From: a virus
Lineage: Duplodnaviria; Caudoviricetes
Virus record (IMG/VR): IMGVR_UViG_3300005973_000002
Length of the DNA stretch: 64,000 bases
Reading direction: 5' to 3' (one strand)
The position numbers were made by a program, and so were the translations under genes. Below, piece after piece: positions 1 to 64,000 of this stretch. The notes under the pieces were generated by a model. That model did not search any database, was not told the DNA's origin, and saw nothing but the letters and a program-made list of their open reading frames with translations. Numbering within the stretch: the first letter of the stretch is position 1; every line of letters begins with the position of its first letter.

Positions 1-80
1 ATACAATAGAAAAGAAAAGAAGAAAGATTTTTTCAGGTAAGGTTTCTTTCCTCTGTTCTATGTTCACATGGATAAATAGA

Positions 81-455
81 CTATCCCACCTCCTGGACTG
101 TACCAAAAAGATCAAATGGATCAGTTAGCAGCTCCCAATCCTTTAAATTGTTGCTCATAAACGGCTTACCACCCCCAGCTCGATTTACCGCAACCGTCAC
201 GTGGGGTCTTTCATTCTTACTGGGGACGTCAGAGGTGACCCCGACGGCCAAAACTTTATCATCGGCTGCAACTGACACCACGGTTAATTCAGCCGGCGTA
301 CCGAGCAAACTAGGGTCTGCTGGTCCCTTACCAATCGGGCCCATGTTGATGGTCATGTGATGAGCAATAACGTCCCACCCTGCTGGGACCAGATGAATAA
401 AACGATTTATGAGCCGCTTTCTACTTTCTTCGTCGAGAACTATTGCAGTGTACAT
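81..455 (-). CDS. 2H phosphoesterase family protein
   Basis: Two HxT motifs (HHMTI, PHVTV) about 50 aa apart in a 124-aa protein; SD-like GAAGG upstream. Confidence 0.75.
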   Translation of the reverse strand: MYTAIVLDEESRKRLINRFIHLVPAGWDVIAHHMTINMGPIGKGPADPSLLGTPAELTVVSVAADDKVLAVGVTSDVPSKNERPHVTVAVNRAGGGKPFMSNNLKDWELLTDPFDLFGTVQEVG

Positions 456-598
456 ATATCACCTTCGGTTTGAGAGATTGCCATTGTTATCCGACTCTTC
501 CCAGATAACTTTCTCGAAGAATTCACAAAGTTTATCTTCACCAAATACGCCGACTCGACCTCCGTCGGGGTAATGGTGCCATATAGTTGACCACCCTC

Positions 599-796
599 TC
601 ACTTGAAGCGTTTCAGATTTCTTTGGATCTTTAACAGTAAGGATGTAATCAGCAATACCCTTCTTTTCCCAAGAAACCAGCTCCCATTTAGGAGCAACAA
701 GAGTTCACCTGCAACCATTCGCAAAACAAAGTATGCAGGAATCGCAAATATGCCAAATGCTACGCAAAATGTTACCAAAAACACAATAACTTCCAT
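599..796 (-). CDS. Small putative membrane protein
   Basis: 65 aa with hydrophobic N-terminal helix and basic tail; GGAG upstream. Confidence 0.45.
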   Translation of the reverse strand: MEVIVFLVTFCVAFGIFAIPAYFVLRMVAGELLLLLNGSWFLGKRRVLLITSLLLKIQRNLKRFK

Positions 797-888
797 ACCA
801 ACTCCAAAACAATCGGAGCCAATCTAACATGTTGGCCTGATGCATTCAACCTGTTTACTTTCTAAAATGTGGATGACATCATCATCTT

Positions 889-1287
889 ATGGACAAAGAC
901 AAACCTAATGTATGGAATGCCATAAAAAGATGGCGCCAAAACCGGCTGCCATCCAAATTCCAAAACATTAAAGATATGAAAGTTCTGCCAATGTATTCGA
1001 TTAAGTTCTCAGCAAAGCTTAGAGGCAGACTGTTTCAGGTTTGTTCAACCTATAGTCATATGGACTACGTTCACCTTCATTTCTTTAAAAGAGAAGTCGG
1101 AAGGCTTGGAACCTATAAAAAAACAATACCCGTCGGCGAAAATGTATTTGCCACGGGTAGAGTTGCTGATTTCAGAATCAAAGAAGAACGATCGAAACAA
1201 AACGCAATTGAAGTATTCACCACAAGAGGCATTGGTTACGTTTTCTGGAACGAATTAAAGGAATTGCAGCCGTCAGTTGACGTTTGA
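889..1287 (+). CDS. Hypothetical protein (possible SH3/KOW-like C-terminal half)
   Basis: 132-aa ORF filling the gap between minus-strand genes; no recognised catalytic motif. Confidence 0.5.
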   Translation: MDKDKPNVWNAIKRWRQNRLPSKFQNIKDMKVLPMYSIKFSAKLRGRLFQVCSTYSHMDYVHLHFFKREVGRLGTYKKTIPVGENVFATGRVADFRIKEERSKQNAIEVFTTRGIGYVFWNELKELQPSVDV

Positions 1288-1545
1288 CTCAGAGTCATCT
1301 GCAACCTTTTCTTGCATCTTCTGTTGTACCTCTTCTGCTTTTCGTGTAAGCTCTTCAATCTGAGCATTGTAAGCGTTTACATATTCCTCTGTTGGATACA
1401 CAGCGCCATCAACAAGTTCAAGGCGGATGGCACGCATGTGGTCAACAATGTTCGTGCCAGTTAGAATTGAAAGCTGTACGAGTTCTCTTACAAGAGCAAT
1501 CGCATCATCGCTAAGCCTTAGATTTTTTTTGTTTTCTTCACTCAT
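1273..1545 (-). CDS. Hypothetical helical protein (start MSEENKK)
   Basis: ATG at 1545 with GAGG upstream; amphipathic/coiled-coil C-terminus. Confidence 0.6.
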   Translation of the reverse strand: MSEENKKNLRLSDDAIALVRELVQLSILTGTNIVDHMRAIRLELVDGAVYPTEEYVNAYNAQIEELTRKAEEVQQKMQEKVADDSESNVN

Positions 1546-1618
1546 TTCATACCTCTTTAGCTGACAAATAAAGCATGTAGAGATATTACTCGGTTGTCCA
1601 AAGAAGAACAAAGTTTCT

Positions 1619-2902
1619 TCAGCTTAATTGCTCAATATCCAGCCAAAATCTCGTTCCTTCAAATTTTGGAATATTGATCGAGCCAGCTTTGGCCATCTTT
1701 GGCAACAGGTGTTTGGCCTTGTTGTGAACATCTAATATTAGAGCATCGTGCAATACAAACAGTGGCCTAACATAAGAAAAGCCATCCGATGCCATCAGTC
1801 TTTCTATTATGTTCGAAAAGCCATTTAGAGCAACGTCAACCGCTGTCGATTGAATGAAGTAATTCACAAGCACGTATGGTGGTGTTGATTCTGCAAATAT
1901 TGGACGTCTGTACATATTGTAGATGAACTTGCCGTTATTTTTTTTGTACTCTTCTTGTAGCTTTTTGCGAAGTTCTTCTACACCAAAATGCTCCTTAATG
2001 GAGTTTACGAATTGTTCAGGGTAATCAATTTTATCTCTGAGCTTTTTGATTAACTCATCATCACTAGCACCATAAATCATGGAAATGATAGCGGTCTTAA
2101 TCGATTTTCGATCGACATCTTCATCAAGACCCATTTCTTCAGCCACAAACATGTAAAGGTCTTTGGGCGCTTTGAGCTTATCGTCTTTGAGTGCAAGCAA
2201 TATTCTTGGTTCTAATGATTTAAAATCAACATAATATATCCCACCTTCATCACCCCATTGAGATGTAAGGACTTGGCGGTAGTCCTTGCGGAGATGTAAT
2301 ATGCCTGGACCATTCTTAACAGTCAAACGACCTGTTATCGATGAAAATCGATCATAGTTGATTTTTGAAGCAAAGTAAATACCCTTGTGCTGCTTGGCAG
2401 GCGCAAAGCTTTGTAAAACGACCTTGCTGGAACTTTCATTCCCATCGGAAACAAATTCTTCGTATTTTTTTACATCGACTGCTGTACGTCCCAGGGACTT
2501 AAAAATGACAGAATGTCTTTTAAAGGGACCGAAGTAATAACTCAGATCTAAGTTTTGATAGTCGTCCCAAAGTTCTTGGACGACTGCTTGAAGTTCCTTT
2601 TTATAGATGTTTGGTGGCATCACCATGCGCCACGGAAAATTTTTTGGAAGGTAGAAACCCTTTTCATCCTCCGGGTTTAGAACCTTTTCATAAGCTCTTC
2701 TGAATGGAGCTGGTGGAAAACGTCTGTAAGGTCGTCGATAAAGCTGGCAAATTTCCCAATAGTCGCTACTAGGAATAACAATTCGCTCCTGCGATGTTTT
2801 TCCTACAAATGTAGAACGACGCTTTTCAAACTCTCCTGGGCTCTTTACCAGAAGGTCAAAATTGTTGACACCGAGAAAACGCCTCTGTAATAAAAGCTCC
2901 AC
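1619..2902 (-). CDS. Short family A DNA polymerase-like protein (polymerase domain only)
   Basis: SITGRL, motif A YVDFKSLEPR, motif B RKSIKTAIISMIYG, NYFIQSTAVD, motif C HDALILDV; no exonuclease motifs seen in 427 aa. Confidence 0.8.
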   Translation of the reverse strand: MELLLQRRFLGVNNFDLLVKSPGEFEKRRSTFVGKTSQERIVIPSSDYWEICQLYRRPYRRFPPAPFRRAYEKVLNPEDEKGFYLPKNFPWRMVMPPNIYKKELQAVVQELWDDYQNLDLSYYFGPFKRHSVIFKSLGRTAVDVKKYEEFVSDGNESSSKVVLQSFAPAKQHKGIYFASKINYDRFSSITGRLTVKNGPGILHLRKDYRQVLTSQWGDEGGIYYVDFKSLEPRILLALKDDKLKAPKDLYMFVAEEMGLDEDVDRKSIKTAIISMIYGASDDELIKKLRDKIDYPEQFVNSIKEHFGVEELRKKLQEEYKKNNGKFIYNMYRRPIFAESTPPYVLVNYFIQSTAVDVALNGFSNIIERLMASDGFSYVRPLFVLHDALILDVHNKAKHLLPKMAKAGSINIPKFEGTRFWLDIEQLS

Positions 2903-2908
2903 TAGACA

Positions 2909-2937
2909 AGTATAGGGCTTGTTGGTTTATGTTTCAA
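2909..2937 (-). promoter_or_regulatory. sigma70-like promoter, probably leaderless, for the PolA-like gene
   Basis: TTGAAA (2937-2932), 17 nt, TATACT (2914-2909), then 6 nt to GTG at 2902; no SD. Confidence 0.7.
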
Positions 2938-3048
2938 CCTTATCGGTCAGTCTCAACATGCTGAGGATATACCATTGCCTCAATTTATTAGGGACAACTT
3001 CTTGGAACATCCAATGTGAATCTGATTGCACGTGATTAGCACGAATGC

Positions 3049-4041
3049 GTGGTAAACCAGTATGTTTATCGTTTGAACATGATTCTTTCGTTAGTAGCCA
3101 TATTCATACACATGAAATATCAGGAGCCAATATGTGAGTCTTGCAATTCTACCATTAAGATAAATCGTCCACGAGATAGATTTAAAAGATTTTGTAATCG
3201 CAAGTGTGCATCATATATTCGAACTCAAAAACGAAGAACTGATAGAATGTGTTTGCATTGCAATCAAGAGTTCCAACCACGATACTCAGCACAAAAATAT
3301 TGCTCCCGAAGTTGTTCAAATAGATTCAGAAAAAAACAACATGTACGCTACTGCAATTCTTGCAAACATAAATTTATATTAAAAAATATTGCGTATGAAA
3401 ATAGGGGCAACGGCAAATTTTGTTCGGTATCATGTGCGCAACGGCAATATCCTATTAACAATGCCTTCTTTGACATCATTGACTCAGAAATACAAGCCTA
3501 TTGGTTAGGCTTTTTGTTTGGAGATGGATATCAAAACGGGTACGAATTAGTTGTGAACCTTGCAGTTAAAGATTACAATCACTTATTTTCATTGAAAAGG
3601 GCACTTGATTCAAAACATCCCATCAAAATTATTGATGGCTCAATAGCTTCAATAAGAATTGGAAGTAAGCATTTGTGCAAAGCTCTAACGAAGTTAGGAT
3701 GCGTTCAAGCCAAAAGCAAAACACTCAAATGGCCCAAAACATTAAAACCGCATCTTCAACGACATTTCATAAGAGGGGTATTTGATGCGGATGGCTGTTT
3801 TTATAAGCAAAAGTCTGGACGGACTAAACGTTGGTCTATATATTCAGGGTCCCCAGAATTTTTAGAAGTTATGGCTCAAGTCCTCGCTGGGCATGGTATG
3901 CCGACATCAATTAATCAATGTACAATCAATATTACTAAGCAAAAAGTTTTACAGCACATTTATGCTTTTTTATATAAAAAAAGCACTATATATCTACCAA
4001 GAAAAAAAGAAAAGTTTGCAACATATATCAACTCTCTTTAA
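3049..4041 (+). mobile_element. Free-standing LAGLIDADG homing endonuclease with N-terminal Cys-rich zinc-finger repeats (likely start ATG 3112)
   Basis: Repeated CxxC..YCSxxC units, then QAYWLGFLFGDG and HFIRGVFDADG motifs; opposite strand to its neighbours. Confidence 0.85.
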
Positions 4042-4657
4042 GAGAATTGGGAGTCCAATTTCGTTCCCATCTTTCGTCGGTAGTTACATGATTAGCACGA
4101 ACATACTTTGCTACAGATTCCCTAAAATCGTCATAAGCGAAGGAATCATAAAGTCTGATGACGTACCCTTCAGAATTTTCTTCGCCATTCTGGGGCGACC
4201 AAGATGCTCTGATAGCCTCTTCATCATAGAGCCCCACATACAAAACCGGAACATGTTCAATTTCGAGTAGTTGACACCACTCAACCGTAGAACCCCAATC
4301 TAAGCAGATGTTTTCTTCGTTCCAGATCGAGAATGCAAGGAAATATGAGTTGAGTCTTTCATAGGCAATTGAATGTCTGGCAAAGAGATTTTCTCCGCAG
4401 ATTCGCCATCCTTCGGGTATATGATGAGATAGACGCCCTTGGAGTGCCTTAACCCAGTTTCGACTGGGGTGGTTCGTCGAAGATGTTGTTCTTGCGTGAA
4501 TATGGTCTTTATACATGGTTGTGTTTTCGCCATCCATTTTCTCCGTTACTACTACCTTTTTGCCAACAAAATGATCCATCGACTCAAGAATGCGGTCGTC
4601 CCGAGTCCCCCCAGGACTCCAGGGGCAATGATATGTCCGAGGGTATTTGTAATACAT
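4028..4657 (-). CDS. RNA ligase family protein (Rnl2-like short nucleotidyltransferase domain)
   Basis: YPRTYHCPWSPG, motif I VTEKMDGEN, CGENLFARHSI, EGYVIR, AKYVR. Confidence 0.85.
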   Translation of the reverse strand: MYYKYPRTYHCPWSPGGTRDDRILESMDHFVGKKVVVTEKMDGENTTMYKDHIHARTTSSTNHPSRNWVKALQGRLSHHIPEGWRICGENLFARHSIAYERLNSYFLAFSIWNEENICLDWGSTVEWCQLLEIEHVPVLYVGLYDEEAIRASWSPQNGEENSEGYVIRLYDSFAYDDFRESVAKYVRANHVTTDERWERNWTPNSLKES

Positions 4658-4679
4658 GACATTACTCCAGTGATATCAG

Positions 4680-4708
4680 TTTATACCACACGAAAATCGG
4701 AAAATCAA
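4680..4708 (-). promoter_or_regulatory. sigma70-like promoter for the RNA ligase gene
   Basis: TTGATT (4708-4703), 17 nt, TGG-extended TATAAA (4685-4680); GGAG SD downstream. Confidence 0.65.
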
Positions 4709-4734
4709 CCGAATAATGCATATTTGATCAAAAT

Positions 4735-5760
4735 TTATAGTAGTAGATTTTTTACGGTATTTTTAGCATTGGCAGCAGTTTGAAAGATTTTATCTCTGGC
4801 TTTTATTGCTATTTCTGTATCTGCTTTTTCAAATTTTTTATTGTTCAAGACACTGTCCATCTTAGAAATAAAATTATTTGCTACCGCAACAACAAATTCT
4901 TCAGAAGAATTGTATTGCAATGTCCCGCCATCAAAAATGCCGGCCTTTTCCAAGGCATCCCCGAGAGACTTTATTCCTTGAATGATCCCTTCAACAGATA
5001 AGTTATCGACATTTACTCCAGGAATTTTTGCACTAACTGTTTTGTCTTTGATGGTTCCATATTTTGCCTGAATAAAGAAATTGACAATATCCTGAAATAG
5101 GCTTTCAAAATTCAGTGATGCGACCTTTTCTTCAGTATGTTTACGAACTCTATAAGGAACTAGAACACCCTTTTGAAGCTTTGCACGAGCGCCTCTATCT
5201 CCAATGCTCATCATTAAAGCTTCTGCGAGTGCCGCATAAAGCCCACCAGACACAAAACCTTTTACGTTTCTAATTGGAGTGAATCTGGATTTAGCCCAAT
5301 TGGAATACTTTTTGTGTGTGACAAAAAAATCAATTTGCACATACTTCCCTGGTTCAATTTCAGCAATTATCACAGGAGTCGTCGCCGCATCACCTTTTGA
5401 TTCTTCAATGTCGACGCCTCGGGGTTTGATTTCTCTGAAAAATTCAAACAACTTTTTATTGTAGAACTTTGCAGATATTACTTCATTTTTTCGCTCATCA
5501 TCGGAGTATTCAATCACTGGATATTCAATTAGATAATCAATGTCCCCATAAACATTATTGGGGTTTTCTTCAATATCTTCTTCATAATAATTGCCAGAGC
5601 CAATTGGTCGAATGGGGTTTATTTCAGGCAACCCTTGATGTTTTAGTTGCAACCATTGATTAAAATCTGCAAGCAGATTTTTGGTGAAGATATCCGCACT
5701 TTTTACCAAAAGTGGCGTAAGAAGAACATCTTGTGTCTTAAGTGACGTCCAACCACCCAT
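4735..5760 (-). CDS. Putative Pol-beta superfamily nucleotidyltransferase-fold protein
   Basis: IGSG...YGDIDYL (GS..DxD-like) with a later QIDF acidic strand; 341 aa. Confidence 0.5.
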   Translation of the reverse strand: MGGWTSLKTQDVLLTPLLVKSADIFTKNLLADFNQWLQLKHQGLPEINPIRPIGSGNYYEEDIEENPNNVYGDIDYLIEYPVIEYSDDERKNEVISAKFYNKKLFEFFREIKPRGVDIEESKGDAATTPVIIAEIEPGKYVQIDFFVTHKKYSNWAKSRFTPIRNVKGFVSGGLYAALAEALMMSIGDRGARAKLQKGVLVPYRVRKHTEEKVASLNFESLFQDIVNFFIQAKYGTIKDKTVSAKIPGVNVDNLSVEGIIQGIKSLGDALEKAGIFDGGTLQYNSSEEFVVAVANNFISKMDSVLNNKKFEKADTEIAIKARDKIFQTAANAKNTVKNLLL

Positions 5761-5872
5761 TATAATTTGCCCAAACCCAAGTGAAACAATCTCATTCAGT
5801 GTTACAGCTTCATTTTACAGGATAAACAGCAAACAATAAATCAAGTTTGACCAAGTGTTGATATTTATCCTC

Positions 5873-6592
5873 GTGAGTATCGACATCAAAAGCCTTTCAG
5901 TTAAAGAAAAACTGAATGACGATATCTGGACGAAGGATAAGAAACTAAAGCCTGAAATTAGAGAAAGGCTTCTTACCCTTGCTGAAGATTTTTATAAAGA
6001 GCTTGACATTCCATGGGCAGAGCTTGAAGATATTAGGTTTACCGGCTCTCTTGCCAACTACAATTGGTCAAAATACAGTGATGTCGATCTTCATCTCGTT
6101 ATCGACTACACCCTTGTTGATGAAAACGTTGATCTTGTTGAAGAATATTTCAAAGCAAGAAAAAGTTTGTGGAATGATTATCACGACATCACCATCCATG
6201 GTTTTGACGTCGAAATATATGTTGAAGATGCTCAAGGAGAGCATTTTTCCTCTGGCGTGTACTCTGTACTGATGGATGAATGGGTAATCGAACCAAAACC
6301 GCAAAGTCCAAACATCGACAAAATGGCGATAAAAAATAAAGCAAAAGTAATCATGAGGTTGATCGACGATCTTGTTGTTGACAAACTTAAAGAAGGGGAT
6401 TACGACGGTGCTATTAAAGCCGCAGAATTAATGTCGGAAAAAATTAAGAAGATGAGACAGGGTGGTCTTGAATCTGGCGGCGAATACTCAGTAGAAAATC
6501 TAACGTTCAAGATACTCAGACGAAACGGAACTCTTGATAAGTTGTACGCAACCAAATTGGATGCATACGATAAAATGATGTCAATTGAATAA
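5873..6592 (+). CDS. Pol-beta superfamily nucleotidyltransferase (likely GTG start 5873)
   Basis: FTGSLANYNWSKYSDVDLH signature plus DVEIYVE third acidic strand. Confidence 0.8.
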   Translation: MSIDIKSLSVKEKLNDDIWTKDKKLKPEIRERLLTLAEDFYKELDIPWAELEDIRFTGSLANYNWSKYSDVDLHLVIDYTLVDENVDLVEEYFKARKSLWNDYHDITIHGFDVEIYVEDAQGEHFSSGVYSVLMDEWVIEPKPQSPNIDKMAIKNKAKVIMRLIDDLVVDKLKEGDYDGAIKAAELMSEKIKKMRQGGLESGGEYSVENLTFKILRRNGTLDKLYATKLDAYDKMMSIE

Positions 6593-6643
6593 ACTTATTT
6601 GATTTGTTTGGTTTTCTCAAGTTTGAAGCTATAATCTCTAGAT

Positions 6644-9424
6644 TCAAACTGCCTCACAAAACAAATTTTTAATTTCATCTTCTATTTCATTTTTATGAAT
6701 TTTGCTTGGTATTGGAAAATAAACAACCTTGTCATTGACGATGAATTTAAAACAATAAAGCCAGTATGTTCTTTTCTCAAGTTCATCATACCAACGAAGT
6801 AAAACATAATCAACAAAGAAAAAAATGTCGCCGGGTGAAGACACCATAGTAAAAGAAGTTTTGTCAAGGCTGCGTTGACCCATCCACTCTGGATTCGTCA
6901 CATCTCCATAAACCCATACTAGGGACCTGTTCGAGGTATAAATCCTACCCTGTCTTAGACCCATACATTGCAAAATTTCTTCAACCTTTTTTTCTTGATT
7001 GCGCTTTGGCTTCTTTTTGTAAGGTGCTATTCTAGAAAATATATCATCAAAAGACAAGTTGTTTCTCCGAGTGCAGCTTCATTCTACTGTTCTTTGCTAT
7101 CAAAATCTTCAAACCTAACAATGAACACTTTTCCGTAAAGAGTTTTACGCTCGACCCAAGTTTTCGACCAGGTTTTCTTTTCTTTTTCAATCTTGACCCA
7201 GCCTTCTTGGTCATCCGCCTCAACTGCATCTGGCTCAATTTTGCCATTTAATTCAACTTTATAGTTTTCAAATTTAGGATCATCAGCTTTGTATCTCATA
7301 ACTCTCTCCAGAGACATATTCCCAATAATTGGTCCAATCAAATTGAACAACCACAACCCCTGTGTTGTTTTTTCCGGGCGGTATCGGCACTTCTTCATAC
7401 CATCTTAGACTTACCGGTTCTCCACCTACAAAGAAGTGAAAAAGCCATAGCTCATTATCGATATTTTTATCTTTATGCCAAGGTGGACCACATAGTGCAG
7501 CCTTTTCAGAAAAGAGAAAAAGCACATACGAACCAATATCCATAACATGGTTATGATCAAAAGGATACTTCTGGATAACTCTTAGTAATTTTCCAGGAGT
7601 TGGAAGAGAAACATTAGGACTCTTCGCTGTGTCGTCTCTCCATTTCCACATGTTGTTTAGGATAATCTACCGCTGCAAGCTTTTTCAAAAGCTTTTTGAA
7701 ATGTTTGATTTCATCAACAGCTTCACGATCCCACGTTTCCAGTTTTTCATATTCTTCGTTGGAAACTTCATCCAATCCTTCGTCAAAATATAGGATTTTC
7801 TCAATCGCTGCCTTAGCTCCGCAGATGGCCATCTTGAGATGAAACTCAACTGTTTCTTTCCAGTTTGCACCCTGACTACCTGTTCCTGACGTGGGATGCC
7901 AATTATGGCGGGTGGTGGCCATGACAGCTTCTACCATGTGAAGCTCTGCAAATCTATTACAATATTCGATAAAATCTTTCTTGGTGAGATTGCCGTCTGC
8001 AAAATCTTTTTTCAGCATGTTCATACAAGTTTTTGCGGACATGTCATGTCCCTGGCCCGCATACGATTCGGAAGCACGGTCTTGAACGATGCTTCATACA
8101 GTTTCATTCTGTCGCCTAATGTTGTTTTGTCGGTCATAGCAGTTTTCCAGTAAACAAAATTCTAAGTCTCTTACCTAGGCCATGAACACAATCTCTTTCT
8201 TCTATGTCGTGTCTTAGCTTATCAAAACAGGTCTTGCATAAAACCAATTTTCCTGGACTATTAAACTTGTAATCGTTCATCCAGCGTCCAACCCCTAATG
8301 TATTTTCTTCGCTATCACAATTTGCGCAACGACACGGTGCTGTACGATAACTGTCTCTTCTCGGAGTTGAGGGTGGTGTTCGCCAAGGGTAAGGTGTTTT
8401 AATCATAAATCTTTCTATACGTAAATTTTTCTATAATATGTTTCAAGCTTTGGCCATTTTGGACCTGGGTGACCGTTCATTCTATGGGTTCCAGAGATAA
8501 ACCCCATTGTCTGCCGAAGGTATGTTTTTGCTCGCCTATGTTTTTTTCTTTTGGAGAATCGACCATAGACTCGTCGAGCTTCATCCAAAGTAAAAAACGC
8601 ATCATCACCAATATAAGCAGCGTGTCCAATGGGCCAATCAACCCAAGGGAGTATATTATAAATAAATGTTCCCTTTAGAGCCTCCAAATCAATTGATCTG
8701 TTTGTTTCGGGATTTTCATCCCAAATGATCCAGGTACTATTTTTCCGCTCTCCAATGAAATCAGGGAAATTGTGAACGTAGGTCACATCTTGCACTTTAG
8801 CCTTCACATAGAAGGAAGAACAAAATACAAACAATTCATCACCAGGTCGAACAATCCTTCTGACCGGGCACGATTCTGAAATTGGATAATTTTCTGGGTT
8901 GTATTCGGTCATCTGTATGGTCCTGAAAAACGAGATTGACATTCTTCTTATTCTCCAATCACTTGGACTTCGGTCTCATCAATATCATTGATGTCAATCG
9001 TAACAACTCGTCCTGAGCCAGTGCAAACAATTCGGCCGTCACTACTAATACCACGAGAAGTAGAGATTTTGGTTATGCCAGTAAAAGTAAGTCCAAGTGC
9101 TTCACAAGAAGGCGAATATTGTTCTCGTTCAGCCGCAGCACTTTGCTCCCTTAGGTCCATGTGAAGATTTTCACATCCTTTGAAAGTTGTAAAAATGATT
9201 AAGACCAAGATTGCAAGACCTAGTAGAACAAATGAACCTATTCCAAAAATTTCCCAGCCTCCCCATTGAATAATGGATTGAAAACATTGTTTCACGAGAA
9301 CCCAAAACGGTGGCACTAAATGAGCACCTTCGAGACGTCTGCGCAAGCGGTCAATTTGTTCTCGGGCTTCTTTGTCGATGAAATTTTCTGTTTGAAATTC
9401 ACCAGACTCTTCTGATTTGCTCAT
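6644..9424 (-). CDS. Run of about seven small hypothetical ORFs (e.g. 6644-7057, 7614-8042, 8134-8406, 8415-8942, 8948-9424)
   Basis: Contiguous minus-strand ORFs with short overlaps; 8948-9424 has one TM helix; no family recognised. Confidence 0.55.
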
Positions 9425-9478
9425 TTTACACTCCGTGGATAGTTCTTAGTATCTGAACTTATCTCTACGGTAGCATAT

Positions 9479-9514
9479 AAAAAAATCCGGATAAACTCAA
9501 AAGGCTATCCGGAT
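9479..9514 (-). terminator. Rho-independent terminator
   Basis: ATCCGGATA/TATCCGGAT stem followed by T7 on the minus strand, downstream of 9549-9797. Confidence 0.75.
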
Positions 9515-9548
9515 TATACATTTATTTTTTGACACTTTGTAGTATGGG

Positions 9549-9797
9549 CTATTTAGATGATTTAAGCTCTTTTTCTTTCTTTTGGAGCTTTGCATACAAT
9601 TGCTTTACTTTATCTTTTTTTTCTTGCAATGCTTTAAGCTGCTTACGGGCTCTCACCCTTTTTGCTTTACTCTCATTCAAACGACGATTTTGTGTTTTTT
9701 TGGCTTCATTGATCTTGTGATCAAGTTCTTCTTCAAGAACTTCGTAAATTGTATCTCTGATAGTTTCAAGCAATTGTTCTTTGTTTAGCTTTGTCAT
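9549..9797 (-). CDS. Small charged hypothetical protein with repeated (I/L)xE motifs
   Basis: 82 aa, GGAG SD, acidic N-half (LLE, LEE, INE, LNE) and lysine-rich coiled-coil C-half. Confidence 0.6.
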   Translation of the reverse strand: MTKLNKEQLLETIRDTIYEVLEEELDHKINEAKKTQNRRLNESKAKRVRARKQLKALQEKKDKVKQLYAKLQKKEKELKSSK

Positions 9798-9856
9798 TGT
9801 TTACTCCAACTTGCGCAAGTCATGAAATAAATATGGCGAAGATGAAGCTTTTTCAA

Positions 9857-10258
9857 CTAAATATCAGAACAATAATCTTGTAAAAAGCTTTCAGAGGGAC
9901 CCTCGTACCCATAATTTACATATCGATGTTTGGTTGAATATTTTTTAATCCAGCCCTTATCGTCCTTTTTTATGGCCTGAGCGTGTTTAAGCTTCCAACG
10001 AGCCCTGATCTTTTTCTGCCGGTTCTTTTCCTTGCCCTCAATTGAAATTGGCCTTAGAAGCTTTGACAGACCTTGGATTGTCACTCCAATATCGATACAC
10101 TCATCGGCGATGTCCTCGTTAAACTCCCTACCCGAATTGATTATACGAATAATTTCGTCAATTCGGTCTCTGTAGTCTCTAAGTTTTCTCCCAGCTTTAA
10201 TGAGATTTTTCGTTCGATGGACCTGTTCTGCTATTTTCTTTTCTTTCGTTGTGCCCAT
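9857..10258 (-). CDS. Basic helical hypothetical protein
   Basis: 133 aa; N-terminal half resembles the C-terminal helices of the two upstream paralogs. Confidence 0.55.
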   Translation of the reverse strand: MGTTKEKKIAEQVHRTKNLIKAGRKLRDYRDRIDEIIRIINSGREFNEDIADECIDIGVTIQGLSKLLRPISIEGKEKNRQKKIRARWKLKHAQAIKKDDKGWIKKYSTKHRYVNYGYEGPSESFLQDYCSDI

Positions 10259-10875
10259 GTTTCCAAATACCTTGTAACTTGGTCAATCTTATGAAGTCGA
10301 TCGTTGAGATAGCGTAGATTTAATTCCGTTCCATCCAGTAATTGCTCCTGAAGAAGATTGGCAACTTCAAGCAAGTCCTTTAGGGCGGCAGCCAATTTCA
10401 TTTTTTTGTTTGTTTGTGCCGCCACTTTTGCAGCCTTTTCGTCTTGCTTTTTGGCTTTCCTATTTTCTTTCCTCTTGACAGAAAGACGTGCTTTATAGTC
10501 TTTCAGGGATAGTCCAGCTTTTTTTGCTCCCTTTTTTAGTTTTTCTCGGCGCTCTTGGGCCATTGCACGGTTGTGAGCCTTAATTGCTTCACTTTGAGCT
10601 TTTTCTACTTCCAAAAGAAGTTCTTTATAGTACGGCTTTTTATAGTCTTGGAGGTTGTCAATTTCAACCCAAGTTTTGCCTTTATCTCTACTATAAAAAC
10701 CAATAGTTTTGCTGCCATAGTGGCCACTCACAAACTCCCACTTGAGCCAAAATTTGTTAAATTTTCTTATTTCACCTGGCGTTTTTGGAAACTCTTGCCA
10801 GATGCTCGTCTGTCTGGATTTATCCCAAAGTTTTGGGATGGAATAGTAGCTTCCGTCTTTAATAACATAACTCAT
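10231..10875 (-). CDS. Basic helical hypothetical protein (paralog of 10872-11537)
   Basis: Asp-box-like SRDKGKTW, Lys/Arg-rich helix; ATG 10875 overlaps the upstream TGA (ATGA). Confidence 0.65.
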   Translation of the reverse strand: MSYVIKDGSYYSIPKLWDKSRQTSIWQEFPKTPGEIRKFNKFWLKWEFVSGHYGSKTIGFYSRDKGKTWVEIDNLQDYKKPYYKELLLEVEKAQSEAIKAHNRAMAQERREKLKKGAKKAGLSLKDYKARLSVKRKENRKAKKQDEKAAKVAAQTNKKMKLAAALKDLLEVANLLQEQLLDGTELNLRYLNDRLHKIDQVTRYLETWAQRKKRK

Positions 10876-11537
10876 ATTTGCCATTCCTTTAGGATGTCAA
10901 CAGCAGTTTGCAGCCTGCTCGTATAGCGGCTAACATGCGTAATTTTAACTTGGCCCGAATCGAGCTTCTCCATGACTCAATTGATTTCATCTTGGAGTTC
11001 TTTTAGAACAGGACCAACCTGAATCTTTCTGTTCAACAGTTCTACGTCTTTTTTGGTAGCCTGGCTCTTTCGAGCTTTTTTCTTTCTAGCCTTAAGCTCT
11101 TGAATAGTAATGCCTTTTTTATCGGCCTCTCTCTTTAATTCAGCCCGACGATTTCTTGCTCGTTCACGAGCACGCTGCCTTGCTCTTTCTTTTTTGCTAA
11201 TTTGAATAGCTTCTTCAAGCAACTCAACAAGCTTTCTATCAGAGGAGGAACGAACAGCCTCCCGTTCATATCTTTTGGTGTGGTTATCTTCCCGCCAGGT
11301 AAGACCATCATCCAAAGAAAACTTCTTTGTGAGTTTTATAGCGTAAGCGCCACGAACATTATTCCTTTCACGAATATGTGAAGTACGAATCTTTTCTACT
11401 GTCCATTTAAATAAAATTTTGTCGTGTTTTACGACCAAGTCTGGGGATTCTGGCCAGACTTTGAAGATGGCAGTATCAGCCCAATGCCTTGGTCGAAGTG
11501 ACTCAATTTTGTTTGTGGTTTCGTAGTAGTAAGCCAT
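10872..11537 (-). pseudogene. Basic helical protein gene with one internal in-frame TGA (10977-10979)
   Basis: Frame continues past TGA for 34 codons (VMEKLDSG..LKEWQI) that align with the paralog C-terminus, and ends in an ATGA overlap with the next gene. Confidence 0.65.
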
Positions 11538-11543
11538 GAAGGC

Positions 11544-11572
11544 ACTATACCAAATTGTCAGCTGGAATTCAA
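11544..11572 (-). promoter_or_regulatory. sigma70-like promoter, probably leaderless
   Basis: TTGAAT (11572-11567), 17 nt, TGG-TATAGT (11549-11544), 6 nt, ATG at 11537. Confidence 0.7.
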
Positions 11573-11674
11573 GACAAATAAAAAACCCGAAGCGATTGCT
11601 GACCAACCAATTTTTCAATCTTGGTTATAAGAACCGTATGACACTGATTAACATTTGCTTAAAAAGCAAATACT

Positions 11675-11748
11675 TGGCTGCGGGTGTAGGAGTCGAACCC
11701 ACATTAACCGATCCAGAGTCGGTTGTCTTGCCATTAGACGAACCCGCA
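11675..11748 (-). tRNA. trnQ: tRNA-Gln (anticodon CUG)
   Basis: TGCGGGT/ACCCGCA acceptor, ACCGA-CTCTGGA-TCGGT anticodon arm, GGTTCGACTCC T-arm, encoded CCA. Confidence 0.95.
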
Positions 11749-11859
11749 ATCAAGAGAATGGTTTAATGATAAACCTACCAATGTACCCGGCGTTTTACCA
11801 TTATACTATTCCCAAATGGTGGCTCTTTTCGAGCCTTGACTCTTCATGAGTTCTGTTAA

Positions 11860-12505
11860 TTATTTGTTAACTTTGCTTTTTACAAACTTAACAAGCTTTG
11901 GAACACCCCAGGAAAGCACCAATCCACCGCCAACAAGCAATGCTGCGACTGCGAGATTTGGAACGCCCCAGACTGCTAGATGCAAACAAAGAAGTGCTGC
12001 CGCTGGCCCACCCCAAAGTGCTACTGTCTTAAGTTTATCCATCTTTCTCTACCTTTCTGAGGAAACATTCCTCAAATAACAAGTAGAGTATACAACGAAC
12101 AGTATCCACATTGATAAGTGACTTTTATTTTCAGTTTTTGAGCTTATTTCTCCAATAGGTTCTACCCTCTTCTTCGTTGAGATGAAACATGAAATATACG
12201 CCCAAATTTATCAAAACCCAAACAACTATTGCCAAAGCAATCCATTTACCAAACAAACCAAGAGACATTGCAACTATTGCAGGTAACATACCACCATAAA
12301 GAAGAATCGCATTAATCATTGGCAGAGCCAAATCCCCACCAGATTTATCTACTTCATACCAACCCCATTTAATCATACCAGAAAGAGCCCAAAACCATAG
12401 CCAAATTAGATATTTGAATGGCCTGATAGGCGAAAAATGTTTCGGTTTCTTGGGTGGCATTGGAATAAAATCCCTCCCATGAGGATCAGACATGTTTTTC
12501 TCCAT
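11860..12505 (-). CDS. Two small membrane proteins (11860-12042, 12131-12505)
   Basis: Multiple hydrophobic helices in both ORFs. Confidence 0.55.
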
Positions 12506-13134
12506 CGGTAGCGGTTGTCAAATGCTCAGATGCAATCCAATATAATCGTTCTTGCAATAAGACTTTATAATACCAAGTTCCAGCTCCGTGCTTCTGCTCA
12601 AAGCAGAAATTTAGAACCATTCCACAACCTTCTTGTGGCGGGTTCGACAGTGGTCCAAGAGTAATATCCAAAATTCCAGGCTCGCTTGGATCAATACTCT
12701 CTGCTGCCCATTTCTTGTCTTCGGTTACCGAAGAAGATTTGGAAGTAGCCAAAAAGATACGTTGCCCATATCCACGAGTCATTAACTTTAATGGATGGGT
12801 AAAATAAACAATTTGCCCAGATTCAAATTGCTTCTTCTTTGGCAGGCTTTTGTTCATCATACACTAACACAAATGCAAGATTGTTTATATTCGTATCAAA
12901 GATGCCTTTTCGTGAAAGAATTCTCATACACCAAGGATTGCAAAATCCAAGTAGTAAAACTGGCTGTCCAGCCTTTGACTCAGGAATCCACTGCCAACCA
13001 TTTTTGGCACTGGCTACTGGATGACAATTCCCTTGCTTGTCATCACATAAATCAGTTTGTCCCTTGATACCAACCAAGGAACCGGGAAGAGGGCACCATT
13101 TTTTATATTCGATCCTCAAAAGCTTATAATTCAT
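12486..13134 (-). CDS. Two SH3/KOW-like small hypothetical proteins (12486-12860, 12823-13134)
   Basis: xGQIV/xGSLV N-terminal strand and C-terminal (V/I)L..E..YW pattern shared with many ORFs in the window. Confidence 0.5.
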
Positions 13135-13648
13135 ATACGTTTATAGTAATATTTGTGTCCTTAACGGCCTTTTCCATAAGTTTTTTAACCAAGCCCTTGT
13201 CAAGGGCACCAAGACCACAACCAATCCATGGCATTGCCACTGTTTTCAGTTCAGAGTTGGATTTGGCTCTTTCTAAGTTGATCTCCTGTAAAGATCGTAC
13301 CATGTTTTTGAGACTGCTTTCGACTGCGCTATACGTTGCCGGAAGTCGCCAATGTGATTTGATGGCAAGATTATACACCCAGGTAGAGACAGCCTCTTTT
13401 TCTTCAATTCTACCAAGAGAATTATGAAAAAGAATCGTCTCATAGTCTTCAAAAAGCCAAGCCATTCCAGGAATTATCCTGCCTTCTTTACATTCATGAC
13501 GGTAAGCTTCGTACATTTGCGGAAACCGTCTTTTGAATTCGACAGCGATGCCTTTGCCCATGGCACCGGCACAATTTACCCCGTGAGCCAAAACCCGCTG
13601 CTCCATGACAGCATCGAACAAATTTCCCCTAAAAACTTTCACTGACAT
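13124..13648 (-). CDS. Macro domain protein (ADP-ribose binding/hydrolase)
   Basis: FRGNLF, AHGVNCAGAMGKGIAVEFK, VAMPWIGCGLGALD. Confidence 0.9.
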   Translation of the reverse strand: MSVKVFRGNLFDAVMEQRVLAHGVNCAGAMGKGIAVEFKRRFPQMYEAYRHECKEGRIIPGMAWLFEDYETILFHNSLGRIEEKEAVSTWVYNLAIKSHWRLPATYSAVESSLKNMVRSLQEINLERAKSNSELKTVAMPWIGCGLGALDKGLVKKLMEKAVKDTNITINVYEL

Positions 13649-14200
13649 TGATTTTATTCAAAGCCTTTCTTTTTATGAAGACGACTCTTTCATCCCAAAG
13701 ACATCGGATGCGATCTGATTCAAAAAACGGAGCAACAGAGCCTTCAAGTGCGAGTACGATTGAGCCATGAGGAATACGCACAAAATTACCGCCACCTTTA
13801 ACATAAGCGGTTACAAAGGCTGGTTCAGCGAAGCCGGCAAACTCAAGCTTGTTAAAATACTTCTCATGAATATCATCATAAAAAGCATTTACAATGAGCA
13901 TTTCTCCTGCTTTGCACCAATACATGATTCTCTCGCTACGTTATTGGAATTTGCTACCCACACTTCGCCTTCATACAAAACTCTTATCAAGGCTTGATCA
14001 CCATCCTGGGGTTTAGAATCCAAAGCCATCAAAACAGTCCCGGCAGGAATTGTCGAATTAGATTCGATACAAGAACCGCTTTCTGTCTTAAAAAAGACTT
14101 TTGGCCAAACGCCATCTGGATCACCTTTAGAGAGATAATGCTCTCTGGTAATTTTTACCAGGTCTCCTGCCACCCAATCATTTAGACGTTTATTGATCAT
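13629..14200 (-). CDS. Two SH3/KOW-like small hypothetical proteins (13629-13925, 13889-14200)
   Basis: AGEML/AGDLV, IPHGS/IPAGT and C-terminal strand pattern shared. Confidence 0.5.
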
Positions 14201-14966
14201 CCCCTACAATTTGATACTTCTTCCAGCATTTCTTAGCTTTTACACTTTTGAAAACACCTTGAGGGTTCTCTGGGGTAAGTATGATGCAAGATAAGCGTCC
14301 CCCAAAACATGAACCAGTATCTAGTCCGATCATTCGTGCTCCTTTTTTATTGTAATCAACAACAGGAGCATCAAAAGACCGTACATCGTGGCCGTAAATG
14401 ATGTCAATGTGCCCATCATAAACTTCAGTCCAATGGACTGAATTTTCTGGTTTGGTAAACCCAGGCCCAAGGCTCAATTGCTGATAAGAATCTTTGTCGA
14501 TATATCGAGTAAAGATGTACTCCTCACGGTCACGTTTGTCCCAAGGCTCATCTTTCGGCAAAACACCAGCATGAACCACCAAAGCATTATATTCCCAAAT
14601 AGGGACACAATATTTGCCGGCTTCAAGGTAGTCAAGATTTTTATCGGTTAATGATTGCCAAACTTCTTGCTTGTGTCCATAGAGCGATATGGGGTTGCGA
14701 TAATGCTTGCGGCCCACATGGGTTTTCTTCTGTTCGTGACGACGATAGCGGATATACTTGTCATCATGATTGCCGATGCAAATTTCAGCTCCAAGCTCCT
14801 CGGCATAGCTGACAACTTCTGCCGACTTGGGCCCACGATCGACAAGGTCGCCTGCGAAAATCAGGCGATCCTTATCCTTGTTATACTCGCATAGTTCAAT
14901 GAGTTCTACCAACTCATCGAGCATTCCGTGAATATCCCCACATACAATGACCTTTTTTCTTACCAT
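14190..14966 (-). CDS. Metallophosphoesterase, Ser/Thr phosphatase or ApaH/PrpE-like
   Basis: GDIHG, GDLVDRGP, GNHD, VHAG, YGHD, LDTGSCFGG motifs. Confidence 0.9.
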   Translation of the reverse strand: MVRKKVIVCGDIHGMLDELVELIELCEYNKDKDRLIFAGDLVDRGPKSAEVVSYAEELGAEICIGNHDDKYIRYRRHEQKKTHVGRKHYRNPISLYGHKQEVWQSLTDKNLDYLEAGKYCVPIWEYNALVVHAGVLPKDEPWDKRDREEYIFTRYIDKDSYQQLSLGPGFTKPENSVHWTEVYDGHIDIIYGHDVRSFDAPVVDYNKKGARMIGLDTGSCFGGRLSCIILTPENPQGVFKSVKAKKCWKKYQIVGDDQ

Positions 14967-15000
14967 GATAAAACCATATCACCTTGAAGGAAAAGTTTGA

Positions 15001-15720
15001 ATGTATAAACTATATTGTTTATTTGAATCAGAAACAGGTCAAGTGTTTTACATAGGAATTACTCGGAGAACTTTAAAGGAAAGACTTCAGTCGCATACTT
15101 GGAATTCGCATTGTAAAATAAACAGAAGATGAAAATCAACAACTCCTAAATCAAATTATATTCGTGAATTAAAAACTAAAAAGAAAAAATTTGAAATTGT
15201 TGGTTTGTTGGAATCTGCTGACAAAACCTATATTGAAAATGCCGAACGTCGCTATATCGCTTTTGCAAAAAGAATGAAATTTAATTTAACTAATGCCACT
15301 TCGGGCGGCCAAGGAATACAGGAATATAAACATAAACCAGAAACAATAGAAAGGTTACGCAAACTAAATTCTGGCAAAAACAATCCTCAGTGGGGCAAAA
15401 CTCCTTCAAAGGAAACTAGAGCAAAACAACGTAAAGCTCTTAAAGGCAAGCCTAGACCACGTCCAAAAGATTATAAAGGATGGAAACGTCGAATTTCAAA
15501 AAATCATGCTGATGTCTCTGGTAAAAATAATCCAATGTTTGGTAAACCTGCTCCAACACGAAAAAGAACTATTCAATATGATTTGAATGGCAATAAAATT
15601 GCCGAATTTGCAAGTGCTACGGCTGCTGCCAAAGCTATTAATTTATCCCGAGTAACAATTTCTAATTGTGCTTCTGGTTATTCATCAACAGCTGGTGGGT
15701 TTGTTTGGAAGTACGAATAA
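15001..15720 (+). pseudogene. GIY-YIG homing endonuclease with NUMOD3/NUMOD1 repeats, interrupted by in-frame TGA at 15130-15132
   Basis: ATG 15001 gives MYKLYCL..FYIGIT..LKERLQSH; same frame as ORF 15205-15720 (NPQWGK, NPMFGK, EFASATAAAKA). Confidence 0.8.
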
Positions 15721-15788
15721 TTGTTTTAACACGTGCCATGACTCACCTTATCAAGTTTTTGGCGATTTGTAAACCGGGAAAGTTTTAT

Positions 15789-16418
15789 TTAGCCAAACTT
15801 CCAATCCACAGTAACGTTTACCTTCATTGAAGGAATTCTTTTGTGGTTTGCAAGATTATGCTGTAAACATTCATCCGGAGTAATGAACCAATCTGCGCCT
15901 CTCTTTTGAGTGACAATATCATAGAAATAATTTTCATCATCGTGACCGCAGTTACTGGCCATCTTTCTATAGATAAGTTTATTCAACCTCGTTGTTTCTT
16001 CGGCCGAAGCTTTAACCTCGGGTTCTTTGCCCCAAGAAAATGAAGAAACATCATGGATAAGCACTGTAGCGTGTGGGCCCACATAACGATGTCCTTCCGC
16101 ACCACATGTGAAAAGAACTGCTCCACAAGACATTGCTTTTCCTTCAACAATGGTTGCAACAGGAATTTTACAATGATCAATAGAATCTATCATTGATAGA
16201 AGCGCATAAACAGAGCCACCATAAGAATCAATAACAATTGGAATAATATCCTGTTTAGACTTCATCGCATGTGATTCTGCGATTTCAAGTTCATGCCGAA
16301 ATCTTTTAGCGCTTTCTTCACTAAATTCTCCGCTAAAAACTATATAAACTGGAAGATCAAGTTGTTCTTCTGGTTTTTCAATTTTGATTCTTGAATCTAA
16401 GTCGACAAGATATCTCAT
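15789..16418 (-). CDS. clpP: ClpP-type protease subunit
   Basis: IDSYGGSV, GKAMSCG (catalytic Ser), VLIHD (His), DWF; AAAGGAG SD. Confidence 0.9.
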   Translation of the reverse strand: MRYLVDLDSRIKIEKPEEQLDLPVYIVFSGEFSEESAKRFRHELEIAESHAMKSKQDIIPIVIDSYGGSVYALLSMIDSIDHCKIPVATIVEGKAMSCGAVLFTCGAEGHRYVGPHATVLIHDVSSFSWGKEPEVKASAEETTRLNKLIYRKMASNCGHDDENYFYDIVTQKRGADWFITPDECLQHNLANHKRIPSMKVNVTVDWKFG

Positions 16419-16436
16419 AAATCTCCTTTGTTGAAA

Positions 16437-17027
16437 TCAGTATACGGGCGCACCATCCACAAGTCCAATAAGTTTTTTAAGGATTTTGAGAGTAAGCTTT
16501 GCATCAAATTCTGCATCGTGTGCTTTAGAATAATCAAAGCCAAAATAGGTAGCAAGACTTTGAAGGCTGCAATCAAGAGTGTCAGGTAATTTACCTGTCA
16601 AAATCATATAGTGGGCGATTGTTGCTGTATCCAATCTACGGTAAGAATAAAATCTCCCCCAGCAATCACCCTCGGAATTATCCGTTTTCAGGAAATGTTT
16701 TTTCACAAAGCGGATATCCAACGACAAATTGTGTCCAGCCGGGATCATCTTTGTAACTCCAAGCGAATGCTTGCAGGAGAAATCGTAGAATTCTTTGGCT
16801 GCTTGCTCTTCTGGAACGGCAACTTTGTCATGTGCGACAAGATCAATATTGTGAACAGAAAGCGCTTCAGCAGTCAAGCTATAAAGCCCATTATTGGGCT
16901 TTATTTTTAAATCAATTGCGTCAAGTATTTCGAGCTGGTCATTCAAGACCATTCCATAAAGCGTCAACAAGCTGGTTTTCGGGTTCTTGCCGCCGGTTTC
17001 CACATCAAACAGAAAAAACTTCCTCAT
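16437..17027 (-). CDS. DEDDh 3'-5' exonuclease (DnaQ-like)
   Basis: FDVETGG, AGHNLSLD, RLDT, HDAEFD. Confidence 0.9.
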   Translation of the reverse strand: MRKFFLFDVETGGKNPKTSLLTLYGMVLNDQLEILDAIDLKIKPNNGLYSLTAEALSVHNIDLVAHDKVAVPEEQAAKEFYDFSCKHSLGVTKMIPAGHNLSLDIRFVKKHFLKTDNSEGDCWGRFYSYRRLDTATIAHYMILTGKLPDTLDCSLQSLATYFGFDYSKAHDAEFDAKLTLKILKKLIGLVDGAPVY

Positions 17028-17034
17028 TTTACCC

Positions 17035-17583
17035 TCATAAAAATAAAAAAACCATTCCAAAAACCACCAACCCAACCAAAAGAACAACACACGTCCACGC
17101 AACAAAACGCAGACAAAAGTTGGCTATTGCGTCAACAGTTTTCCTTTGCTCGACTTTGTCAACAAGCTGCGTTTTCAGCCTCTTGTTTTCTTCCTCAAGA
17201 TTTGCCACATAATCACGAAATGATTCACCACGAAAATCGACATCATGCTTTGGGTGCGGGTCGTCCTTGCGCTTATTTTTATTCCAATATTTTTTGGCCA
17301 ACTCTTTGTTGACCGACGCCTTCTTCTCCTCTTTTTGAGAGGAATTATTTTCCCCTTGCTTTACTGTCTTTTTTGCATTATCAAAGTTTTTTCTTACCCT
17401 TTTGTGGGCAAGTTTTGTATCGAACCTCAAATCACCCAAAACTTTAGAAGCATCATTCCAAATTTTTTCCATGTCGTGGCAAAGCTTTTCTACATCGTTT
17501 TCAGCAAATTCAACATGGTCGAAAGTCTTTTTCATTTCATTGAAAAGACGCTTTCTTCTGGTAAGTTTTCGACTTCTGCTCAT
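17035..17583 (-). CDS. Basic coiled-coil protein with C-terminal membrane anchor
   Basis: Start MSRSRK; terminal hydrophobic helix FVAWTCVVLLVGLVVFGMVFLFL. Confidence 0.55.
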   Translation of the reverse strand: MSRSRKLTRRKRLFNEMKKTFDHVEFAENDVEKLCHDMEKIWNDASKVLGDLRFDTKLAHKRVRKNFDNAKKTVKQGENNSSQKEEKKASVNKELAKKYWNKNKRKDDPHPKHDVDFRGESFRDYVANLEEENKRLKTQLVDKVEQRKTVDAIANFCLRFVAWTCVVLLVGLVVFGMVFLFL

Positions 17584-17674
17584 GGGAATGACTCTATAGC
17601 AAAGAGAAAAATGAATAAACCACCAAAACAAAACACGGACCGAAGCCCGTGTTTTGTTTGTACACATGTATTTC

Positions 17675-17986
17675 TTACATGAAGACTGATTTTTTCCAAG
17701 ATTCCATAAAAGAAATGATGTTCTTGGCCCCAACTGGATTTTCACTGTGTACCACATATTTGGGAATTTTATCCGGGTCTGCGCCCATGGTTTCCCAAAT
17801 GTGATGAAGCTCTTTCAGAAACCTCATTGTATCATCTTTTTCACCAAGATCATGGTCAAGACTCATCAATTCAGGCAGCTCGTTACGTTCAACACAACGA
17901 ACAACTGCCATGACAGAAGATCGAACAACGGTCCAGCCAGCCTGGGTCGGGTTTCTTTCATCATCAAGATATAATTTCCAAGTCAT
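17675..17986 (-). CDS. Cyclic-phosphate processing receiver-like domain protein
   Basis: KLYLDDERNP..SLDHDLG..VHSENPVG pattern. Confidence 0.75.
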   Translation of the reverse strand: MTWKLYLDDERNPTQAGWTVVRSSVMAVVRCVERNELPELMSLDHDLGEKDDTMRFLKELHHIWETMGADPDKIPKYVVHSENPVGAKNIISFMESWKKSVFM

Positions 17987-17993
17987 TTTTCCT

Positions 17994-19012
17994 CTACTGC
18001 TTTCTCGCAAGCTCCAGGAGCTGTTGAAATTTTTTATAATTGTTTGTTGGATCTACACGATTCCAGATGATTTTTCCTTGTCTGACAAGGTCGCAGGCAC
18101 TTAAAACAATAGACAGCTCAACCTCTCGCTGTATCACCTGTTCTCGATGTAAGAAACTATATTTAAACTGGCGTATTTGGCCAGGTTTTACCCAAATCTC
18201 TTCGGGGTCAGAAATCAAGAGAAGAATCCGTGAGAAATTCTCATCAACTCCCTGAAATCCCCAATATATAAAAATATCACCAGCTTTAGGCGATGGCAGC
18301 TTCATTTTCAAACAATCTTTTTAGATTAGTTTCACGGATTCGAACCATTCTTTCTTCAAGAAGAATGTCATACCAATTATTGCCACAGCGATCAATTTTT
18401 CGGGTAACAACGAAAGCGCTTGAACCAGTTTTGGCTCCATCAGAATCCCAACCCCAAAACTTGCTTTCATCACCTGGGTCAGGTCGGCAAACGACAACAT
18501 ATTTCGGAGCCCGTTTTTTCCCACCTTTTCTCGCTTTGTGTGGCGGTGAATAAATCTTCACCAAGTCTCCAGGAGAGAAATCAGCCATGATACTGCCCCT
18601 TCAAGTCACTTCTAAGAACCCACCAAAGTTGTTCGTCAACAAGCACCTGACAAAGATCCGCATATGTTGTTCGTTCCGTTTTGATCAACATTGCAACGCT
18701 GTCAAATAAATCTTGCCTTTTGACATATTCGATCTCTCTTCGTTTTTCGGTAAATTTTGATGAGAAGGCTGGATGGAGTTCTTCGGCTGTATATTTCCCA
18801 GGCCACAGTCTAATACCTCGACTAAAAACCCATTCGTTGGGCCTGATATTATTAGATGGATCTCCCACAAATTGTACAAGCATTCCGGCTTTTAGGGCTG
18901 GCCGCTTTTTGATTATACGACGATTATTTCTAACTTGCAATTTCTTGCACAGTTTTGCTTTTCGCCTATTCTTAGCCTTTTTCTGTTTTTTCTTTTTGCT
19001 CATCGTTCTCAA
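17994..19012 (-). CDS. Three SH3/KOW-like hypothetical proteins (17994-18311, 18286-18588, 18581-19012)
   Basis: KAGDIF/SPGDLV/KAGMLV starts and C-terminal (I/V)L.(E/D)E..(V/W) pattern. Confidence 0.5.
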
Positions 19013-19014
19013 AC

Positions 19015-19046
19015 AAAGCCGACTAGAGAAAGCTCTAGTCGGCTTT
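19015..19046. terminator. Rho-independent terminator, possibly bidirectional
   Basis: AAAGCCGACTAGAG-AAAG-CTCTAGTCGGCTTT perfect 14-bp stem. Confidence 0.8.
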
Positions 19047-19073
19047 TAAAAGAAAGAAGTTTTCTACGGAGGC

Positions 19074-20129
19074 TCAGTGTCGTCGTGTATATCGACGCTT
19101 GTGACGGGGGCTATTACGACCCTTCCTGGGCTTATATAGGTCATTCGGCGTCGGAAGCTCAGTTTCTTCTTCGACCGCATCATCGAAAACTTTTGCAACT
19201 TGCGCTCGAACGTGTTCAAGGTGCTTCAACTTGAAGCTCCATGACTTAGTATCAGGATTGTACTTTCGATCGTCATATGGAACTTGCTTAAGTCCGTTAA
19301 TCAAGCCATACATATTTTCACCCTTCTTCCAAGGAAAGGAAAGGGTAAAATCTTCAGAGCGTAAACGAATTCGGGCGGTTGCCTTCTTTTGTGGAGGCGG
19401 AACCGTTTGCACCATCTGCATCACCTGCTGAGGGTTTTTACTCTTCCAAGTATCAACCTGGTCCATAAGGTTTTCAAGGTCAGTATCGTAAAAAGGCCAA
19501 AACTTTCGGACAATTTCAAAAAACTGCTCTGCTTCAGTAGCAGGTGCCGAATAGGGCGTTTTATCTCCACGATATCGTGGCGTGATAATGCCAGGAATCT
19601 TCTTCATTTGGAAGAAACCGGGCTTACAGGCGGTTCCAACAAGCCAAACACGTCCATTCTCAAACCAAACCCTTGCCTCGGATTTAGAGGCATCACCAGC
19701 AAGAACACCGGCAAGACCAATGTAACCAAGAGCTTCTACAATCTTGATCAGTCGCTCTCTGAGCGTATCGCTCATCATGTAGCTAAGAAAATAGTCTAGC
19801 TCACGGACTTCATCACGATAATCTGAGCCAGCCAACTTCATTGCCATAATGTCATCATTGGCCTTTTGTACTTGCTCGGACTTCTTCAAAAAAGAAGCCT
19901 TAAACGATTCAAAACGTTCCTGTAGTTCTACAGGAAGCTGATCAGCATGAGTGCCGAGAATTAGAGCGCCAGCAACGGGCAAATTCGCCTGAATGGTCTT
20001 GGCATAAAGATGATTATCCTTATTGCGACAAATCGGCCCAACACCACACTCCCGTGAAGCAGGGTCGGTCAATTCTTTGCGACAACGAGAACAGTGACGA
20101 AGCGTGATATCAGTAACAAGTCGAGGCAT
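19074..20129 (-). CDS. DUF6011-like zinc-finger protein
   Basis: CSRCRKELTDPASRECGVGPICR; C-terminal RKYNPDTKSWSF; AGGAG SD. Confidence 0.65.
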   Translation of the reverse strand: MPRLVTDITLRHCSRCRKELTDPASRECGVGPICRNKDNHLYAKTIQANLPVAGALILGTHADQLPVELQERFESFKASFLKKSEQVQKANDDIMAMKLAGSDYRDEVRELDYFLSYMMSDTLRERLIKIVEALGYIGLAGVLAGDASKSEARVWFENGRVWLVGTACKPGFFQMKKIPGIITPRYRGDKTPYSAPATEAEQFFEIVRKFWPFYDTDLENLMDQVDTWKSKNPQQVMQMVQTVPPPQKKATARIRLRSEDFTLSFPWKKGENMYGLINGLKQVPYDDRKYNPDTKSWSFKLKHLEHVRAQVAKVFDDAVEEETELPTPNDLYKPRKGRNSPRHKRRYTRRH

Positions 20130-20223
20130 CCGAACACTCCTTTTCTGGGTTTAGGTTAACACACGCACCCCAAGGAGTAAACCAAATGTCCGATAAACGT
20201 ATTTGTTTATCTATTAACTTAGT

Positions 20224-21629
20224 TCATTCGAAAATTTGGTATACAACCCAGGCAGAAATACCAAGAAAAGCTAGAAACAAAAATTTATATGATACGGCGG
20301 GACCCATGATGACATTAAAAAGACCAAATAGTGCTGGCATGGCAATTAACCCAAGAATGATCCAGGCGCCGACCTTCATCCAATCCTTAGGATTGTGTGC
20401 AATTTTTGGTTCGACACTCGGGGCATCGTGAGTGAATTTTTTTGTTTGAGCTTTATTTTTATTTGCCCTAAGATTTGCGCCACTTTTCTTTTGTCTTAAT
20501 TCGTCTTCAAGTTCAAGGACTCGCTGTATGGCAGCAGCCTTTTCTTCACGCATTTCATCCAATTTCTTAAGCAACTGTTCATGGGAAAATTCACGGTAGA
20601 TCATTCTTCACTCTCCAGAGTTGGGTTGCATAACTTTACCAGATGTTGCCGTTGAGTCCAAACCGTTTTTTTATCTATTAGAACTTTGTGCCAAAGATTT
20701 TCTTTACCTACCCAACAATCAACAATTATGCCTCGGGTGGCAAAGCGAAGACTCATCCAGCGACCTGTTTCGGCTTCAACTTTATCCTCGTGCTTATCGG
20801 CCTTTTTCACCGATTCGAAATCAAGGTATACTACTAAACTTTCAAGCCAATTGATTATATCTGTGGGGTTGTGACCAATTTCAAAATCTGATGGTTCATT
20901 TAATTCGTAAAGGTCGGCATAATGATCCAAATATTCATCTTGAAATACAAAACGAACCAAAGTCCCATTTTCCAACTTATTCATTTTTATCCAACACTAA
21001 GGCTTCTACTGAAACAGTATATAATTTCTCCTCGATAAGAATAACCGCATCCCATGAGGGAATTGGGCCGGTAATATCCCTAACGACGTCAATAACCAAC
21101 ACTCTTTCTGTTTGTTTGATGATTAAAGGAATGGGGTTTGAAGCGACCCAGGTACGTCCAAATCCCTTTAAACGATATTCACGGATAACACCAAAATTCT
21201 TCTGGATTTGGAAGGGTGACTGGATGAACAACTTGGCAAATTTTTCCCAAAAAGGCTGCTTCAATCGTTTCCCTTGGAAGATCCTTCATTTTGCTCTCTT
21301 TCAACTTCTTCCACCTGTTTCTGAAACTTATACGTAAAAGAAACAAAGTCCGCAATGAAGTATGCCAGCGTTACAGCAATAATTGACGCCACAAGTTCAG
21401 GCAAAAATATCACAAAAAACCCCTGAAGTAAGAGCATCAAGGGAATCATCATAAATAAAAGATAGAAAACTCTAAATAGAGCATTTTTGAGTTTGATCAT
21501 TGTTGTCGTTTCAAACAAGAACAACCGAAGCTTTTCAGCCTCAGTTTTCAAGGTGTTGCAAAACCGTATCGAGGAAGCTGTTTGACCAACCACCATCAAC
21601 ATGCCGCTTTGACTGAATCCAATCGACAA
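20224..21629 (-). CDS. Small ORFs: membrane proteins (20224-20604, 21261-21629) and SH3/KOW-like proteins (20601-20984, 20977-21264)
   Basis: Hydrophobic helix pairs; shared beta-strand pattern; ATGA overlaps. Confidence 0.5.
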
Positions 21630-22764
21630 GACCGCTTACACGGCCCTGGTACTGCTCCATCATCGGCGCCATCCATCCCTTTCGGGCCTGAACAGCAAGC
21701 GCAAACATCTTACGATGCTCCTTGGAGCCCTTCTCATGGATCCAACCCCGACTTTCGTTCCATGCTGCAACCTCTGCAAGACAAGCCTCGTAAACATCAC
21801 GATAGTTTGCCACCAGGTCACGGAATGATGCCTGCAACTTGTGTGCCCGATCCACAACGTGGTCCGGGAATAGCGGCAGTGCATCGTCGAGCTTCTCCAA
21901 AAGAAGCAACTCCACGAGTCCCCGAGGAGACTTCAATACCGAGTCACGAACCTTGTTCAGGGCAAGATAGCCGGCATTCTTAATCTTGATACGGCGAAAA
22001 TGCTGGTCGCAGACCACAATTCCTTCGTGCTTTATCGGATCACATGAAGAAACAAAATCAACAAGTTCAGAAACTGAACCAAAACGATAACGCTCTGCTG
22101 TTGGCGTCTTCACCTGAGCTTGAACAAAGGCCGGACGAAGTTCCTTACCTGTTGCCGTTTTGCGAGCAGCAAGCAAAGTAATGCTGTGTCCTTCATATTC
22201 AACAACGATACGATTCGCAGGACTGGTTAATTCAAACATGTAAGTTGTGTCACGAAATAGTTGTGCTGATGTCCACGATTCAAAATCTTTGCCGACAGTT
22301 TCTTCTAATGCTTTCTCAAAAAGGGTGCGAAAAGTATATTCACCAGATCCATCCACTGGAAGGTTTGCTTCTGGCAATGAGCGAGTTGCAACATGCCATT
22401 CATTCTTCACATCATCATAATAAACGATACAAAGCGTTCCGTCCATCTTTTCATAGAAGGAAGTTGCCGGATGATTAAAATCAACTTCGGCAGCCGCAGA
22501 CTGTCCATAGTTGAAAAAACGATCAAATGATCGAGCCAATATAACTGTATCACCAATTGGACGAGTCAAATCAATCAACTCTTGAATTTTGGTTGGTCGA
22601 AGAATAAGACCACGGCACTGCTGTGCCAGTAAGTCATCTTCACGAGATTCAATATGGTCATAGTTCAATGAAAACTTGTACTCGTGCACACGAGCTTTGA
22701 CGCCATGCTCACGCTCCAAGTCTTCAAGAGACTTGGTTTTCAAATACTCACGAACAAAAACCAT
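21541..22764 (-). CDS. T4 Rnl1-type RNA ligase
   Basis: CRGLIL, SFDRFFNYG, motif I YEKMDGT, TYMFELTSPANRIVV, EGIVV, RIKIKN. Confidence 0.9.
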   Translation of the reverse strand: MVFVREYLKTKSLEDLEREHGVKARVHEYKFSLNYDHIESREDDLLAQQCRGLILRPTKIQELIDLTRPIGDTVILARSFDRFFNYGQSAAAEVDFNHPATSFYEKMDGTLCIVYYDDVKNEWHVATRSLPEANLPVDGSGEYTFRTLFEKALEETVGKDFESWTSAQLFRDTTYMFELTSPANRIVVEYEGHSITLLAARKTATGKELRPAFVQAQVKTPTAERYRFGSVSELVDFVSSCDPIKHEGIVVCDQHFRRIKIKNAGYLALNKVRDSVLKSPRGLVELLLLEKLDDALPLFPDHVVDRAHKLQASFRDLVANYRDVYEACLAEVAAWNESRGWIHEKGSKEHRKMFALAVQARKGWMAPMMEQYQGRVSGLVDWIQSKRHVDGGWSNSFLDTVLQHLEN

Positions 22765-23363
22765 CTATTAGTTTCCTTAAGGTTGATCAAAAATTATAGG
22801 GCTCATTTTGAGCCCTATACCAAGCTTTTTTACTTAGAAAGAATTTGTATTACGATACCATGTTTTCTGTCAAATCCTGAACAGGTCCCAAGTTAAAGCC
22901 TGCCGGGATCAGCAGCTTCTTTCCGGTCAAGACTCGACTCAATTCCAAACGAATTACATTACAACGAACATAATCCTTGCGGTCGCAAGCATTGATATAC
23001 GCCTCATTAAGACCATCAATTTGATGGTTGATAGACTCGGGTACATTCCACATATTTTGCTCCAGGTTAGAAGTCAACTAGTACACATCATACAATATCA
23101 TACCCAGCGTTTGGTTTAAACCGTTTGGTAAAACTCCTCAGCAACACAACAATATTGAAAAAATGTTCTTCTGCAAAAGTAGTGGTTTTTAATTTCCTTC
23201 CCCGTCAGGAAAAAACCATCAAATCCATTACCGTCATCATCCCAACAAACATGAGTAAAAAGCACGGGCTCATTGTTGAACCTTCCTGGCAAAACCAGAA
23301 GTTTGCCAATGAACCTACACGGGTTATCATGAAGTGGATTGCTAGTTTGAGACTTGAGTGCCA

Positions 23364-24212
23364 TTAATCAATCTCAAAAATTTTGTCAATTGCCGGATGA
23401 CGATATCGAGCCCTGCCTGTTACACATCGAATATTTGGTGTAATTTGATTATCTGCGCCACCATGTGAGTGACCACAGAGAACTGTGATATTTTTATGCT
23501 GATATTTATCAGCCACTGCTAAAAGCATGTCGCCCATGTGCCTGGACGAAAAATGAGGCATCCAATCATCATCGGATATTTTGCCGTCATAAGTAGAGTT
23601 TTCTCTAAATGGTGGAACGTGTGTTGCCACAAACACATGATCAAACTTTTTGAAAGCCTCATGAAGTTGCTCTTCAATATACTCGGCAGCCTCTTTTGCC
23701 AATTCGTTAATTTTAGCAAAACGAAGCTCTTTGGTTGGACAAGCACTATCTGCAAGTTCTTTAATGAGCAAATAATCATTCAAATATACTCTACTTTTAA
23801 ACCAGTTGGCGTATTGCCCATCATACCAACCATCGTGACCAACCAATGCAATTTTTTCCGTGAGAGGAATTACACCAGAAGTATTGAGCCAGCCAAGACG
23901 AGCCTCCAAAATCATCTTGGAGGTTTCATCATAGGTAAAAAGCCTGCCCATTGTTTCACGGACGTTCTCAATGGAGCCGTTATAATAATCGTGATTTCCC
24001 AAAACAAAGAAAATAGGGCATCTGTGCTCTAGGTTGTAATCCATGAAACCAAGATAATCTACAAGTGATGGTGCTTCGGCAATATCGCCAGTGATGACGA
24101 TGGCCGAAGGTTCCTGAGCTTTTATCTTTCGACAAAAGGACTTAATCCCTTCCTCATGAACAAAATTCAAATGGATATCAGTCGCAAAAAGGAGCTTGAA
24201 ATTGTCAGTCAT
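23364..24212 (-). CDS. Calcineurin-like metallophosphoesterase (CpdA/Icc-like)
   Basis: TDIHL, TGDIAE, LGNHDYY, THVPP, CGHSH. Confidence 0.9.
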   Translation of the reverse strand: MTDNFKLLFATDIHLNFVHEEGIKSFCRKIKAQEPSAIVITGDIAEAPSLVDYLGFMDYNLEHRCPIFFVLGNHDYYNGSIENVRETMGRLFTYDETSKMILEARLGWLNTSGVIPLTEKIALVGHDGWYDGQYANWFKSRVYLNDYLLIKELADSACPTKELRFAKINELAKEAAEYIEEQLHEAFKKFDHVFVATHVPPFRENSTYDGKISDDDWMPHFSSRHMGDMLLAVADKYQHKNITVLCGHSHGGADNQITPNIRCVTGRARYRHPAIDKIFEID

Positions 24213-24221
24213 AGTACGTGT

Positions 24222-24250
24222 ACTATAGCCTAAACTTTTTAAGTTTTAAA
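24222..24250 (-). promoter_or_regulatory. sigma70-like promoter
   Basis: TTTAAA (24250-24245), 17 nt, TATAGT (24227-24222), 9 nt to ATG 24212. Confidence 0.55.
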
Positions 24251-24330
24251 GTCTTTTGCAATGAAACAAAATTTCATAGAAATCTGCAATTTTGCATTTC
24301 TATTTTAGTTGAAGTAATATGTGCAATACC

Positions 24331-24801
24331 TTAGGTATTAATTGGAATCCCTGCTTTGATTAGTCTTTCGAATAATTTCATATTGTAGTGCTTATAGGAA
24401 CACTCATCCCTAAGTAAAGCTTGGGCATTTACCCACATTGGCAACCCTTCACGGGTCATGCAATGCAATTTGCCGCCAACAATTTTTTGTGCAAAAAAAG
24501 TAAAAGATATCATTGTCCGACCAAGTCCAACATACAGAGGAATGAGAGAACTTTTTTCTACTAAAATACCAGTCTCTTCAAAACACTCTCGAACAGCAGC
24601 ATCTTTTGCGGTTTCTTTTACTTCTAAATCTATTTTGCCGCCCGGCAATCCAATGTTTTCAAATTCTTTTCTTTTTGTTATTGCAAGTATGGAACCGTCC
24701 CCACTTGGATTTAGAACCAAAACACAGGCTGACTTTGCGTTAATGAGACCTTCATCAATTTCATTTTCGGTCATAAATGTATTGATATTTAATCTATTCA
24801 C
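24331..24801 (-). CDS. NUDIX hydrolase
   Basis: GLPGGKIDLEVKETAKDAAVRECFEETGI Nudix box. Confidence 0.9.
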   Translation of the reverse strand: MNRLNINTFMTENEIDEGLINAKSACVLVLNPSGDGSILAITKRKEFENIGLPGGKIDLEVKETAKDAAVRECFEETGILVEKSSLIPLYVGLGRTMISFTFFAQKIVGGKLHCMTREGLPMWVNAQALLRDECSYKHYNMKLFERLIKAGIPINT

Positions 24802-25033
24802 CGTCTTCCCCTAAACTTTTATTGATTATGTTTTGGTGTTTTTTGTTGGTTTTTTCAACCAAACCTTCAAGAAGTAAGCCCAGAGGAGCTGAAATGAACC
24901 CCACCAGTATAACAAATGCAAGCGAAGCAGTGCTAAAATTAAGCAAAGTAGCGACTGTCGCTGCAACTATTGCACAAATGATTATGACCGAAATAAAAAC
25001 AAAATTTCCAATGTTTGACATAAATTTCCTTTA

Positions 25034-26008
25034 TTATAACCTACAGTTTTTCTTTTTCATCAAGAAGTCAATAAGGTTTTCACCCTCTTGATTTAAGAAA
25101 TTGCGGTAATAAGCATTAGGATGAGAATTTTGCAAAGCAAGAATCGCCGCATCAATTCTTTTTGGGTGAAGCAAATTTGCCCAATAGCCTTTGATTGTAA
25201 ACAGAAACGAATTTATTTCTGGGAACGGTATAACCGTCTGTCGTTCAAAGCGAAGATAAACTTGTTGATCGTCATTCCAAGTCCATTTGTTTTCTACAAA
25301 TTTATTTGGATGCAAATTCAAAACCCTGTCAGAACGAAAAGAGATAGCACCAACCCTTTGAACTGGTGTACCCATGCGAATTATTCCATTTACCATAGCG
25401 GATGGATTTTTAATGATTGGACGTCCGTCAACCTTCGTTACACGCTCATGAATCTGAGCAAAGGATTTGCCCACAACAGTCGAAGCACTCCAGCCAGCGG
25501 GCGACATTAAATGAGCGGTAGAAACAAAATCATTCCCGTCTGAATTTACCGAGCAAATAACAAGATCTTCTGGGACTTGCATAGCCAATGCATCTAAAGC
25601 ATCAGCATAGTCGGGCTTGTTTCCAAATAAATCTTCAGCACCGATAAGTTCGTAATCTTTATCAAACTGAATAAACTCCAACTTAAACGCAACCCAAAGC
25701 TTGTTGTTGTTTTCATGCCATTTGAACAAATGAGGATAATCAGTACAAAGCCGATCAATAATGAACCTGATAATTGGTGCTCGATTTATAGCTCCCGCAA
25801 ACTGATAATAACTAGATAAATCTTCTTTATGAGATTTGTTTTTGTTATCCATGAACCAAGAGTGAAATTCATCAATTTGAAAGATGTTTCTGTGTTTTTG
25901 TGGAACTGCTGCAAGTTTTGTCATCACAGCAGAAGAAGGTGGAAGGCTCCCACCCTTTAGGGGGTAATAATCTAAAACATCAGTATCTTCCAACATAGGA
26001 ATCCTCAT
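25034..26008 (-). CDS. DUF3445 / heme-dependent oxidative N-demethylase alpha-subunit-like protein
   Basis: LAMQVPEDLVI, PAGWS..VGKSFAQIHERV, YLRFERQT..LFTIK. Confidence 0.7.
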   Translation of the reverse strand: MRIPMLEDTDVLDYYPLKGGSLPPSSAVMTKLAAVPQKHRNIFQIDEFHSWFMDNKNKSHKEDLSSYYQFAGAINRAPIIRFIIDRLCTDYPHLFKWHENNNKLWVAFKLEFIQFDKDYELIGAEDLFGNKPDYADALDALAMQVPEDLVICSVNSDGNDFVSTAHLMSPAGWSASTVVGKSFAQIHERVTKVDGRPIIKNPSAMVNGIIRMGTPVQRVGAISFRSDRVLNLHPNKFVENKWTWNDDQQVYLRFERQTVIPFPEINSFLFTIKGYWANLLHPKRIDAAILALQNSHPNAYYRNFLNQEGENLIDFLMKKKNCRL

Positions 26009-26559
26009 TTGTTCATGTTTTCCGTTTTGGTTCTAAGGCCAATGAGTTTATGTTTCACGAATTTCTTATGACTTTTCAATGCCTGAGAAAATCTTGGTTC
26101 AGCAAGCCCTGTTCCATAACTCCAGGAAAGTGTGTTGTATTTTGCATTATTCCAAACTCGATTGCCGTATGAGCCGATTTCTATGTCGTCAACTTTCCAA
26201 TCGAATCCGATTTCCGTTTCTTCTGCGGTCAAAGAAACACCTTCGCTGACAAAAAAATCCCCAGCCAAAGCCATTATTTCATCTGCTTTACAGTAAGGAT
26301 CTTCTGAATAAAGCTCCACCTTCATGAACCAAGGCTGGTGTAAATCATCCTTGGGTTGATGGTCTCTAAAACATGGAGTGACAGCTACAAGTTTTTTGCT
26401 GGTGTATTTACCATATCCACCATTTACAAATGCTAGAAATGATTGCTCAGCTGAGCCAACCAAAGTGCCCATTGAAGTTTGGAAACAGTTGTCCTGCGGA
26501 GAGTCATCTGGATACGTTATTTGAACAAATCTATCGTCAACAATCCATGGAACTTCCAC
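26005..26559 (-). CDS. Stand-alone class II aminoacyl-tRNA synthetase-like catalytic domain
   Basis: GSAEQSF, motif 2-like TPCFRD..HQPWFMKVEL, EIGSYG, motif 3-like YGTGLAEPRF; only 184 aa. Confidence 0.7.
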   Translation of the reverse strand: MEVPWIVDDRFVQITYPDDSPQDNCFQTSMGTLVGSAEQSFLAFVNGGYGKYTSKKLVAVTPCFRDHQPKDDLHQPWFMKVELYSEDPYCKADEIMALAGDFFVSEGVSLTAEETEIGFDWKVDDIEIGSYGNRVWNNAKYNTLSWSYGTGLAEPRFSQALKSHKKFVKHKLIGLRTKTENMNK

Positions 26560-26613
26560 ATACCCAAACCTTTACTTTCATAAAAGGAAACGGCACGGGC
26601 AATCCTCCCCCAA

Positions 26614-26904
26614 TCAATCTTCTTCGTCCTGATCGGATGATTCATCTGCTTCCCTTTCTACTCTATTGCCATCCTTGAAAGCTTCAGCTGTACGTTCATT
26701 CATCAAACGAAGATCTTCCATGGTAATACTTGGATGGTGCTTTTCCAAATAACCTTTAATTGCTCCATAAAGATCGGAAAGTTCTGTTAGAAGCATGATT
26801 TCCACACCTTGTTCTTTGGCATCCAGTGCTTCTATCATCTCTTCTTTGATTTTAGAGAAGTCGCCGTATTTGCCACGAGGTATTTTTCTTTTATGATACC
26901 CCAT
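26614..26904 (-). CDS. MazG-like nucleotide pyrophosphohydrolase
   Basis: KIKEEMIEALDA..ELSDLYGAI (EExxE..ExxD). Confidence 0.6.
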   Translation of the reverse strand: MGYHKRKIPRGKYGDFSKIKEEMIEALDAKEQGVEIMLLTELSDLYGAIKGYLEKHHPSITMEDLRLMNERTAEAFKDGNRVEREADESSDQDEED

Positions 26905-27217
26905 TTATCCACCCATTTTCTCGTATTCGGACCAGTATGCCTCCTCAATCGGATCAGGAATGGCAGTTGAACCTTGCTCATATCCGTTTTCGTTGAGCCA
27001 TTTTTCTACTCTACTCCACTCGTCAAGTTTAATTAAACCATCAAATTTTCCACCACCAACCCGGTTGGTTATGAATTTAATTTTATTGTCAATCATCCAC
27101 TGGTAAAAGAGCGTGCAATCTTGATGATGTTGTTTGTTAACCTTATATGGGTCCCGCTCTGGAGAAGCTACTGTAATCCAAATATAGGCACCAGCCTCCC
27201 ACTTAACACTTTTCTTT

Positions 27218-27628
27218 TCACTCATTTTTGAATCCTGTAGCGTGCTTCATCTTGCGGTAAATTTTTGATTCAATGCGGTCACCTTCAACAAGGTAATACC
27301 ATGGTTTGGCACGGCCCCAGGTGAAAAACAGTGCCTTAACCGGTCCTTCAACAATTTCTTGAATTTTGTGAAAATTATTTCTTGTCATTAATGACACAGT
27401 TCCTGGGGATTTGCGAAAGAGACCCTTCAGCCCTTTTGAAATATATGAGCCCCGCAGAACAACAGTAATGAAGTTCCAAGGATGGCTGTGTAAATGAAAA
27501 TCTTGATCGGCTTTATGTATGGTGTGAACATAAAGGCCAAAAAATGTAGTTTGAATAATTGCATATCTTTCGAAATGCAATTCGCCTTTCCTACTTCGTA
27601 TCTCTTTAACTTTTTGGAAAATTTTCAT
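27218..27628 (-). CDS. Cupin-like protein
   Basis: HLHSHPWNFITVVLRGSY..FHKI..LFFTW. Confidence 0.55.
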   Translation of the reverse strand: MKIFQKVKEIRSRKGELHFERYAIIQTTFFGLYVHTIHKADQDFHLHSHPWNFITVVLRGSYISKGLKGLFRKSPGTVSLMTRNNFHKIQEIVEGPVKALFFTWGRAKPWYYLVEGDRIESKIYRKMKHATGFKNE

Positions 27629-27635
27629 AATGTTT

Positions 27636-27710
27636 AGCCAGACCTGCGGGATTTGAACCTATGTTCTCTGATTTGAAAGGTCGTTGCGTTAGTCTTCTAT
27701 ACTACGGGAC
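27636..27710 (-). pseudogene. Degenerate tRNA-Glu(UUC)-like element
   Basis: GTCCCGTAGTATAG 5' end, CTTTCAA loop and GGTTCAAATCC, but acceptor, anticodon and T stems do not pair. Confidence 0.5.
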
Positions 27711-27743
27711 TGTATTTAATTTTCATTCAAATGATGATGGTTG

Positions 27744-28334
27744 TTACATATCATCATCAAATTCCTCATCATCTTGTTCAAAGTCATCGTAATCCTCAAT
27801 GAAATCCTCGATACGGATAAATACAACCTTGACACCGACGATTTGTCCACTGTTGTCTCGTGATACATAGCAATCATATGCACCGTCGCCGAACCCCGAT
27901 GAAGAAACAACTCCACCATCTAAGACGCCGGCGCCAAGAGCTGATAAAGTAGTCTCACAGGCATTATCATACCAACCACCATCGCCATATTCGTCTTGCC
28001 CACCACCAAATTTAGCTACATCATAGATGCCAGCTTGACCCGAGTCAACGCCAACAGTAATATCGGTTTTTTCTGAAAAACCCATGTTTTGTGAATAATG
28101 ATCAAGGTGAACAGCTTGTACAGACCAGCAGCGATTGCCCCAATCTGTCTTGCCTTTCTGAACAAAACCTTTCCAAATTCCGTTCTTAACATTACCCAAA
28201 GCGCCTGCACACCAAGTACCTGGCGAATAACAAGGATCGGAAACAACAAGCTTTCCTGAGTCGACATTAAACGTCCCAAGCTCAATTGTTTTTTCGGGGA
28301 AATATCGTGGATGTGTAGTATAGACCATTTTCAT
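27744..28334 (-). CDS. DUF4241-like protein
   Basis: SGKLVVSDPCY, VGVDSGQAG, SSGFGDGAY; acidic tail. Confidence 0.65.
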   Translation of the reverse strand: MKMVYTTHPRYFPEKTIELGTFNVDSGKLVVSDPCYSPGTWCAGALGNVKNGIWKGFVQKGKTDWGNRCWSVQAVHLDHYSQNMGFSEKTDITVGVDSGQAGIYDVAKFGGGQDEYGDGGWYDNACETTLSALGAGVLDGGVVSSSGFGDGAYDCYVSRDNSGQIVGVKVVFIRIEDFIEDYDDFEQDDEEFDDDM

Positions 28335-29432
28335 TCTCCAACAGGAAAGATTGTTCCTACAGGGGCAGGCTGCCGCCAAGGCGGCTCGTCGCTGTCTTTA
28401 AACAGCCAAACCTCCTCTCCAAACTCATTTGTGAGCGGGAAATTAAATTCACATTCCATTAATGTTTGGATTTTTTGAAGGACATAATCTTGCCAAAAAC
28501 TTACGATAATTTCTCGACTTTCGAGAAGCTCTTTAGTTTCCAAAGTAGGCTCAATGTGATATTCACCATATTCGTCTAGCTTCAGAATCCATTTTGCATT
28601 AAATGCAATATCTGGCACATATTCGCTTTGAACATAATTTAATTCGCAAATTTGAACATAGGCACGGTCATAATATGACTCTGTGAAATCTTCACAGTTG
28701 CCCAGGGCGTTTGAGACACGGCCGTCCAAGTTGACAAAATCACATTTTCCAATCTTGTATCCCATAACAACATCCTATCATCAACGGATAAAGTCTAAAC
28801 TGGCTCCCAACGGATATTGGCAATTTCATCTCTAATAATGTCATCAAAAACAAGTTGACCTTCCGGGGTCAGAAAAAACAATCTATAGTAATTTCTACTA
28901 CCGCTGTACTCGCCGTCTTCAATAATTGGTTTTCGTACTATATCAACACAACAATAAATGCTATGAGGCTCAGGCCAGTGACGTACAAATCCCTTGTCGG
29001 TCTTTTCACACAAAAGCGATGATGCCCATTGGCGTGTTCCATACAAATCGGGGTCATCGATTTTCCACCTGTATAACTTTCCACGCTTAAAAAAGAGATA
29101 GGTCATTCTTCCTCAAAATATTTTGGATGCGGATGCCAGCGGTCAACAATTCGCCTTGAAAAACGACCAAATATGTCGAAAACAATCTTTTCATCAGGCG
29201 AAAGAAACACTATACATGTTACAGTCATCGGCTTGCCTTTTGAGCGATTAACTGTTTTTCTTGTGACTCTGACGCACATGAAAGTTTCACCAATTTTGGG
29301 ATAATATTCTTTGCTGCCATTAAGATCCCAAAGGTGCGTTCTTGGGGTAATGCCTTTGAAATCAAACCGCTCATCAAAACCGCCAAAGATATAAAGCTTG
29401 CCAGAAAGAAAATAATCCTCAGGTTCCATCAA
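28331..29432 (-). CDS. Three hypothetical ORFs (28331-28765, 28795-29106, 29103-29432)
   Basis: Coupled ORFs; the latter two share GKLY..FL.P(E/D)..(L/I)VFD. Confidence 0.55.
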
Positions 29433-29928
29433 GAGCCTCTTTTAGCAAATCAGTTGGATCTAATAGATTTTTTGGGACTGGACATTCTTTGTGCCACCAA
29501 ACAGTTTCCTTGGTGCCGTGTTCGTAAAGTTCAAAGTGAAGCATAAACCTTGAATGGTCAGGGACATCAGCCCTTTCTTTATTTTTTTTTAGAACTGGAG
29601 AAACGCAAGCAAGGATCTGTCCTTGTTCAATAACATCCCCAACTTTCAGTTTGACAGTAGAAACTTCGCCATAGCAGACCACTCCTGACGGTCCTTCAAT
29701 CAAAATAGCTTGCGTAGGAAGCCACCAAGGCGAGCCGGCTTTTGGACCAGTAAACTCTTCTATTGCTACTACAATACCTGGCTCCACGGCATAAACAAGG
29801 CAAGGCTCGGGCACGTAAAGATCAACGCCTGTATGAATGTCGTATTTCCTTACGGCTGCAAAAGCACCTGGGTGATCTCCAGTTGGGATCTCGCCTTTCC
29901 ATGCAAACAATGGAAATAACCAGGACAT
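29419..29928 (-). CDS. M23 family peptidase
   Basis: HTGVDLY (HxxxD), VYAVEPGIV, LHFELY (HxE), LDPTDLL. Confidence 0.8.
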   Translation of the reverse strand: MSWLFPLFAWKGEIPTGDHPGAFAAVRKYDIHTGVDLYVPEPCLVYAVEPGIVVAIEEFTGPKAGSPWWLPTQAILIEGPSGVVCYGEVSTVKLKVGDVIEQGQILACVSPVLKKNKERADVPDHSRFMLHFELYEHGTKETVWWHKECPVPKNLLDPTDLLKEALDGT

Positions 29929-29933
29929 AACCC

Positions 29934-31989
29934 CTACCTCGGAAGACCATATTCTACACGACAAGAGACGTTGTTTAACTGTATTCGTCTACGTTCCTGG
30001 TTGTAGAAAACGATTCCTTCACCATTGTGTTTCACAAGATAGCGAAACCGACCATTGTGACAGCGAACATCTTCATCATTTTGGCTACAGTAAGTGGCCT
30101 CAGACTCAATGGGTTGACATATCACCGTTCCAGCGTTGCTGGGGTCTTCCATGTGATCATACCTAATGGTATGAAAAATTGCAATAGCAAAAACTATGAA
30201 AATGTTTACCAGAAAAATAGAAACAAAATACTTTTTCACGAACTTCATTCCTGACCCAATTCTTCGATAAAGTCTGGTCCTAATACCAGTACCTTGTAGA
30301 TTTCCTCAAAACCTTCTGACAACCCTTCTAACTTTGCAGCTCTTATGGGGTCGGCACAAATATCAGCCGTCTCACGGACTCGCACAGAGCGTTTGCGCAG
30401 CCATCTACGCAGCAGTTTCACTTGTTTGTCGGTCAGTGCCATAGAATATAAAACGTTATTAACTTTTAGTCGTCCAATTTAATCTTAAAAACACTGGCCA
30501 TTGCATAAATGACGCTCTGTTTGATGATGACATCTTCGTTGTCAATGCCAGAGTTAACCTTTTCAAGAGAAAGTCTGAGTGTTGTTGGACGTTGCTCAGC
30601 AGGAACCATAAGGATAGAGTATATACTAAAAGAATACATCGGAAAGACAACAATTGGCGTGAGCAAGAAGCTCAACGGAGAAAAAGAACGCCAAATGGCG
30701 TTTGTGGCACCCAACTTCTTCATATATCGAAGAGATTGGATATGCACTATCAGTCCTGGCAAAAGGAACAGCAAAGCAAAAAATACCAAAGCCGAAATCA
30801 GCATAATAACCTCCTAACAATAACACTCATACATTGGTTTACGACACCTGTTACAGGTTCTGGAATTCTTCCTTTTGAAGATTTCCCAGCAAACTTTGCA
30901 ATAAGTTCCTGCAAAATGACGACCTACCGGTGGATTAGGAAGTTCTTTTTTGCAGGTCGAGCAAATATACAAGTCTTCTTTGGCGAACTTAATCAAGTTA
31001 AATAGCGTTACCACGAAAAGAGGGGCTCCTTCTTCAACCAAATTATCAAAACTGGAAATGCCAAAGGGACCTTCCTTACCCAAGGCTGACATGCCATCGT
31101 CCGCCCAACGGTCAAAGACTATTGTGGTGTTTGGAAAACCTTCTTTATTCTCACAAGATACAGAAACCATTATAGTAACATAATTTTTTTTATCCCCCCC
31201 AGGTGGTTTTTCTCTACCAACACATTCACCAGTAACAACATTGTAGGAAAGTGTGCGATTGACAGTGACAGAACGATATTTGGCGGGGTGATACGGGTTT
31301 TCCCTTAAAGAAAGGATTTTTTCCTTGGCCTGACTCATTACCCAAATTGATGGGCTTTGATCACCAATCATGCATCGTGTACATAATTCGTATTCGCCAT
31401 AACCTGACCAACATTGGTTTTCACAATTTTTGCAAATATTTGGCATTTAGTTTTCTAACATCAAAGATTTTATAAAATCTTGTCAAAACTCAACTGGTTT
31501 AGTTGCCTTTTCAGTTTTCTCCATAAGTGGCTGTGACGCTTTTTCAAAAACAGAGACAGTGCGAGGATTGTGCTTCAATCTATCATAGAAATTGAGTATA
31601 GGTGTGAAGATAATTCCAAGGAAAATAAACACAACCATGATAGTATAAATAGGCAAAGCAATAATGGCAGATGGTAGTATCAGCAATGCGTGATGCCATT
31701 CTACCAAATAAAATTTATCGTTCATTAATTTGGCTACTGTTTCGTTTGTAAATTTACAACAAAAACTCGCAGACCAAAGAATGCCAGCCAAGCCCCCAAT
31801 AAAGCCAATGACGGCACTCATGAACCAAATTAGCATCATGGCGTTAGCCATTGATTTGCCAACCAAGGCGAAAAGCAGACTTGATTTGAATCCAGTGCCC
31901 AGCACAAAGACCCAAGATACGGGGATTGCTGACAATACTGTTGCCAAAATAACCAGCAACAAAGCTCTAACAATGTTCAGTCGGTACAT
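29934..31989 (-). CDS. Small membrane and zinc-finger hypothetical ORFs (29934-30248, 30245-30442, 30466-30804, 30814-31446, 31483-31989)
   Basis: TM helices in several; multiple CxxC pairs in 30814-31446. Confidence 0.55.
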
Positions 31990-31996
31990 ATTATCT

Positions 31997-33412
31997 TTAC
32001 AATAGTGTTGGAAATAGAACTACATCACGGAGAGTGGTTTGGTTAGTCATAATGGCAACAAATCTGTCCACTCCCATTCCCAAGCCTGAACAAGGTGGCA
32101 TGCCATATTCCATGCACTCAAGAAAATCTTCCTCAAGCATCATGGCCTCGTCATCGCCGTCCTCACGGGCAGCCATCTGTTCCTCCAACAACTGTCGCTG
32201 TAGAACAGCGTCAGTAAGCTCCGTGTAACACTTCACAAGCTCCCAGCCATTGACAATAAACTGCCACTGCTCGACCGTGCGGCCGTCTTCGCTTCGCTGT
32301 GCGAGAGGACTCATGTGAGCCGGGTAATCCTTGAGGAAAATCGGCTGAACAAGGTTTGGCCGCACCTTCTCCTTAAACATTTCGTCGATTTCCTTTGCAG
32401 AACTCAACGACCAGGGCGAAATTCCAGTATATTGCTCAAATACCGCAGCATAAGACCTTACCGGAGGATCGGTAAAATCAAGCTTGGTCCCCTGATATTC
32501 GACAATCATCCTCTTAATAAGAGGAGAAGCGGGATCGTTTGAATATTCATGACCGGCCGCAAAGAAAAGGTAAGACAAAAGCATCTTAAACAACTCAAGG
32601 TTGTCCATATAACTCATGTAAGCGCCATACCACTCAACCGAGGTAAACTCCTGCAAGTGGGAAGGATCGACCCCTTCATTGCGAAAGTTCTTTCCGATCT
32701 CATACACTCGATCAAAAGAAGCTGCAACAGCACGCTTCAAGTAAGTCTCAGGTGCAATACGAAGATAAAGATCGGCATCCAGTGCATGATGATGCGTCTG
32801 AAAAGGACGAGCCTGGGCTCCTGAAGCCCGAGTCTGTAAGATCGGGGTTTCCACTTCCATGAAACCGTAGCGCTCCAGAAACTTACGAAGCTCCGAAACA
32901 ATCCGAGAACGGGTCACGAAAACCTGCTTCACATCAGGGTTCATGACAATATCAAGGTAACGCTTACGAAGACGTAGCTCCGGATCAACAATTCCATCAA
33001 CCTTATTTGGGAAGGGATGGATTGGATCACGGAGAACCTTGAAAGCACGGTTTACCAAAACCGTCTTCTCGCCAGTAGTGGAAGTCCACATTTCACCTTC
33101 AATGGTGATAATACTGCCCATCTTTACAGCCTTCATCCACCCCTTGAAGCTTTCGGGGGTTTCACGCTTGTTGAAACAAAACTGAATCTTTCCAGACTGA
33201 TCGACAAGCTTTCCGAAAGCAATGGAGCCAAGTCGTCGAAAATTAACAACCCGACCCGCAAGAGTAACAGCGTGGCCGTCCCTAAGCTCAAGAGCATTGC
33301 TGGCCATCCAAGTTTGGTAGACGCCCTTTTCCACAAACTCCGAAAACTTCGGCTTGCGGACGGTCTCGGCCAACTGTTCAAGAGTACCTTCTTCATTACT
33401 TAGAGTAGACAT
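31997..33412 (-). CDS. lysS: Lysyl-tRNA synthetase, class II
   Basis: OB-fold AGRV..GSIAF, RLRKRYLD, EVETPILQ, YLRIAPETYLKR, FRNEG..HLQEFT, EYGMPPCSGLGMGVDRF. Confidence 0.95.
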   Translation of the reverse strand: MSTLSNEEGTLEQLAETVRKPKFSEFVEKGVYQTWMASNALELRDGHAVTLAGRVVNFRRLGSIAFGKLVDQSGKIQFCFNKRETPESFKGWMKAVKMGSIITIEGEMWTSTTGEKTVLVNRAFKVLRDPIHPFPNKVDGIVDPELRLRKRYLDIVMNPDVKQVFVTRSRIVSELRKFLERYGFMEVETPILQTRASGAQARPFQTHHHALDADLYLRIAPETYLKRAVAASFDRVYEIGKNFRNEGVDPSHLQEFTSVEWYGAYMSYMDNLELFKMLLSYLFFAAGHEYSNDPASPLIKRMIVEYQGTKLDFTDPPVRSYAAVFEQYTGISPWSLSSAKEIDEMFKEKVRPNLVQPIFLKDYPAHMSPLAQRSEDGRTVEQWQFIVNGWELVKCYTELTDAVLQRQLLEEQMAAREDGDDEAMMLEEDFLECMEYGMPPCSGLGMGVDRFVAIMTNQTTLRDVVLFPTLL

Positions 33413-33441
33413 ATCTCTCCCTTTGCTTGGGTTACCTACTC

Positions 33442-33470
33442 AGCATACCATGGGGAAGTTCTAACCTAAA
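33442..33470 (-). promoter_or_regulatory. sigma70-like promoter for lysS
   Basis: TTTAGG (33470-33465), 17 nt, TGG-TATGCT (33447-33442); GGAG SD follows. Confidence 0.55.
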
Positions 33471-33485
33471 CCGGTTATATAAAAT

Positions 33486-34872
33486 TCAGTGGGGGATGAT
33501 TTTCATGCGATGATTTTCCATCATTGCATCTATTTTAGGCAACAAATCCATTGCTTTCCTGGTCATTTCTTCCAGCGAAAAGTTTTTAATCGGAGTATCC
33601 GTGCAATAAACAAGAAAACTTCTATATTGTTGCAATATTGGGATTGGATTGCCGTCATAAGTTGGTAGTTCAATTGGCTCAAGCTGAGCTTTAGTGGTCC
33701 ACCAATATTGGTTGTCTGGTGTTAAAATTTTAACATGGTTTCGCTTTTCATCTACTACCAAAACCGAGTCAGGAAGTTTGGATTCGTTTACAAAACTTTT
33801 CCTTCCTCTCACATCGTTTCCGTAGACTTGTTTGCCCATTATGGCGAATCTTGGATTGTTGCAAATGCGTTCAGTAAATTTAAAAAAATGCCCAACGTAG
33901 GGTTTAAATTTTAATTCTTTTGGCTTTGCCACTATTTTCCTCCAATTAGGTCAAAAAACTGCTGTTCAGTAATGATATCAACTCCAAGTTTCATAGCCTT
34001 CTTTAACTTTGTTGATTTTTCAGAGTGGGTTGGGCTTCCTACAATCAAATAATCACAATATTTAGAAATGTGAGATTTAAATTTACCGCCCTTAAGCTTG
34101 ATTAGATTTTTGAAATAATCACGAGACACTGAAAGGTCTCCAGTGATTGCAAAAGATTTACCACCGAAATCATTATTAATTTTTATTAAACGGAGGGTGT
34201 CAGTAGTAACGAACGTTGTTTGCTCATCCCAAATTATTTTTACGAATTTATTATCCACCTGCTCTATTATTAGAGCAACAGTACCAGCAGGAATTGTTTC
34301 TCTTCCAGTCCAAAGATCGGGAGATTTGAGCGCATGGGTTTTTTGCGTGGTGATGGCTACCCTACCAACCAGATCAATTGAACCAACTAATCGTCTAAGG
34401 TTTTGATTTTCAATCGTCATTATTTATTTTTCTTATTGGTAGGGCTTATTTCATCTGCATATTGCCTGAGCAAATAAGCGACTCGCTCTATTTCTTCAGC
34501 ATAATTTGAAAGAGCTTCAAAGTCTTCTTCTTTGCTTTTCATCTCTCCAGCAAGAAAAAGTAATTCCTGGATACACTCTGATATGTTATCCACTTCTTTA
34601 AAGAGGCCGTTCTTGACTTCTTTATGGAGGAAGAATTTTGGAATCCACACAAAGGAACCAGTTGCGAGTGTGACTTTTACTCTAGTGTTGCTTTCATCTG
34701 TAACAAGAACAGCTTCGCCAAAATCTGACAAATCAAGACAAATACGTGTTTTATTTTCATGGAAACAGGGAATATCTTTATGTTGCCGCAATGTAAAAAC
34801 ACGTCCTATGAATGGTTTAAGATAAGGTTCATCTCTCTTCTTAGCAGGCATCCTAAATCCCAAAAAAAGCAA
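33486..34872 (-). CDS. Three tandem SH3/KOW-like paralogs; the middle one (33932-34420) is fused to a BRCT domain
   Basis: Shared VLV.(D/E)...VK(I/V)...(W/F) pattern; FGGKSFAITG..GGKFKSHISK.CDYLIVG..KLKKA..LGVDII BRCT signature. Confidence 0.65.
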
Positions 34873-34935
34873 TCAACAACGTTTGTTGACCATTGCTTAA
34901 ATATCCTGTGTTTTTACTGACAAAGAGGAAAAATT

Positions 34936-37622
34936 CTAATGCATCCAAAACCAAAAACTTATTTTCGTCTTAAGTGACAACGATTTACACTTGTCAGCTT
35001 GAATATAGATTCTTCTACCTCCCCAATCCATAAGCCACAATTCAAAGTTGTGATAACAGTGTTTATCGAGCAATGTGAGATATCGACCAACCGGCACGAA
35101 TACGTGGTCATTTGACCCAGAATGCAAAAATCCCCAGGCCCAAGCACCATCATCTTTGACTTGGTGAGTTACAAGTCCCAACTTTACGTGGAACCATACC
35201 CAAATTTTAAATAACCACTGTCGCATTATATTAGTTTTCACGCATATCATATTCGGCATTGTCGCACATGGACACACGTGCCTCAACATCAAAATGTGGG
35301 CTATAAATACGACGTCCACGGTACGTGAATTTTTCACGGACTTCATGCTCCATTGCAACCTTGCAAGCCTTCCAAGCTGTTTCTACGATTTCTGTGATAG
35401 TTGAATATGGCGACAAATACCACTTGCGACAATGCTGTGGGATGGGACCAGCCTCAGGATTCTCAACATCGATGTCCATGAAAACCCATTGAAGAAGAAA
35501 CCCGTCCCCCTTTTCCATGAGACGAAGCTCCCAACCCATAAATTGGATATTCTTTAAGATTATCTGAACTTCGTCAATACTCTTTCGTCGTTGAACTATG
35601 CTTGCCTCAAAAAATTTCGCTATAATGGTTGATAATGCTAGCGCCACGCTTGGCAAAATATTGCCGAATTTTAATATAAACCTCAGCGAGGTTATCATTG
35701 GTTGAGTTTAGTCCACCTCTCGAATCCAACCCATCGCTGATTTCAACCCACTCAACCGTAGAATCGTCAGGGTTTGGGATGCATTCTTCAGTGGAATAAA
35801 ATCCAGAAACATAAAGCCTGTCTGAACAGCCCACAACATGAACAATAACCTCTGTCGTGTCATAATCACCACCGGGTTGGGTAGAAGCAACCTTTTTGAC
35901 CTTGCTGATCTTGCTAAGCTCGTCGATAACCTCACTTGTCTTCCAGTAATACACAGTATCTCCTAAGGTATTCTTTAGTTAAGATCCTATTCTTAACAAG
36001 AAAATGCTCAAAATTTAAAGCAGAAGTAAAATAAACACCGTCATTGTAAATGACTCGTACCCAATTTGTAGCACCTAATTCAGATGCGCCAAGGTACATT
36101 ACCCAAGGCTGTCCTTCTATGGTTATGACGTTCGTAAATTTGCTTCTGATCTCACCTAACTTGCCAGGCGATGGTTCTTTAACCAAGGTAAACAATCTAC
36201 CTTGACCCATGTCGCCGAAGTGGCCGGTCATCTGATACAACTTTCCAGGCTTTAGGACATTGGTAATTTCACCAATAACAAAATCATCAATTTTACCAGA
36301 TGAGTGACTCACAGTAATTTACTCACACCAACTTGATGTCATAGATAGACAACTTTCCACCAGCAATTGGGATATCAATCAATTCAGTCTTGTCGGTCTT
36401 AATTCCAAGTGGCAAACGTTCATCTTTATCGGTTGGGATGTGGATTTTATCCTCAAGTGGGTGTTTGGTAACAATCATGGTTTTGTCTCTAGAACCTTGC
36501 ATGTCGTATCCGGCAAACATGCCAAACACATAATAGAAAGGATTCGGCACTGTAACTTTGTATCGAGAATCGTTTTCCCGAGCTTCCTTCCATGAATCGG
36601 CCACGAGCGATTCAAAGAAGTATTTTGGCATATAACGATATAGTCTCTGCCCATTCCATCCGGGACCGACGGGACCACTTGTTACTGTGTGCGGAAACCC
36701 AGGATTGTAACTAGGATCCATTTTCTGGACTTCCTTGAGTTTACGAACCTGCAAAGGCCCCTCGTAGGACAGTTCAGGATCTTCATGTTCAAACTTTACC
36801 CAATACTTCTGACCATAACCATTACGACGCTTAATCATAGCAAGCGTTGCGGGTTCACTGTGATCTTCCTGAGCTTCCGCAGAAATTGAAGTATCGTTGA
36901 CCACAGTGAAGTTTGCATAGTTGAAATCAGCAAGCTTTACCCAGAAACGTCCATAATTGTTTCTGTTTCCTTTGGCTTTAACCAAAGCTTGATCTGTAGT
37001 TTCGATAATTTTGAGCGTTACACTCGAAAATTCCTTAAGGCCCTTTCGAACATAAATGCGATCGACTTCAAGTTTTGTTCCAGCTGGAAGTGTTCTCGAA
37101 TAGGAATCAAGCTCGTTTTGCCAGCTATAACTGGTATTTCGACCATCGGCAAGTGCGACATCACTGTTGCGATGTTCAAGATAAAGCTCGAACGTCCAGT
37201 CTTTTTCGACTTTAAGCTCAGAGCCAAGTTCGGGAATAAATGCCTTCATGTCAAGACTCCAGGTATTTCTCTAGTTCAACCAGAACCTTGTTGGCAATTT
37301 CTTCTGCTGAATCATCTTCAACTTCATCAGCCAACGTAAGCTCATAGAAAACATCATCCCCTCCATGATCAAGGGTGATGTTATACTTTTCCTCAAGAGA
37401 GGAAACCAGCTTGCCAAATTCTTCTGCGAAGAAGATGTTTTCAGGATGATATTGGTTGCTCACAAGCGACCTTTCCTCGATATCATTCTCATCTTCTTCA
37501 GCAAAAGGATTCCATTCGGTCCACAGGACTCGTAGTTTTAGGTTGTGGGTCTGCATCTTATTCTCCCAATACAATTTTGTCGAACGCTTTACTCTTTTTT
37601 GAGGTTGAAGTTGTAGACACAA
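34936..37622 (-). CDS. Run of hypothetical ORFs (35231-35698, 35607-35954, 35932-36312, 36323-37249, 37251-37622 and others)
   Basis: Contiguous ORFs; no function recognised. Confidence 0.55.
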
Positions 37623-38326
37623 CAGTCAAGTCCAATGGCAACTTCGAGCACCAACAGATCTTTTTCTACAACTTTGTTTTTTGCCTGAAACTTTGCCCTG
37701 ATAGGAAAATCAGTTCGCAGAGAAATCGAACAGACCTCCATCCACTTGTCGCCATTATCAACCTCAACATCCATTGTTTTTTGGCTGTAAGATGGAAGAC
37801 GGTCAGAAACAACAATTCTAGTTGGCAAATGAACCATTTCTGCAATCATTTTTCGAACAGGTTCTAGCACTGCCGAATGATAGTCATTTAGTGTATCTGC
37901 TGTAAAAATGCACTGAAATTCCTGCTGATAAAACTCTTTCAGCCGCATGTTTTTGGTAACCTGGTCCTGTTCCCGTCGAAAACTTTTACCGGTCTGCCAA
38001 ACCACAAAAGGTGGGCGAGTTGGCTTTGAAAGTCCCCGGAGTAGATGGGCTGCGTATGCATACGAACCAGGCGTGGTTTCAGGTCGTAGAACGAGTCCAG
38101 GATTTTCCCCTTCTTGAAACCAAACATCCTCACGTGTATAGTTTGGGTTAATCAGAGTTTCAGGAGTAAGGATGGGAGTTTCAACCTGAAAAAAAGCCCA
38201 GGCCGGATTCATTTCGAGCAATGCCGTCTTTAGTTCAGCCAAAAAGTGTTGCTCAAACACTCTTCGTAGTCTGATTTCACGTTCAGACCAGAAAATAAGA
38301 CCGTTGCTGTTGTACAGGCTATCCAT
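37589..38326 (-). CDS. Glycyl-tRNA synthetase-like class II aaRS catalytic core lacking an anticodon-binding domain
   Basis: VETPIL, LRPETT, motif 2 GKSFRRE..MRLKEFYQQEFQ, MEVCSIS, motif 3 AIGLD; ends at 245 aa. Confidence 0.8.
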   Translation of the reverse strand: MDSLYNSNGLIFWSEREIRLRRVFEQHFLAELKTALLEMNPAWAFFQVETPILTPETLINPNYTREDVWFQEGENPGLVLRPETTPGSYAYAAHLLRGLSKPTRPPFVVWQTGKSFRREQDQVTKNMRLKEFYQQEFQCIFTADTLNDYHSAVLEPVRKMIAEMVHLPTRIVVSDRLPSYSQKTMDVEVDNGDKWMEVCSISLRTDFPIRAKFQAKNKVVEKDLLVLEVAIGLDCCVYNFNLKKE

Positions 38327-38333
38327 TGACTAG

Positions 38334-38362
38334 AGAGTATCATCACTTCGTCGAAATGAGAA
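38334..38362 (-). promoter_or_regulatory. sigma70-like promoter, probably leaderless
   Basis: TTCTCA (38362-38357), 17 nt, TGn-TACTCT (38339-38334), 7 nt, ATG 38326. Confidence 0.55.
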
Positions 38363-38609
38363 CCACTTTACAATATTAGAGGTTTCTTAAAGCTTCGGGC
38401 ACACACTGCATACCACGGGTGACCCATTGTTCGATTTCTGGACTTCCAAATTCAAAGCAGCCTTCCCAGCGGGTCTGAATCCAAGCTCTAAAAGAAGCAA
38501 TGCTTTCTTTAGCTGGGTCGCCTTTTCAGGTACCTTGCACACTCCGAACAGAACCCAAAACCAAACCATCGTCCGAACAATAGAAATTCGAACATTATTC
38601 CTTCTTCAC

Positions 38610-38637
38610 AAAAAAAGGACGCCGAAGCGTCCTTTTT
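38610..38637. terminator. Rho-independent terminator after the split ligase C-part
   Basis: AAAAAGGACGC-CGAA-GCGTCCTTTTT. Confidence 0.8.
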
Positions 38638-39365
38638 CAGTTGTATTCTGTTCCGCCCTTACGGGTGAGGTAATCACCGCTAACAGACTTTAGCTGAACA
38701 CGGCCAATTTCTTCGCTCCAGCGTTCTACCGTAGGTCGAACAACAACACCCTCACGGATATGCATTTCCTTACCGGAAATAGTCTCGAAGCCGTCAGTGT
38801 ACTCGTACAAAACCTTCTTCGAGAAGGGCCCACGGTAAAGCACCGGAACACGCTGAAGACCAAGTCTCTTGCAAGCCGCATCAAGCTCAGAGTCGTTCAA
38901 ATAACTGCCAGACCCTGGACGTCCAACATAAATATCAAATACTCTAAAACCGATCTCGACGTCCTTGTCGGCAGAACTGCCATAAGAAAGGTCCTGAACA
39001 CCACGTCCAAAAATCTCTCCAAGAACGTAAACCGGCTGTGGATCGAAATCGTGTTTTAGCTGATGACCAAAAGCAAATGAAATACGGTTGTCCATGTTGT
39101 AGTGTCGAGCGACACGCACGTATAGATTCGTCTTGTTGGCTTCGGCATCATACTTCATCGCCAGTCCACGAGCCGAAAGACCCTTGGATGAGATAATGAG
39201 ACGGCCCTCCTCGGGATGGGCATCCCTCGGCGGCATAAGGCCAATCATACACCAGGTGTTATGAACAACAATGCCTTCAGCAATATAGTTGTTGTTGCCA
39301 CCATCAATCTCTAAATCATAGAGATCACTATCACTTTCAACATACTCAATCTTAACACAGCGCAT
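38637..39365 (-). CDS. C-part of a fractured RNA ligase (DRB0094-like): 36-aa intein C-half plus C-extein
   Basis: MRCVKI..LYDLEI..NYIAEGIVVHN|T then ligase motifs VLGEIFG, FRVFDI, REGVVVR, LKSVSGDYL. Confidence 0.85.
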   Translation of the reverse strand: MRCVKIEYVESDSDLYDLEIDGGNNNYIAEGIVVHNTWCMIGLMPPRDAHPEEGRLIISSKGLSARGLAMKYDAEANKTNLYVRVARHYNMDNRISFAFGHQLKHDFDPQPVYVLGEIFGRGVQDLSYGSSADKDVEIGFRVFDIYVGRPGSGSYLNDSELDAACKRLGLQRVPVLYRGPFSKKVLYEYTDGFETISGKEMHIREGVVVRPTVERWSEEIGRVQLKSVSGDYLTRKGGTEYN

Positions 39366-39651
39366 TTTTTACTCTTTCTATCGTTTTTTCTTTTTGATTG
39401 TTCCAATCACTTTCCCAAACAATTAGAACTTTGTACCCTCTTTTGAGCAAGGCGGCGGTGCGCCTTTTATCTCTTTTCCATTGTTGCCCAACAGTCCTGG
39501 AAATCCAAGAGCAATATTCGCTTGGGTCGTGAAATTTTGTTGGATTACAATGGAACATATCTCCATAGAATTCCAAGATAACTTTCTCACTTTTCAACAA
39601 GCCGTCTACGATAAACCCTGATATAATTTCTTCACGATTTGACGCCTGCAT
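39352..39651 (-). mobile_element. Vsr/DUF559-like endonuclease ORF between the split intein halves
   Basis: IVDGL..ILEFYGDMFHCNP..RD..R..GYKVLIVWESDW; different frame from both flanking ORFs. Confidence 0.8.
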
Positions 39652-39659
39652 GGGACTTG

Positions 39660-40454
39660 CTACATGATTGGACTTTCAATATCTTCATCAGGCAAAAGTT
39701 TGCCAGCTTCCACCCACATTTGTCGGTCACGTGAATAAACGGGGTGATCCTCGGTTAAGGTGAGAGTAGAACCGTTTTCTAAGGTAAGCTTTACCCATTT
39801 TTTATCTTCACTGTTTAGCCGACGCATGCGACCAGTAATAGGTCGCTCAATATATTCCTTGCTTTGTTCATTATAAGATAAAACCGACTGAATTGTTTTA
39901 TCAGCCACTACTTCTGCGATAGACCGCTCGCTTCCATCTACAAGTCGGACCATACTTGCTTCATGCAAGCATCCATGAAGTTTCTCAGTGAAAACAACCT
40001 CTTCACCTTCCTCAAGAATGTGAGGAAAACGCTTAAAATTTTCGATATCGTACTTCAAGGTACGGTCCTGACCAGCAGCGAACACCTCACCGGAAAGATG
40101 GGCCGGAATTGGAGGCTCCCACTTGGTAATTCCAAGAATATTAGCAACATCAGCACCCTCTTGCCACTCAGGACGTGCAGGATACACAAGTCCCTGTGAA
40201 AGGATGCCACGAAGACGAATGGCCTTTACACGATTCTTTGCCTTTCCGGCAAGCTTACCCTCAAGACCCATTTCACGGAGGAGAGCCTGAGGAACGACAG
40301 CCTGTTCTGGAATGTAGGCAACGAGATCACCGCTCTTAAACTGGTCCTTGCGGACAATTGCTTGGTAATCGCCCACCTGGGCGAGTTCTAAAGCATCAGC
40401 ATTGGGGTGTTCAAGAACAGTAATCCGTTCGACAGTTACAGAAAAAGTTGACAT
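39660..40454 (-). CDS. N-part of a fractured RNA ligase: N-extein (aa 1-161) plus 103-aa intein N-half
   Basis: EHPNADALELAQV, RVKAIRLRGILSQGL, motif I TEKLHG|CLHEAS.., block B LTLTEDHPVY. Confidence 0.9.
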   Translation of the reverse strand: MSTFSVTVERITVLEHPNADALELAQVGDYQAIVRKDQFKSGDLVAYIPEQAVVPQALLREMGLEGKLAGKAKNRVKAIRLRGILSQGLVYPARPEWQEGADVANILGITKWEPPIPAHLSGEVFAAGQDRTLKYDIENFKRFPHILEEGEEVVFTEKLHGCLHEASMVRLVDGSERSIAEVVADKTIQSVLSYNEQSKEYIERPITGRMRRLNSEDKKWVKLTLENGSTLTLTEDHPVYSRDRQMWVEAGKLLPDEDIESPIM

Positions 40455-40499
40455 AAATTCCTCTAATGAGTTGGTTAAGAACCATTAATCACTAAGAAG

Positions 40500-40679
40500 T
40501 TATTGACTTAACTTTTCGATTACGAAAACGCCTAAAAATATGAACCCGATGTAACCCCCGACTGACAGAATTATCAGCGGGAACATCCGCAACACCAGGA
40601 GAAACAGAGCTATATAACATATAGCACATGCCACCAAGGATGTAAACACGAAAAGGGTACTTGGTGAATATTTCCTCAC
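40500..40679 (-). CDS. Small two-helix membrane protein (59 aa, GTG start; not in the ORF track)
   Basis: MRKYSPSTLFVFTSLVACAICYIALFLLVLRMFPLIILSVGGYIGFIFLGVFVIEKLSQ, translated manually. Confidence 0.5.
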   Translation of the reverse strand: MRKYSPSTLFVFTSLVACAICYIALFLLVLRMFPLIILSVGGYIGFIFLGVFVIEKLSQ

Positions 40680-40725
40680 GTGTCCCGCCGGGACACATTT
40701 CTGCCCCTCATTTAATAACTAGTTT

Positions 40726-43700
40726 CTAAAAACTTTGCGTACAAAAAGTCTCTTTTGAATTTTCGGTCAAAAAATATTCATGCCAATAAGCTTCGCCATT
40801 TTCATTAACAAAAGGAGTTACATCAAGCAATTTACGACCAAGCGTGTCAACAAAATAAAGCTTCTCACCAAGCAGTATCAGCCATGGGTTGTGTAAATCA
40901 TAGTAATTTATTGCTCGAAAATCTTCACTAGAAGGCTTGAGGTTGATGACCATGAAAAGCGTGTTGGAAAGTACCTTTTTTCCAACTTCATCTCTGTTGC
41001 ACGCCACTGGATATACCGTAGCAGTATTGCAGAACCTGAACAATTTCCCAGGTTTCATGATTACCCCATCAAAACTTACAAAAGATCGTCGTCATCATCA
41101 TCTAATGACTCTTCCGATTCAACGTTGACAGTGAGCCCCATATCTTCCAAATCAGAAATGAGCTGCTCTAAGTTTTCTTCATACTCGCCATCATCCATTT
41201 CATCATAATTGATTTCAGTTTGAACCATAAGCGACACTAGCATCTTTTTCATGAGTTTCTCCAAAGTTAAACAAATCTAAGAAATTGGTTATCAAGACTT
41301 GATATTGTACATTTGTTCGTATTTTTGTTTTTGTTCTTTGGTCATATCCTGGTATCTACGAACTGTCTTACCCCTGATGAACTTTCCATGATTTTCATTC
41401 CATCGAATGGAAGGCTCGTCGAAGGACCCAACGTAATACAACTTCTCAGACTCATCAAACTTAAACATAGTCTGATCAGAATTAAAACGACCAAAAATTT
41501 TAACAATTTTTATTTTCTTGTTTCCTTTTTGATGCTTGGTCTTGAATTTGATGCCAGCTCGCTTGAGCATTTCAGTGAATTGTTTAAAATCAGTCATGCT
41601 TAAAAAACAAAGTTAAGTGCTATAAATTTGGCTTGATCACCGAACCAAATAACTGGATGTTTGCCGTCTTTGATTGGCCAAGGAGTATTGTTTAGGTGTG
41701 TTCTAATCAGATCAAGTTCGGAACCATTGGCAACAACCATAATCTGCTCTGCATTCAGAATAAATTGCCCAGGGCCCGGTTCTTCCTTTTGTTTTTCAGT
41801 CTTTTTTGATTTAAGGATGTCAGCTCTAAATGGATTTTCTTCTCCCGCTTCCCAGGAGAAGGTAACGGCCTGATTAATTTCGTCTGTGGACATCTTTCTA
41901 TGAAAGCGTTTAAGTCTAAGTGCCGAATTAGGCCAAATTTGAACGGTGATGGTCATTAGCCCTTACCTTTGTTAGATGGCGACAATGCCAACAAACGAAA
42001 TTTTCTCATGTCTTTTCTGATTTTTTTAATCAATTTTTGAGTTCTCTTAGAAGGAGACTTGGTAAGAAATCCTCTGCCCCGAAACTTATCATAGTCTGGC
42101 AATCTGGTAAACTGTGTTGCAGTAATGTCAACCACTTCACCAGTTTTACGATGTTTTAAAAGCCAATGTATATCACCCTCATGTCTAAGAGTTCCAGGCT
42201 TCCACTCTGAACTATTGTTACAAAGATGATAAAAAGCTTCAGAAGCAACATAGCAGTGACCTTTCAGTTGATTTGATTCGCCTCTGTATTTGGGCTTTCT
42301 CAAATCATCTGAAAGGTTCTTTTTAATAAGCCTGATTATTGTTTCGTTTTTCACTTCTTTTTTGGAAAGAATTTGCTAAGTCGTCGCATCGTGCTTGCAA
42401 GTTGGCGCATTCTTCGACGACTATCATCATACCATTCACGATCCAGTCGCTCACGTTGGCCCATCTGCTTTACAACCTCATTGAGGAAATCGATTGTGTT
42501 GTGTACGTCTGTAGAAATGTCAATCCACTCTTGAGTAAACTGAACCTCTTTAGCAGTTTTTCGTTCTTTACGTCTCCTTTTCTCTATATCTTTAACAGTG
42601 ACACCCAGCTCTTCGGCCAATTCTTTCTTGCACCTATTGGCCCGCCTTCGCTGAATTTTCAGCAAGTTTTTGCGGTACCATTCAAGACAAAGTTGAAATT
42701 CATTTATTTGTTCAATATTCTCAAAATTAGTATATATTTGCTCGACCCTCGGTATAGAACGGCCATAAACTTTGTTGAGAATGTCTTCAGGAATTTCAGG
42801 GGGAGAACGCAACTGACGAATTTTTCGATTTGCGGGAGTGTCTGCAAGGTCGTTGGTGATTTCCAAATCAGGAAAATCCTCTTTCATCACTGACAAAACA
42901 TGGCGCTTATTAAAACTCCAAAGATTCAACTTTTCGTCAAACCCCCATTTCTGGGAAAAAACCATCCATTCATCTGGCGGATCATCCACATGGCGAATTA
43001 ATCGCCACGGACGTTCTTTGAGCTTTTTTCCAAAGCCTTGCCTGTGAGTTTCAGTCGGATGAAGCTTTAAAACGAAATCACCAACCCGCCGTTCAATATG
43101 TTTTCGATCTGGCCAAGGCGACCAAGGAAGTTCACCAAATTCAGGTCTTGGATTGAGTCTGCAATCTAGGTCATCAAGATTATATGGAATGTGAAATGCA
43201 AAAGTTCTTCCCTCACGGAAGTGAGGCACTTCTACCAATTCTTCTTTGTAGTGTGACACATATCCCCCTAGAGGTTAGGGTTTATTGCTTAGGTTTCGGA
43301 CAAAGTATAGCATGAACCTGATCGCCTTCGAACCCATTGGGCAATTTATCAACATCGTTCTTATCTTCGAGATATATTTCCCAGCAAAATACACCATTTG
43401 ATGTTGTCCCGGAACCAACAGCCCATGCAGACTTTGCTCCGTTTTCTCTGCAATGTTCAAAAAGTCTCTGATGAGGTGCTTTTAGCATTTTCGGATTTAG
43501 TCTGCTCTTTTTCTTTAGCTTTTTCATACTTTAAAGCTCTCTCTGCCGCTCTTTTATGTTCAGAAATGGCATATGCCTCCTGACTAAGAACGGTGAACAC
43601 CAGGGGATATCCTGCCAATTTACCATTTGTCTCTTTCAAGACAACTTCTTTGAATTCACTATTTTCAAGGTAAATTCTCATACGCCTATTACGGCTACCA

Positions 43701-45588
43701 TCGCCTTCAATTGCAGCCCCCCAAGCATCATTACCAATTTTCTTATTGAGGGCGAAGAATGCCTTTTCCCAATCTTCTAAGTTTTCGAATTTGCGTCCAT
43801 CCATCAGCTGTCCATATTTTTTTCTTTTAAGCCAGCAAACACTGGATATCCGTCTACTTCCTTGGGAAGTGCTTCTACCAATTCACGGGAGTAGAGTTGC
43901 GCAGCAATCGCATATTTTCCGTTGGAAAGATTTATAGTGATATCAAAATCGGCTACTTTCTTCTTAAAGTGTGCCAAAAAAGCTTCTTCTAGTTTGCTCT
44001 TTGCCTCTTGTACGCCAACAATACTATTGTTCATAATCAGCTCAACTTGTCTGGGTCAAATGGCTCATACTCAATTTGAGCCCTTGCCACCTGGCATTTA
44101 CCTGCGCAATAATACTTTTTCCAAATATCTCCACTTTCTTCACCTTTACCGGACAAGGTAAAAAGAATCATTGGATACTTGGTTGAAAGTGCCCTCATAT
44201 CTTCATCGTGTCGATACCACTTTATGCTATCGCCGTAACCTTTCGCAACTTCCTTAATTATTTCCCACTTTTCATCCTTGGCAAGCTCCTCTTCAAAGAC
44301 CGATGAAAAACGATCCTCGTGAGCCAGAAAGCGGTATTCCAATTCGTAATTTGTATAATATCCCATTAATTCATATCTCCGTGGGCTGGGATTTCTCCAG
44401 TTGCCATTATATGTTCATAAATGGCGTTCTGTACGGCTTTTTGATAACGTTCAGTTATTTCTTTTTGGGCTGCTTCTTGTTTACGAGTTTCGGCCTCGAT
44501 GTTTGCCTTATACTCATCAAGAATTTTATTAAGTTTTTTTGTAAGGAATTTTGGCGAAGTATACACGCTAGTCAAATATCCCAAAATAAACGAGAAAAGT
44601 CCAACAACTACAGTTATTAGAATATAAATCATCAGTTGGCTTCCATGTGACCCTTTTCGATAAGTTGAAACCTTCTCATTTCTTCATGATGGCGATTGGA
44701 TTCTTTCATACAAGAATTCATTCCAAAAAACATCATTGAAACAAGTCCGATTAGAATTGTTCCTCTTGTCAGAGTTCCAATTATTTCTCCTGCGTCAATG
44801 TTCATTTTCCGACTCTTCCGTTTTATATTGTTTACTGCTCCAAACTGGTCTAAAACCTTCTTCCACAATCAAACACTCTGCCTTTAGCCATGCTTCCTCA
44901 AAGGAAAATCGGGTTCTCGAAAGAAAATCGTCAGTTCTTGATGAAGGCATGGGCTCATATTCAAACTGACCTTTTTTGTTCAGTACGTACATGTTATCCA
45001 TGACAATCACCCATTTATCCGGCCCACGCCATTCAATGCCAACTTGAGGCTGAATGCCCTTTTTAACCTGCTGTTCTCTTTCAGCAAGAACATTTGTTCT
45101 TGCGCATTCGAGCATCTTTTCTGACTGCGCTTTAGACATAAAATTCTCCTCGGTCATTGTTTCCACCGGTCGAAATAACCTCTAAACCACGCTTCTCACA
45201 ATAAGACTTTACTTGCGAGTCAAATTTCTTGGTAATCTTCATGACTCCATTTCGATCAATTCTTGAAGAAGCGTCAAAAACAAGTCGATCAGACCGAACG
45301 TCAATCGGTTCCATTTTTATCCCTCGCTTCAAAGTAAATGTCCATTAGGTACATCAGCTGTTCTCCATTGTCACCATCGCCACCTACCGCCCAACAAAAA
45401 TAGTCGTCATTGAAAATGAAATCTAAGGTGGCAATAGCTTCCATCAGAGCTATGGATTCTGGATGATGCTCTGCTCCAGTTTCCCAGCGTTTGTTAACAT
45501 CGGTTTCAATATTAACAAGGCTATATGGAACAGTTTCGGCAAGTTGCTTCTGCCAATATTCTTTTTTAAGAATATCTTCTGCTTTCAT
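40726..45588 (-). CDS. Run of about 14 hypothetical ORFs (including 41956-42354, 42351-43259, 44037-44366, 44795-45166, 45301-45588)
   Basis: Dense coupled ORFs; 42351-43259 shares the basic helix motif of the 9.8-11.5 kb paralogs. Confidence 0.55.
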
Positions 45589-45610
45589 GACAAGTCTTCG
45601 TTGAGGTTAA

Positions 45611-45694
45611 TACCCAGGGTGGGACTCGAACCCACAAGGGCTTGCGCCCGGAAGATTTTGAATCTCCTACGTATGCCAATTCCGTCACCTGGGC
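45611..45694 (-). tRNA. trnL: tRNA-Leu (anticodon CAA)
   Basis: GCCCAGG/CCTGGGT acceptor, GGAGA-TTCAAAA-TCTTC anticodon arm, long variable arm, GTGGGTTCGAGTCCCAC; CCA not encoded. Confidence 0.93.
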
Positions 45695-45697
45695 ATG

Positions 45698-47270
45698 CTA
45701 CTTAGTTTTTTTTGTTGCCGAAGCCAGTACATCTTCGAAAATTTTCAGTAGAGTTTTTGAAGATAAACCTTCATCATTTTCCATATCATATGGTTCTTTT
45801 GAATCTGTTAAAGGAGACAACTTATCAGAAAGTTTTTTCTCGGCTGCTGCCCTTTCTTCAGCTCTGATTGCCATTTCACGGCAAGCTAATGCAAAAGCAT
45901 CTTCTATCTTGGTTTTGTCAAGAGACACGCCAGACAGAACAAAGCGTGTTGCCACATCCGGGTCCATTTTTTCCATGCATGCTTTGATAAAAGCAGCGTC
46001 AAGATCTTGAACATCATCTACAAACTTCATATTGATATGAATATACCCTCTCTTATATGTGTATTTATTACTCTGCCAAGATTTCGAACATATTCTCGAT
46101 CTCTTCTTTAATCTTGGCTTTTTGCTGAGACCTGATCATGTATCCCCATTTGCGCTGGGTGGTGCGCATAATATTGACCCATACAGCCTTTTCGTCAGTT
46201 AGGAGCTGCCCTCTAACGTAAACGTAACCATCATCCGCACGAAACTGTGCCGCTTCAACAAACATTACAGTCTTTTCCTTGTGAAGGAACTGATCTGACT
46301 GTGCAAAGGAATTACCCGCTCCAGCACCGCCCTGTAACATAAAGGCATTAAAATTATCTTCACCGCCAGTTTCTACGATATCCTCTTCAAGAGAGTAATA
46401 AAGATCCTGTTTCGTTTTTAGCAGGGTGCCCTTCTTGAAGGTCTTAATCTGCGGAATAATACGAAACATCTTTACTCGGGTTGGCTCGTACTCTTCTTCA
46501 TTCATATAGTACCCATCCTTACCTGTCGTTTTAGACTCCCGTTTATTCCTAGGAATGTCTATAACAATCAAGACTGAACACTTCTATACAGTGGTTTCGC
46601 TTTTATGCTCCTACAGCATAGCATAGCTTGGATTGGTTCTGAACCTGCTCAGGTTTCCTACCGACGTCCAGTAGTTCGAAGCCGTTTTGCCTCCTCAAGC
46701 ATTTCCTCCACAGTCCATCTTTTGGGCTTCGCAGGAGCCTCAGCCTTTTTATGTGTTACGTACGGCTTATTACTTGTAGCCATTTCTTCAAGCTTGCTTG
46801 CCATTTCACAACGATGGCACTGCTGCCCAAAGCCTTTGTGCCCACAAGAAAAACGTTTACGATTGCCACTTGCCATTTATTGTACCCCTACCTTATCTTA
46901 GAATATTAATCTAATTTTCTTTATCGAATTAAGCCCCTGAAATCATCTTTGCAAATGAAATAGCATAAATCCATCCTGTTTCGCTCGGTTCAAAACGAGC
47001 TACAGGCGAATTGCCAATCTTCAAAAAGTGAGGATCCAAACACTTAGACTTGACACCACGATCAAGAATTGATTTATCCTCGTACACAAGGATTTTGTTG
47101 CCACCATGATTGAAACAATCGGGATAGTTTGCTTCAACTACCGCAACCTTGCCAAAGTCAAGTCGTCTTTTTACTTTAAAACTGTATTTGTCAGGATACC
47201 CATCATTCACAGGTGTTCCACCCCAACTATAACTTGGTAAATCATCCGAAAACATTTTTTTGAATCCCAC
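45698..47270 (-). CDS. Four hypothetical ORFs (45698-46030, 46068-46571, 46658-46876 Zn-ribbon-like, 46929-47270)
   Basis: CGH..CHRC in 46658-46876; the others are unassigned. Confidence 0.5.
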
Positions 47271-47272
47271 GA

Positions 47273-47605
47273 TTACTCCGCTTCGGCTTTGGGGTTATCA
47301 ACTGGTTCAGGATCGAGAGTCCATCTCATAAAAGATTGAATTCTAATCTCTTCTCCAAACTTTTTGTTCTGCTCATCCAAAACTTGGATAACCTGTTTTG
47401 AATCATCAAAAAGCCAGGATTGCTCTAGCAGAGCATCAACACTCTCAGGTGCATTACTAGCAATATGCATTAGCATATTATCAACAAAAGTTAAAAACTC
47501 ACTATTTCGTGCAACAAAATCAGTATTGCAAGAAACCTCAATAAGCACGGCAAGACGATTGTTATGGTATTGGTATGTTCGAATTACACCTTCACGCTTA
47601 GTCAT
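47273..47605 (-). CDS. tsf: Elongation factor Ts core-domain fragment
   Basis: REGVIRTY.H..RLAVLIEVSCNTDFVARN.EF, HIAS..P, LLEQ.W..D, FGEEIRI..F.R; no N-terminal helical domain. Confidence 0.8.
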   Translation of the reverse strand: MTKREGVIRTYQYHNNRLAVLIEVSCNTDFVARNSEFLTFVDNMLMHIASNAPESVDALLEQSWLFDDSKQVIQVLDEQNKKFGEEIRIQSFMRWTLDPEPVDNPKAEAE

Positions 47606-47923
47606 TTAATACCTCCGATATGTACCACAAGCCGTTACTTTAGCCAAATTCATTTCTATTTTCCCACTCGATGTGTTTCATATGAAGCACCGGGGTTTTT
47701 TCGCTGACTACCAAGCAAATGGTCATTCTGTGCTTCAGCCAATAAAACAAAGACAACTCCTTGTTTTTGTGTCGGCCGTATGGCTGGAAACTCCTAAATA
47801 AGAGCTTTTCACCTTCTGGTACCGATACTTGATTGTATCTCTCATCAAAATTAGAGAAAGTATGTTCTTTTGTCGTAACATACATTTCACCATATTTGAG
47901 TTGGGTGTATTTTACATATTTTG

Positions 47924-48220
47924 TCATTTGACCACTGCCCAAATAGCATCTTGCGGAACTACAAGATAGTCTATGTCGTCAACCTTTACCTTTAAACCTG
48001 AATGTGGCCTGTACACAACGTTCATTCCAACACTTAGGCGGCCAAGAACATTCAGTTCTGTTGAAACCTTTGGACCGATGGCAACAATAGTTGCTATGTT
48101 CTCATCACGTTGAACAGTTTGAGGAACAATAATCTTATTTTCAATTTTGGATTTATCTTGCTCTTCTCTTTGCTCTATCCTAAGGACGATTTTATCGTCT
48201 GTTGGTCTGAGTTTTGTCAT
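47924..48220 (-). CDS. groES: Co-chaperonin GroES
   Basis: LRPTDDKIV, IIVP, ATIVAIGP, VGMNVVY...G..VKVD..DYLVV...IWAVV. Confidence 0.85.
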   Translation of the reverse strand: MTKLRPTDDKIVLRIEQREEQDKSKIENKIIVPQTVQRDENIATIVAIGPKVSTELNVLGRLSVGMNVVYRPHSGLKVKVDDIDYLVVPQDAIWAVVK

Positions 48221-48525
48221 TTTTGCACCATTATTACTTCTTCGTGCACTTCAATGGGCGGGGCTGTCTTTTCCCATGGCCGACGCATTTCAAAACGAAG
48301 ACGCAACTCGCCTTCTCTCTTTGGCTTTAGAGTGTGTATTAGTTTTATACCACTTCCCACTGTCATGGTGTCTGGGTTGTATGGCTTTACTGCCCGAGCA
48401 TTAACATATTCGAAGTCACCAATCGACATGTGTTGCCAAACATATCCAGTTGAAGCATTTGACTCAAGTATTACCTCTACCATTTCTCCGGCAGAAACAA
48501 ATCTCACATTATCATTATTATTCAT
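48217..48525 (-). CDS. Chagasin/I42-family cysteine protease inhibitor
   Basis: LESNASTGYVW (NPTTGY-like), GSG, EMRRPWE loops. Confidence 0.8.
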   Translation of the reverse strand: MNNNDNVRFVSAGEMVEVILESNASTGYVWQHMSIGDFEYVNARAVKPYNPDTMTVGSGIKLIHTLKPKREGELRLRFEMRRPWEKTAPPIEVHEEVIMVQK

Positions 48526-48724
48526 TCATTTCCTCATCTTGTTCTTTGGTAAAACCATAAGGACAATGTCGGCATAAGCTTTGACAGCAATATCCTCTTT
48601 CCCGGAGGAAGTATGCAGTTAACACTTTTTTACCAGTAAATGGGTCTCTATACCAAAAATTTTTGTTAGCTACTGCGGCTTCATGCAAATTAATTTGCTT
48701 TTGAGTAAGTTTCTTGTTTGCCAT
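48518..48724 (-). CDS. DUF5522-like small Cys-rich protein
   Basis: LTAYFLRERGYCCQSLCRHCPYG. Confidence 0.7.
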   Translation of the reverse strand: MANKKLTQKQINLHEAAVANKNFWYRDPFTGKKVLTAYFLRERGYCCQSLCRHCPYGFTKEQDEEMNE

Positions 48725-48753
48725 TTCAGAATTTACTCCATTGCAAACAAATT

Positions 48754-49434
48754 TTATTTATTGTTTTTGGCTCGTTTAATATAAGAAATAGAGATATCGC
48801 ATGTAACTTCTGCTTTTCCAGCATGGATTTCGATAGCATTGCTATTTTCTTCCAATGCGGCATTTGCTGTCATTGTACGAACAGCCCGACTACGATACTT
48901 TTCATCTTCGCTGTAACGAACAGTCCAACTCCCAACTGTATATGCCTTTGGATCTTTTCCTAAAACCTTGCACTCAGATTCAAAACGCTTTTGACATTTA
49001 TCGAATGCTTTCTTGAGTGCTTGTGTTGAAAGCTCAGATTTGTTTTTTACATCAAACGTTGGTTCGTCTACTGTTACACCTGTAATATTTGTCAACGAAT
49101 CATGAATTTTGCTAACTTTGTCCAACTCCGACGTGTGAAAAACCATCCCATAGTTAGCCGTGTATCCAACGAGCTTGTGCTCTCCTGAGCGGTGTTCCCA
49201 TTCTCGTTTTGGTGCGACGCTAACGTTGGTTCTAAGATTCTCAACAGCACCTTCTTCTTTGTAGGACTCATATAGTTCTGTCATTTTAGACACTACAGTC
49301 TTTGAAGCTTCCTTTGCTTCCTTACCAGTTTCGCCCGTGGCTGAGGCCGAAGCCACGAAGCGAGCCATGTCAAAATCAGCTACAGCTGCCCCTTGAGCAG
49401 AAACAGACGTAACAAACTTATCGTCATTTCTCAT
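48754..49434 (-). CDS. SIMPL/DUF541 domain protein
   Basis: VSAQG.A...D.A, GY.ANY, F.V......ALKKAF, final VTCDISISY strand. Confidence 0.65.
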   Translation of the reverse strand: MRNDDKFVTSVSAQGAAVADFDMARFVASASATGETGKEAKEASKTVVSKMTELYESYKEEGAVENLRTNVSVAPKREWEHRSGEHKLVGYTANYGMVFHTSELDKVSKIHDSLTNITGVTVDEPTFDVKNKSELSTQALKKAFDKCQKRFESECKVLGKDPKAYTVGSWTVRYSEDEKYRSRAVRTMTANAALEENSNAIEIHAGKAEVTCDISISYIKRAKNNK

Positions 49435-49457
49435 TTATAATCCTTTCGTATAGCTAC

Positions 49458-49486
49458 ACTATACCACTGATCAGTACGTGACTAAA
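49458..49486 (-). promoter_or_regulatory. sigma70-like promoter
   Basis: TTTAGT (49486-49481), 17 nt, TGG-TATAGT (49463-49458); AAAGGA SD follows. Confidence 0.55.
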
Positions 49487-50282
49487 CCACTGGGGCAATA
49501 ATCTTAATCGTCTTGTTAAGTCTTAAACGTTTCCATTTTTGTTGGCCAACTCCGTAAGGTTTTGTTGTCCAAGCCTTGTATCGGTGAAAACCATCAATTA
49601 CTCGAAATCCACCACCCTTTTTAGGAATTGCTACAATGGCAGGGTACCAACCTTTGGTGGAATTCCATAATCTATTTAGCAACTTATTGCTTCCAAGCCC
49701 ATGCCAAGGGCAAAACCAGACATATTCTTGATATATCGAATTTGAGCATCGCTTTAATATTTCTTTATCAGCATATACTTCTTCAACAGGTACTTCAATT
49801 AGCTTCCAGCTTTTATACTGTTCAACTTCGGGTAACAAGGAATCGTATTCCTGCTCAAGAACAAACCTAACTCGCTCGGAATTTGATCGTTTATTAAATT
49901 CCTCCACCCGTTCCAAAAGAACAACCTCGGCTCCTGGTTTAGCAAAGACACCTTCAATTTCGTCTCCGTAGTAACCACCACAAGTCTCAACTACGAACAA
50001 ATCATCAACGTTTTCAAAAAGTTTTTTCAAAAACCTCACAGCCAATGCAAAGCCCAATTTTCCTTCGTTACCTTGACCATCTTGAAAAAAAGTTTCGGCC
50101 AAGCCGACAGCGCCAAAGACTGTTATCGGCTTGATTCGAGTGCTTTCAATGGTGCCGCATCGACAAATCTCATCACAACCATATGCATTGCAATCGTGAT
50201 AATAATCAGCTTCAACATGGAGACGATCCCGCCAATCACCTGACAGATTGAGAACAATTTTTCCTTTGTTTTCCTTGTTCAT
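49482..50282 (-). CDS. Hypothetical protein with C-terminal ParB/Srx-like motif
   Basis: PAIVA..GFRVIDGFHRYKA. Confidence 0.55.
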   Translation of the reverse strand: MNKENKGKIVLNLSGDWRDRLHVEADYYHDCNAYGCDEICRCGTIESTRIKPITVFGAVGLAETFFQDGQGNEGKLGFALAVRFLKKLFENVDDLFVVETCGGYYGDEIEGVFAKPGAEVVLLERVEEFNKRSNSERVRFVLEQEYDSLLPEVEQYKSWKLIEVPVEEVYADKEILKRCSNSIYQEYVWFCPWHGLGSNKLLNRLWNSTKGWYPAIVAIPKKGGGFRVIDGFHRYKAWTTKPYGVGQQKWKRLRLNKTIKIIAPVV

Positions 50283-50327
50283 TGATTCACCTATTTTAAA
50301 TAAAACTGGGGAATATGTACTAAACAA

Positions 50328-50366
50328 AAGCACACCTGTGCAGGTGACACCTGTGCAGGTGTGCTT
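50328..50366. repeat. Tandem duplication of the palindrome CACCTG-TG-CAGGTG inside a larger inverted repeat
   Basis: 14-mer at 50333-50346 and 50348-50361, flanked by AAGCA/TGCTT. Confidence 0.85.
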
Positions 50367-50389
50367 GGGATTAATTCAATGCAAACTAA

Positions 50390-51367
50390 TCACTGACCCA
50401 TGTTCATGATTAGAGGAGTTTGCTGATCCCCGCCACCAAGAATCACAGTGCGAGTATTTTCATTGGTTGTAATATCTCTGGTAGCATCGATTGCACGAAG
50501 CCGTAGAAGTTCGGGCGTAATCGAGCGAGAAAGGATTTCATTGGCTTCGGCTTCTGCACGGGCACGAATCAAGCGTGATTCTGCGTCTCTGTTTGCTTGA
50601 ATGATAGCAACACGACGCTGTCCTTCTGCCTCGGCAGTTGCACGTTCTGCTTCCTGTTCGGCGGTACGAATTGCCTGCTCACGCTCGTTACCCTGTTGAC
50701 GCTGACGCTGAACCGAGGCGATAGACTCACGAATTTCAGGCGGGAGCGCAATATTACGTAGTTGCACGTCATCAATTTGAATAGAATATGATTCCAAATT
50801 CCGCTGTTCAAGTGCATTAGAAATGCGACGTCGAACAAGTCGCACCATTTCACGTCCAAGCTCATCACGACTCGTGGAAACCGCAGCTACGGCATCATAT
50901 TCTCGCACAGCTTCACGGACAGCAGTGCGAACTGAAGTTTCAACAACTGACTGTTGATAATTCGGCATATATCGTCGGACGCCCGGCGCCTGGCCTGAAT
51001 TAAGATGGTAAAGAACCGTAACATCGAGTGTCATTGACAACTGGTCAGAAGACATAGCGTGTAGCGCAGATACCCCAGCCATTGTTATATTTTGCGTCTG
51101 TATGGACATTTCATCAACTGTTGCGAAGGGATTTACAAAATGAAAACCCTCATCTAAAGTATAATTCTGCACAGAGCCAAAAACAATTGGTACACCTATA
51201 TGACCAGTCTGCACCTGAACTGCGGACGCTAATCCAAAAAACACTAACGATAGCACCAGACCACCAGCTGCACCAAGTCTGGTAAAATTAGCTGCATCCT
51301 CTAGAAAGAAACTGACAACAAATGCGCCAATAGCCAAGAAGGCTAATACAATTGCTACATAAATCAC
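50390..51367 (-). CDS. SPFH/prohibitin family membrane protein
   Basis: N-terminal TM helices, GFHFVNPF, DVTVLY, IDDVQLRNIALPPEI, AEAE coiled coil. Confidence 0.9.
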   Translation of the reverse strand: MIYVAIVLAFLAIGAFVVSFFLEDAANFTRLGAAGGLVLSLVFFGLASAVQVQTGHIGVPIVFGSVQNYTLDEGFHFVNPFATVDEMSIQTQNITMAGVSALHAMSSDQLSMTLDVTVLYHLNSGQAPGVRRYMPNYQQSVVETSVRTAVREAVREYDAVAAVSTSRDELGREMVRLVRRRISNALEQRNLESYSIQIDDVQLRNIALPPEIRESIASVQRQRQQGNEREQAIRTAEQEAERATAEAEGQRRVAIIQANRDAESRLIRARAEAEANEILSRSITPELLRLRAIDATRDITTNENTRTVILGGGDQQTPLIMNMGQ

Positions 51368-52224
51368 GATTATTATCCTCCGTCACCTATATGGTGATTC
51401 TTTGTTTGTTCCACGTTTTGCTAGTTCTTCATTCAGCATTTTAAGGTTATCCTTAAGAGAAGCAGTAGTTGACTGCTCCAAAATAGTCAGACGTTTTAGA
51501 CGTTCTGAACGCTTTTTTAACTCGGTCGAACAGACCCAGCCAAAAATAACTCCACAAACAAACGTGGCACTAATCAAAATTGTTACAAGCATATCAAGTC
51601 TCATTTATATCTTGAGATTATCTTCATGAATTCATTGCCAAGCTTGGTAGCAAGCACTAAGCCAACAGCAATCGCTATCAAAGCAACTGACCCAGCACCG
51701 ATTGTAATTCCAGTCCAAAATGTTAGTTCTGCTTCAAAAGCAGTTCCAAAAATCTTTGAGAAGACCAACTACTAGCCATATCGTTAAGCCAATAGTAACA
51801 ACTGCGCCAATCAAAACCCCAAATGCAAAAAAGTAACCGCTCATTATTCGTCCTCGTCTAAGTCATCGTAGAATGAAACTTCTCTCTTGACAAACCTGAT
51901 AATAGATTCGCCATATGACCCCCTGTTTCCAGCGAGGCCCAACTTAATTGTCTCCTCTTCGCTCTCTTCTACGAGAAGATTAATTTGAAATCCTTTACCT
52001 ATCACAATTTCTTCCCTTTGGTCGAAACACCATACGTTAGCCTTATAAGAGTACGCAATTGTCGGTTTATAACCCAACCAAAAATTCCGGCTACAACTGC
52101 GACAGTAGCCGCTCCAGATGCAAATCCAATCCAGAACATGTTCTACTTATCTTATCGGCCTGATAATATCTTTTAAAAGAATAACCTGAATTACCAAAAA
52201 GCTTTGAGTATGCATCTTTAAGAT

Positions 52225-52776
52225 TCATTGAATTTCTCCGAGTGCTAACTTGAGGATATAACGAGTAATCTCTCGGTCTTCTTCCCTGCGCTTTTGCTGT
52301 GCGTAATCCAATCCAAGTCTGTTGTAGTCCTCTTCATCCAATTTCGAAACCTTTTTGTGATATCTTTTTACCTTGTTTTCAAATGAAGTGTAATGTTCGG
52401 TTGGATTGACCAACGACAAAAATGCTTCATTTTCTCCTCGGCGCCAACGATTTGTTGTGGTGGATGCGGTACAAGATATAACCTTGCAATTAGGCCAGTT
52501 TCTAGCGCCCGCCATGCACAATAAATCTGCACCTCGGGCACTTACTGCCTTTTGCTTATATTCGCTTCCAAGCTCTTTACCTTTGGGAGACACATAAGCT
52601 CGATAAATAAAACTCTGGCTTTCCTCGTATGAATATGGCACATGAATAGCATGCAAGATCCTACTTGCACCAAGAGTCTGGGCGAGTTGATGAATACCAA
52701 TTCCACCACCAGTTACCACAAAAGCAAGTTTGGGACCTTGGTAACGATGTACGAAATCATCAAATACGTCTTGCAC
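52225..52776 (-). CDS. CinA/PncC-like domain protein
   Basis: VVTGGG..GASRIL....VPYS..AVS..A...CTASTTT.R.RRG resembles the CinA-like N-terminal domain of bacterial CinA-NMNAT-like fusions. Confidence 0.6.
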   Translation of the reverse strand: MQDVFDDFVHRYQGPKLAFVVTGGGIGIHQLAQTLGASRILHAIHVPYSYEESQSFIYRAYVSPKGKELGSEYKQKAVSARGADLLCMAGARNWPNCKVISCTASTTTNRWRRGENEAFLSLVNPTEHYTSFENKVKRYHKKVSKLDEEDYNRLGLDYAQQKRREEDREITRYILKLALGEIQ

Positions 52777-53656
52777 ACTTTTCTCGCAATCTTTCCAGTT
52801 TTTCGTCTAGGCTTCGAAGGTAGTCTAATCCATACGGACCATTTTCTAAACCTTCATAAAGATGCTGTGGTAGGTCGTTTTCAATTTCTTTACAACAAGA
52901 ACCAATGCCCAGCGCCATGGCCGCAATTGAATCTACGTCGCCCGTATAATCAATACACTCTTTAAGGCATTCGCTCAAAGAATTATTTCTCAATACTGAT
53001 GAAATTGCTGCCTTGACACAGGGAATAGCATCACTAGTACAACGTTTTCCTACCGGCCAAAGATCTTTTTTATCGTTGAAAATTCTACTTGAACCACTAC
53101 CAAGTACAAGGAAATCAACCAAATTATTCTTTTTGCCATCATTGTAAAGAAAATAGTGTGTAGCCAAAGCAACTGCTTGCGAGGAAGCAATTGCATCAGG
53201 CGTATCGTGAGTCACTTGAGCTTGCATTCTAGAAAATGTTAAGACTTTATAAACGTTCGGTAGGTATCCGATCGAACACGATCTCATTGCTGCGCCGCAT
53301 TTATTTGACTTCTTCGACAGCTTGGCAAGCAACTCTTTACCAGACTCAACTTGATCTAAGATAGCTTGAAAACGACGTGAATATGCATTTCTTGCATCAC
53401 GTTTATACACCTCCACCCATTTGTTTGCGAGTTTGAGCGGAAGTGTATTTGGATCAAAATGGTCGTTTTCCAAAAGATACTCTGTTACACCAATTGACAT
53501 CTAGGTGTCATCTGTATATGAACCTGCTGGCAAATGTCCTGGAAGATTGTGCGGATAATATGTACTCAAATCATTTTTGATCTGGGTAAGTCGCTCAGGT
53601 TTTGCAAACTCAAAACCTCCTCCATAAGCATCCCCAATTCCGATTTTCACCAACAT
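52760..53656 (-). pseudogene. ADP-ribosylglycohydrolase (ARH/DraG family) with in-frame TAG at codon 52 (53501-53503)
   Basis: AGGAG SD, ATG 53656, GDAYG, YTDDT*M, GAAMR, QVTHD, GDVDSIAAM; both parts in one frame. Confidence 0.85.
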
Positions 53657-53713
53657 GCCATTCTCCTACTTGTTACAAATGAGCAAAGTTCAACGAATCG
53701 GACTTTATCTATC

Positions 53714-54175
53714 TCAACTAGCATGCCTTACCCAATCTTTTTCAAATGCTGCCTTTAAATCTTCATAATCTTTTCGAGGCATAGAAGATTTTACCTTTTG
53801 AAGGATAGCTGCTGCGTGCCTTGATTTCCCAAGGACTTTCTCTTTTGCCGAGAAATAAAGATTTGTAGGAACGATAAATGGAAGCCAAAGTGGAAGCGTG
53901 GGCAATGAGAACAAAGCAACGCCTATGGCTCCCGAGCCCATATTTTCCTTATTAATAATAAGGCTCGAACAAGTGCTGTTTATCCCTTGGCTTTCAATGG
54001 CAATGACATATTGGTTGCCCTTTTTATCTGAAAGATAAAAAGAATCTAAACCAGTTGTCTTGTTTTTCTTGCGTTCAACAAATTTAAGTTTTGGAATCAT
54101 TGGAATGTCGGCCCATACAGCCCAGGCTCCAAAAAGTATAACACCTGATAGAATTGCCGCTTCTTCAAAATTCAT
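53714..54175 (-). CDS. Putative membrane protein
   Basis: Two hydrophobic segments. Confidence 0.5.
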   Translation of the reverse strand: MNFEEAAILSGVILFGAWAVWADIPMIPKLKFVERKKNKTTGLDSFYLSDKKGNQYVIAIESQGINSTCSSLIINKENMGSGAIGVALFSLPTLPLWLPFIVPTNLYFSAKEKVLGKSRHAAAILQKVKSSMPRKDYEDLKAAFEKDWVRHAS

Positions 54176-54269
54176 ACTAACCTACTTTCCTTCGTAGGAC
54201 GACGTCCTACAGCGCACTTTATATAATCTTTCAAGATTTCTTTGGCTTTCTCGGCCTCATAATTTTCTA

Positions 54270-54872
54270 CTATTTGGGAGCCACCTCACGGAAATTGGTT
54301 AGCATTGAATTTCGTACCGGTTTCCATTTTTCTTCGTAATGCTGCCAATCTTCACTCAAATCATCCATTATTTCTTTAAAAAGATGATTAACTTCGCTGT
54401 ATCTAAAAATAGATCGTGAAGTTGCAATCTGGATTCCGAAGCTAATGATTCTGATTGAGTGCCACAAAGACTTCTTGCCTCGCTCAAGTTCTTTTTCACG
54501 ATCATACGGCGAAACAAATTTTTTCTTAGCTTTGACCCAGGAATGACTAGACTTCTCTGAAAGAGAGTGCCTTAGTCTAGCTTTATCCAGTTTAAACTTC
54601 CAAGGAACATCAGGTTGAATAAGAACCTTGTCACTTGGAAGATGATAGCACTCCAAGGCCATAATGTGATGTTCATCTAACAAACGTTGGAAATGATTTG
54701 GAGTGAGATACCTGATATTAATCAAACCCTTGTTCATTTCGCCTAGACGAACCTGATCCTTTATTGCGACATAGTCCCAATCTGAATCAGAACGAGCAGT
54801 GCCATACACTCTGCTCCCAAAAGGATAAAGTGCATAGTAACTGTCCTTAGGCAATTGAGGTTGATGTTGCAC
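54270..54872 (-). CDS. Pol-beta superfamily nucleotidyltransferase
   Basis: YPFGSRVYGTARSDSDWDYV; helical C-terminal domain (KSLWHSIRI). Confidence 0.85.
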   Translation of the reverse strand: MQHQPQLPKDSYYALYPFGSRVYGTARSDSDWDYVAIKDQVRLGEMNKGLINIRYLTPNHFQRLLDEHHIMALECYHLPSDKVLIQPDVPWKFKLDKARLRHSLSEKSSHSWVKAKKKFVSPYDREKELERGKKSLWHSIRIISFGIQIATSRSIFRYSEVNHLFKEIMDDLSEDWQHYEEKWKPVRNSMLTNFREVAPK

Positions 54873-54873
54873 A

Positions 54874-56460
54874 CTAACCTCGATATCGATTAATCAGGGA
54901 CTCCACCTCAGTCTGGAGTAAATCACTTCTTCGACCCGCAGAAAATGGCATTTCATCGAATTCACGGATTACACGAGCCTCACAGGTCATGAAATCATCA
55001 GTGAAGCCAGGGCCGAAAGGTTCATCAGAAGTGCCATCGTAATAGGTAACCAATGCATCATCACCAAGTTCGCCAGGTGCCGCAAGAGTGACCCCAGAGG
55101 TAAGGGCAATATCATCACGGAGAACCATGCATTCTGGGAGAGTCTGCTTACCAGGAGAATTGCTCAACTTGATAACTGGACGATCGTCGTTGCCGACAGC
55201 ACAGAGAGCAAATTTGGTGCTCATGTGGTCCCTGTTGATATTGTTACGAAGATGCCCGCCAATACTGAAAATACCACATCGCCATGGAACAAAACCGGCC
55301 GCAAGAGCTGCGTCGGTAATTTGAAGAACACTATCAAACGATTCACCGTTACCAACAATAAATCGAAGCGTGGTAGAAACATGACGTGTGACACCATCAG
55401 CACACAAGTGCTCAGCCATAAGCCCAGCCTGATGTGCCTTTTGTAGAGTACCAATCACCATATCTGTCGAATCGCCTGAATCAGGACGGGCAACAACGGT
55501 TCTTCCAGAGCCATCCGCCTGAGCCCTAAGGGCAAGGGGGATAAGGTGTTTCTCAAGCGCAGCCCAATAATCATAACAATCACCAACCATGCTGAGTAAT
55601 TCGTGATTGTCAGCAGTATCGTACATGTTCTCATAACAGTCGCCTTCGACTGCATAACCCTGCACGATGCGATGCGCAAGAGCTTTCACCGAAGAGCCAA
55701 AAGCAGCTGGTGCGCCATTTTTCCAGTTCTGGAAAGCAGCACGGAACGTGTCCGTACCAAACCAGACATAGTTGTGAACCCGACCCACCAATTCCGATTC
55801 CATTGGAGATGCTGCTGCCCTGTCGCCGAAATCATGAATCATGAGTCGGGCAAAAAACATGCACTCCTCGTCGCTAACCGAGTCAGGCTCAAATTTCCTG
55901 ATGAGATTGTAGGCATACTTCAAAAAGTGTCGAGCGGCGGTCAAACGCTCCGTGGCAGCCCAAACATGCAGCAGGGTGGACTCGAACCAAGGAACCAGCG
56001 GTCCAAACCCAGGCTCTGTAGCCTCCACCCTGAGGAATGGCTCGTGCGGATAAATTACAGAGCCTTCGGGCATTCCAACGACCTTGAGTGGAAGGTAGCC
56101 TCCGTATTCCTTGACGACTCGTCGCCACATTTCCTCAGGAAATTCGAAATCGTCAAAAGATCCGTCGTACTTTGCCTTTCGGCCCTTCAAAAATTCGATA
56201 GTCTCATCGATTTCGGAATTGGTGATCGGATCGTAAAAAAGCAAGTCGCAAAGCTGTTGCAAACCAGCAAAGACAATACGCTGGTCTTCAGGCGAATAAA
56301 ACGGCTCATGTGCATGAGGAAACTTCCTGAAAGTACCGTAATACTTGGAATTTTCCGTAGCCTCTTGGCTCTCGAAGGTAAATCCGTTAATGGTGTAAGC
56401 GTCACTCCAGAGCATTCTGGGTGTTCTATGATATCTTCTTGCGGGTAGTTTCTTTGCCAT
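54874..56460 (-). CDS. nadV: Nicotinamide phosphoribosyltransferase-family enzyme
   Basis: SDAY, PHEP..RVE, FES.L, IHDFGDRA, FGTDT, DCYDY, VVARPDSGD, IGG.L...INRD, KLS..PGK. Confidence 0.85.
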   Translation of the reverse strand: MAKKLPARRYHRTPRMLWSDAYTINGFTFESQEATENSKYYGTFRKFPHAHEPFYSPEDQRIVFAGLQQLCDLLFYDPITNSEIDETIEFLKGRKAKYDGSFDDFEFPEEMWRRVVKEYGGYLPLKVVGMPEGSVIYPHEPFLRVEATEPGFGPLVPWFESTLLHVWAATERLTAARHFLKYAYNLIRKFEPDSVSDEECMFFARLMIHDFGDRAAASPMESELVGRVHNYVWFGTDTFRAAFQNWKNGAPAAFGSSVKALAHRIVQGYAVEGDCYENMYDTADNHELLSMVGDCYDYWAALEKHLIPLALRAQADGSGRTVVARPDSGDSTDMVIGTLQKAHQAGLMAEHLCADGVTRHVSTTLRFIVGNGESFDSVLQITDAALAAGFVPWRCGIFSIGGHLRNNINRDHMSTKFALCAVGNDDRPVIKLSNSPGKQTLPECMVLRDDIALTSGVTLAAPGELGDDALVTYYDGTSDEPFGPGFTDDFMTCEARVIREFDEMPFSAGRRSDLLQTEVESLINRYRG

Positions 56461-56571
56461 GCGGCCTCCTATGGAGCCAGACTAACACTAAGTGGTGGGC
56501 GTGTAAAGCCCAAAAGCTCTTAGCTTTATCACCACTTGAGTTAGTTTACCATAAGTTGGCTAGGATTTGAA
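56461..56571 (-). promoter_or_regulatory. Promoter plus structured 5' leader of the NAMPT-family gene
   Basis: TTCAAA (56571-56566), 17 nt, TGG-TAAACT (56548-56543); leader folds into AAGTGGT/ACCACTT, AAAGCT/AGCTTT and GGGC/GCCC helices, plus GGCTCC/GGAGGCC over the SD. Confidence 0.6.
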
Positions 56572-56898
56572 CTAGACTTTAAAGCTCGACCCGCAGCCGC
56601 AAGTCGACTTTGCTTTAGGGTTGATAAATTTGAAACCAGCACCCATTAGGCCATCTACATAATCAATGATTGAACCTTCTATGTAAGTCATCGACATCAT
56701 ATCAACAACAACTTTTATTTCGCCAAATTCAAAGACATGGTCAGTGTCATTAACATTTTCCTCTTCTTCAAAAAAGAGATCATGGGTATATCCAGAACAT
56801 CCACCACCCTTAATTCCTGTACGAATTATTGGCGTCAAATCTTCCTTTTGGGCGATTTCTTTAACCTTATCTACTGCTTTATCAGTTAGTTCTAACAT
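56572..56898 (-). CDS. iscA: Fe-S cluster assembly accessory protein (IscA/HesB/ErpA family)
   Basis: LTDKA, GIKGGGCSGY, VVDMMSMTYIEGSIIDY, FINPKAKSTCGCGSSF. Confidence 0.92.
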   Translation of the reverse strand: MLELTDKAVDKVKEIAQKEDLTPIIRTGIKGGGCSGYTHDLFFEEEENVNDTDHVFEFGEIKVVVDMMSMTYIEGSIIDYVDGLMGAGFKFINPKAKSTCGCGSSFKV

Positions 56899-57684
56899 GT
56901 GTCTTTTACTCGCTTTCTTGATTTAGACGGAGGCTTCATAATCGAAAGTGAAGACAAAAAATCGCTAATATCAATCCAAACATTACCACCACCAATAATG
57001 CAAAACTGATAATATTCTGGAAACTTATCGTGCCTTTCCAAAAACATCATCTTAGAGTTTTTTGGAACCGTGGTCAAGATCTGCTTAAAATAATGCCAGG
57101 TTTTATATGATCCACGCTTGCCAGGTTTTGTTGTCCGTGCAGCATTAATTTCGTCCAACGTTTTAACGAGCGTTCCTTGCTTCATGAGCATAAAACTATC
57201 TAGTTTTGGAAGTCGACCACCATTTTGGATGTACCGTAATGTGAAATCTTTGTTTTTATTAGCAAGTTTACGGCTATAGCCGGATTTTGAAAGGTTTATT
57301 GCCCTCGTGGTAATAGCTTTATTAAGCATTGTTTTTCTTTTTTTGTTAAACATATCAGCAAAGCGAGCAGTCACTCAAATGTTCTCTAAACATGTTTATA
57401 GCTTCGTCTACAGCTTTGTAAAGCTTATCATGAACACTTGTCTTAAATGAACAAGCAGGTTCATTACCAAGTTTTGACTTGGTCCAAATGGTAATAGAAA
57501 ACTTATCATTCGGCAATTTGTTCAATTGCCATCCAAAAGCCGAGTCTAATTCACCAAATTTATCAGAGAGATTCATTGAATTAATTATTCTTCCTATTTT
57601 ATCTTGATGTTTAATCAACATCAACAATCTTGCCTTGAATGAGTGCTTTATCCTGAAACACGTCATCGAAGAATGGAATAACAA
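56892..57684 (-). CDS. Two hypothetical ORFs (56892-57374 SH3/KOW-like; 57355-57684)
   Basis: KQGTLVK..VPKNS..NVWID pattern in the first. Confidence 0.5.
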
Positions 57685-58186
57685 ACTTTCTTCCCTTGTA
57701 AAGGGTATAGAAATCTTCTACATCCTGTGCTAATGGCAAAATCACACGAGATTTTACAGTCATGTTGTCCCCATGTGTTTCTATCAATTCGGCCATACTC
57801 CCTTCGGGAGTCTTTTCTACAAAAATAACTGAATCCTGTTCAAAAGCCGAACCCAATCTCATTATGTCATCCTTGGTAATATTTGGAACGACAAATGGTC
57901 TTTCGACATTTCCATATCTACCACTAACCTGATAGAAACCATACCCAAGTTCTCTAAGCTCTTCTGCCAATTCACGATTTCTTTCTCGGTTTTGCTTTGG
58001 AGTTAGCTTTTGTGCCATTGGATTTTCAGCTGTAATGATTCCAATGGTGTCAATACTTGGCTCCATTCCAGCCAAACTACGCACTAGTCGAGCATAACCG
58101 CCTTCCTCAAGGTGTTCTTCATTGAGCATGCCGACAATTCGTCGGACTTCTTTTCGTATGATTTCTTTTAAAATTTTATCAATCAT
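57611..58186 (-). CDS. DUF3293-like protein with acidic (I/L)xE-rich N-terminal extension
   Basis: IITAENP....N.ERN.EL...L..LGY, E.PF.V, AFEQDSVI. Confidence 0.6.
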   Translation of the reverse strand: MIDKILKEIIRKEVRRIVGMLNEEHLEEGGYARLVRSLAGMEPSIDTIGIITAENPMAQKLTPKQNRERNRELAEELRELGYGFYQVSGRYGNVERPFVVPNITKDDIMRLGSAFEQDSVIFVEKTPEGSMAELIETHGDNMTVKSRVILPLAQDVEDFYTLYKGRKFVIPFFDDVFQDKALIQGKIVDVD

Positions 58187-58560
58187 GGTAATGCTAAATA
58201 TTACTTGGACTAGGCAGCTTAACTAAAATTTTACCATTTACCATTGCTTGCGAATTGAAGTCTGCGCCCATAAGCCAGCCCCTAACGATTCCGTTGGAAG
58301 AATGATGAACTTGCCTTAGGTATTCTTCCTTTATAGAAACAAGCACAAGATTCCAATCTTTCTTCCGGAAGCCGTTTGGAAAAAATATAGAATCAATCAT
58401 GTCTCTAAAAAGTAGGTTTATTTCATCCATTGACTGAAGTTGATCATTTTCACTGGCAAATGTCGGCTTTTCATCAGTTGCCCAAACAAAAATAATAGGA
58501 TCAGAATTACCAAGGGCACTAATGCAAAACTTTTCTAGTTCTTGTTGACCTACTACGAGT

Positions 58561-59139
58561 TCAGACCTCAGCCTGGTCTCCCCACACGTCCCAGCCTGTG
58601 ACTTTTCCTCTTGCGAAAACTTCGATTCTGGGTCTTTTGCCATAAGCTTGTTCGATAAGCTTACGAAATATAGCAGGTTTTGAACTGTGTGATTTTTTAC
58701 CACTAACCCTTGGAGCCAAAACAACATGTGGAAGTTTTTCGTCCAAAAGTTTAAAGGGCCGACCTTGCTTACTCGTAGTTGCTAACAATAAGTATTCAGT
58801 TGTTGGCTTACTGTAAGTAGCACGAATACCCTGGCCATTAATGATACCATTGTCGCTCTTGCGAGTTTTTACCCAGACATGAGCAACGCCCCTAAATTGC
58901 AAACCCCATGCTTCAATGGCTTCGATTGCAAAATGCAAACGTGGACTTGTTGCCCAGCAAAAAACAGCACCTGGTTTATTCAGGATATTGCGAATAGGAA
59001 GCTTTTTGATATCATCCACAGACATCAAATTGTAGTGCTTGCCGGCAGCAGCATTTTTATTTGGATCACCGTAGTATGGCCACGGTGGATCAATATAGAC
59101 TATGTCGTATTTCTTATTTGGCCACACAAGACTGGACAT
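58561..59139 (-). CDS. MT-A70 family methyltransferase
   Basis: YDIVYIDPPW, HYNLM, WATSPRL..AI..IEAWG, VWVKT, TEYLLL, HSSKP, IEVFAR...GWDVWGDQ. Confidence 0.9.
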   Translation of the reverse strand: MSSLVWPNKKYDIVYIDPPWPYYGDPNKNAAAGKHYNLMSVDDIKKLPIRNILNKPGAVFCWATSPRLHFAIEAIEAWGLQFRGVAHVWVKTRKSDNGIINGQGIRATYSKPTTEYLLLATTSKQGRPFKLLDEKLPHVVLAPRVSGKKSHSSKPAIFRKLIEQAYGKRPRIEVFARGKVTGWDVWGDQAEV

Positions 59140-59159
59140 TGTTACCTTACTTGTTTATT

Positions 59160-60407
59160 TCAGCCGGTCCTTTTAGTTAAATCAAAATGCGTTTCAATGA
59201 AGTTGATAACCATTTCAGGATCAGCCGTTGAGCGGAAAAGAACGTTAGGACCATGTTTGTCTAACATGACAGCCCCAATCTTATCCGACTCAAATAGTTT
59301 AATACCACTAGCAGTGTTTTGTCCACACTGATGCGAACCACACTCAAAGAACTTTTGAGAAACCTTAGGAATAACATTTTTAGTTTTCATTTCGCAATGA
59401 AAATGAACAACGCAATCAAATTGATCATATTGTCGAAGCAATTCAAATTGACTTCGTACACCCGCACTAGGCTTTCCACCAATCGATTCGACAATTTCAT
59501 TGTCAGAAAATGACACCATGGCAAGATCAAGCCCACCAGGTTCATTATAATTCTGTTTTCTTCTCGAAGAGAAGATACACTTTTCATTAACCAAGAATCC
59601 AAAATGACCAACGGTTTTGCCATCGAAAGCTTGGTAAGCCCCTCGTTTTACACAATGTTCAACTACGGTCTTCAGCGTAGAAGGAGCTGTATGCCATGCA
59701 ATGGGTACATCGGCCACAACTCTTGTTCTTGTAAATTCATTTGTTGAGCGAGCTAATGTAATATCGATTAATTCATTCAATGCTTCAAAACGATCAGTGG
59801 TTTTTCCGTAGGCAGCCATTTCTGGCGTAAGAATCATATTCATGCGAGTATGAACATCATTAGCGAGGACAAGATTGCAACTGTTTTGCTTTAACAGTTT
59901 CATACCTGCTTCAAACTGCTCCTCTTCGGTTGCGCCAGCTGTTGTTTTAAAGCCTACCAAAAAAATGTCCTTCCTCGTTTTGCGAATACGACCAATGATC
60001 TTATCCGCTGGTTTCATTGAAAGCATGTGTAAACCATTTGATGTCTTCAGCCTTGGTTGTTCTTTTCCAGACTCGGTTACTCCAACATTATATTCATTTC
60101 CAGCGAGCACATTACCCTCAAAATCACAGAGTGCAGCACTCATGAAGAGGATTTTTGGTGCTGGATCATCCAGCAAATTGTCAATAAGCTTGGAAATGTC
60201 ATCGTTTGTTTCAAGCGAATCCCCACCAGCCATTCTTGTTAGGTGGAGTTGAATTTTTCGATTTGAATCCTTAGATAGGATTAAATTCCTGAGGATTTTC
60301 GCTGTTTTGCCGTAGGCTGGAGCGCTTAGCGCTAAATGTGGCCTGATATGGAAAACAGTTCCTCCACCGATAATATGAATTTCTTTGGTAGCTTCTTTTG
60401 GCGACAT
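59160..60407 (-). CDS. Phosphopantothenate-cysteine ligase (CoaB)-like domain fused to a class II aldolase-like domain
   Basis: GGGT, SAALCDF, LVGFKT, CNLVLAND; C-terminal KPS, VVHFH, HG. Confidence 0.7.
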   Translation of the reverse strand: MSPKEATKEIHIIGGGTVFHIRPHLALSAPAYGKTAKILRNLILSKDSNRKIQLHLTRMAGGDSLETNDDISKLIDNLLDDPAPKILFMSAALCDFEGNVLAGNEYNVGVTESGKEQPRLKTSNGLHMLSMKPADKIIGRIRKTRKDIFLVGFKTTAGATEEEQFEAGMKLLKQNSCNLVLANDVHTRMNMILTPEMAAYGKTTDRFEALNELIDITLARSTNEFTRTRVVADVPIAWHTAPSTLKTVVEHCVKRGAYQAFDGKTVGHFGFLVNEKCIFSSRRKQNYNEPGGLDLAMVSFSDNEIVESIGGKPSAGVRSQFELLRQYDQFDCVVHFHCEMKTKNVIPKVSQKFFECGSHQCGQNTASGIKLFESDKIGAVMLDKHGPNVLFRSTADPEMVINFIETHFDLTKRTG

Positions 60408-60475
60408 GTTCCACCCCTCTAAGGGTTAGAGTGTTTACCACAAACCTACCAAGCCAGTGAAACTTTTTGAAGTGA

Positions 60476-61030
60476 TTATCTTGACCGGCGTCGTATTACT
60501 ACTTGTTGGTCAACAATTGTTGATAACAAATGGGGAGTTGGATCTAACAGCTGTGGAGGTTTTGGGAATTGATAACTCCAAGTAACTCGCTTTCGTGTTC
60601 CAATGGAATATAGTTCTAGATGTAGCATGCAGGTATCTTTTCGTCGCTTTTTCTTATTAATTCGGATTACGTTGCCTACAATCTCCCCAGCTTTTACCTC
60701 TTGGCCAATTTTTAGACCATTTCTCTCCTTCACGTTACAATAAGCAACAACACCAGTTTTGCCTTCAATTAAAATAACCCTGGTTCTATTGAGCCAGGGT
60801 TTGTTTTCTTTATGTTTGCTAAAATCTCTTATGCTTACAACAATTCCATCTTCTACTGCGGCGAGTGGTTGATTATGATCACAAAATAAATCAACGCCAG
60901 TATGACGATTATATGGACGCTTCGCTCCGAAACCTGCTGGATGATATTTGCCGTTGGGCAATGCCCAAGTGCATCCGGGGAGCGGTGATTTCCAATTTGA
61001 TTGGGTATCAGTATTAATTGTTTTATTCAT
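60476..61030 (-). CDS. M23 family peptidase (paralog of 29419-29928)
   Basis: HTGVDLF, AAVEDGIVV, LIEGKTGVVAY, MLHLELY, LDPTPHL. Confidence 0.8.
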   Translation of the reverse strand: MNKTINTDTQSNWKSPLPGCTWALPNGKYHPAGFGAKRPYNRHTGVDLFCDHNQPLAAVEDGIVVSIRDFSKHKENKPWLNRTRVILIEGKTGVVAYCNVKERNGLKIGQEVKAGEIVGNVIRINKKKRRKDTCMLHLELYSIGTRKRVTWSYQFPKPPQLLDPTPHLLSTIVDQQVVIRRRSR

Positions 61031-61329
61031 GTCTAATCTCTTCTAAGTCCTGCTCAAAGAATATTAGTTTTCTTTTTCCTATTAGTAATTCAACAGCTGG
61101 TTCATGTTCTCTTGATAGAAATGCAACTTGAACCTTTCTTAACTCCAGACCTATTAAGTCGGTAAAAATGTACTCAACCGGCAAAAACTCTGTGTTGACC
61201 AAATATATTGTTTCATCTTCATCGAGTCCAAAAATGGACAATGTTTCAACTGGTTCTTTTCGCTGAGCGGCTAATATCGGATTGACAAAATCAGTTTTAC
61301 TTATAGCCTCAAAAACTATAAGCAATGGA

Positions 61330-62097
61330 TCACGGATGGAAAGTTTGCATCTGTAAAGTGCCATAGCCATCTAAACGCTTTTTCATAATTGCTACAGCAT
61401 CTGGGTTTTCATCAACCAATGTTACGTTTCGTCCATGCATAGCCCCCGCCTCGCCAAGAGTGCCTGAACCCGCAAAGAAATCCAAAAGGTGTTCTCCAGG
61501 ATTTGAGTGTACTTTTACTATGCGTTCGATTATAGCCATTGGTTTTTGAGTTGGGTAGCCTAGTCTTTCTTTACCGTTTGTTGGAACGATAGTGTTCCAC
61601 CAAACATCTGTCGGTGTTTTGCCTCGCTTAGCCTTCTCGGCACCAACAAGACCCGGAGCCATATATGGGATGCGATCTATCGCATCGTAGTTATAAGTAT
61701 ATTTTTTCAAGTCTTTTACATACCAAAGAATGTTATCATGTTTACAGGGCCACTTGGTTTTAGGTCTTCCGCCATAATCATACGCCCAAATTATTTCATT
61801 TTTGAACTTTTCTCTACCAAAAATTTTATCACAAAGCACTTTTACATAGTGAATTTCACGGTAATCCATATGAATAAAAAATGAACCATCATCTGTAAGC
61901 AATCTTTTTGCTTCTTCAATTCTTGGCTTTATCCAATCTATAAAATCATCGAATTTATCTTTGTATGAACCATGATGACTTGATTGAACCTTTTTTGTAT
62001 TAAACGGAGGATCTATTACAATTAGATTAAATTTTTTATCAGGCAACGATCGCAATATTGGCAAATTGTCCCCTTGATAAATTTTAATTGTTGGCAT
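61330..62097 (-). CDS. DNA amino-methyltransferase (N6-A/N4-C, beta-class order); likely start MPTIK at 62097
   Basis: QGDNL, IDPPFN, EIIW.Y, YPTQKP, LLDFFAGSGT. Confidence 0.9.
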   Translation of the reverse strand: MPTIKIYQGDNLPILRSLPDKKFNLIVIDPPFNTKKVQSSHHGSYKDKFDDFIDWIKPRIEEAKRLLTDDGSFFIHMDYREIHYVKVLCDKIFGREKFKNEIIWAYDYGGRPKTKWPCKHDNILWYVKDLKKYTYNYDAIDRIPYMAPGLVGAEKAKRGKTPTDVWWNTIVPTNGKERLGYPTQKPMAIIERIVKVHSNPGEHLLDFFAGSGTLGEAGAMHGRNVTLVDENPDAVAIMKKRLDGYGTLQMQTFHP

Positions 62098-62842
62098 ACA
62101 AAAAGTTTCCTTCTTTACTGTTTCTTTTGCCATTGATGATAGCTGAAATTACTGGCTGTGGAATTCCTAATACTTTTGCTGCTTCATATTGGCTTTCAAA
62201 AAATTCGGATGAACCATCGGAACGAATGTAAACTATTCGTCTTTTATTTCGTTTGGGGCTTTGTGCACGAGACATAGCTTTTTCAACATCTTCCATTTTA
62301 TGAACAAAGGTCCAACCTTTAGCATATGTGGCACGACCTTTTAGAACATTTCTAATTGCTTTTTCGTTACAACCAAGAGCTTTTGCTGCTTTTTTTTGTG
62401 CGGCAAATTTTTTTATTTCTTTTGTTTTAACATTTATAGCTATCACTGCTTTACTGCCTGGTCTATTTGCAGCGATTTTTTTACAAGTTTCTAGGGGTAA
62501 CTTCTTACCCAATTTCCTTTTACGCTGCTTTTCCTTTGTTTTTTTAGAAGTCTTTACTCCCTTTCGTCCACCTCGACCACCCTTATCAGAATTAATCATA
62601 TTTAAGTTCGGCCAGAATTGTTGAATGTATTCAAATTCAGCTATGTAAGCCTCGTCTTCAGTTGAGAACTCTTTTATTAATTCTATTGATATACTATCTT
62701 TATATTTTTTAAGCCAATTCAACTTTCTTTTACGTTTTTTATCATAAAAATGTTGTTTTAACCGTTTTTCTAAAGTTTGGCCTGTAACTCCGATATAAAA
62801 TTTAGGACTTTTCGATGAAATGATTTTATAAAGCTTGTGCAT
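62084..62842 (-). mobile_element. GIY-YIG homing endonuclease with NUMOD3/NUMOD1 repeats
   Basis: MHKLYKI..FYIGVT..RLKQH, E..YI, SKKTKEK.R, F.AQ..AA..LG, FESQYEAA..LG. Confidence 0.85.
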
Positions 62843-62868
62843 ATTAATATGTACGCACATAACCTAAA

Positions 62869-62970
62869 GTTATAAGGAGGATCAATATAAATAAGAGAAA
62901 AAGTCTCTTTGGGTAACGTTTTAAGAAACAGGAGATTGTCTCCCTGAATAATGTTTATTTTTGTACTCAT
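62869..62970 (-). pseudogene. Orphan 5' end (34 codons) of a DNA methyltransferase
   Basis: MSTKINIIQGDNLLFLKTLPKETFSLIYIDPPYN; homology to the MTase stops after DPPYN. Confidence 0.85.
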
Positions 62971-62971
62971 A

Positions 62972-63433
62972 TCACAACAATGCAAGTAATACAATAATCC
63001 AAAGAAAAGTTAGGTGTAAAATTTGATCTACAGCAATAAACAAAATTGCATGTACAGGCGACTCTTTGAACAACTTACCAAACATCTTTTTAGAAGACAA
63101 ATACCGGTCTTCTCCTGGGCCTGAGTTCTTTGATAGTTCTGGAACTTTTCTTACGAACTTTGCCCACAAAAAAACCGGTATATAGGTATCAATGATGAAA
63201 TGAGAGAGAAAGAGGGTTAACAACGAAATGGGTAAGCCCCATCCACCAATACCTAACAAGAGTATAAATGGAACAAATGCAGCTGTGTAAATTATACAGT
63301 GTCTTCCACGGACAGAGAAGTCATGGTGTTTGTTGGTTGCTTCATCATGCGTTTGGAACAACCAATCAGCAAAAAAGTGAACAAAAGCAAGTAATGAAAA
63401 AACACCACCAGCTAATGCAAAAGTCTCTAACAT
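62972..63433 (-). CDS. DUF3307-like membrane protein
   Basis: HFFADWLFQ, HCIIY, SHFIID, DQILH with TM helices. Confidence 0.75.
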   Translation of the reverse strand: MLETFALAGGVFSLLAFVHFFADWLFQTHDEATNKHHDFSVRGRHCIIYTAAFVPFILLLGIGGWGLPISLLTLFLSHFIIDTYIPVFLWAKFVRKVPELSKNSGPGEDRYLSSKKMFGKLFKESPVHAILFIAVDQILHLTFLWIIVLLALL

Positions 63434-63512
63434 ATTTTTATTCCTTTATTGGGAAAGCCACAAACTCATTTATACTTAAGAGGGAACTACCTTAGAGAGA
63501 GGGTTTAATAAA

Positions 63513-63917
63513 ATGGCTATTAAGACTACAATCGGACCAAAAGGCGTTGTTTCCGAAAGAATTGCAGGTACCAGCGACGTACTCGTTGTTGATGTTGAGT
63601 CTCCACGTGAAAATGTAAGAACCATTACATCAGGCTCAGGTGTTATATCCGTAACTGGTGGAACTAACTTATTCATTGCTCCAGTTACCCCTACCGCTTC
63701 TCTTCCTGGCGTTGGAAGTGAAGAGGTTGGAACTCGTGTTCTTCTTATGAAGGATGATAACACTGCTACAGTTCTTGTTTCAGGAACCAACCCAATGAAC
63801 GCTGCCGACACTTTAGTATTGAATGATGCATTTGCACACCTTGAACTACTTGCTGTTAAAGGTGACGACGATGGCTCATTTGTTTGGCATGTTCTTCACA
63901 CCTCAGGCGTACTCTGA
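63513..63917 (+). CDS. Hypothetical beta-rich protein
   Basis: 134-aa ORF with GAGG upstream and a terminator downstream. Confidence 0.6.
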   Translation: MAIKTTIGPKGVVSERIAGTSDVLVVDVESPRENVRTITSGSGVISVTGGTNLFIAPVTPTASLPGVGSEEVGTRVLLMKDDNTATVLVSGTNPMNAADTLVLNDAFAHLELLAVKGDDDGSFVWHVLHTSGVL

Positions 63918-63937
63918 TTTAATCATATACCTCTCTT

Positions 63938-63963
63938 AGCCGCTCTTTCGAGAGCGGCTTTTG
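63938..63963 (+). terminator. Rho-independent terminator
   Basis: AGCCGCTCT-TTCG-AGAGCGGCT followed by T-run. Confidence 0.85.
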
Positions 63964-64000
63964 GTGCTTAAGCTTTTTTGTTTTGATAATTCGCTTGAAA

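Follow-up and report, generated by a model that had tools for sequence, protein, structure and literature searches.

At positions 38637-40454 of the window, the 64,000-nucleotide stretch of viral DNA analysed here, an RNA ligase gene is interrupted within its adenylation motif. The locus raises the question of whether the two pieces are rejoined as protein by a split intein or lie unused, and of what has become of the endonuclease gene between them. The carrier is a jumbo phage from hypersaline-lake metagenomes (contigs of 0.3-0.46 Mb). Three ORFs lie on the minus strand: an N-half of 264 aa (39660-40454), a middle ORF of 99 aa (39352-39651) and a C-half of 242 aa (38637-39365). One reading frame is common to the N-half and the C-half, and that of the middle ORF differs; the latter begins 8 nt past the stop codon (TAG) of the N-half, and its last 14 nt overlap the start of the C-half, ATG included. 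These coordinates, frames and spacings, put forward in a sequence-only reading of the window, were all confirmed, and the three-ORF arrangement is far beyond chance. Directly 3′ of the C-half stop, an intrinsic-terminator-like hairpin (38605-38636, minus strand; GGACGC-TTCG-GCGTCC, then T7) was read directly from the sequence. A program scan lists the same hairpin on the plus strand at 38612-38637, and the terminator scan of the locus gave no terminator-like site on the coding strand between the three ORFs. The hairpin suggests a single transcription unit that ends after the three ORFs, which would then be co-transcribed. No near DNA match to the window was found among deposited phage genomes.

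The outer ORFs encode the two parts of an Rnl5 RNA ligase. The N-extein (residues 1-161; 39972-40454, minus strand), with a GAGG Shine-Dalgarno (SD) sequence 6 nt 5′ of its ATG, comprises the OB domain and the start of the adenylyltransferase up to motif I, K158-L-H-G161. The C-extein (C-half residues 37-242; 38640-39257, minus strand; stop at 38637-38639) begins with Thr+1 in T-W-C-M and contains the remaining adenylyltransferase domain. The N-half matched PF21189 (OB domain; E 5.7e-13) and positions 3-170 of TIGR02306, and the C-half matched PF09414 (E 1.7e-18) and positions 179-341 of TIGR02306; at 148.7 and 96.9 bits, respectively, each half by itself falls below the TIGR02306 cut-off of 151.15 bits. 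By these three profiles, the halves together possess the OB domain and the adenylyltransferase domain with the motif I lysine that mark an Rnl5 ligase. The N-extein aligned with NgrRnl (5cot; E 6e-18) over the N-terminal domain of the latter and its KLDG motif, and the N- and C-exteins are 89% and 86% identical, respectively, to the unsplit ligase P0007. Alignment with intact ligases, which read FTEKLHG/TWCMIG, placed the break exactly between G161 and Thr+1 with nothing lost, bearing out the proposal of a DRB0094-type ligase broken in its adenylation motif. The junction TWC is native in 91 of 113 intact ligases. Sealing of nicks (3′-OH/5′-PO4, RNA 3′-OH strand) is described for NgrRnl and DraRnl (PMC4408790 and PMC5397189), and the phage Rnl5 enzyme would be expected to share this activity. 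In every segment of the locus, dN was far under a saturated dS in comparisons with the related loci L005 and L008; for the truncated middle ORF the ratio is uninformative, as dS is saturated and the copies of the window allele do not differ from one another. The GC content of the intein-endonuclease module (0.37-0.43) differs from that of the exteins (0.47-0.52); it is the module that resembles the flanking genome, the GC-rich part being the ligase exteins.

The interrupting sequence has the anatomy of a class-1 split intein. IntN (103 aa, C162-M264; 39663-39971, minus strand) contains block A, block B and a tail, followed by the TAG at 39660-39662. Its Cys1, in the block A sequence CLHEAS, comes directly after motif I G161; block B has T234-E-D-H237, and the conserved tail EDIESPIM precedes the stop. 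IntN matched TIGR01445 at residues 162-240 (E 7e-7) and Hint PF01079, and the NrdJ-1 split intein (8ubs) was among its nearest solved relatives. IntC (36 aa, M1-N36; 39258-39365, minus strand) contains block F (DLEIDG...) and a block G ending V-V-H35-N36, followed by the +1 nucleophile T37, and matched TIGR01443 at residues 15-37 (E 1.7e-5) and PF14890 positions 123-155. Cys1, the block B T-x-x-H, the His-Asn followed by Thr+1 and the two separate polypeptides are the features of class 1. Cys1 is kept in all 24 N-halves of the first set, as are the T-x-D/x-H-P block B and an IntN of ~102 aa; eight type-1 C-halves have a homologous 36-aa IntC ending in (V/A)HN and followed by TW. The proposed halves of 103 and 36 aa with Thr+1 were thereby upheld by both profile matches and family-wide residue conservation. 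Association of IntN with IntC is supported by complex prediction, in which IntN(152-264) with IntC(1-46) scored 0.86 and the best of three controls 0.00; solved complexes reached the mark applied in 51 of 78 cases and mismatched pairs in two of 108, and a pass may reflect model memory of solved split inteins. Both halves are acidic (net charge −5 for IntN and −6 for IntC), and hence lack the overall complementarity of charge that is usual in well-studied split inteins; a second intein type at the same site has −14/+4.

The window locus is not unique. Searches of metagenomes yielded at least 29 diverged N-halves and 11 C-halves of fractured Rnl5 ligases. Some members have been deposited at NCBI under generic names, and we found no paper describing them. 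The sequence-only reading knew of no RNA ligase as host for this arrangement; the literature found indeed reports none for split-intein fractured genes. The three-gene layout with the 14-nt overlap recurs in L005-L007 and L008, and longer middle ORFs are present in L001, L002, L003 and L009. L004 is split with the endonuclease gene wholly gone, and L066 is a syntenic relative with an empty site. The same ligase position is found empty, with a cis intein containing LAGLIDADG, with a mini-intein, and split with a full-length endonuclease or without one. The split point is where LAGLIDADG domains sit in the cis inteins at this position.

Recent mobility is indicated by a near-identical module within diverged ligases: marine-sediment runs contained an intein-endonuclease module 98-99% identical to that of the window within a ligase ~82% identical. 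Compared with the window, the contigs of one such run (X6) differ at one position across the intein part 39802-39971 and at 18 across the adjoining N-extein 39972-40073. The 31-mers in common with the window numbered 37 and 30 inside the module for X6 and X7, respectively, versus about 38 and 31 for the locus as a whole.

What was described as a Vsr-like endonuclease between the halves proved to be right as to its fold family and wrong as to its integrity. The 99-aa ORF (39352-39651, minus strand) matched DUF559 (E 7.6e-7), MTES_1575 and Vsr TIGR00632, the last at positions 54-119 only. Its D16, H34 and D61 align with Vsr D51, H69 and D97 and are invariant in seven homologues, as are 31 columns in total. 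Its counterparts at this position in L001, L002, L003, L005 and L009 are ORFs of 211-270 aa, to whose last ~95 residues it shows 55-65% identity, and its gene is 504 nt shorter than that of L005. Some 115-175 N-terminal residues of the homologues are absent. The parts gone are the zinc ribbon, a helical region, the helix and strand with which the nuclease fold opens, and the position equivalent to Vsr Gln42. With neither the N-terminal DNA-binding region nor a complete catalytic domain, the window copy is the remnant of an EDxHD/Vsr-like homing-endonuclease gene and not an intact member of that family.

The manner of the loss was read from X6, whose contigs part from the window sequence precisely at 39640. 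Beyond it, their loose ends show homology with the start of the L005 endonuclease and run in frame into the catalytic core, where X6 and the window have seven differences in 400 nt. In X6, the endonuclease has its own start (ATGAGT..., MSK...) ~31 nt past the TAG, in a frame other than that of the ATG at 39651, which makes the 99-aa ORF a fusion of the spacer ATG and ~4 codons to the C-terminal catalytic core, joined at 39640/39639. An in-frame deletion that retained the original start codon, as the L005 alignment had been read, was overturned by these loose ends. As aligned, an internal deletion of ~0.5 kb removed the endonuclease's own start and its N-terminal ~165 codons; the X6 evidence consists of single low-depth Logan contigs (depth 3-4), and scans of viral and metagenome collections for a full contig of the X6-type allele gave only distant relatives. 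Upstream extension of the middle ORF is impossible. Another short ORF, P0183 (107 aa), does not count as a second short endonuclease, since a contig end truncates it.

With its N-terminal parts lost, the 99-codon ORF has most likely ceased to encode a working homing endonuclease, and this copy would probably not cut an intein-less allele. It is rather unlikely that the remnant is still an active nuclease, for instance as a dimer of catalytic domains, that aids homing or the exclusion of competing phages. Such activity would fit an ORF that is open, with the catalytic residues and invariant columns kept and a core so close to that of X6. It would also fit the precedent of I-Bth0305I, whose isolated catalytic domain (100 aa) folds and dimerises and whose specificity is highest at the cleavage site (PMC3239194). 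Against it, no SD is recognisable ahead of the ORF, which lacks the gene's own start, and the elements ahead of the first catalytic Asp are gone. The predicted structure is of moderate confidence (pLDDT 71). Foldseek placed 1vsr first (probability 0.96) among matches that were weak overall (E 0.06-0.9) and aligned 92 of 97 residues with 3r3p weakly (TM-score 0.41), while phmmer of the endonuclease against the PDB found Vsr and not 3R3P; the structural evidence for membership of this ORF is accordingly suggestive. The absence of further decay is uninformative, as the deletion appears recent. As to a target, the candidate cleavage site is the empty site of L065 and L066. A target-site palindrome, GAAGCTTC, present in empty and lost in intein-bearing alleles, was unsupported across 20 loci, with L001 and L004 having AAGCTT despite the intein. 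A CAT/CAC skew in the His codon (6/7 versus 4/13) concerns loci that are not phylogenetically independent.

Domain searches, junction mapping, family conservation and complex prediction agree on the fractured-gene arrangement that had been proposed. We consider it probable (roughly 0.85), judging from sequence, that this is a genuine fractured gene whose Rnl5 ligase is made from two polypeptides by class-1 protein trans-splicing and whose endonuclease has decayed. The first polypeptide would supply the OB domain, motif I with the adenylylation lysine K158 and the 103-aa IntN; the second would supply the 36-aa IntC and the remaining nucleotidyltransferase motifs. IntN and IntC would form the Hint fold, followed by an N-S acyl shift at Cys1 aided by the block B Thr-x-x-His, attack of Thr+1 on the thioester, cyclisation of IntC Asn36 aided by His35, and an O-N shift to give a native KLHG-TWC peptide bond. 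Only after splicing would motif I and the other active-site motifs share one chain. The element presumably invaded the active-site codons of the ligase along with a free-standing EDxHD/Vsr-like homing-endonuclease gene, which has since suffered the single internal deletion. The 3′ end of the endonuclease gene must stay, because the start codon of the C-half and the purine-rich, SD-like stretch for it lie there.

A more ambitious version of this picture appears doubtful to us. It holds that the Rnl5 motif I site is an undescribed hot spot at which every stage of homing is preserved, with empty sites, cis LAGLIDADG inteins, the mini-intein, split inteins with full or truncated EDxHD endonucleases and split inteins alone as the stages. 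The Cys1/Thr+1 type-1 intein would then be new, fast and orthogonal, RNA repair would be gated by splicing, and the endonuclease stub would serve as a translational-coupling leader for the C-half. The acidic halves would have to pair despite lacking complementary net charges, perhaps with the help of salt in the hypersaline host.

Very unlikely, in our judgement, is a decaying pseudogene, in which the invasion inactivated the ligase, the halves stay unspliced and unused, and the phage relies on another RNA ligase. The phage does encode a second RNA ligase, of Rnl1 type, 17 kb away, so that the Rnl5 enzyme might be dispensable. The partly deleted endonuclease and the two acidic intein halves would also fit decay, as would the fact that expression of the locus was not seen, no RNA run with the locus having been found. 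Yet the sole lesion of the locus lies in the endonuclease. Both exteins are full length, free of stops and frameshifts and close to unsplit ligases, and every catalytic residue of the intein is intact. The split is kept across the diverged N-halves, and a split without function would hardly be expected to persist in L004, where the endonuclease gene is wholly gone.

Still less probable is that the halves assemble non-covalently, with the intein halves as docking domains and a ligase that functions without splicing. By analogy, this could follow the NrdA of phage Aeh1 (PMC3045599), a fragmented enzyme that is split by a homing endonuclease and assembles without splicing through interaction domains of mobile-element origin, and the predicted tight IntN-IntC interface would allow docking. 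Family-wide retention of Cys1, the block B Thr and His, the His-Asn and Thr+1 would be unexpected if docking alone mattered, and the break, three residues past the adenylylation lysine, would leave a 139-aa Hint domain inside the active site.

A sequencing or assembly artefact, that is, a contiguous intein with an in-frame endonuclease broken by compensating indels, is suggested by homopolymer runs close to both junctions (A6 precedes the C-half ATG) and is effectively refuted: the ENA, Logan and JGI assemblies, made from different samples, had no mismatches to the window locus over 1586-1795 nt, a Logan contig of run X5 covering 38500-40153 had no differences and no indels, and the EDIESPxx stop, the separate endonuclease frame and the 14-nt overlap are kept in relatives only 67-77% identical in DNA. 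The identity of three independent assemblies and one Logan contig shows that the locus is not an indel artefact. Read-through or recoding of the TAG into one contiguous intein was ruled out as well, since four more stop codons of the N-half frame intervene ahead of the C-half ATG and read-through of a single TAG could not join the halves.

The repertoire of fractured genes and split inteins, drawn from DNA-metabolism enzymes, gains an RNA-repair ligase with this locus, and Rnl5 motif I emerges as a site that mobile elements of at least three kinds have invaded repeatedly. The family supplies dozens of diverged natural split pairs, Cys1/Thr+1 (and Ser+1), with a 36-aa IntC, as raw material for orthogonal protein ligation. 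The loci also form an unusually complete natural series in which an endonuclease breaks a gene, spreads and decays and the split intein must stay functional. Its steps are the window with its freshly deleted endonuclease, the 98-99% identical undeleted module, the empty sites and the endonuclease-free split locus.

Several known systems can be set beside this locus. The Npu and Ssp DnaE split inteins have an IntN of about 100 aa and an IntC of about 36 aa, as does the ligase intein, which also has the class-1 residues of canonical split inteins. The idea that a Thr+1 split intein would be unprecedented did not hold, given the Neq Pol split intein (Ser1/Thr+1) and a share of ~12% for Cys1/Thr+1 among inteins (PMC11766414). 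The ligase intein differs from the canonical examples in combining Cys1 with Thr+1, where Neq Pol has Ser1, in the net acidity of both halves and in gene order; the halves of DnaE and Neq Pol are encoded far apart, and no endonuclease gene separates them, whereas the ligase halves are adjacent. The cis inteins at the same site (P0225, P0296 and P0323 with an in-frame LAGLIDADG, and the mini-intein P0191) are likewise inserted after K-x-H-G and begin with Cys1, but they are contiguous, use another endonuclease class and have Ser at +1 in the two that were parsed (P0191 and P0225). Their IntN regions are about 26-34% identical to that of the window, and this low identity makes the cis and split inteins probably independent invasions of one hot spot.

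As to the host protein, NgrRnl (5COT) and DraRnl (DRB0094) share with the phage ligase the OB domain, the adenylyltransferase and motif I KxxG, and the two halves jointly cover TIGR02306 3-341; the phage enzyme differs in being encoded in two pieces around a split intein. The endonuclease resembles I-Bth0305I of the EDxHD family (3R3P; PMC3239194) in its C-terminal Vsr-like core with Asp/His/Asp, and its full-length homologues likewise have an N-terminal non-catalytic region ahead of the nuclease. Unlike I-Bth0305I, the homologues have a CxxC...CxxC zinc-ribbon-like N-terminus (weak Pfam hints only) and not NUMOD/HTH repeats, the gene stands by itself between intein halves and is not encoded in an intron, and the window copy is without the whole N-terminal region.

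The closest parallel is with the fractured genes of Dassa et al. 2009 (gp41-1 to gp41-8, NrdJ-1/2, NrdA, IMPDH-1, DnaE, DNA ligase and TerL; PMC2677866), in which a free-standing GIY-YIG or Vsr-like endonuclease gene overlaps the downstream start with its 3′ end by 6-69 bp (15 loci). The ligase locus falls within the definition given there, including this overlap. It has the same order on one strand, with N-extein and IntN, a short spacer, an endonuclease in its own frame, and IntC and C-extein, and it shares the phage origin, the Vsr-like endonuclease and insertion in an active-site motif. It departs from them in that its host is an Rnl5 RNA-repair enzyme, where the eight host types of PMC2677866 act in DNA synthesis, repair or packaging, in that its endonuclease is internally deleted, and in its spacer of 8 nt to the fused ATG versus 27-51 nt. 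The ligase locus is a real new example of the known fractured-gene layout and not a new kind of system.

The fractured RNA ligase occupies three adjacent minus-strand ORFs: an N-half (39660–40454, 264 aa), a middle ORF (39352–39651, 99 aa) that begins in a different frame 8 nt past the N-half TAG, and a C-half (38637–39365, 242 aa) whose ATG lies 14 nt inside the middle-ORF end and which shares the frame of the N-half. Coordinates, strand, frames and both spacings are exactly those of the sequence-only reading. In profile searches, the N-half matched the PHA02142 OB domain and positions 3–170 of the Rnl5 (DRB0094/NgrRnl) equivalog TIGR02306 (148.7 bits), with residues 162–240 forming an intein N-terminal region (IntN); the C-half contained an intein C-terminal region (IntC) at residues 15–37 and TIGR02306 positions 179–341. 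Only the C-terminal parts of the DUF559, MTES_1575 and Vsr models were matched by the middle ORF. Alignment with unsplit ligases, which read FTEKLHG/TWCMIG across the junction, showed that every extein residue is present exactly once, as the N-half extein ends in KLHG161 and the C-half extein restarts at T37-W-C-M, right after V-V-H-N36. The domain profiles and this exact junction confirmed that intein halves split the ligase at its adenylation motif, with the motif I lysine (K158) lying three residues before the splice point. The split puts motif I on one chain and the other motifs on the second, so neither half can, from its sequence, be a ligase alone. A terminator-like hairpin stands directly downstream of the C-half stop; the coding strand shows no such site between the ORFs, which suggests that all three are on one transcript.

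By analogy with established class-1 intein chemistry, IntN and IntC would associate, Cys1 would form a thioester aided by T234 and H237, Thr+1 (the first C-extein residue) would attack it, Asn36 would cyclize with the aid of His35 and an O–N shift would restore KLHG-TWC. Prediction of the IntN–IntC complex scored 0.86 (best control, 0.00), passing a mark that 51 of 78 complexes of known structure and 2 of 108 mismatched pairs attained; the model may owe this pass to split-intein structures already in its training data. Both halves are net acidic, with charges of −5 for the window IntN and −6 for its IntC, the latter ranging from −6 to −8 in all members of this intein type (type-1).

An assembly artefact was ruled out as the source of the fracture by ENA, Logan and JGI assemblies identical to the window across 1586–1795 nt of the locus, a Logan contig from run X5 spanning 38500–40153 and both junctions with no differences or indels, four further stops in the N-half frame ahead of the C-half ATG and a stop/start architecture conserved in relatives with only 67–77% DNA identity. 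The assembled contigs thus agree with the window and hold no compensating indels that would join the ORFs. The middle-ORF frame is closed directly upstream, and the exact N-half protein was found on 20 contigs, 13 of them 0.2–1 Mb long.

Each half, used as a query, retrieved numerous split homologues alongside hundreds of unsplit ligases. The fractured ligase is not unique, as at least 29 N-halves (24 in a first set, 29 after exhaustive search) and 11 C-halves were found. Cys1 and a block B of the form T-x-x-H occur in all N-halves. Their IntN is mostly 97–104 aa and ends, ahead of the stop, in a conserved EDIESP tail, a few of the 29 being incomplete or bearing an insert. Eight of the 11 C-halves have a type-1, 36-aa IntC ending in (V/A)HN and then Thr+1; the other three, with a 40-aa IntC and Ser+1, represent a second type. 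This unrelated-looking second type is represented at the same Rnl5 site by P0036 with P0126/P0129/P0131 on a 44-kb contig, to which locus L024 may be related, and shows classical charge complementarity (IntN −14, IntC +4).

The space between the ligase halves varies within the family. Loci L001, L002, L003, L005–L007 and L009/L010 carry a 211–270-aa ORF where the window has its 99-aa ORF, and at L004 (3001–4702) the halves are 31 nt apart without an endonuclease gene, HNH genes lying nearby. L004 may represent the final stage of losing the endonuclease, or its split intein may have lacked one from the outset. Contiguous inteins also sit at this point after K-x-H-G, namely a mini-intein in P0191 and inteins with an in-frame LAGLIDADG domain in P0225, P0296 and P0323. 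In the alignment, the window intein is split where that domain is inserted. The site is empty in closely related unsplit ligases, among them L066, a syntenic relative of the window that has the same class-II aaRS-like neighbour (85% aa identity). Separately, the N-extein match (residues 1–161) is spread across 710–1081 nt instead of 483 nt at L058 (2501–3581) and L063/L064, which suggests other putative insertions within the OB or N-terminal part of Rnl5 ligases.

The middle ORF had been read as a Vsr-like endonuclease; comparison with complete homologues revealed a deletion remnant. It aligns with the last ~95 residues of the 211–270-aa proteins (55–65% identity; 73% for L008, whose copy is cut by the contig end). 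The preceding part is missing, and with it a zinc-ribbon-like motif (CxxC...CxxC), a helical region and the helix and strand before the first catalytic Asp. The gene is 504 nt shorter than that of L005, and beyond the deletion homology to L005 returns only in ~25 nt right after the N-half stop. Contigs from marine-sediment run X6 match 39241–39640 (7 differences) and 39640–39740 (1 difference), and both diverge exactly at 39640. On the coding strand, the loose end on the left carries a homologue of the start of the L005 endonuclease (ATGAGTAAA..., MSK...), ~31 nt after the TAG, and the right one (...IQRSI) runs in frame into N5-R-E-E of the 99-aa ORF. From these loose ends and the L005 comparison, we infer a deletion that took the endonuclease's own start, DNA-binding part and part of the fold, fusing the core to a former-spacer ATG, before which no Shine-Dalgarno sequence is recognizable. 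The joint itself has just 1 nt of strict microhomology. The spacer segment ATGCAGGCGTCAA (39640–39651), which now encodes the start of the 99-aa ORF, resembles ATTCAGCGTTCAA before the core in the undeleted X6 allele at 10 of 13 bases, possibly an imperfect direct repeat behind the deletion.

The 99-aa ORF keeps D16, H34 and D61, which correspond to Vsr D51, H69 and D97. An AlphaFold model of moderate confidence (pLDDT 71) ranked Vsr first and aligned weakly with the I-Bth0305I catalytic domain. The 99-aa ORF is probably inactive as a homing enzyme; it may retain nuclease activity, because the isolated I-Bth0305I catalytic domain folds and dimerizes (PMC3239194). The 3′ end of the stub cannot be lost, since the purine-rich stretch and ATG of the C-half sit there, and the 14-nt overlap recurs in L005 and L008.

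Evidence of recent mobility came from single Logan contigs of X6 at depth 3–4, which differ from the window at 1 position in the intein part (39802–39971) and at 18 in the adjoining N-extein (39972–40073, ~82% identity); on the C-half side the match ends 13 nt beyond the IntC/extein boundary. Of 192 31-mers sampled across the locus, X6 contained ~38 and X7, also marine sediment, ~31; for the 74 from the intein/endonuclease module alone, the counts were 37 and 30. Run X8 gave the reverse pattern. A near-identical module with an undeleted endonuclease, in a diverged ligase and in another habitat than the hypersaline lakes of the window phage, is what homing predicts and, to judge from this comparison, the window's deletion is recent. 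The full X6-type allele was not recovered from the viral and metagenome collections.

The neighbouring genes suggest that the fractured ligase may have a role in RNA or tRNA repair. A 245-aa protein with only the class-II aaRS catalytic core (tRNA-synt_2b; 37589–38326, minus strand) is encoded just downstream, as in L066, and a full-length class-II Asp/Lys/Asn-type aaRS (31997–33412, minus strand), tRNA-Gln(CUG) (11675–11748) and tRNA-Leu(CAA) (45610–45695) are also present. The phage has at least two RNA ligases, as a T4 Rnl1-type enzyme (PF09511, E 3e-15; 21541–22764, minus strand) adjoins a calcineurin-like metallophosphoesterase (23364–24212, minus strand), a possible end-healing enzyme, ~17 kb from the Rnl5 gene. 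NAPRTase/NAMPT-like (54874–56460) and DFP (pantothenate-metabolism flavoprotein)-like (59160–60407) genes, both on the minus strand, are of the auxiliary metabolic kind that very large phages typically carry. Elsewhere, a 427-aa ORF (1619–2902, minus strand) matches only positions 135–352 of a family-A DNA polymerase model, and a 330-aa LAGLIDADG_3 ORF (3049–4041, plus strand) lies directly beside it; together with 4028–5760 (minus strand), this is possibly another polymerase gene that a homing-endonuclease element has interrupted.

Several members of the fractured-ligase family have already been deposited in public protein databases with generic names. Thr+1, proposed as a novelty, has precedent in the Neq Pol natural split intein, and Cys1/Thr+1 is a common pairing (PMC11766414). 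A recent actinobacteriophage survey found inteins among ligases in the RtcB type only and knew the Vsr-like endonuclease solely from the 2009 fractured-gene paper. That paper lists gp41, IMPDH, DnaE, NrdA, NrdJ, DNA ligase, terminase and one unknown protein as hosts, and no RNA ligase (PMC2677866), whereas the window host is an Rnl5 RNA ligase. With nothing relevant on split inteins and RNA ligases in the full-text literature searched, host and insertion site appear new to the searchable literature. The locus is a real, well-formed fractured gene: the main inference held, given splicing residues conserved across the family and the layout described by Dassa et al. in 2009, in which, as here, the C-half start lies within the endonuclease 3′ end and, in the published model, is supplied by the invading element (PMC2677866).

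What the first reader, a model, noticed from the sequence alone, without database searches (positions are those of the whole stretch)
52225..56460. NAD+/ADP-ribose gene run: NAMPT-family enzyme, Pol-beta nucleotidyltransferase, ARH and CinA-like domain
Seen: five co-oriented genes in the order NAMPT-family, nucleotidyltransferase (starting 2 nt after the NAMPT stop), membrane protein, ADP-ribosylglycohydrolase, CinA-like domain. No HxGH-type NMN adenylyltransferase or PRPP-synthetase-like gene is in the window. Known: phage NAD reconstitution pathways pair a NAMPT-like enzyme with an ADPR-PP synthetase (NARP1) or with Nmnat (NARP2) to counter NAD-depleting defences such as Thoeris, DSR and SIR2 systems. 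Inference: this may be a different variant in which a Pol-beta-fold enzyme adenylates NMN, while ARH and the CinA-like domain recycle ADP-ribose and NMN.
Basis: partly seen in the sequence, partly recalled or inferred. Interest (0 to 1): 0.75.

Follow-up and report, generated by a model that had tools for sequence, protein, structure and literature searches.

The report
Decayed phage NAD-salvage gene cluster
A roughly 461-kb phage from a salt lake carries an NAD-rebuilding gene cluster of a known type (Nampt plus Nmnat) that has lost its Nmnat gene by deletion; the neighbouring Pol-beta enzyme is probably not a replacement for it, while an undescribed CinA-like partner protein of the lost enzyme is the more interesting part.

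Summary
The five co-oriented genes exist, all on the minus strand, and all four family calls hold. Three corrections apply. The ARH is split by an in-frame TAG at 53501-53503. The membrane ORF has no homologue in relatives.

Close relatives (NAMPT 89% identical) have the order NAMPT, NTase, intact ARH, CinA-like, Nmnat. More distant ones have NAMPT, CinA-like, Nmnat, with no NTase or ARH. This is therefore a NARP2-type module in which about 0.57 kb of the Nmnat gene was deleted.

The NTase coexists with a canonical Nmnat wherever it lies within a few kb of NAMPT and the neighbourhood is annotated. It is unlinked from NAMPT in other phages and is present in one phage with no NAMPT. Its nearest folds are HalB and ANT(4'). 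The idea that it adenylates NMN is not supported.

The CinA-fold protein lacks the PncC Ser/Lys residues. It always precedes the Nmnat, is fused to it in two lineages, and has no match in deposited phage genomes.

The ARH TAG replaces CAG (Gln). It may be read through by a UUA-anticodon tRNA encoded about 3.3 kb beyond the window.

The parts
54874..56460 (-). Nampt (NadV-type nicotinamide phosphoribosyltransferase), 528 aa, intact
   Evidence: Pfam NAPRTase 2e-12 and NAMPT_N; phrog_448 1.8e-42; NF006629 1.6e-47, below its cut-off. 89% identical to relatives, dN/dS 0.02-0.03.
54270..54872 (-). Pol-beta-fold nucleotidyltransferase with a helical C-terminal domain, 200 aa (GS...DxD with E74)
   Evidence: phrog_388 3.5e-11. 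AF2 pLDDT 95.9. Best PDB matches are Hailong HalB (E 2e-6, TM 0.5-0.58), then ANT(4'). Family invariants G19, S20, D31, D33, E74.
53714..54175 (-). 153-aa ORF with two hydrophobic segments; occupies the variable slot and is not a conserved member of the run
   Evidence: No Pfam, PHROG, PADLOC or NCBIfam family. No tblastn match in any relative's locus.
52760..53656 (-). ADP-ribosylglycohydrolase (ARH/DraG superfamily), 298 codons, with an in-frame TAG at 53501-53503 (codon 52)
   Evidence: Pfam ADP_ribosyl_GH on both halves. TAG sits in TDDT-x-M. Relatives have CAG (Gln) there and an intact 297-298 aa gene; dN/dS 0.087 against L012.
52225..52776 (-). CinA C-terminal-fold protein ('p183'), 183 aa; partner of the Nmnat in relatives
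   Evidence: AF2 pLDDT 94.6; the 21 best PDB matches are all CinA superfamily. Always precedes the Nmnat and is fused to it in P0143 and P0233. PncC Ser/Lys not kept.
52091..52228 (-). Stub of the deleted HxGH Nmnat gene (45 codons; only the first 18 are homologous)
   Evidence: It starts with the same ATGA overlap to the upstream gene as in relatives. The first 18 aa are 67% identical to the start of the L012 Nmnat. Homology resumes at the last bases of the L012 Nmnat gene, so about 574 nt are missing, including the H-x-x-H motif.
56572..56898 (-). HesB/IscA-like Fe-S biogenesis protein; conserved upstream neighbour of NAMPT in relatives
   Evidence: PF01521 in the precomputed calls. Homologues lie next to NAMPT in L002, L012-L015 and near it in L006.

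Best explanation
This is a NARP2-type NAD+ salvage module (Nampt plus an HxGH Nmnat) of a roughly 461-kb phage from a hypersaline lake. The module has been enlarged and, in this phage, partly dismantled.

The core shared by the clade is Nampt, a CinA-C-terminal-fold protein, and a NadD-like Nmnat. The last two are translationally coupled, and fused in some phages. In the window's subclade a Pol-beta NTase, a few variable small ORFs and an ARH lie between Nampt and the CinA-like gene.

In this phage a deletion of about 0.57 kb removed the Nmnat body, leaving a 45-codon stub. The ARH acquired CAG>TAG at a Gln codon.

Inferred steps:
- Nampt still makes NMN from nicotinamide and PRPP.
- The adenylation step must come from the host (NadR/NadM, or PncC-NadD-NadE) or from a gene in the roughly 400 kb I could not read.
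- Full-length ARH is made only if the TAG is read through, possibly by the phage's own UUA-anticodon tRNA.
- The NTase is not the NMN adenylyltransferase. It is a widespread large-phage enzyme that tends to sit in NAD/ADP-ribose islands, and its substrate is unknown.
For: Shown:
- Gene families and folds.
- Relatives L012-L015 (NAMPT 89% identical) have NAMPT, NTase, intact ARH, p183 and a 210/211-aa protein with PGSFNPLH-x-x-H. That protein matches Pfam CTP_transf_like and NCBIfam NadD-type models weakly, below cut-off.
- L002-L006 have NAMPT, p183, Nmnat without NTase or ARH.
- The stub keeps 18 N-terminal codons, and homology resumes at the 3' end of the L012 Nmnat gene.
- The same sequence, with 0-2 mismatches per locus, is found in assemblies of five samples, so neither the TAG nor the deletion is an artefact of one assembly.
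- TAG corresponds to CAG in two relatives, and ARH dN/dS is 0.087.
- p183::Nmnat fusions occur in two lineages.
- The NTase occurs with a canonical Nmnat or NadM in the window's clade, in LR745206 and in Xanthomonas/Stenotrophomonas jumbo phages. Elsewhere it is unlinked from NAMPT or occurs without it.
- A tRNA with anticodon UUA lies about 3.3 kb beyond the window end, on the same strand.

Literature: 94% of phages with a KVP40-type Nampt also encode an Nmnat.
Against: - About 400 kb of the genome could not be searched, so a second Nmnat, NadR or NadM cannot be excluded. The word-based search for the relatives' Nmnat family found no member on a contig of this phage's size, but that is a weak test.
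- Nampt, NTase and p183 are all intact here, which is compatible with a working pathway that uses a non-canonical adenylyltransferase.
- NTase-NAMPT linkage recurs in four distant lineages, so the NTase may have an NAD-related role that I cannot name.
- Reading of UAG by a UUA anticodon rests on textbook behaviour of ochre suppressors. It was not tested for this tRNA.
Confidence: 0.75

Rival explanations
1. One reading: the Pol-beta NTase adenylates NMN, so NAMPT plus NTase form a new NARP variant. This could hold generally, or as a back-up that allowed loss of the Nmnat in this phage.
For: - The NTase start lies 2 nt after the NAMPT stop.
- The NTase lies within about 5.5 kb of NAMPT in four distant lineages.
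- NAMPT stays under strong purifying selection although the cognate Nmnat is gone here.
- The catalytic GS/DxD/E residues are invariant.
Against: - Where the NTase lies within a few kb of NAMPT and the neighbourhood is annotated, a canonical Nmnat or NadM is also there. Vibrio phage 2.275.O, where the two genes are 5.4 kb apart, was not checked for one.
- The NTase also occurs far from NAMPT, and in a phage with no NAMPT.
- Other contexts are CoaD/CoaE or an RNA ligase.
- The nearest folds, HalB and ANT(4'), transfer nucleotides to hydroxyls, not to a phosphate.
- From my own knowledge, no Pol-beta-fold NMN adenylyltransferase is known.
Confidence: 0.07
2. The whole run is a relic in this phage. 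After loss of the Nmnat the remaining genes contribute nothing to NAD+ supply and are on the way to decay; the ARH nonsense codon is the next step.
For: Two independent lesions lie within 1.5 kb: the Nmnat deletion and the ARH TAG. The p183 protein has lost its fused or coupled partner.
Against: - NAMPT, NTase and p183 have no frameshifts or stops, and the ARH has only one lesion.
- Host enzymes commonly convert NMN to NAD+ (PncC/NadD/NadE or NadR; PMC3855486).
- A suppressor tRNA that could read the TAG is encoded nearby.
Confidence: 0.1
3. NTase and ARH form a separate insert that acts on ADP-ribosylated or damaged nucleic-acid ends, or on ADP-ribose-derived signals. They have no part in NAD+ synthesis and sit in the NAD cluster only because counter-defence genes accumulate there.
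For: - NTase and ARH are absent from L002-L006, which keep NAMPT, p183 and Nmnat.
- In Xanthomonas/Stenotrophomonas phages a NADAR-type domain (annotated DUF1768 and COG3236) sits in the same NadM-to-NAMPT stretch as the NTase.
- In Bacillus phages the NTase lies two genes from a T4-type RNA ligase.
- The LR745206 homologue has a weak RlaP hit, E 0.016.
- NADAR genes next to NadM/NadV are noted in PMC9503650.
Against: No substrate evidence of any kind. In my survey only the window's clade has the ARH near the NTase. This is compatible with the best explanation rather than opposed to it.
Confidence: 0.35

Closest known systems
NARP2 (Vibrio phage KVP40 NadV Nampt plus NatV Nmnat; Osterman et al. 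2024, bioRxiv 10.1101/2024.02.11.579819)
   Same: A Nampt-clade phosphoribosyltransferase is clustered, in relatives, with a HIGH-superfamily Nmnat in a large phage. The presumed role is rebuilding NAD+ against NADase defences.
   Different: The Nmnat of this clade is a short NadD-like protein without a Nudix domain. It is coupled or fused to a CinA-fold domain instead. In this phage the Nmnat is deleted.
PncC / CinA C-terminal domain (NMN deamidase; E. coli PncC, T. thermophilus CinA 4ct8/4uux)
   Same: Same fold (Foldseek probability 1.0, TM 0.6-0.7). The equivalents of PncC G33, S46, Y56, V78-S79 and S/T103 are kept.
   Different: The positions of PncC E28/S29 are hydrophobic and K61 is S/L/T/V/I across 160 family representatives. 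The family has its own invariant set: G23, R110, R112, G114, N116, K145, R163, D167. E. coli paralogues with such changes are reported inactive as deamidases (PMC3855486).
Hailong HalB and aminoglycoside 4'-nucleotidyltransferase ANT(4')
   Same: Two-domain architecture (Pol-beta NTase plus helical bundle); these are the best structural matches for the NTase.
   Different: Only 14-17% identity. The NCBIfam HalB model scores 15.5 bits against a cut-off of 190. There is no conserved membrane partner next to the NTase. The gene is phage-encoded.
NadM-NADAR-NAMPT neighbourhoods of jumbo phages (PMC9503650; XacN1, Xoo-sp13, RAS14)
   Same: An NAD+ synthesis pair is interleaved with an ADP-ribose-processing enzyme, and the same NTase family is present.
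   Different: Those phages use NadM (Nmnat-Nudix) and a NADAR-type domain. The window's clade uses a NadD-like Nmnat, a CinA-fold protein and an ARH.
ARH/DraG superfamily (MJ1187, ARH3, DraG)
   Same: Pfam ADP_ribosyl_GH, including the TDDT-x-M metal-binding motif. The closest solved relatives of the relative's intact copy are 1t5j, ARH3 and DraG.
   Different: Interrupted here by a TAG at the x position. The substrate is unknown.

Membership tests
NARP2 (Nampt + Nmnat) | Nampt-clade nicotinamide phosphoribosyltransferase | tested here: met
   Pfam NAPRTase/NAMPT_N and phrog_448. The best cultured-phage hits are annotated Nampt. No tree separating Nampt from Namat was built.
NARP2 (Nampt + Nmnat) | An Nmnat (HIGH-superfamily NMN adenylyltransferase) in the same phage | tested here: not met
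   Only an 18-codon homologous remnant is left at the ancestral site. No CTP_transf_like elsewhere in window 231-64000. The other roughly 400 kb of the genome could not be searched.
NARP2 (Nampt + Nmnat) | Rebuilds NAD+ and overcomes NADase defences | not testable with these tools
   Needs infection or enzyme assays.
NARP1 (Adps + Namat) | Prs-like ADPR-PP synthetase next to the PRTase | tested here: not met
   No Pribosyl_synth or Pribosyltran family among the precomputed Pfam calls for the window. Relatives pair the PRTase with an Nmnat instead.
NARP3 (PnuC + NadR-like) | PnuC transporter and NadR-like bifunctional enzyme | tested here: not met
   Neither family appears in the window's precomputed Pfam calls. 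Definition taken from PMC13464706.
PncC NMN deamidase | CinA C-terminal fold | tested here: met
   Foldseek against PDB and Swiss-Prot models. A family HMM aligns to E. coli PncC residues 32-103.
PncC NMN deamidase | Active-site residues listed in PMC3855486 (equivalents of E. coli E28, S29, T31, G33, S46, Y56, K61, S/T103, G104, R) | tested here: not met
   Equivalents of G33, S46, Y56 and S/T103 are kept. K61 is replaced by S/L/T/V/I. The extrapolated E28/S29 positions are V/I/L/A.
Hailong HalB | Sequence membership (NCBIfam NF051895) | tested here: not met
   15.5 bits against a cut-off of 190, N-terminal 50 residues only. No PADLOC hit.
Hailong HalB | Paired with the HalA membrane effector | tested here: not met
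   The adjacent 153-aa membrane ORF has no family hit and no homologue in relatives. The ORFs after the NTase in L012 and L014 have no hydrophobic segments.
ARH/DraG ADP-ribosylglycohydrolase | ADP_ribosyl_GH domain with an uninterrupted reading frame | tested here: inconclusive
   The domain is complete, but an in-frame TAG sits at codon 52. A tRNA(UUA) that might read it is encoded nearby; read-through was not tested.

The most novel reading that the evidence does not exclude
The CinA-fold 'p183' family is an unrecognised functional partner domain of phage Nmnat enzymes. It has 617 clusters at 50% identity in metagenomes and no match in deposited phage genomes. It is always placed just upstream of the Nmnat and is fused to it in two lineages. 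On this reading it binds or converts a pyridine or ADP-ribose nucleotide by chemistry different from PncC, taking the place that the Nudix domain has in NadM. That would define a three-component variant of NARP2. Its retention here after loss of the Nmnat would then point to a second role.
Probability: 0.4. Interest if true: 0.6.

Novelty: new variant of a known kind. Interest (0 to 1): 0.45.

Why it matters
NAD+ reconstitution is a general way for phages to escape NADase-based immunity such as Thoeris, DSR and SIR2-HerA. Three points follow from this locus.

1. The NARP2 theme has a lineage in which the Nmnat works with, or is fused to, a CinA-fold domain that lacks the known deamidase residues. 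This is a concrete and cheap biochemical target.

2. A conserved Pol-beta NTase recurs inside NAD/ADP-ribose islands of very different large phages, always next to a canonical Nmnat where I could check. It should not be annotated as an NMN adenylyltransferase.

3. A natural Nmnat-deletion variant with an intact Nampt offers a test of how far such phages depend on host NMN-to-NAD+ conversion.

The finding does not support a new NAD-synthesis chemistry.

Tried and rejected
- No whole genome is held for the window. The 461-kb ENA contig cannot be searched through its locus. An exact 42-mer of the window is absent from IMG/VR.
- Genome-wide TAG recoding: the only pair of same-frame ORFs joined by a TAG that also shows homology running across the stop is the ARH. 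The window's own tRNAs are Gln-CUG and Leu-CAA.
- Regulatory RNA: no Rfam family in 51300-57000 at E up to 1. The 111-nt leader before NAMPT folds no better than 12 of 200 shuffles, z -1.67. Promoter-like and terminator-like sites are at or below the shuffle expectation.
- PADLOC gives nothing for any of the five proteins.
- A Hailong-like NTase plus membrane-protein pair is rejected, because the membrane ORF is not conserved.
- Complex prediction of NAMPT with p183 gave no answer (score 0.00). This is evidence neither for nor against binding.
- hhalign of the small p183 alignment against E. coli PncC alone was weak: E 0.034, 34 columns. The larger family HMM was needed.
- The Hailong paper (PMC12360457) is not held, so HalB's priming tyrosine could not be compared.
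- The sequencing runs are kept as contigs only, so read-level polymorphism at the TAG was not examined.


Full report
**What is there**

All genes of the finding lie on the minus strand.

- NAMPT (54874-56460, 528 aa) matches Pfam NAPRTase (2e-12) and NAMPT_N, phrog_448 (1.8e-42) and NCBIfam NF006629 (1.6e-47, below its cut-off).
- The next ORF (54270-54872, 200 aa) starts 2 nt after the NAMPT stop. By sequence it matches the Pol-beta NTase core only weakly (Pfam 0.009; phrog_388 3.5e-11).
- A 153-aa ORF (53714-54175) has two hydrophobic segments and no family hit.
- The ARH is not one ORF. A 51-codon ORF (53501-53656) and a 246-codon ORF (52760-53500) lie in the same frame, separated only by TAG at 53501-53503 inside the TDDT-x-M motif. 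Both halves match Pfam ADP_ribosyl_GH.
- The last ORF (52225-52776, 183 aa, here called p183) has no Pfam, PHROG, NCBIfam or PADLOC hit.

**Where the window comes from**

No genome is held for it. Exact copies of p183 lie on assemblies of five samples, the longest contig being 461,030 bp. The fetched stretches differ from the window at 0-2 positions each. The runs that hold the DNA are labelled hypersaline lake metagenome, 2017. The window holds tRNA genes, aminoacyl-tRNA synthetase fragments, RNA ligases and homing endonucleases. It is part of a very large phage genome.

**Relatives decide the interpretation**

IMG/VR loci with NAMPT at 66-79% identity (L002-L006) have NAMPT followed by a p183 homologue. 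L004 has an R2K ATP-grasp gene in between. These loci have no NTase, membrane ORF or ARH. In each, the gene after p183 is a 208-220 aa protein with P-G-S-F-N-P-L-H-x-G-H that hits Pfam CTP_transf_like.

Closer relatives were found through p183 homologues (L012/L013 and L014/L015, NAMPT 89% identical). Their order is NAMPT, NTase, two to three small ORFs, intact ARH of 297-298 aa, p183, a 210/211-aa Nmnat-type protein, a few small ORFs, then Band_7. The 210/211-aa proteins best match NadD/Nmnat models of NCBIfam, below cut-off (TIGR00482, 6.8e-6).

In the window, the gene after p183 starts with the same ATGA overlap. Its first 18 residues are 67% identical to the start of the L012 Nmnat, and then it diverges and stops after 45 codons. 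DNA homology resumes at the last bases of the L012 Nmnat gene (window about 52177, L012 about 7168). About 574 nt are therefore missing, including the H-x-x-H motif.

No other Nmnat-like or Prs-like gene is in the window. This rests on tblastn with four Nmnat queries and on precomputed Pfam calls for window 231-64000.

The reason is a deletion in a module that ancestrally had one.

**The ARH stop**

Both close relatives have CAG (Gln) where the window has TAG. The rest of the gene is 87% identical to L012, with dN/dS 0.087. This is a single C>T change in an otherwise well-kept gene. No other gene in the window shows a TAG-split with homology running across it, so general TAG recoding is not indicated.

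Following two earlier notes of this scan, I fetched the DNA beyond the window end. ARAGORN and Rfam both call a tRNA with anticodon UUA, about 3.3 kb past the window end and on the same strand. It is flanked by a PTH2-like gene and a 296-aa GluRS/GlnRS-type catalytic core, with a tmRNA further on. The tRNA has a short variable loop and G73; its amino-acid identity is undetermined.

Classical ochre suppressors also read UAG by wobble. That is textbook knowledge and was not tested here. The ARH may therefore be made at full length at some rate, so I do not call it a dead gene.

**The CinA-like protein**

An AF2 model built on 18 homologues has mean pLDDT 94.6.
- Its 21 best PDB matches are all CinA-superfamily structures (4ct8, 5kvk, 2a9s and others; E down to 7e-7, TM 0.6-0.7).
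- All 30 best Swiss-Prot models are C-terminal domains of CinA-like proteins or MG115.
- The only PDB sequence hit of the profile is also a CinA, at E 0.5.

An exhaustive profile search finds 617 clusters at 50% identity. A family HMM of 160 representatives aligns to E. coli PncC residues 32-103.

Among the residues that PMC3855486 lists as the PncC active site:
- The equivalents of G33, S46, Y56 and S/T103 are kept.
- K61 is S/L/T/V/I.
- The positions that extrapolate to E28/S29 are hydrophobic strand residues.

The family has its own near-invariant set: G23, R110, R112, G114, N116, K145, R163, D167. It is therefore unlikely to be an NMN deamidase of the known kind.

Two members are natural fusions of p183 with a CTP_transf_like domain:
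- P0143 (434 aa) lies in a locus with the same synteny as the window.
- P0233 (363 aa) lies in an unrelated context, with no NAMPT within 5 kb.

p183's tight partner is thus the Nmnat, not NAMPT. tblastn finds no p183 homologue in 50,697 deposited phage genomes. The papers I searched on phage NAD systems do not mention CinA or PncC.

**The NTase**

The AF2 model (37 homologues, pLDDT 95.9) is a Pol-beta NTase domain followed by a helical domain. The best PDB matches are Hailong HalB (E 2e-6, TM 0.5-0.58, 14-17% identity), then ANT(4') and other antibiotic nucleotidyltransferases. It does not reach the NCBIfam HalB model (15.5 against 190 bits).

The family is common on contigs of 300-700 kb and occurs in 59 deposited phages.

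Contexts where it lies within about 5.5 kb of a NAMPT-family gene:
- the window's clade;
- LR745206 (NadM-like, NAMPT, then the NTase 1.3 kb on, on the opposite strand);
- Xanthomonas/Stenotrophomonas jumbo phages XacN1, Xoo-sp13 and RAS14, where it sits between NadM and NAMPT;
- Vibrio phage 2.275.O.

Contexts where it is not linked:
- 122 kb from NAMPT in the 320-kb contig of L006;
- 232 kb away in Salicola phage SCTP-2 and 112 kb away in Bacillus phage FADO;
- present in Bacillus phage pW2, which has no NAMPT-family gene;
- next to CoaD/CoaE in L017, and with no recognisable neighbours in L016.

The linkage is recurrent but not obligatory. In the first three linked lineages a canonical Nmnat or NadM is also in the neighbourhood. 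I did not check Vibrio phage 2.275.O for an Nmnat. That pattern is the opposite of what a replacement enzyme would show.

**Mechanism, with steps marked**

Shown: a Nampt / CinA-fold / Nmnat core is shared by the clade; NTase and ARH are additions in one subclade; the Nmnat is deleted and the ARH carries a nonsense codon in this phage.

Inferred:
- Nampt makes NMN.
- Conversion to NAD+ depends on host enzymes or on a gene outside the window.
- p183 normally acts with the Nmnat on a pyridine or ADP-ribose nucleotide.
- ARH expression depends on stop-codon read-through.
- The NTase acts on a hydroxyl acceptor that is still unknown.

**Comparison with the known**

Of the known systems, the module is closest to NARP2. 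It is neither NARP1 (no Adps) nor NARP3 (no PnuC or NadR). It differs from KVP40-type NARP2 in using a short NadD-like Nmnat coupled to a CinA-fold domain instead of a NadM Nmnat-Nudix fusion.

**Verdict**

The proposed Pol-beta NMN adenylyltransferase is not supported. The locus is a partly dismantled variant of a known pathway. Two open leads remain: the p183 family, and the NTase's recurrent place in NAD islands.

Noticed in passing
L021:6050-6125 (+), about 3.3 kb beyond the window's end (would be near window 67309-67384), minus strand of the window: tRNA with anticodon UUA (ARAGORN 'tRNA-Stop'; Rfam tRNA 54 bits). It is flanked by a PTH2-like gene (L021:5435-5791) and a 296-aa tRNA-synt_1c (GluRS/GlnRS core, L021:7411-8301). 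It may read the ARH TAG.
   Followed up: partly
L021:252-606 (+): Phage-encoded tmRNA (Rfam RF00023, 127 bits; tag peptide ADNAPLALAA), next to an R2K ATP-grasp gene at the locus start.
   Followed up: no
The MFE z-score is only -1.67 (12 of 200 shuffles fold as well), and there is no Rfam match at E up to 1.
   Followed up: partly
window 13124-13648 (-), about 17675-17986 (-), 24331-24774 (-): Further ADP-ribose-related genes in the window according to precomputed Pfam calls: Macro domain, cREC_REC and a small NUDIX. The NUDIX lies next to a Metallophos gene, close to a T4 Rnl1-type RNA ligase.
   Followed up: no
L004:9602-10339; L022:2-316; L021:1-146: R2K-clade ATP-grasp genes recur in or near the NAD clusters of this phage clade. 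In L004 the gene lies between NAMPT and p183.
   Followed up: no
window 42225-51367 (-) and relatives L012, L014, L022: Conserved block downstream of the NAD cluster: Band_7, SIMPL, DUF5522, Inhibitor_I42, Cpn10 and an EF-Ts-like fragment. Band_7 also lies just upstream of the p183::Nmnat fusion in the unrelated locus L023.
   Followed up: no
L033:10326-10441 (Vibrio phage 2.275.O, MG592671.1): This jumbo phage has the NTase 5.4 kb from a NAMPT-family gene. It is also annotated with a tRNA of anticodon TTA about 3 kb downstream of the NTase.
   Followed up: no
L012:525-1064, L014:907-1446: In the closest relatives an HNH endonuclease gene sits between the Fe-S biogenesis gene and NAMPT. It is absent from the window.
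   Followed up: no
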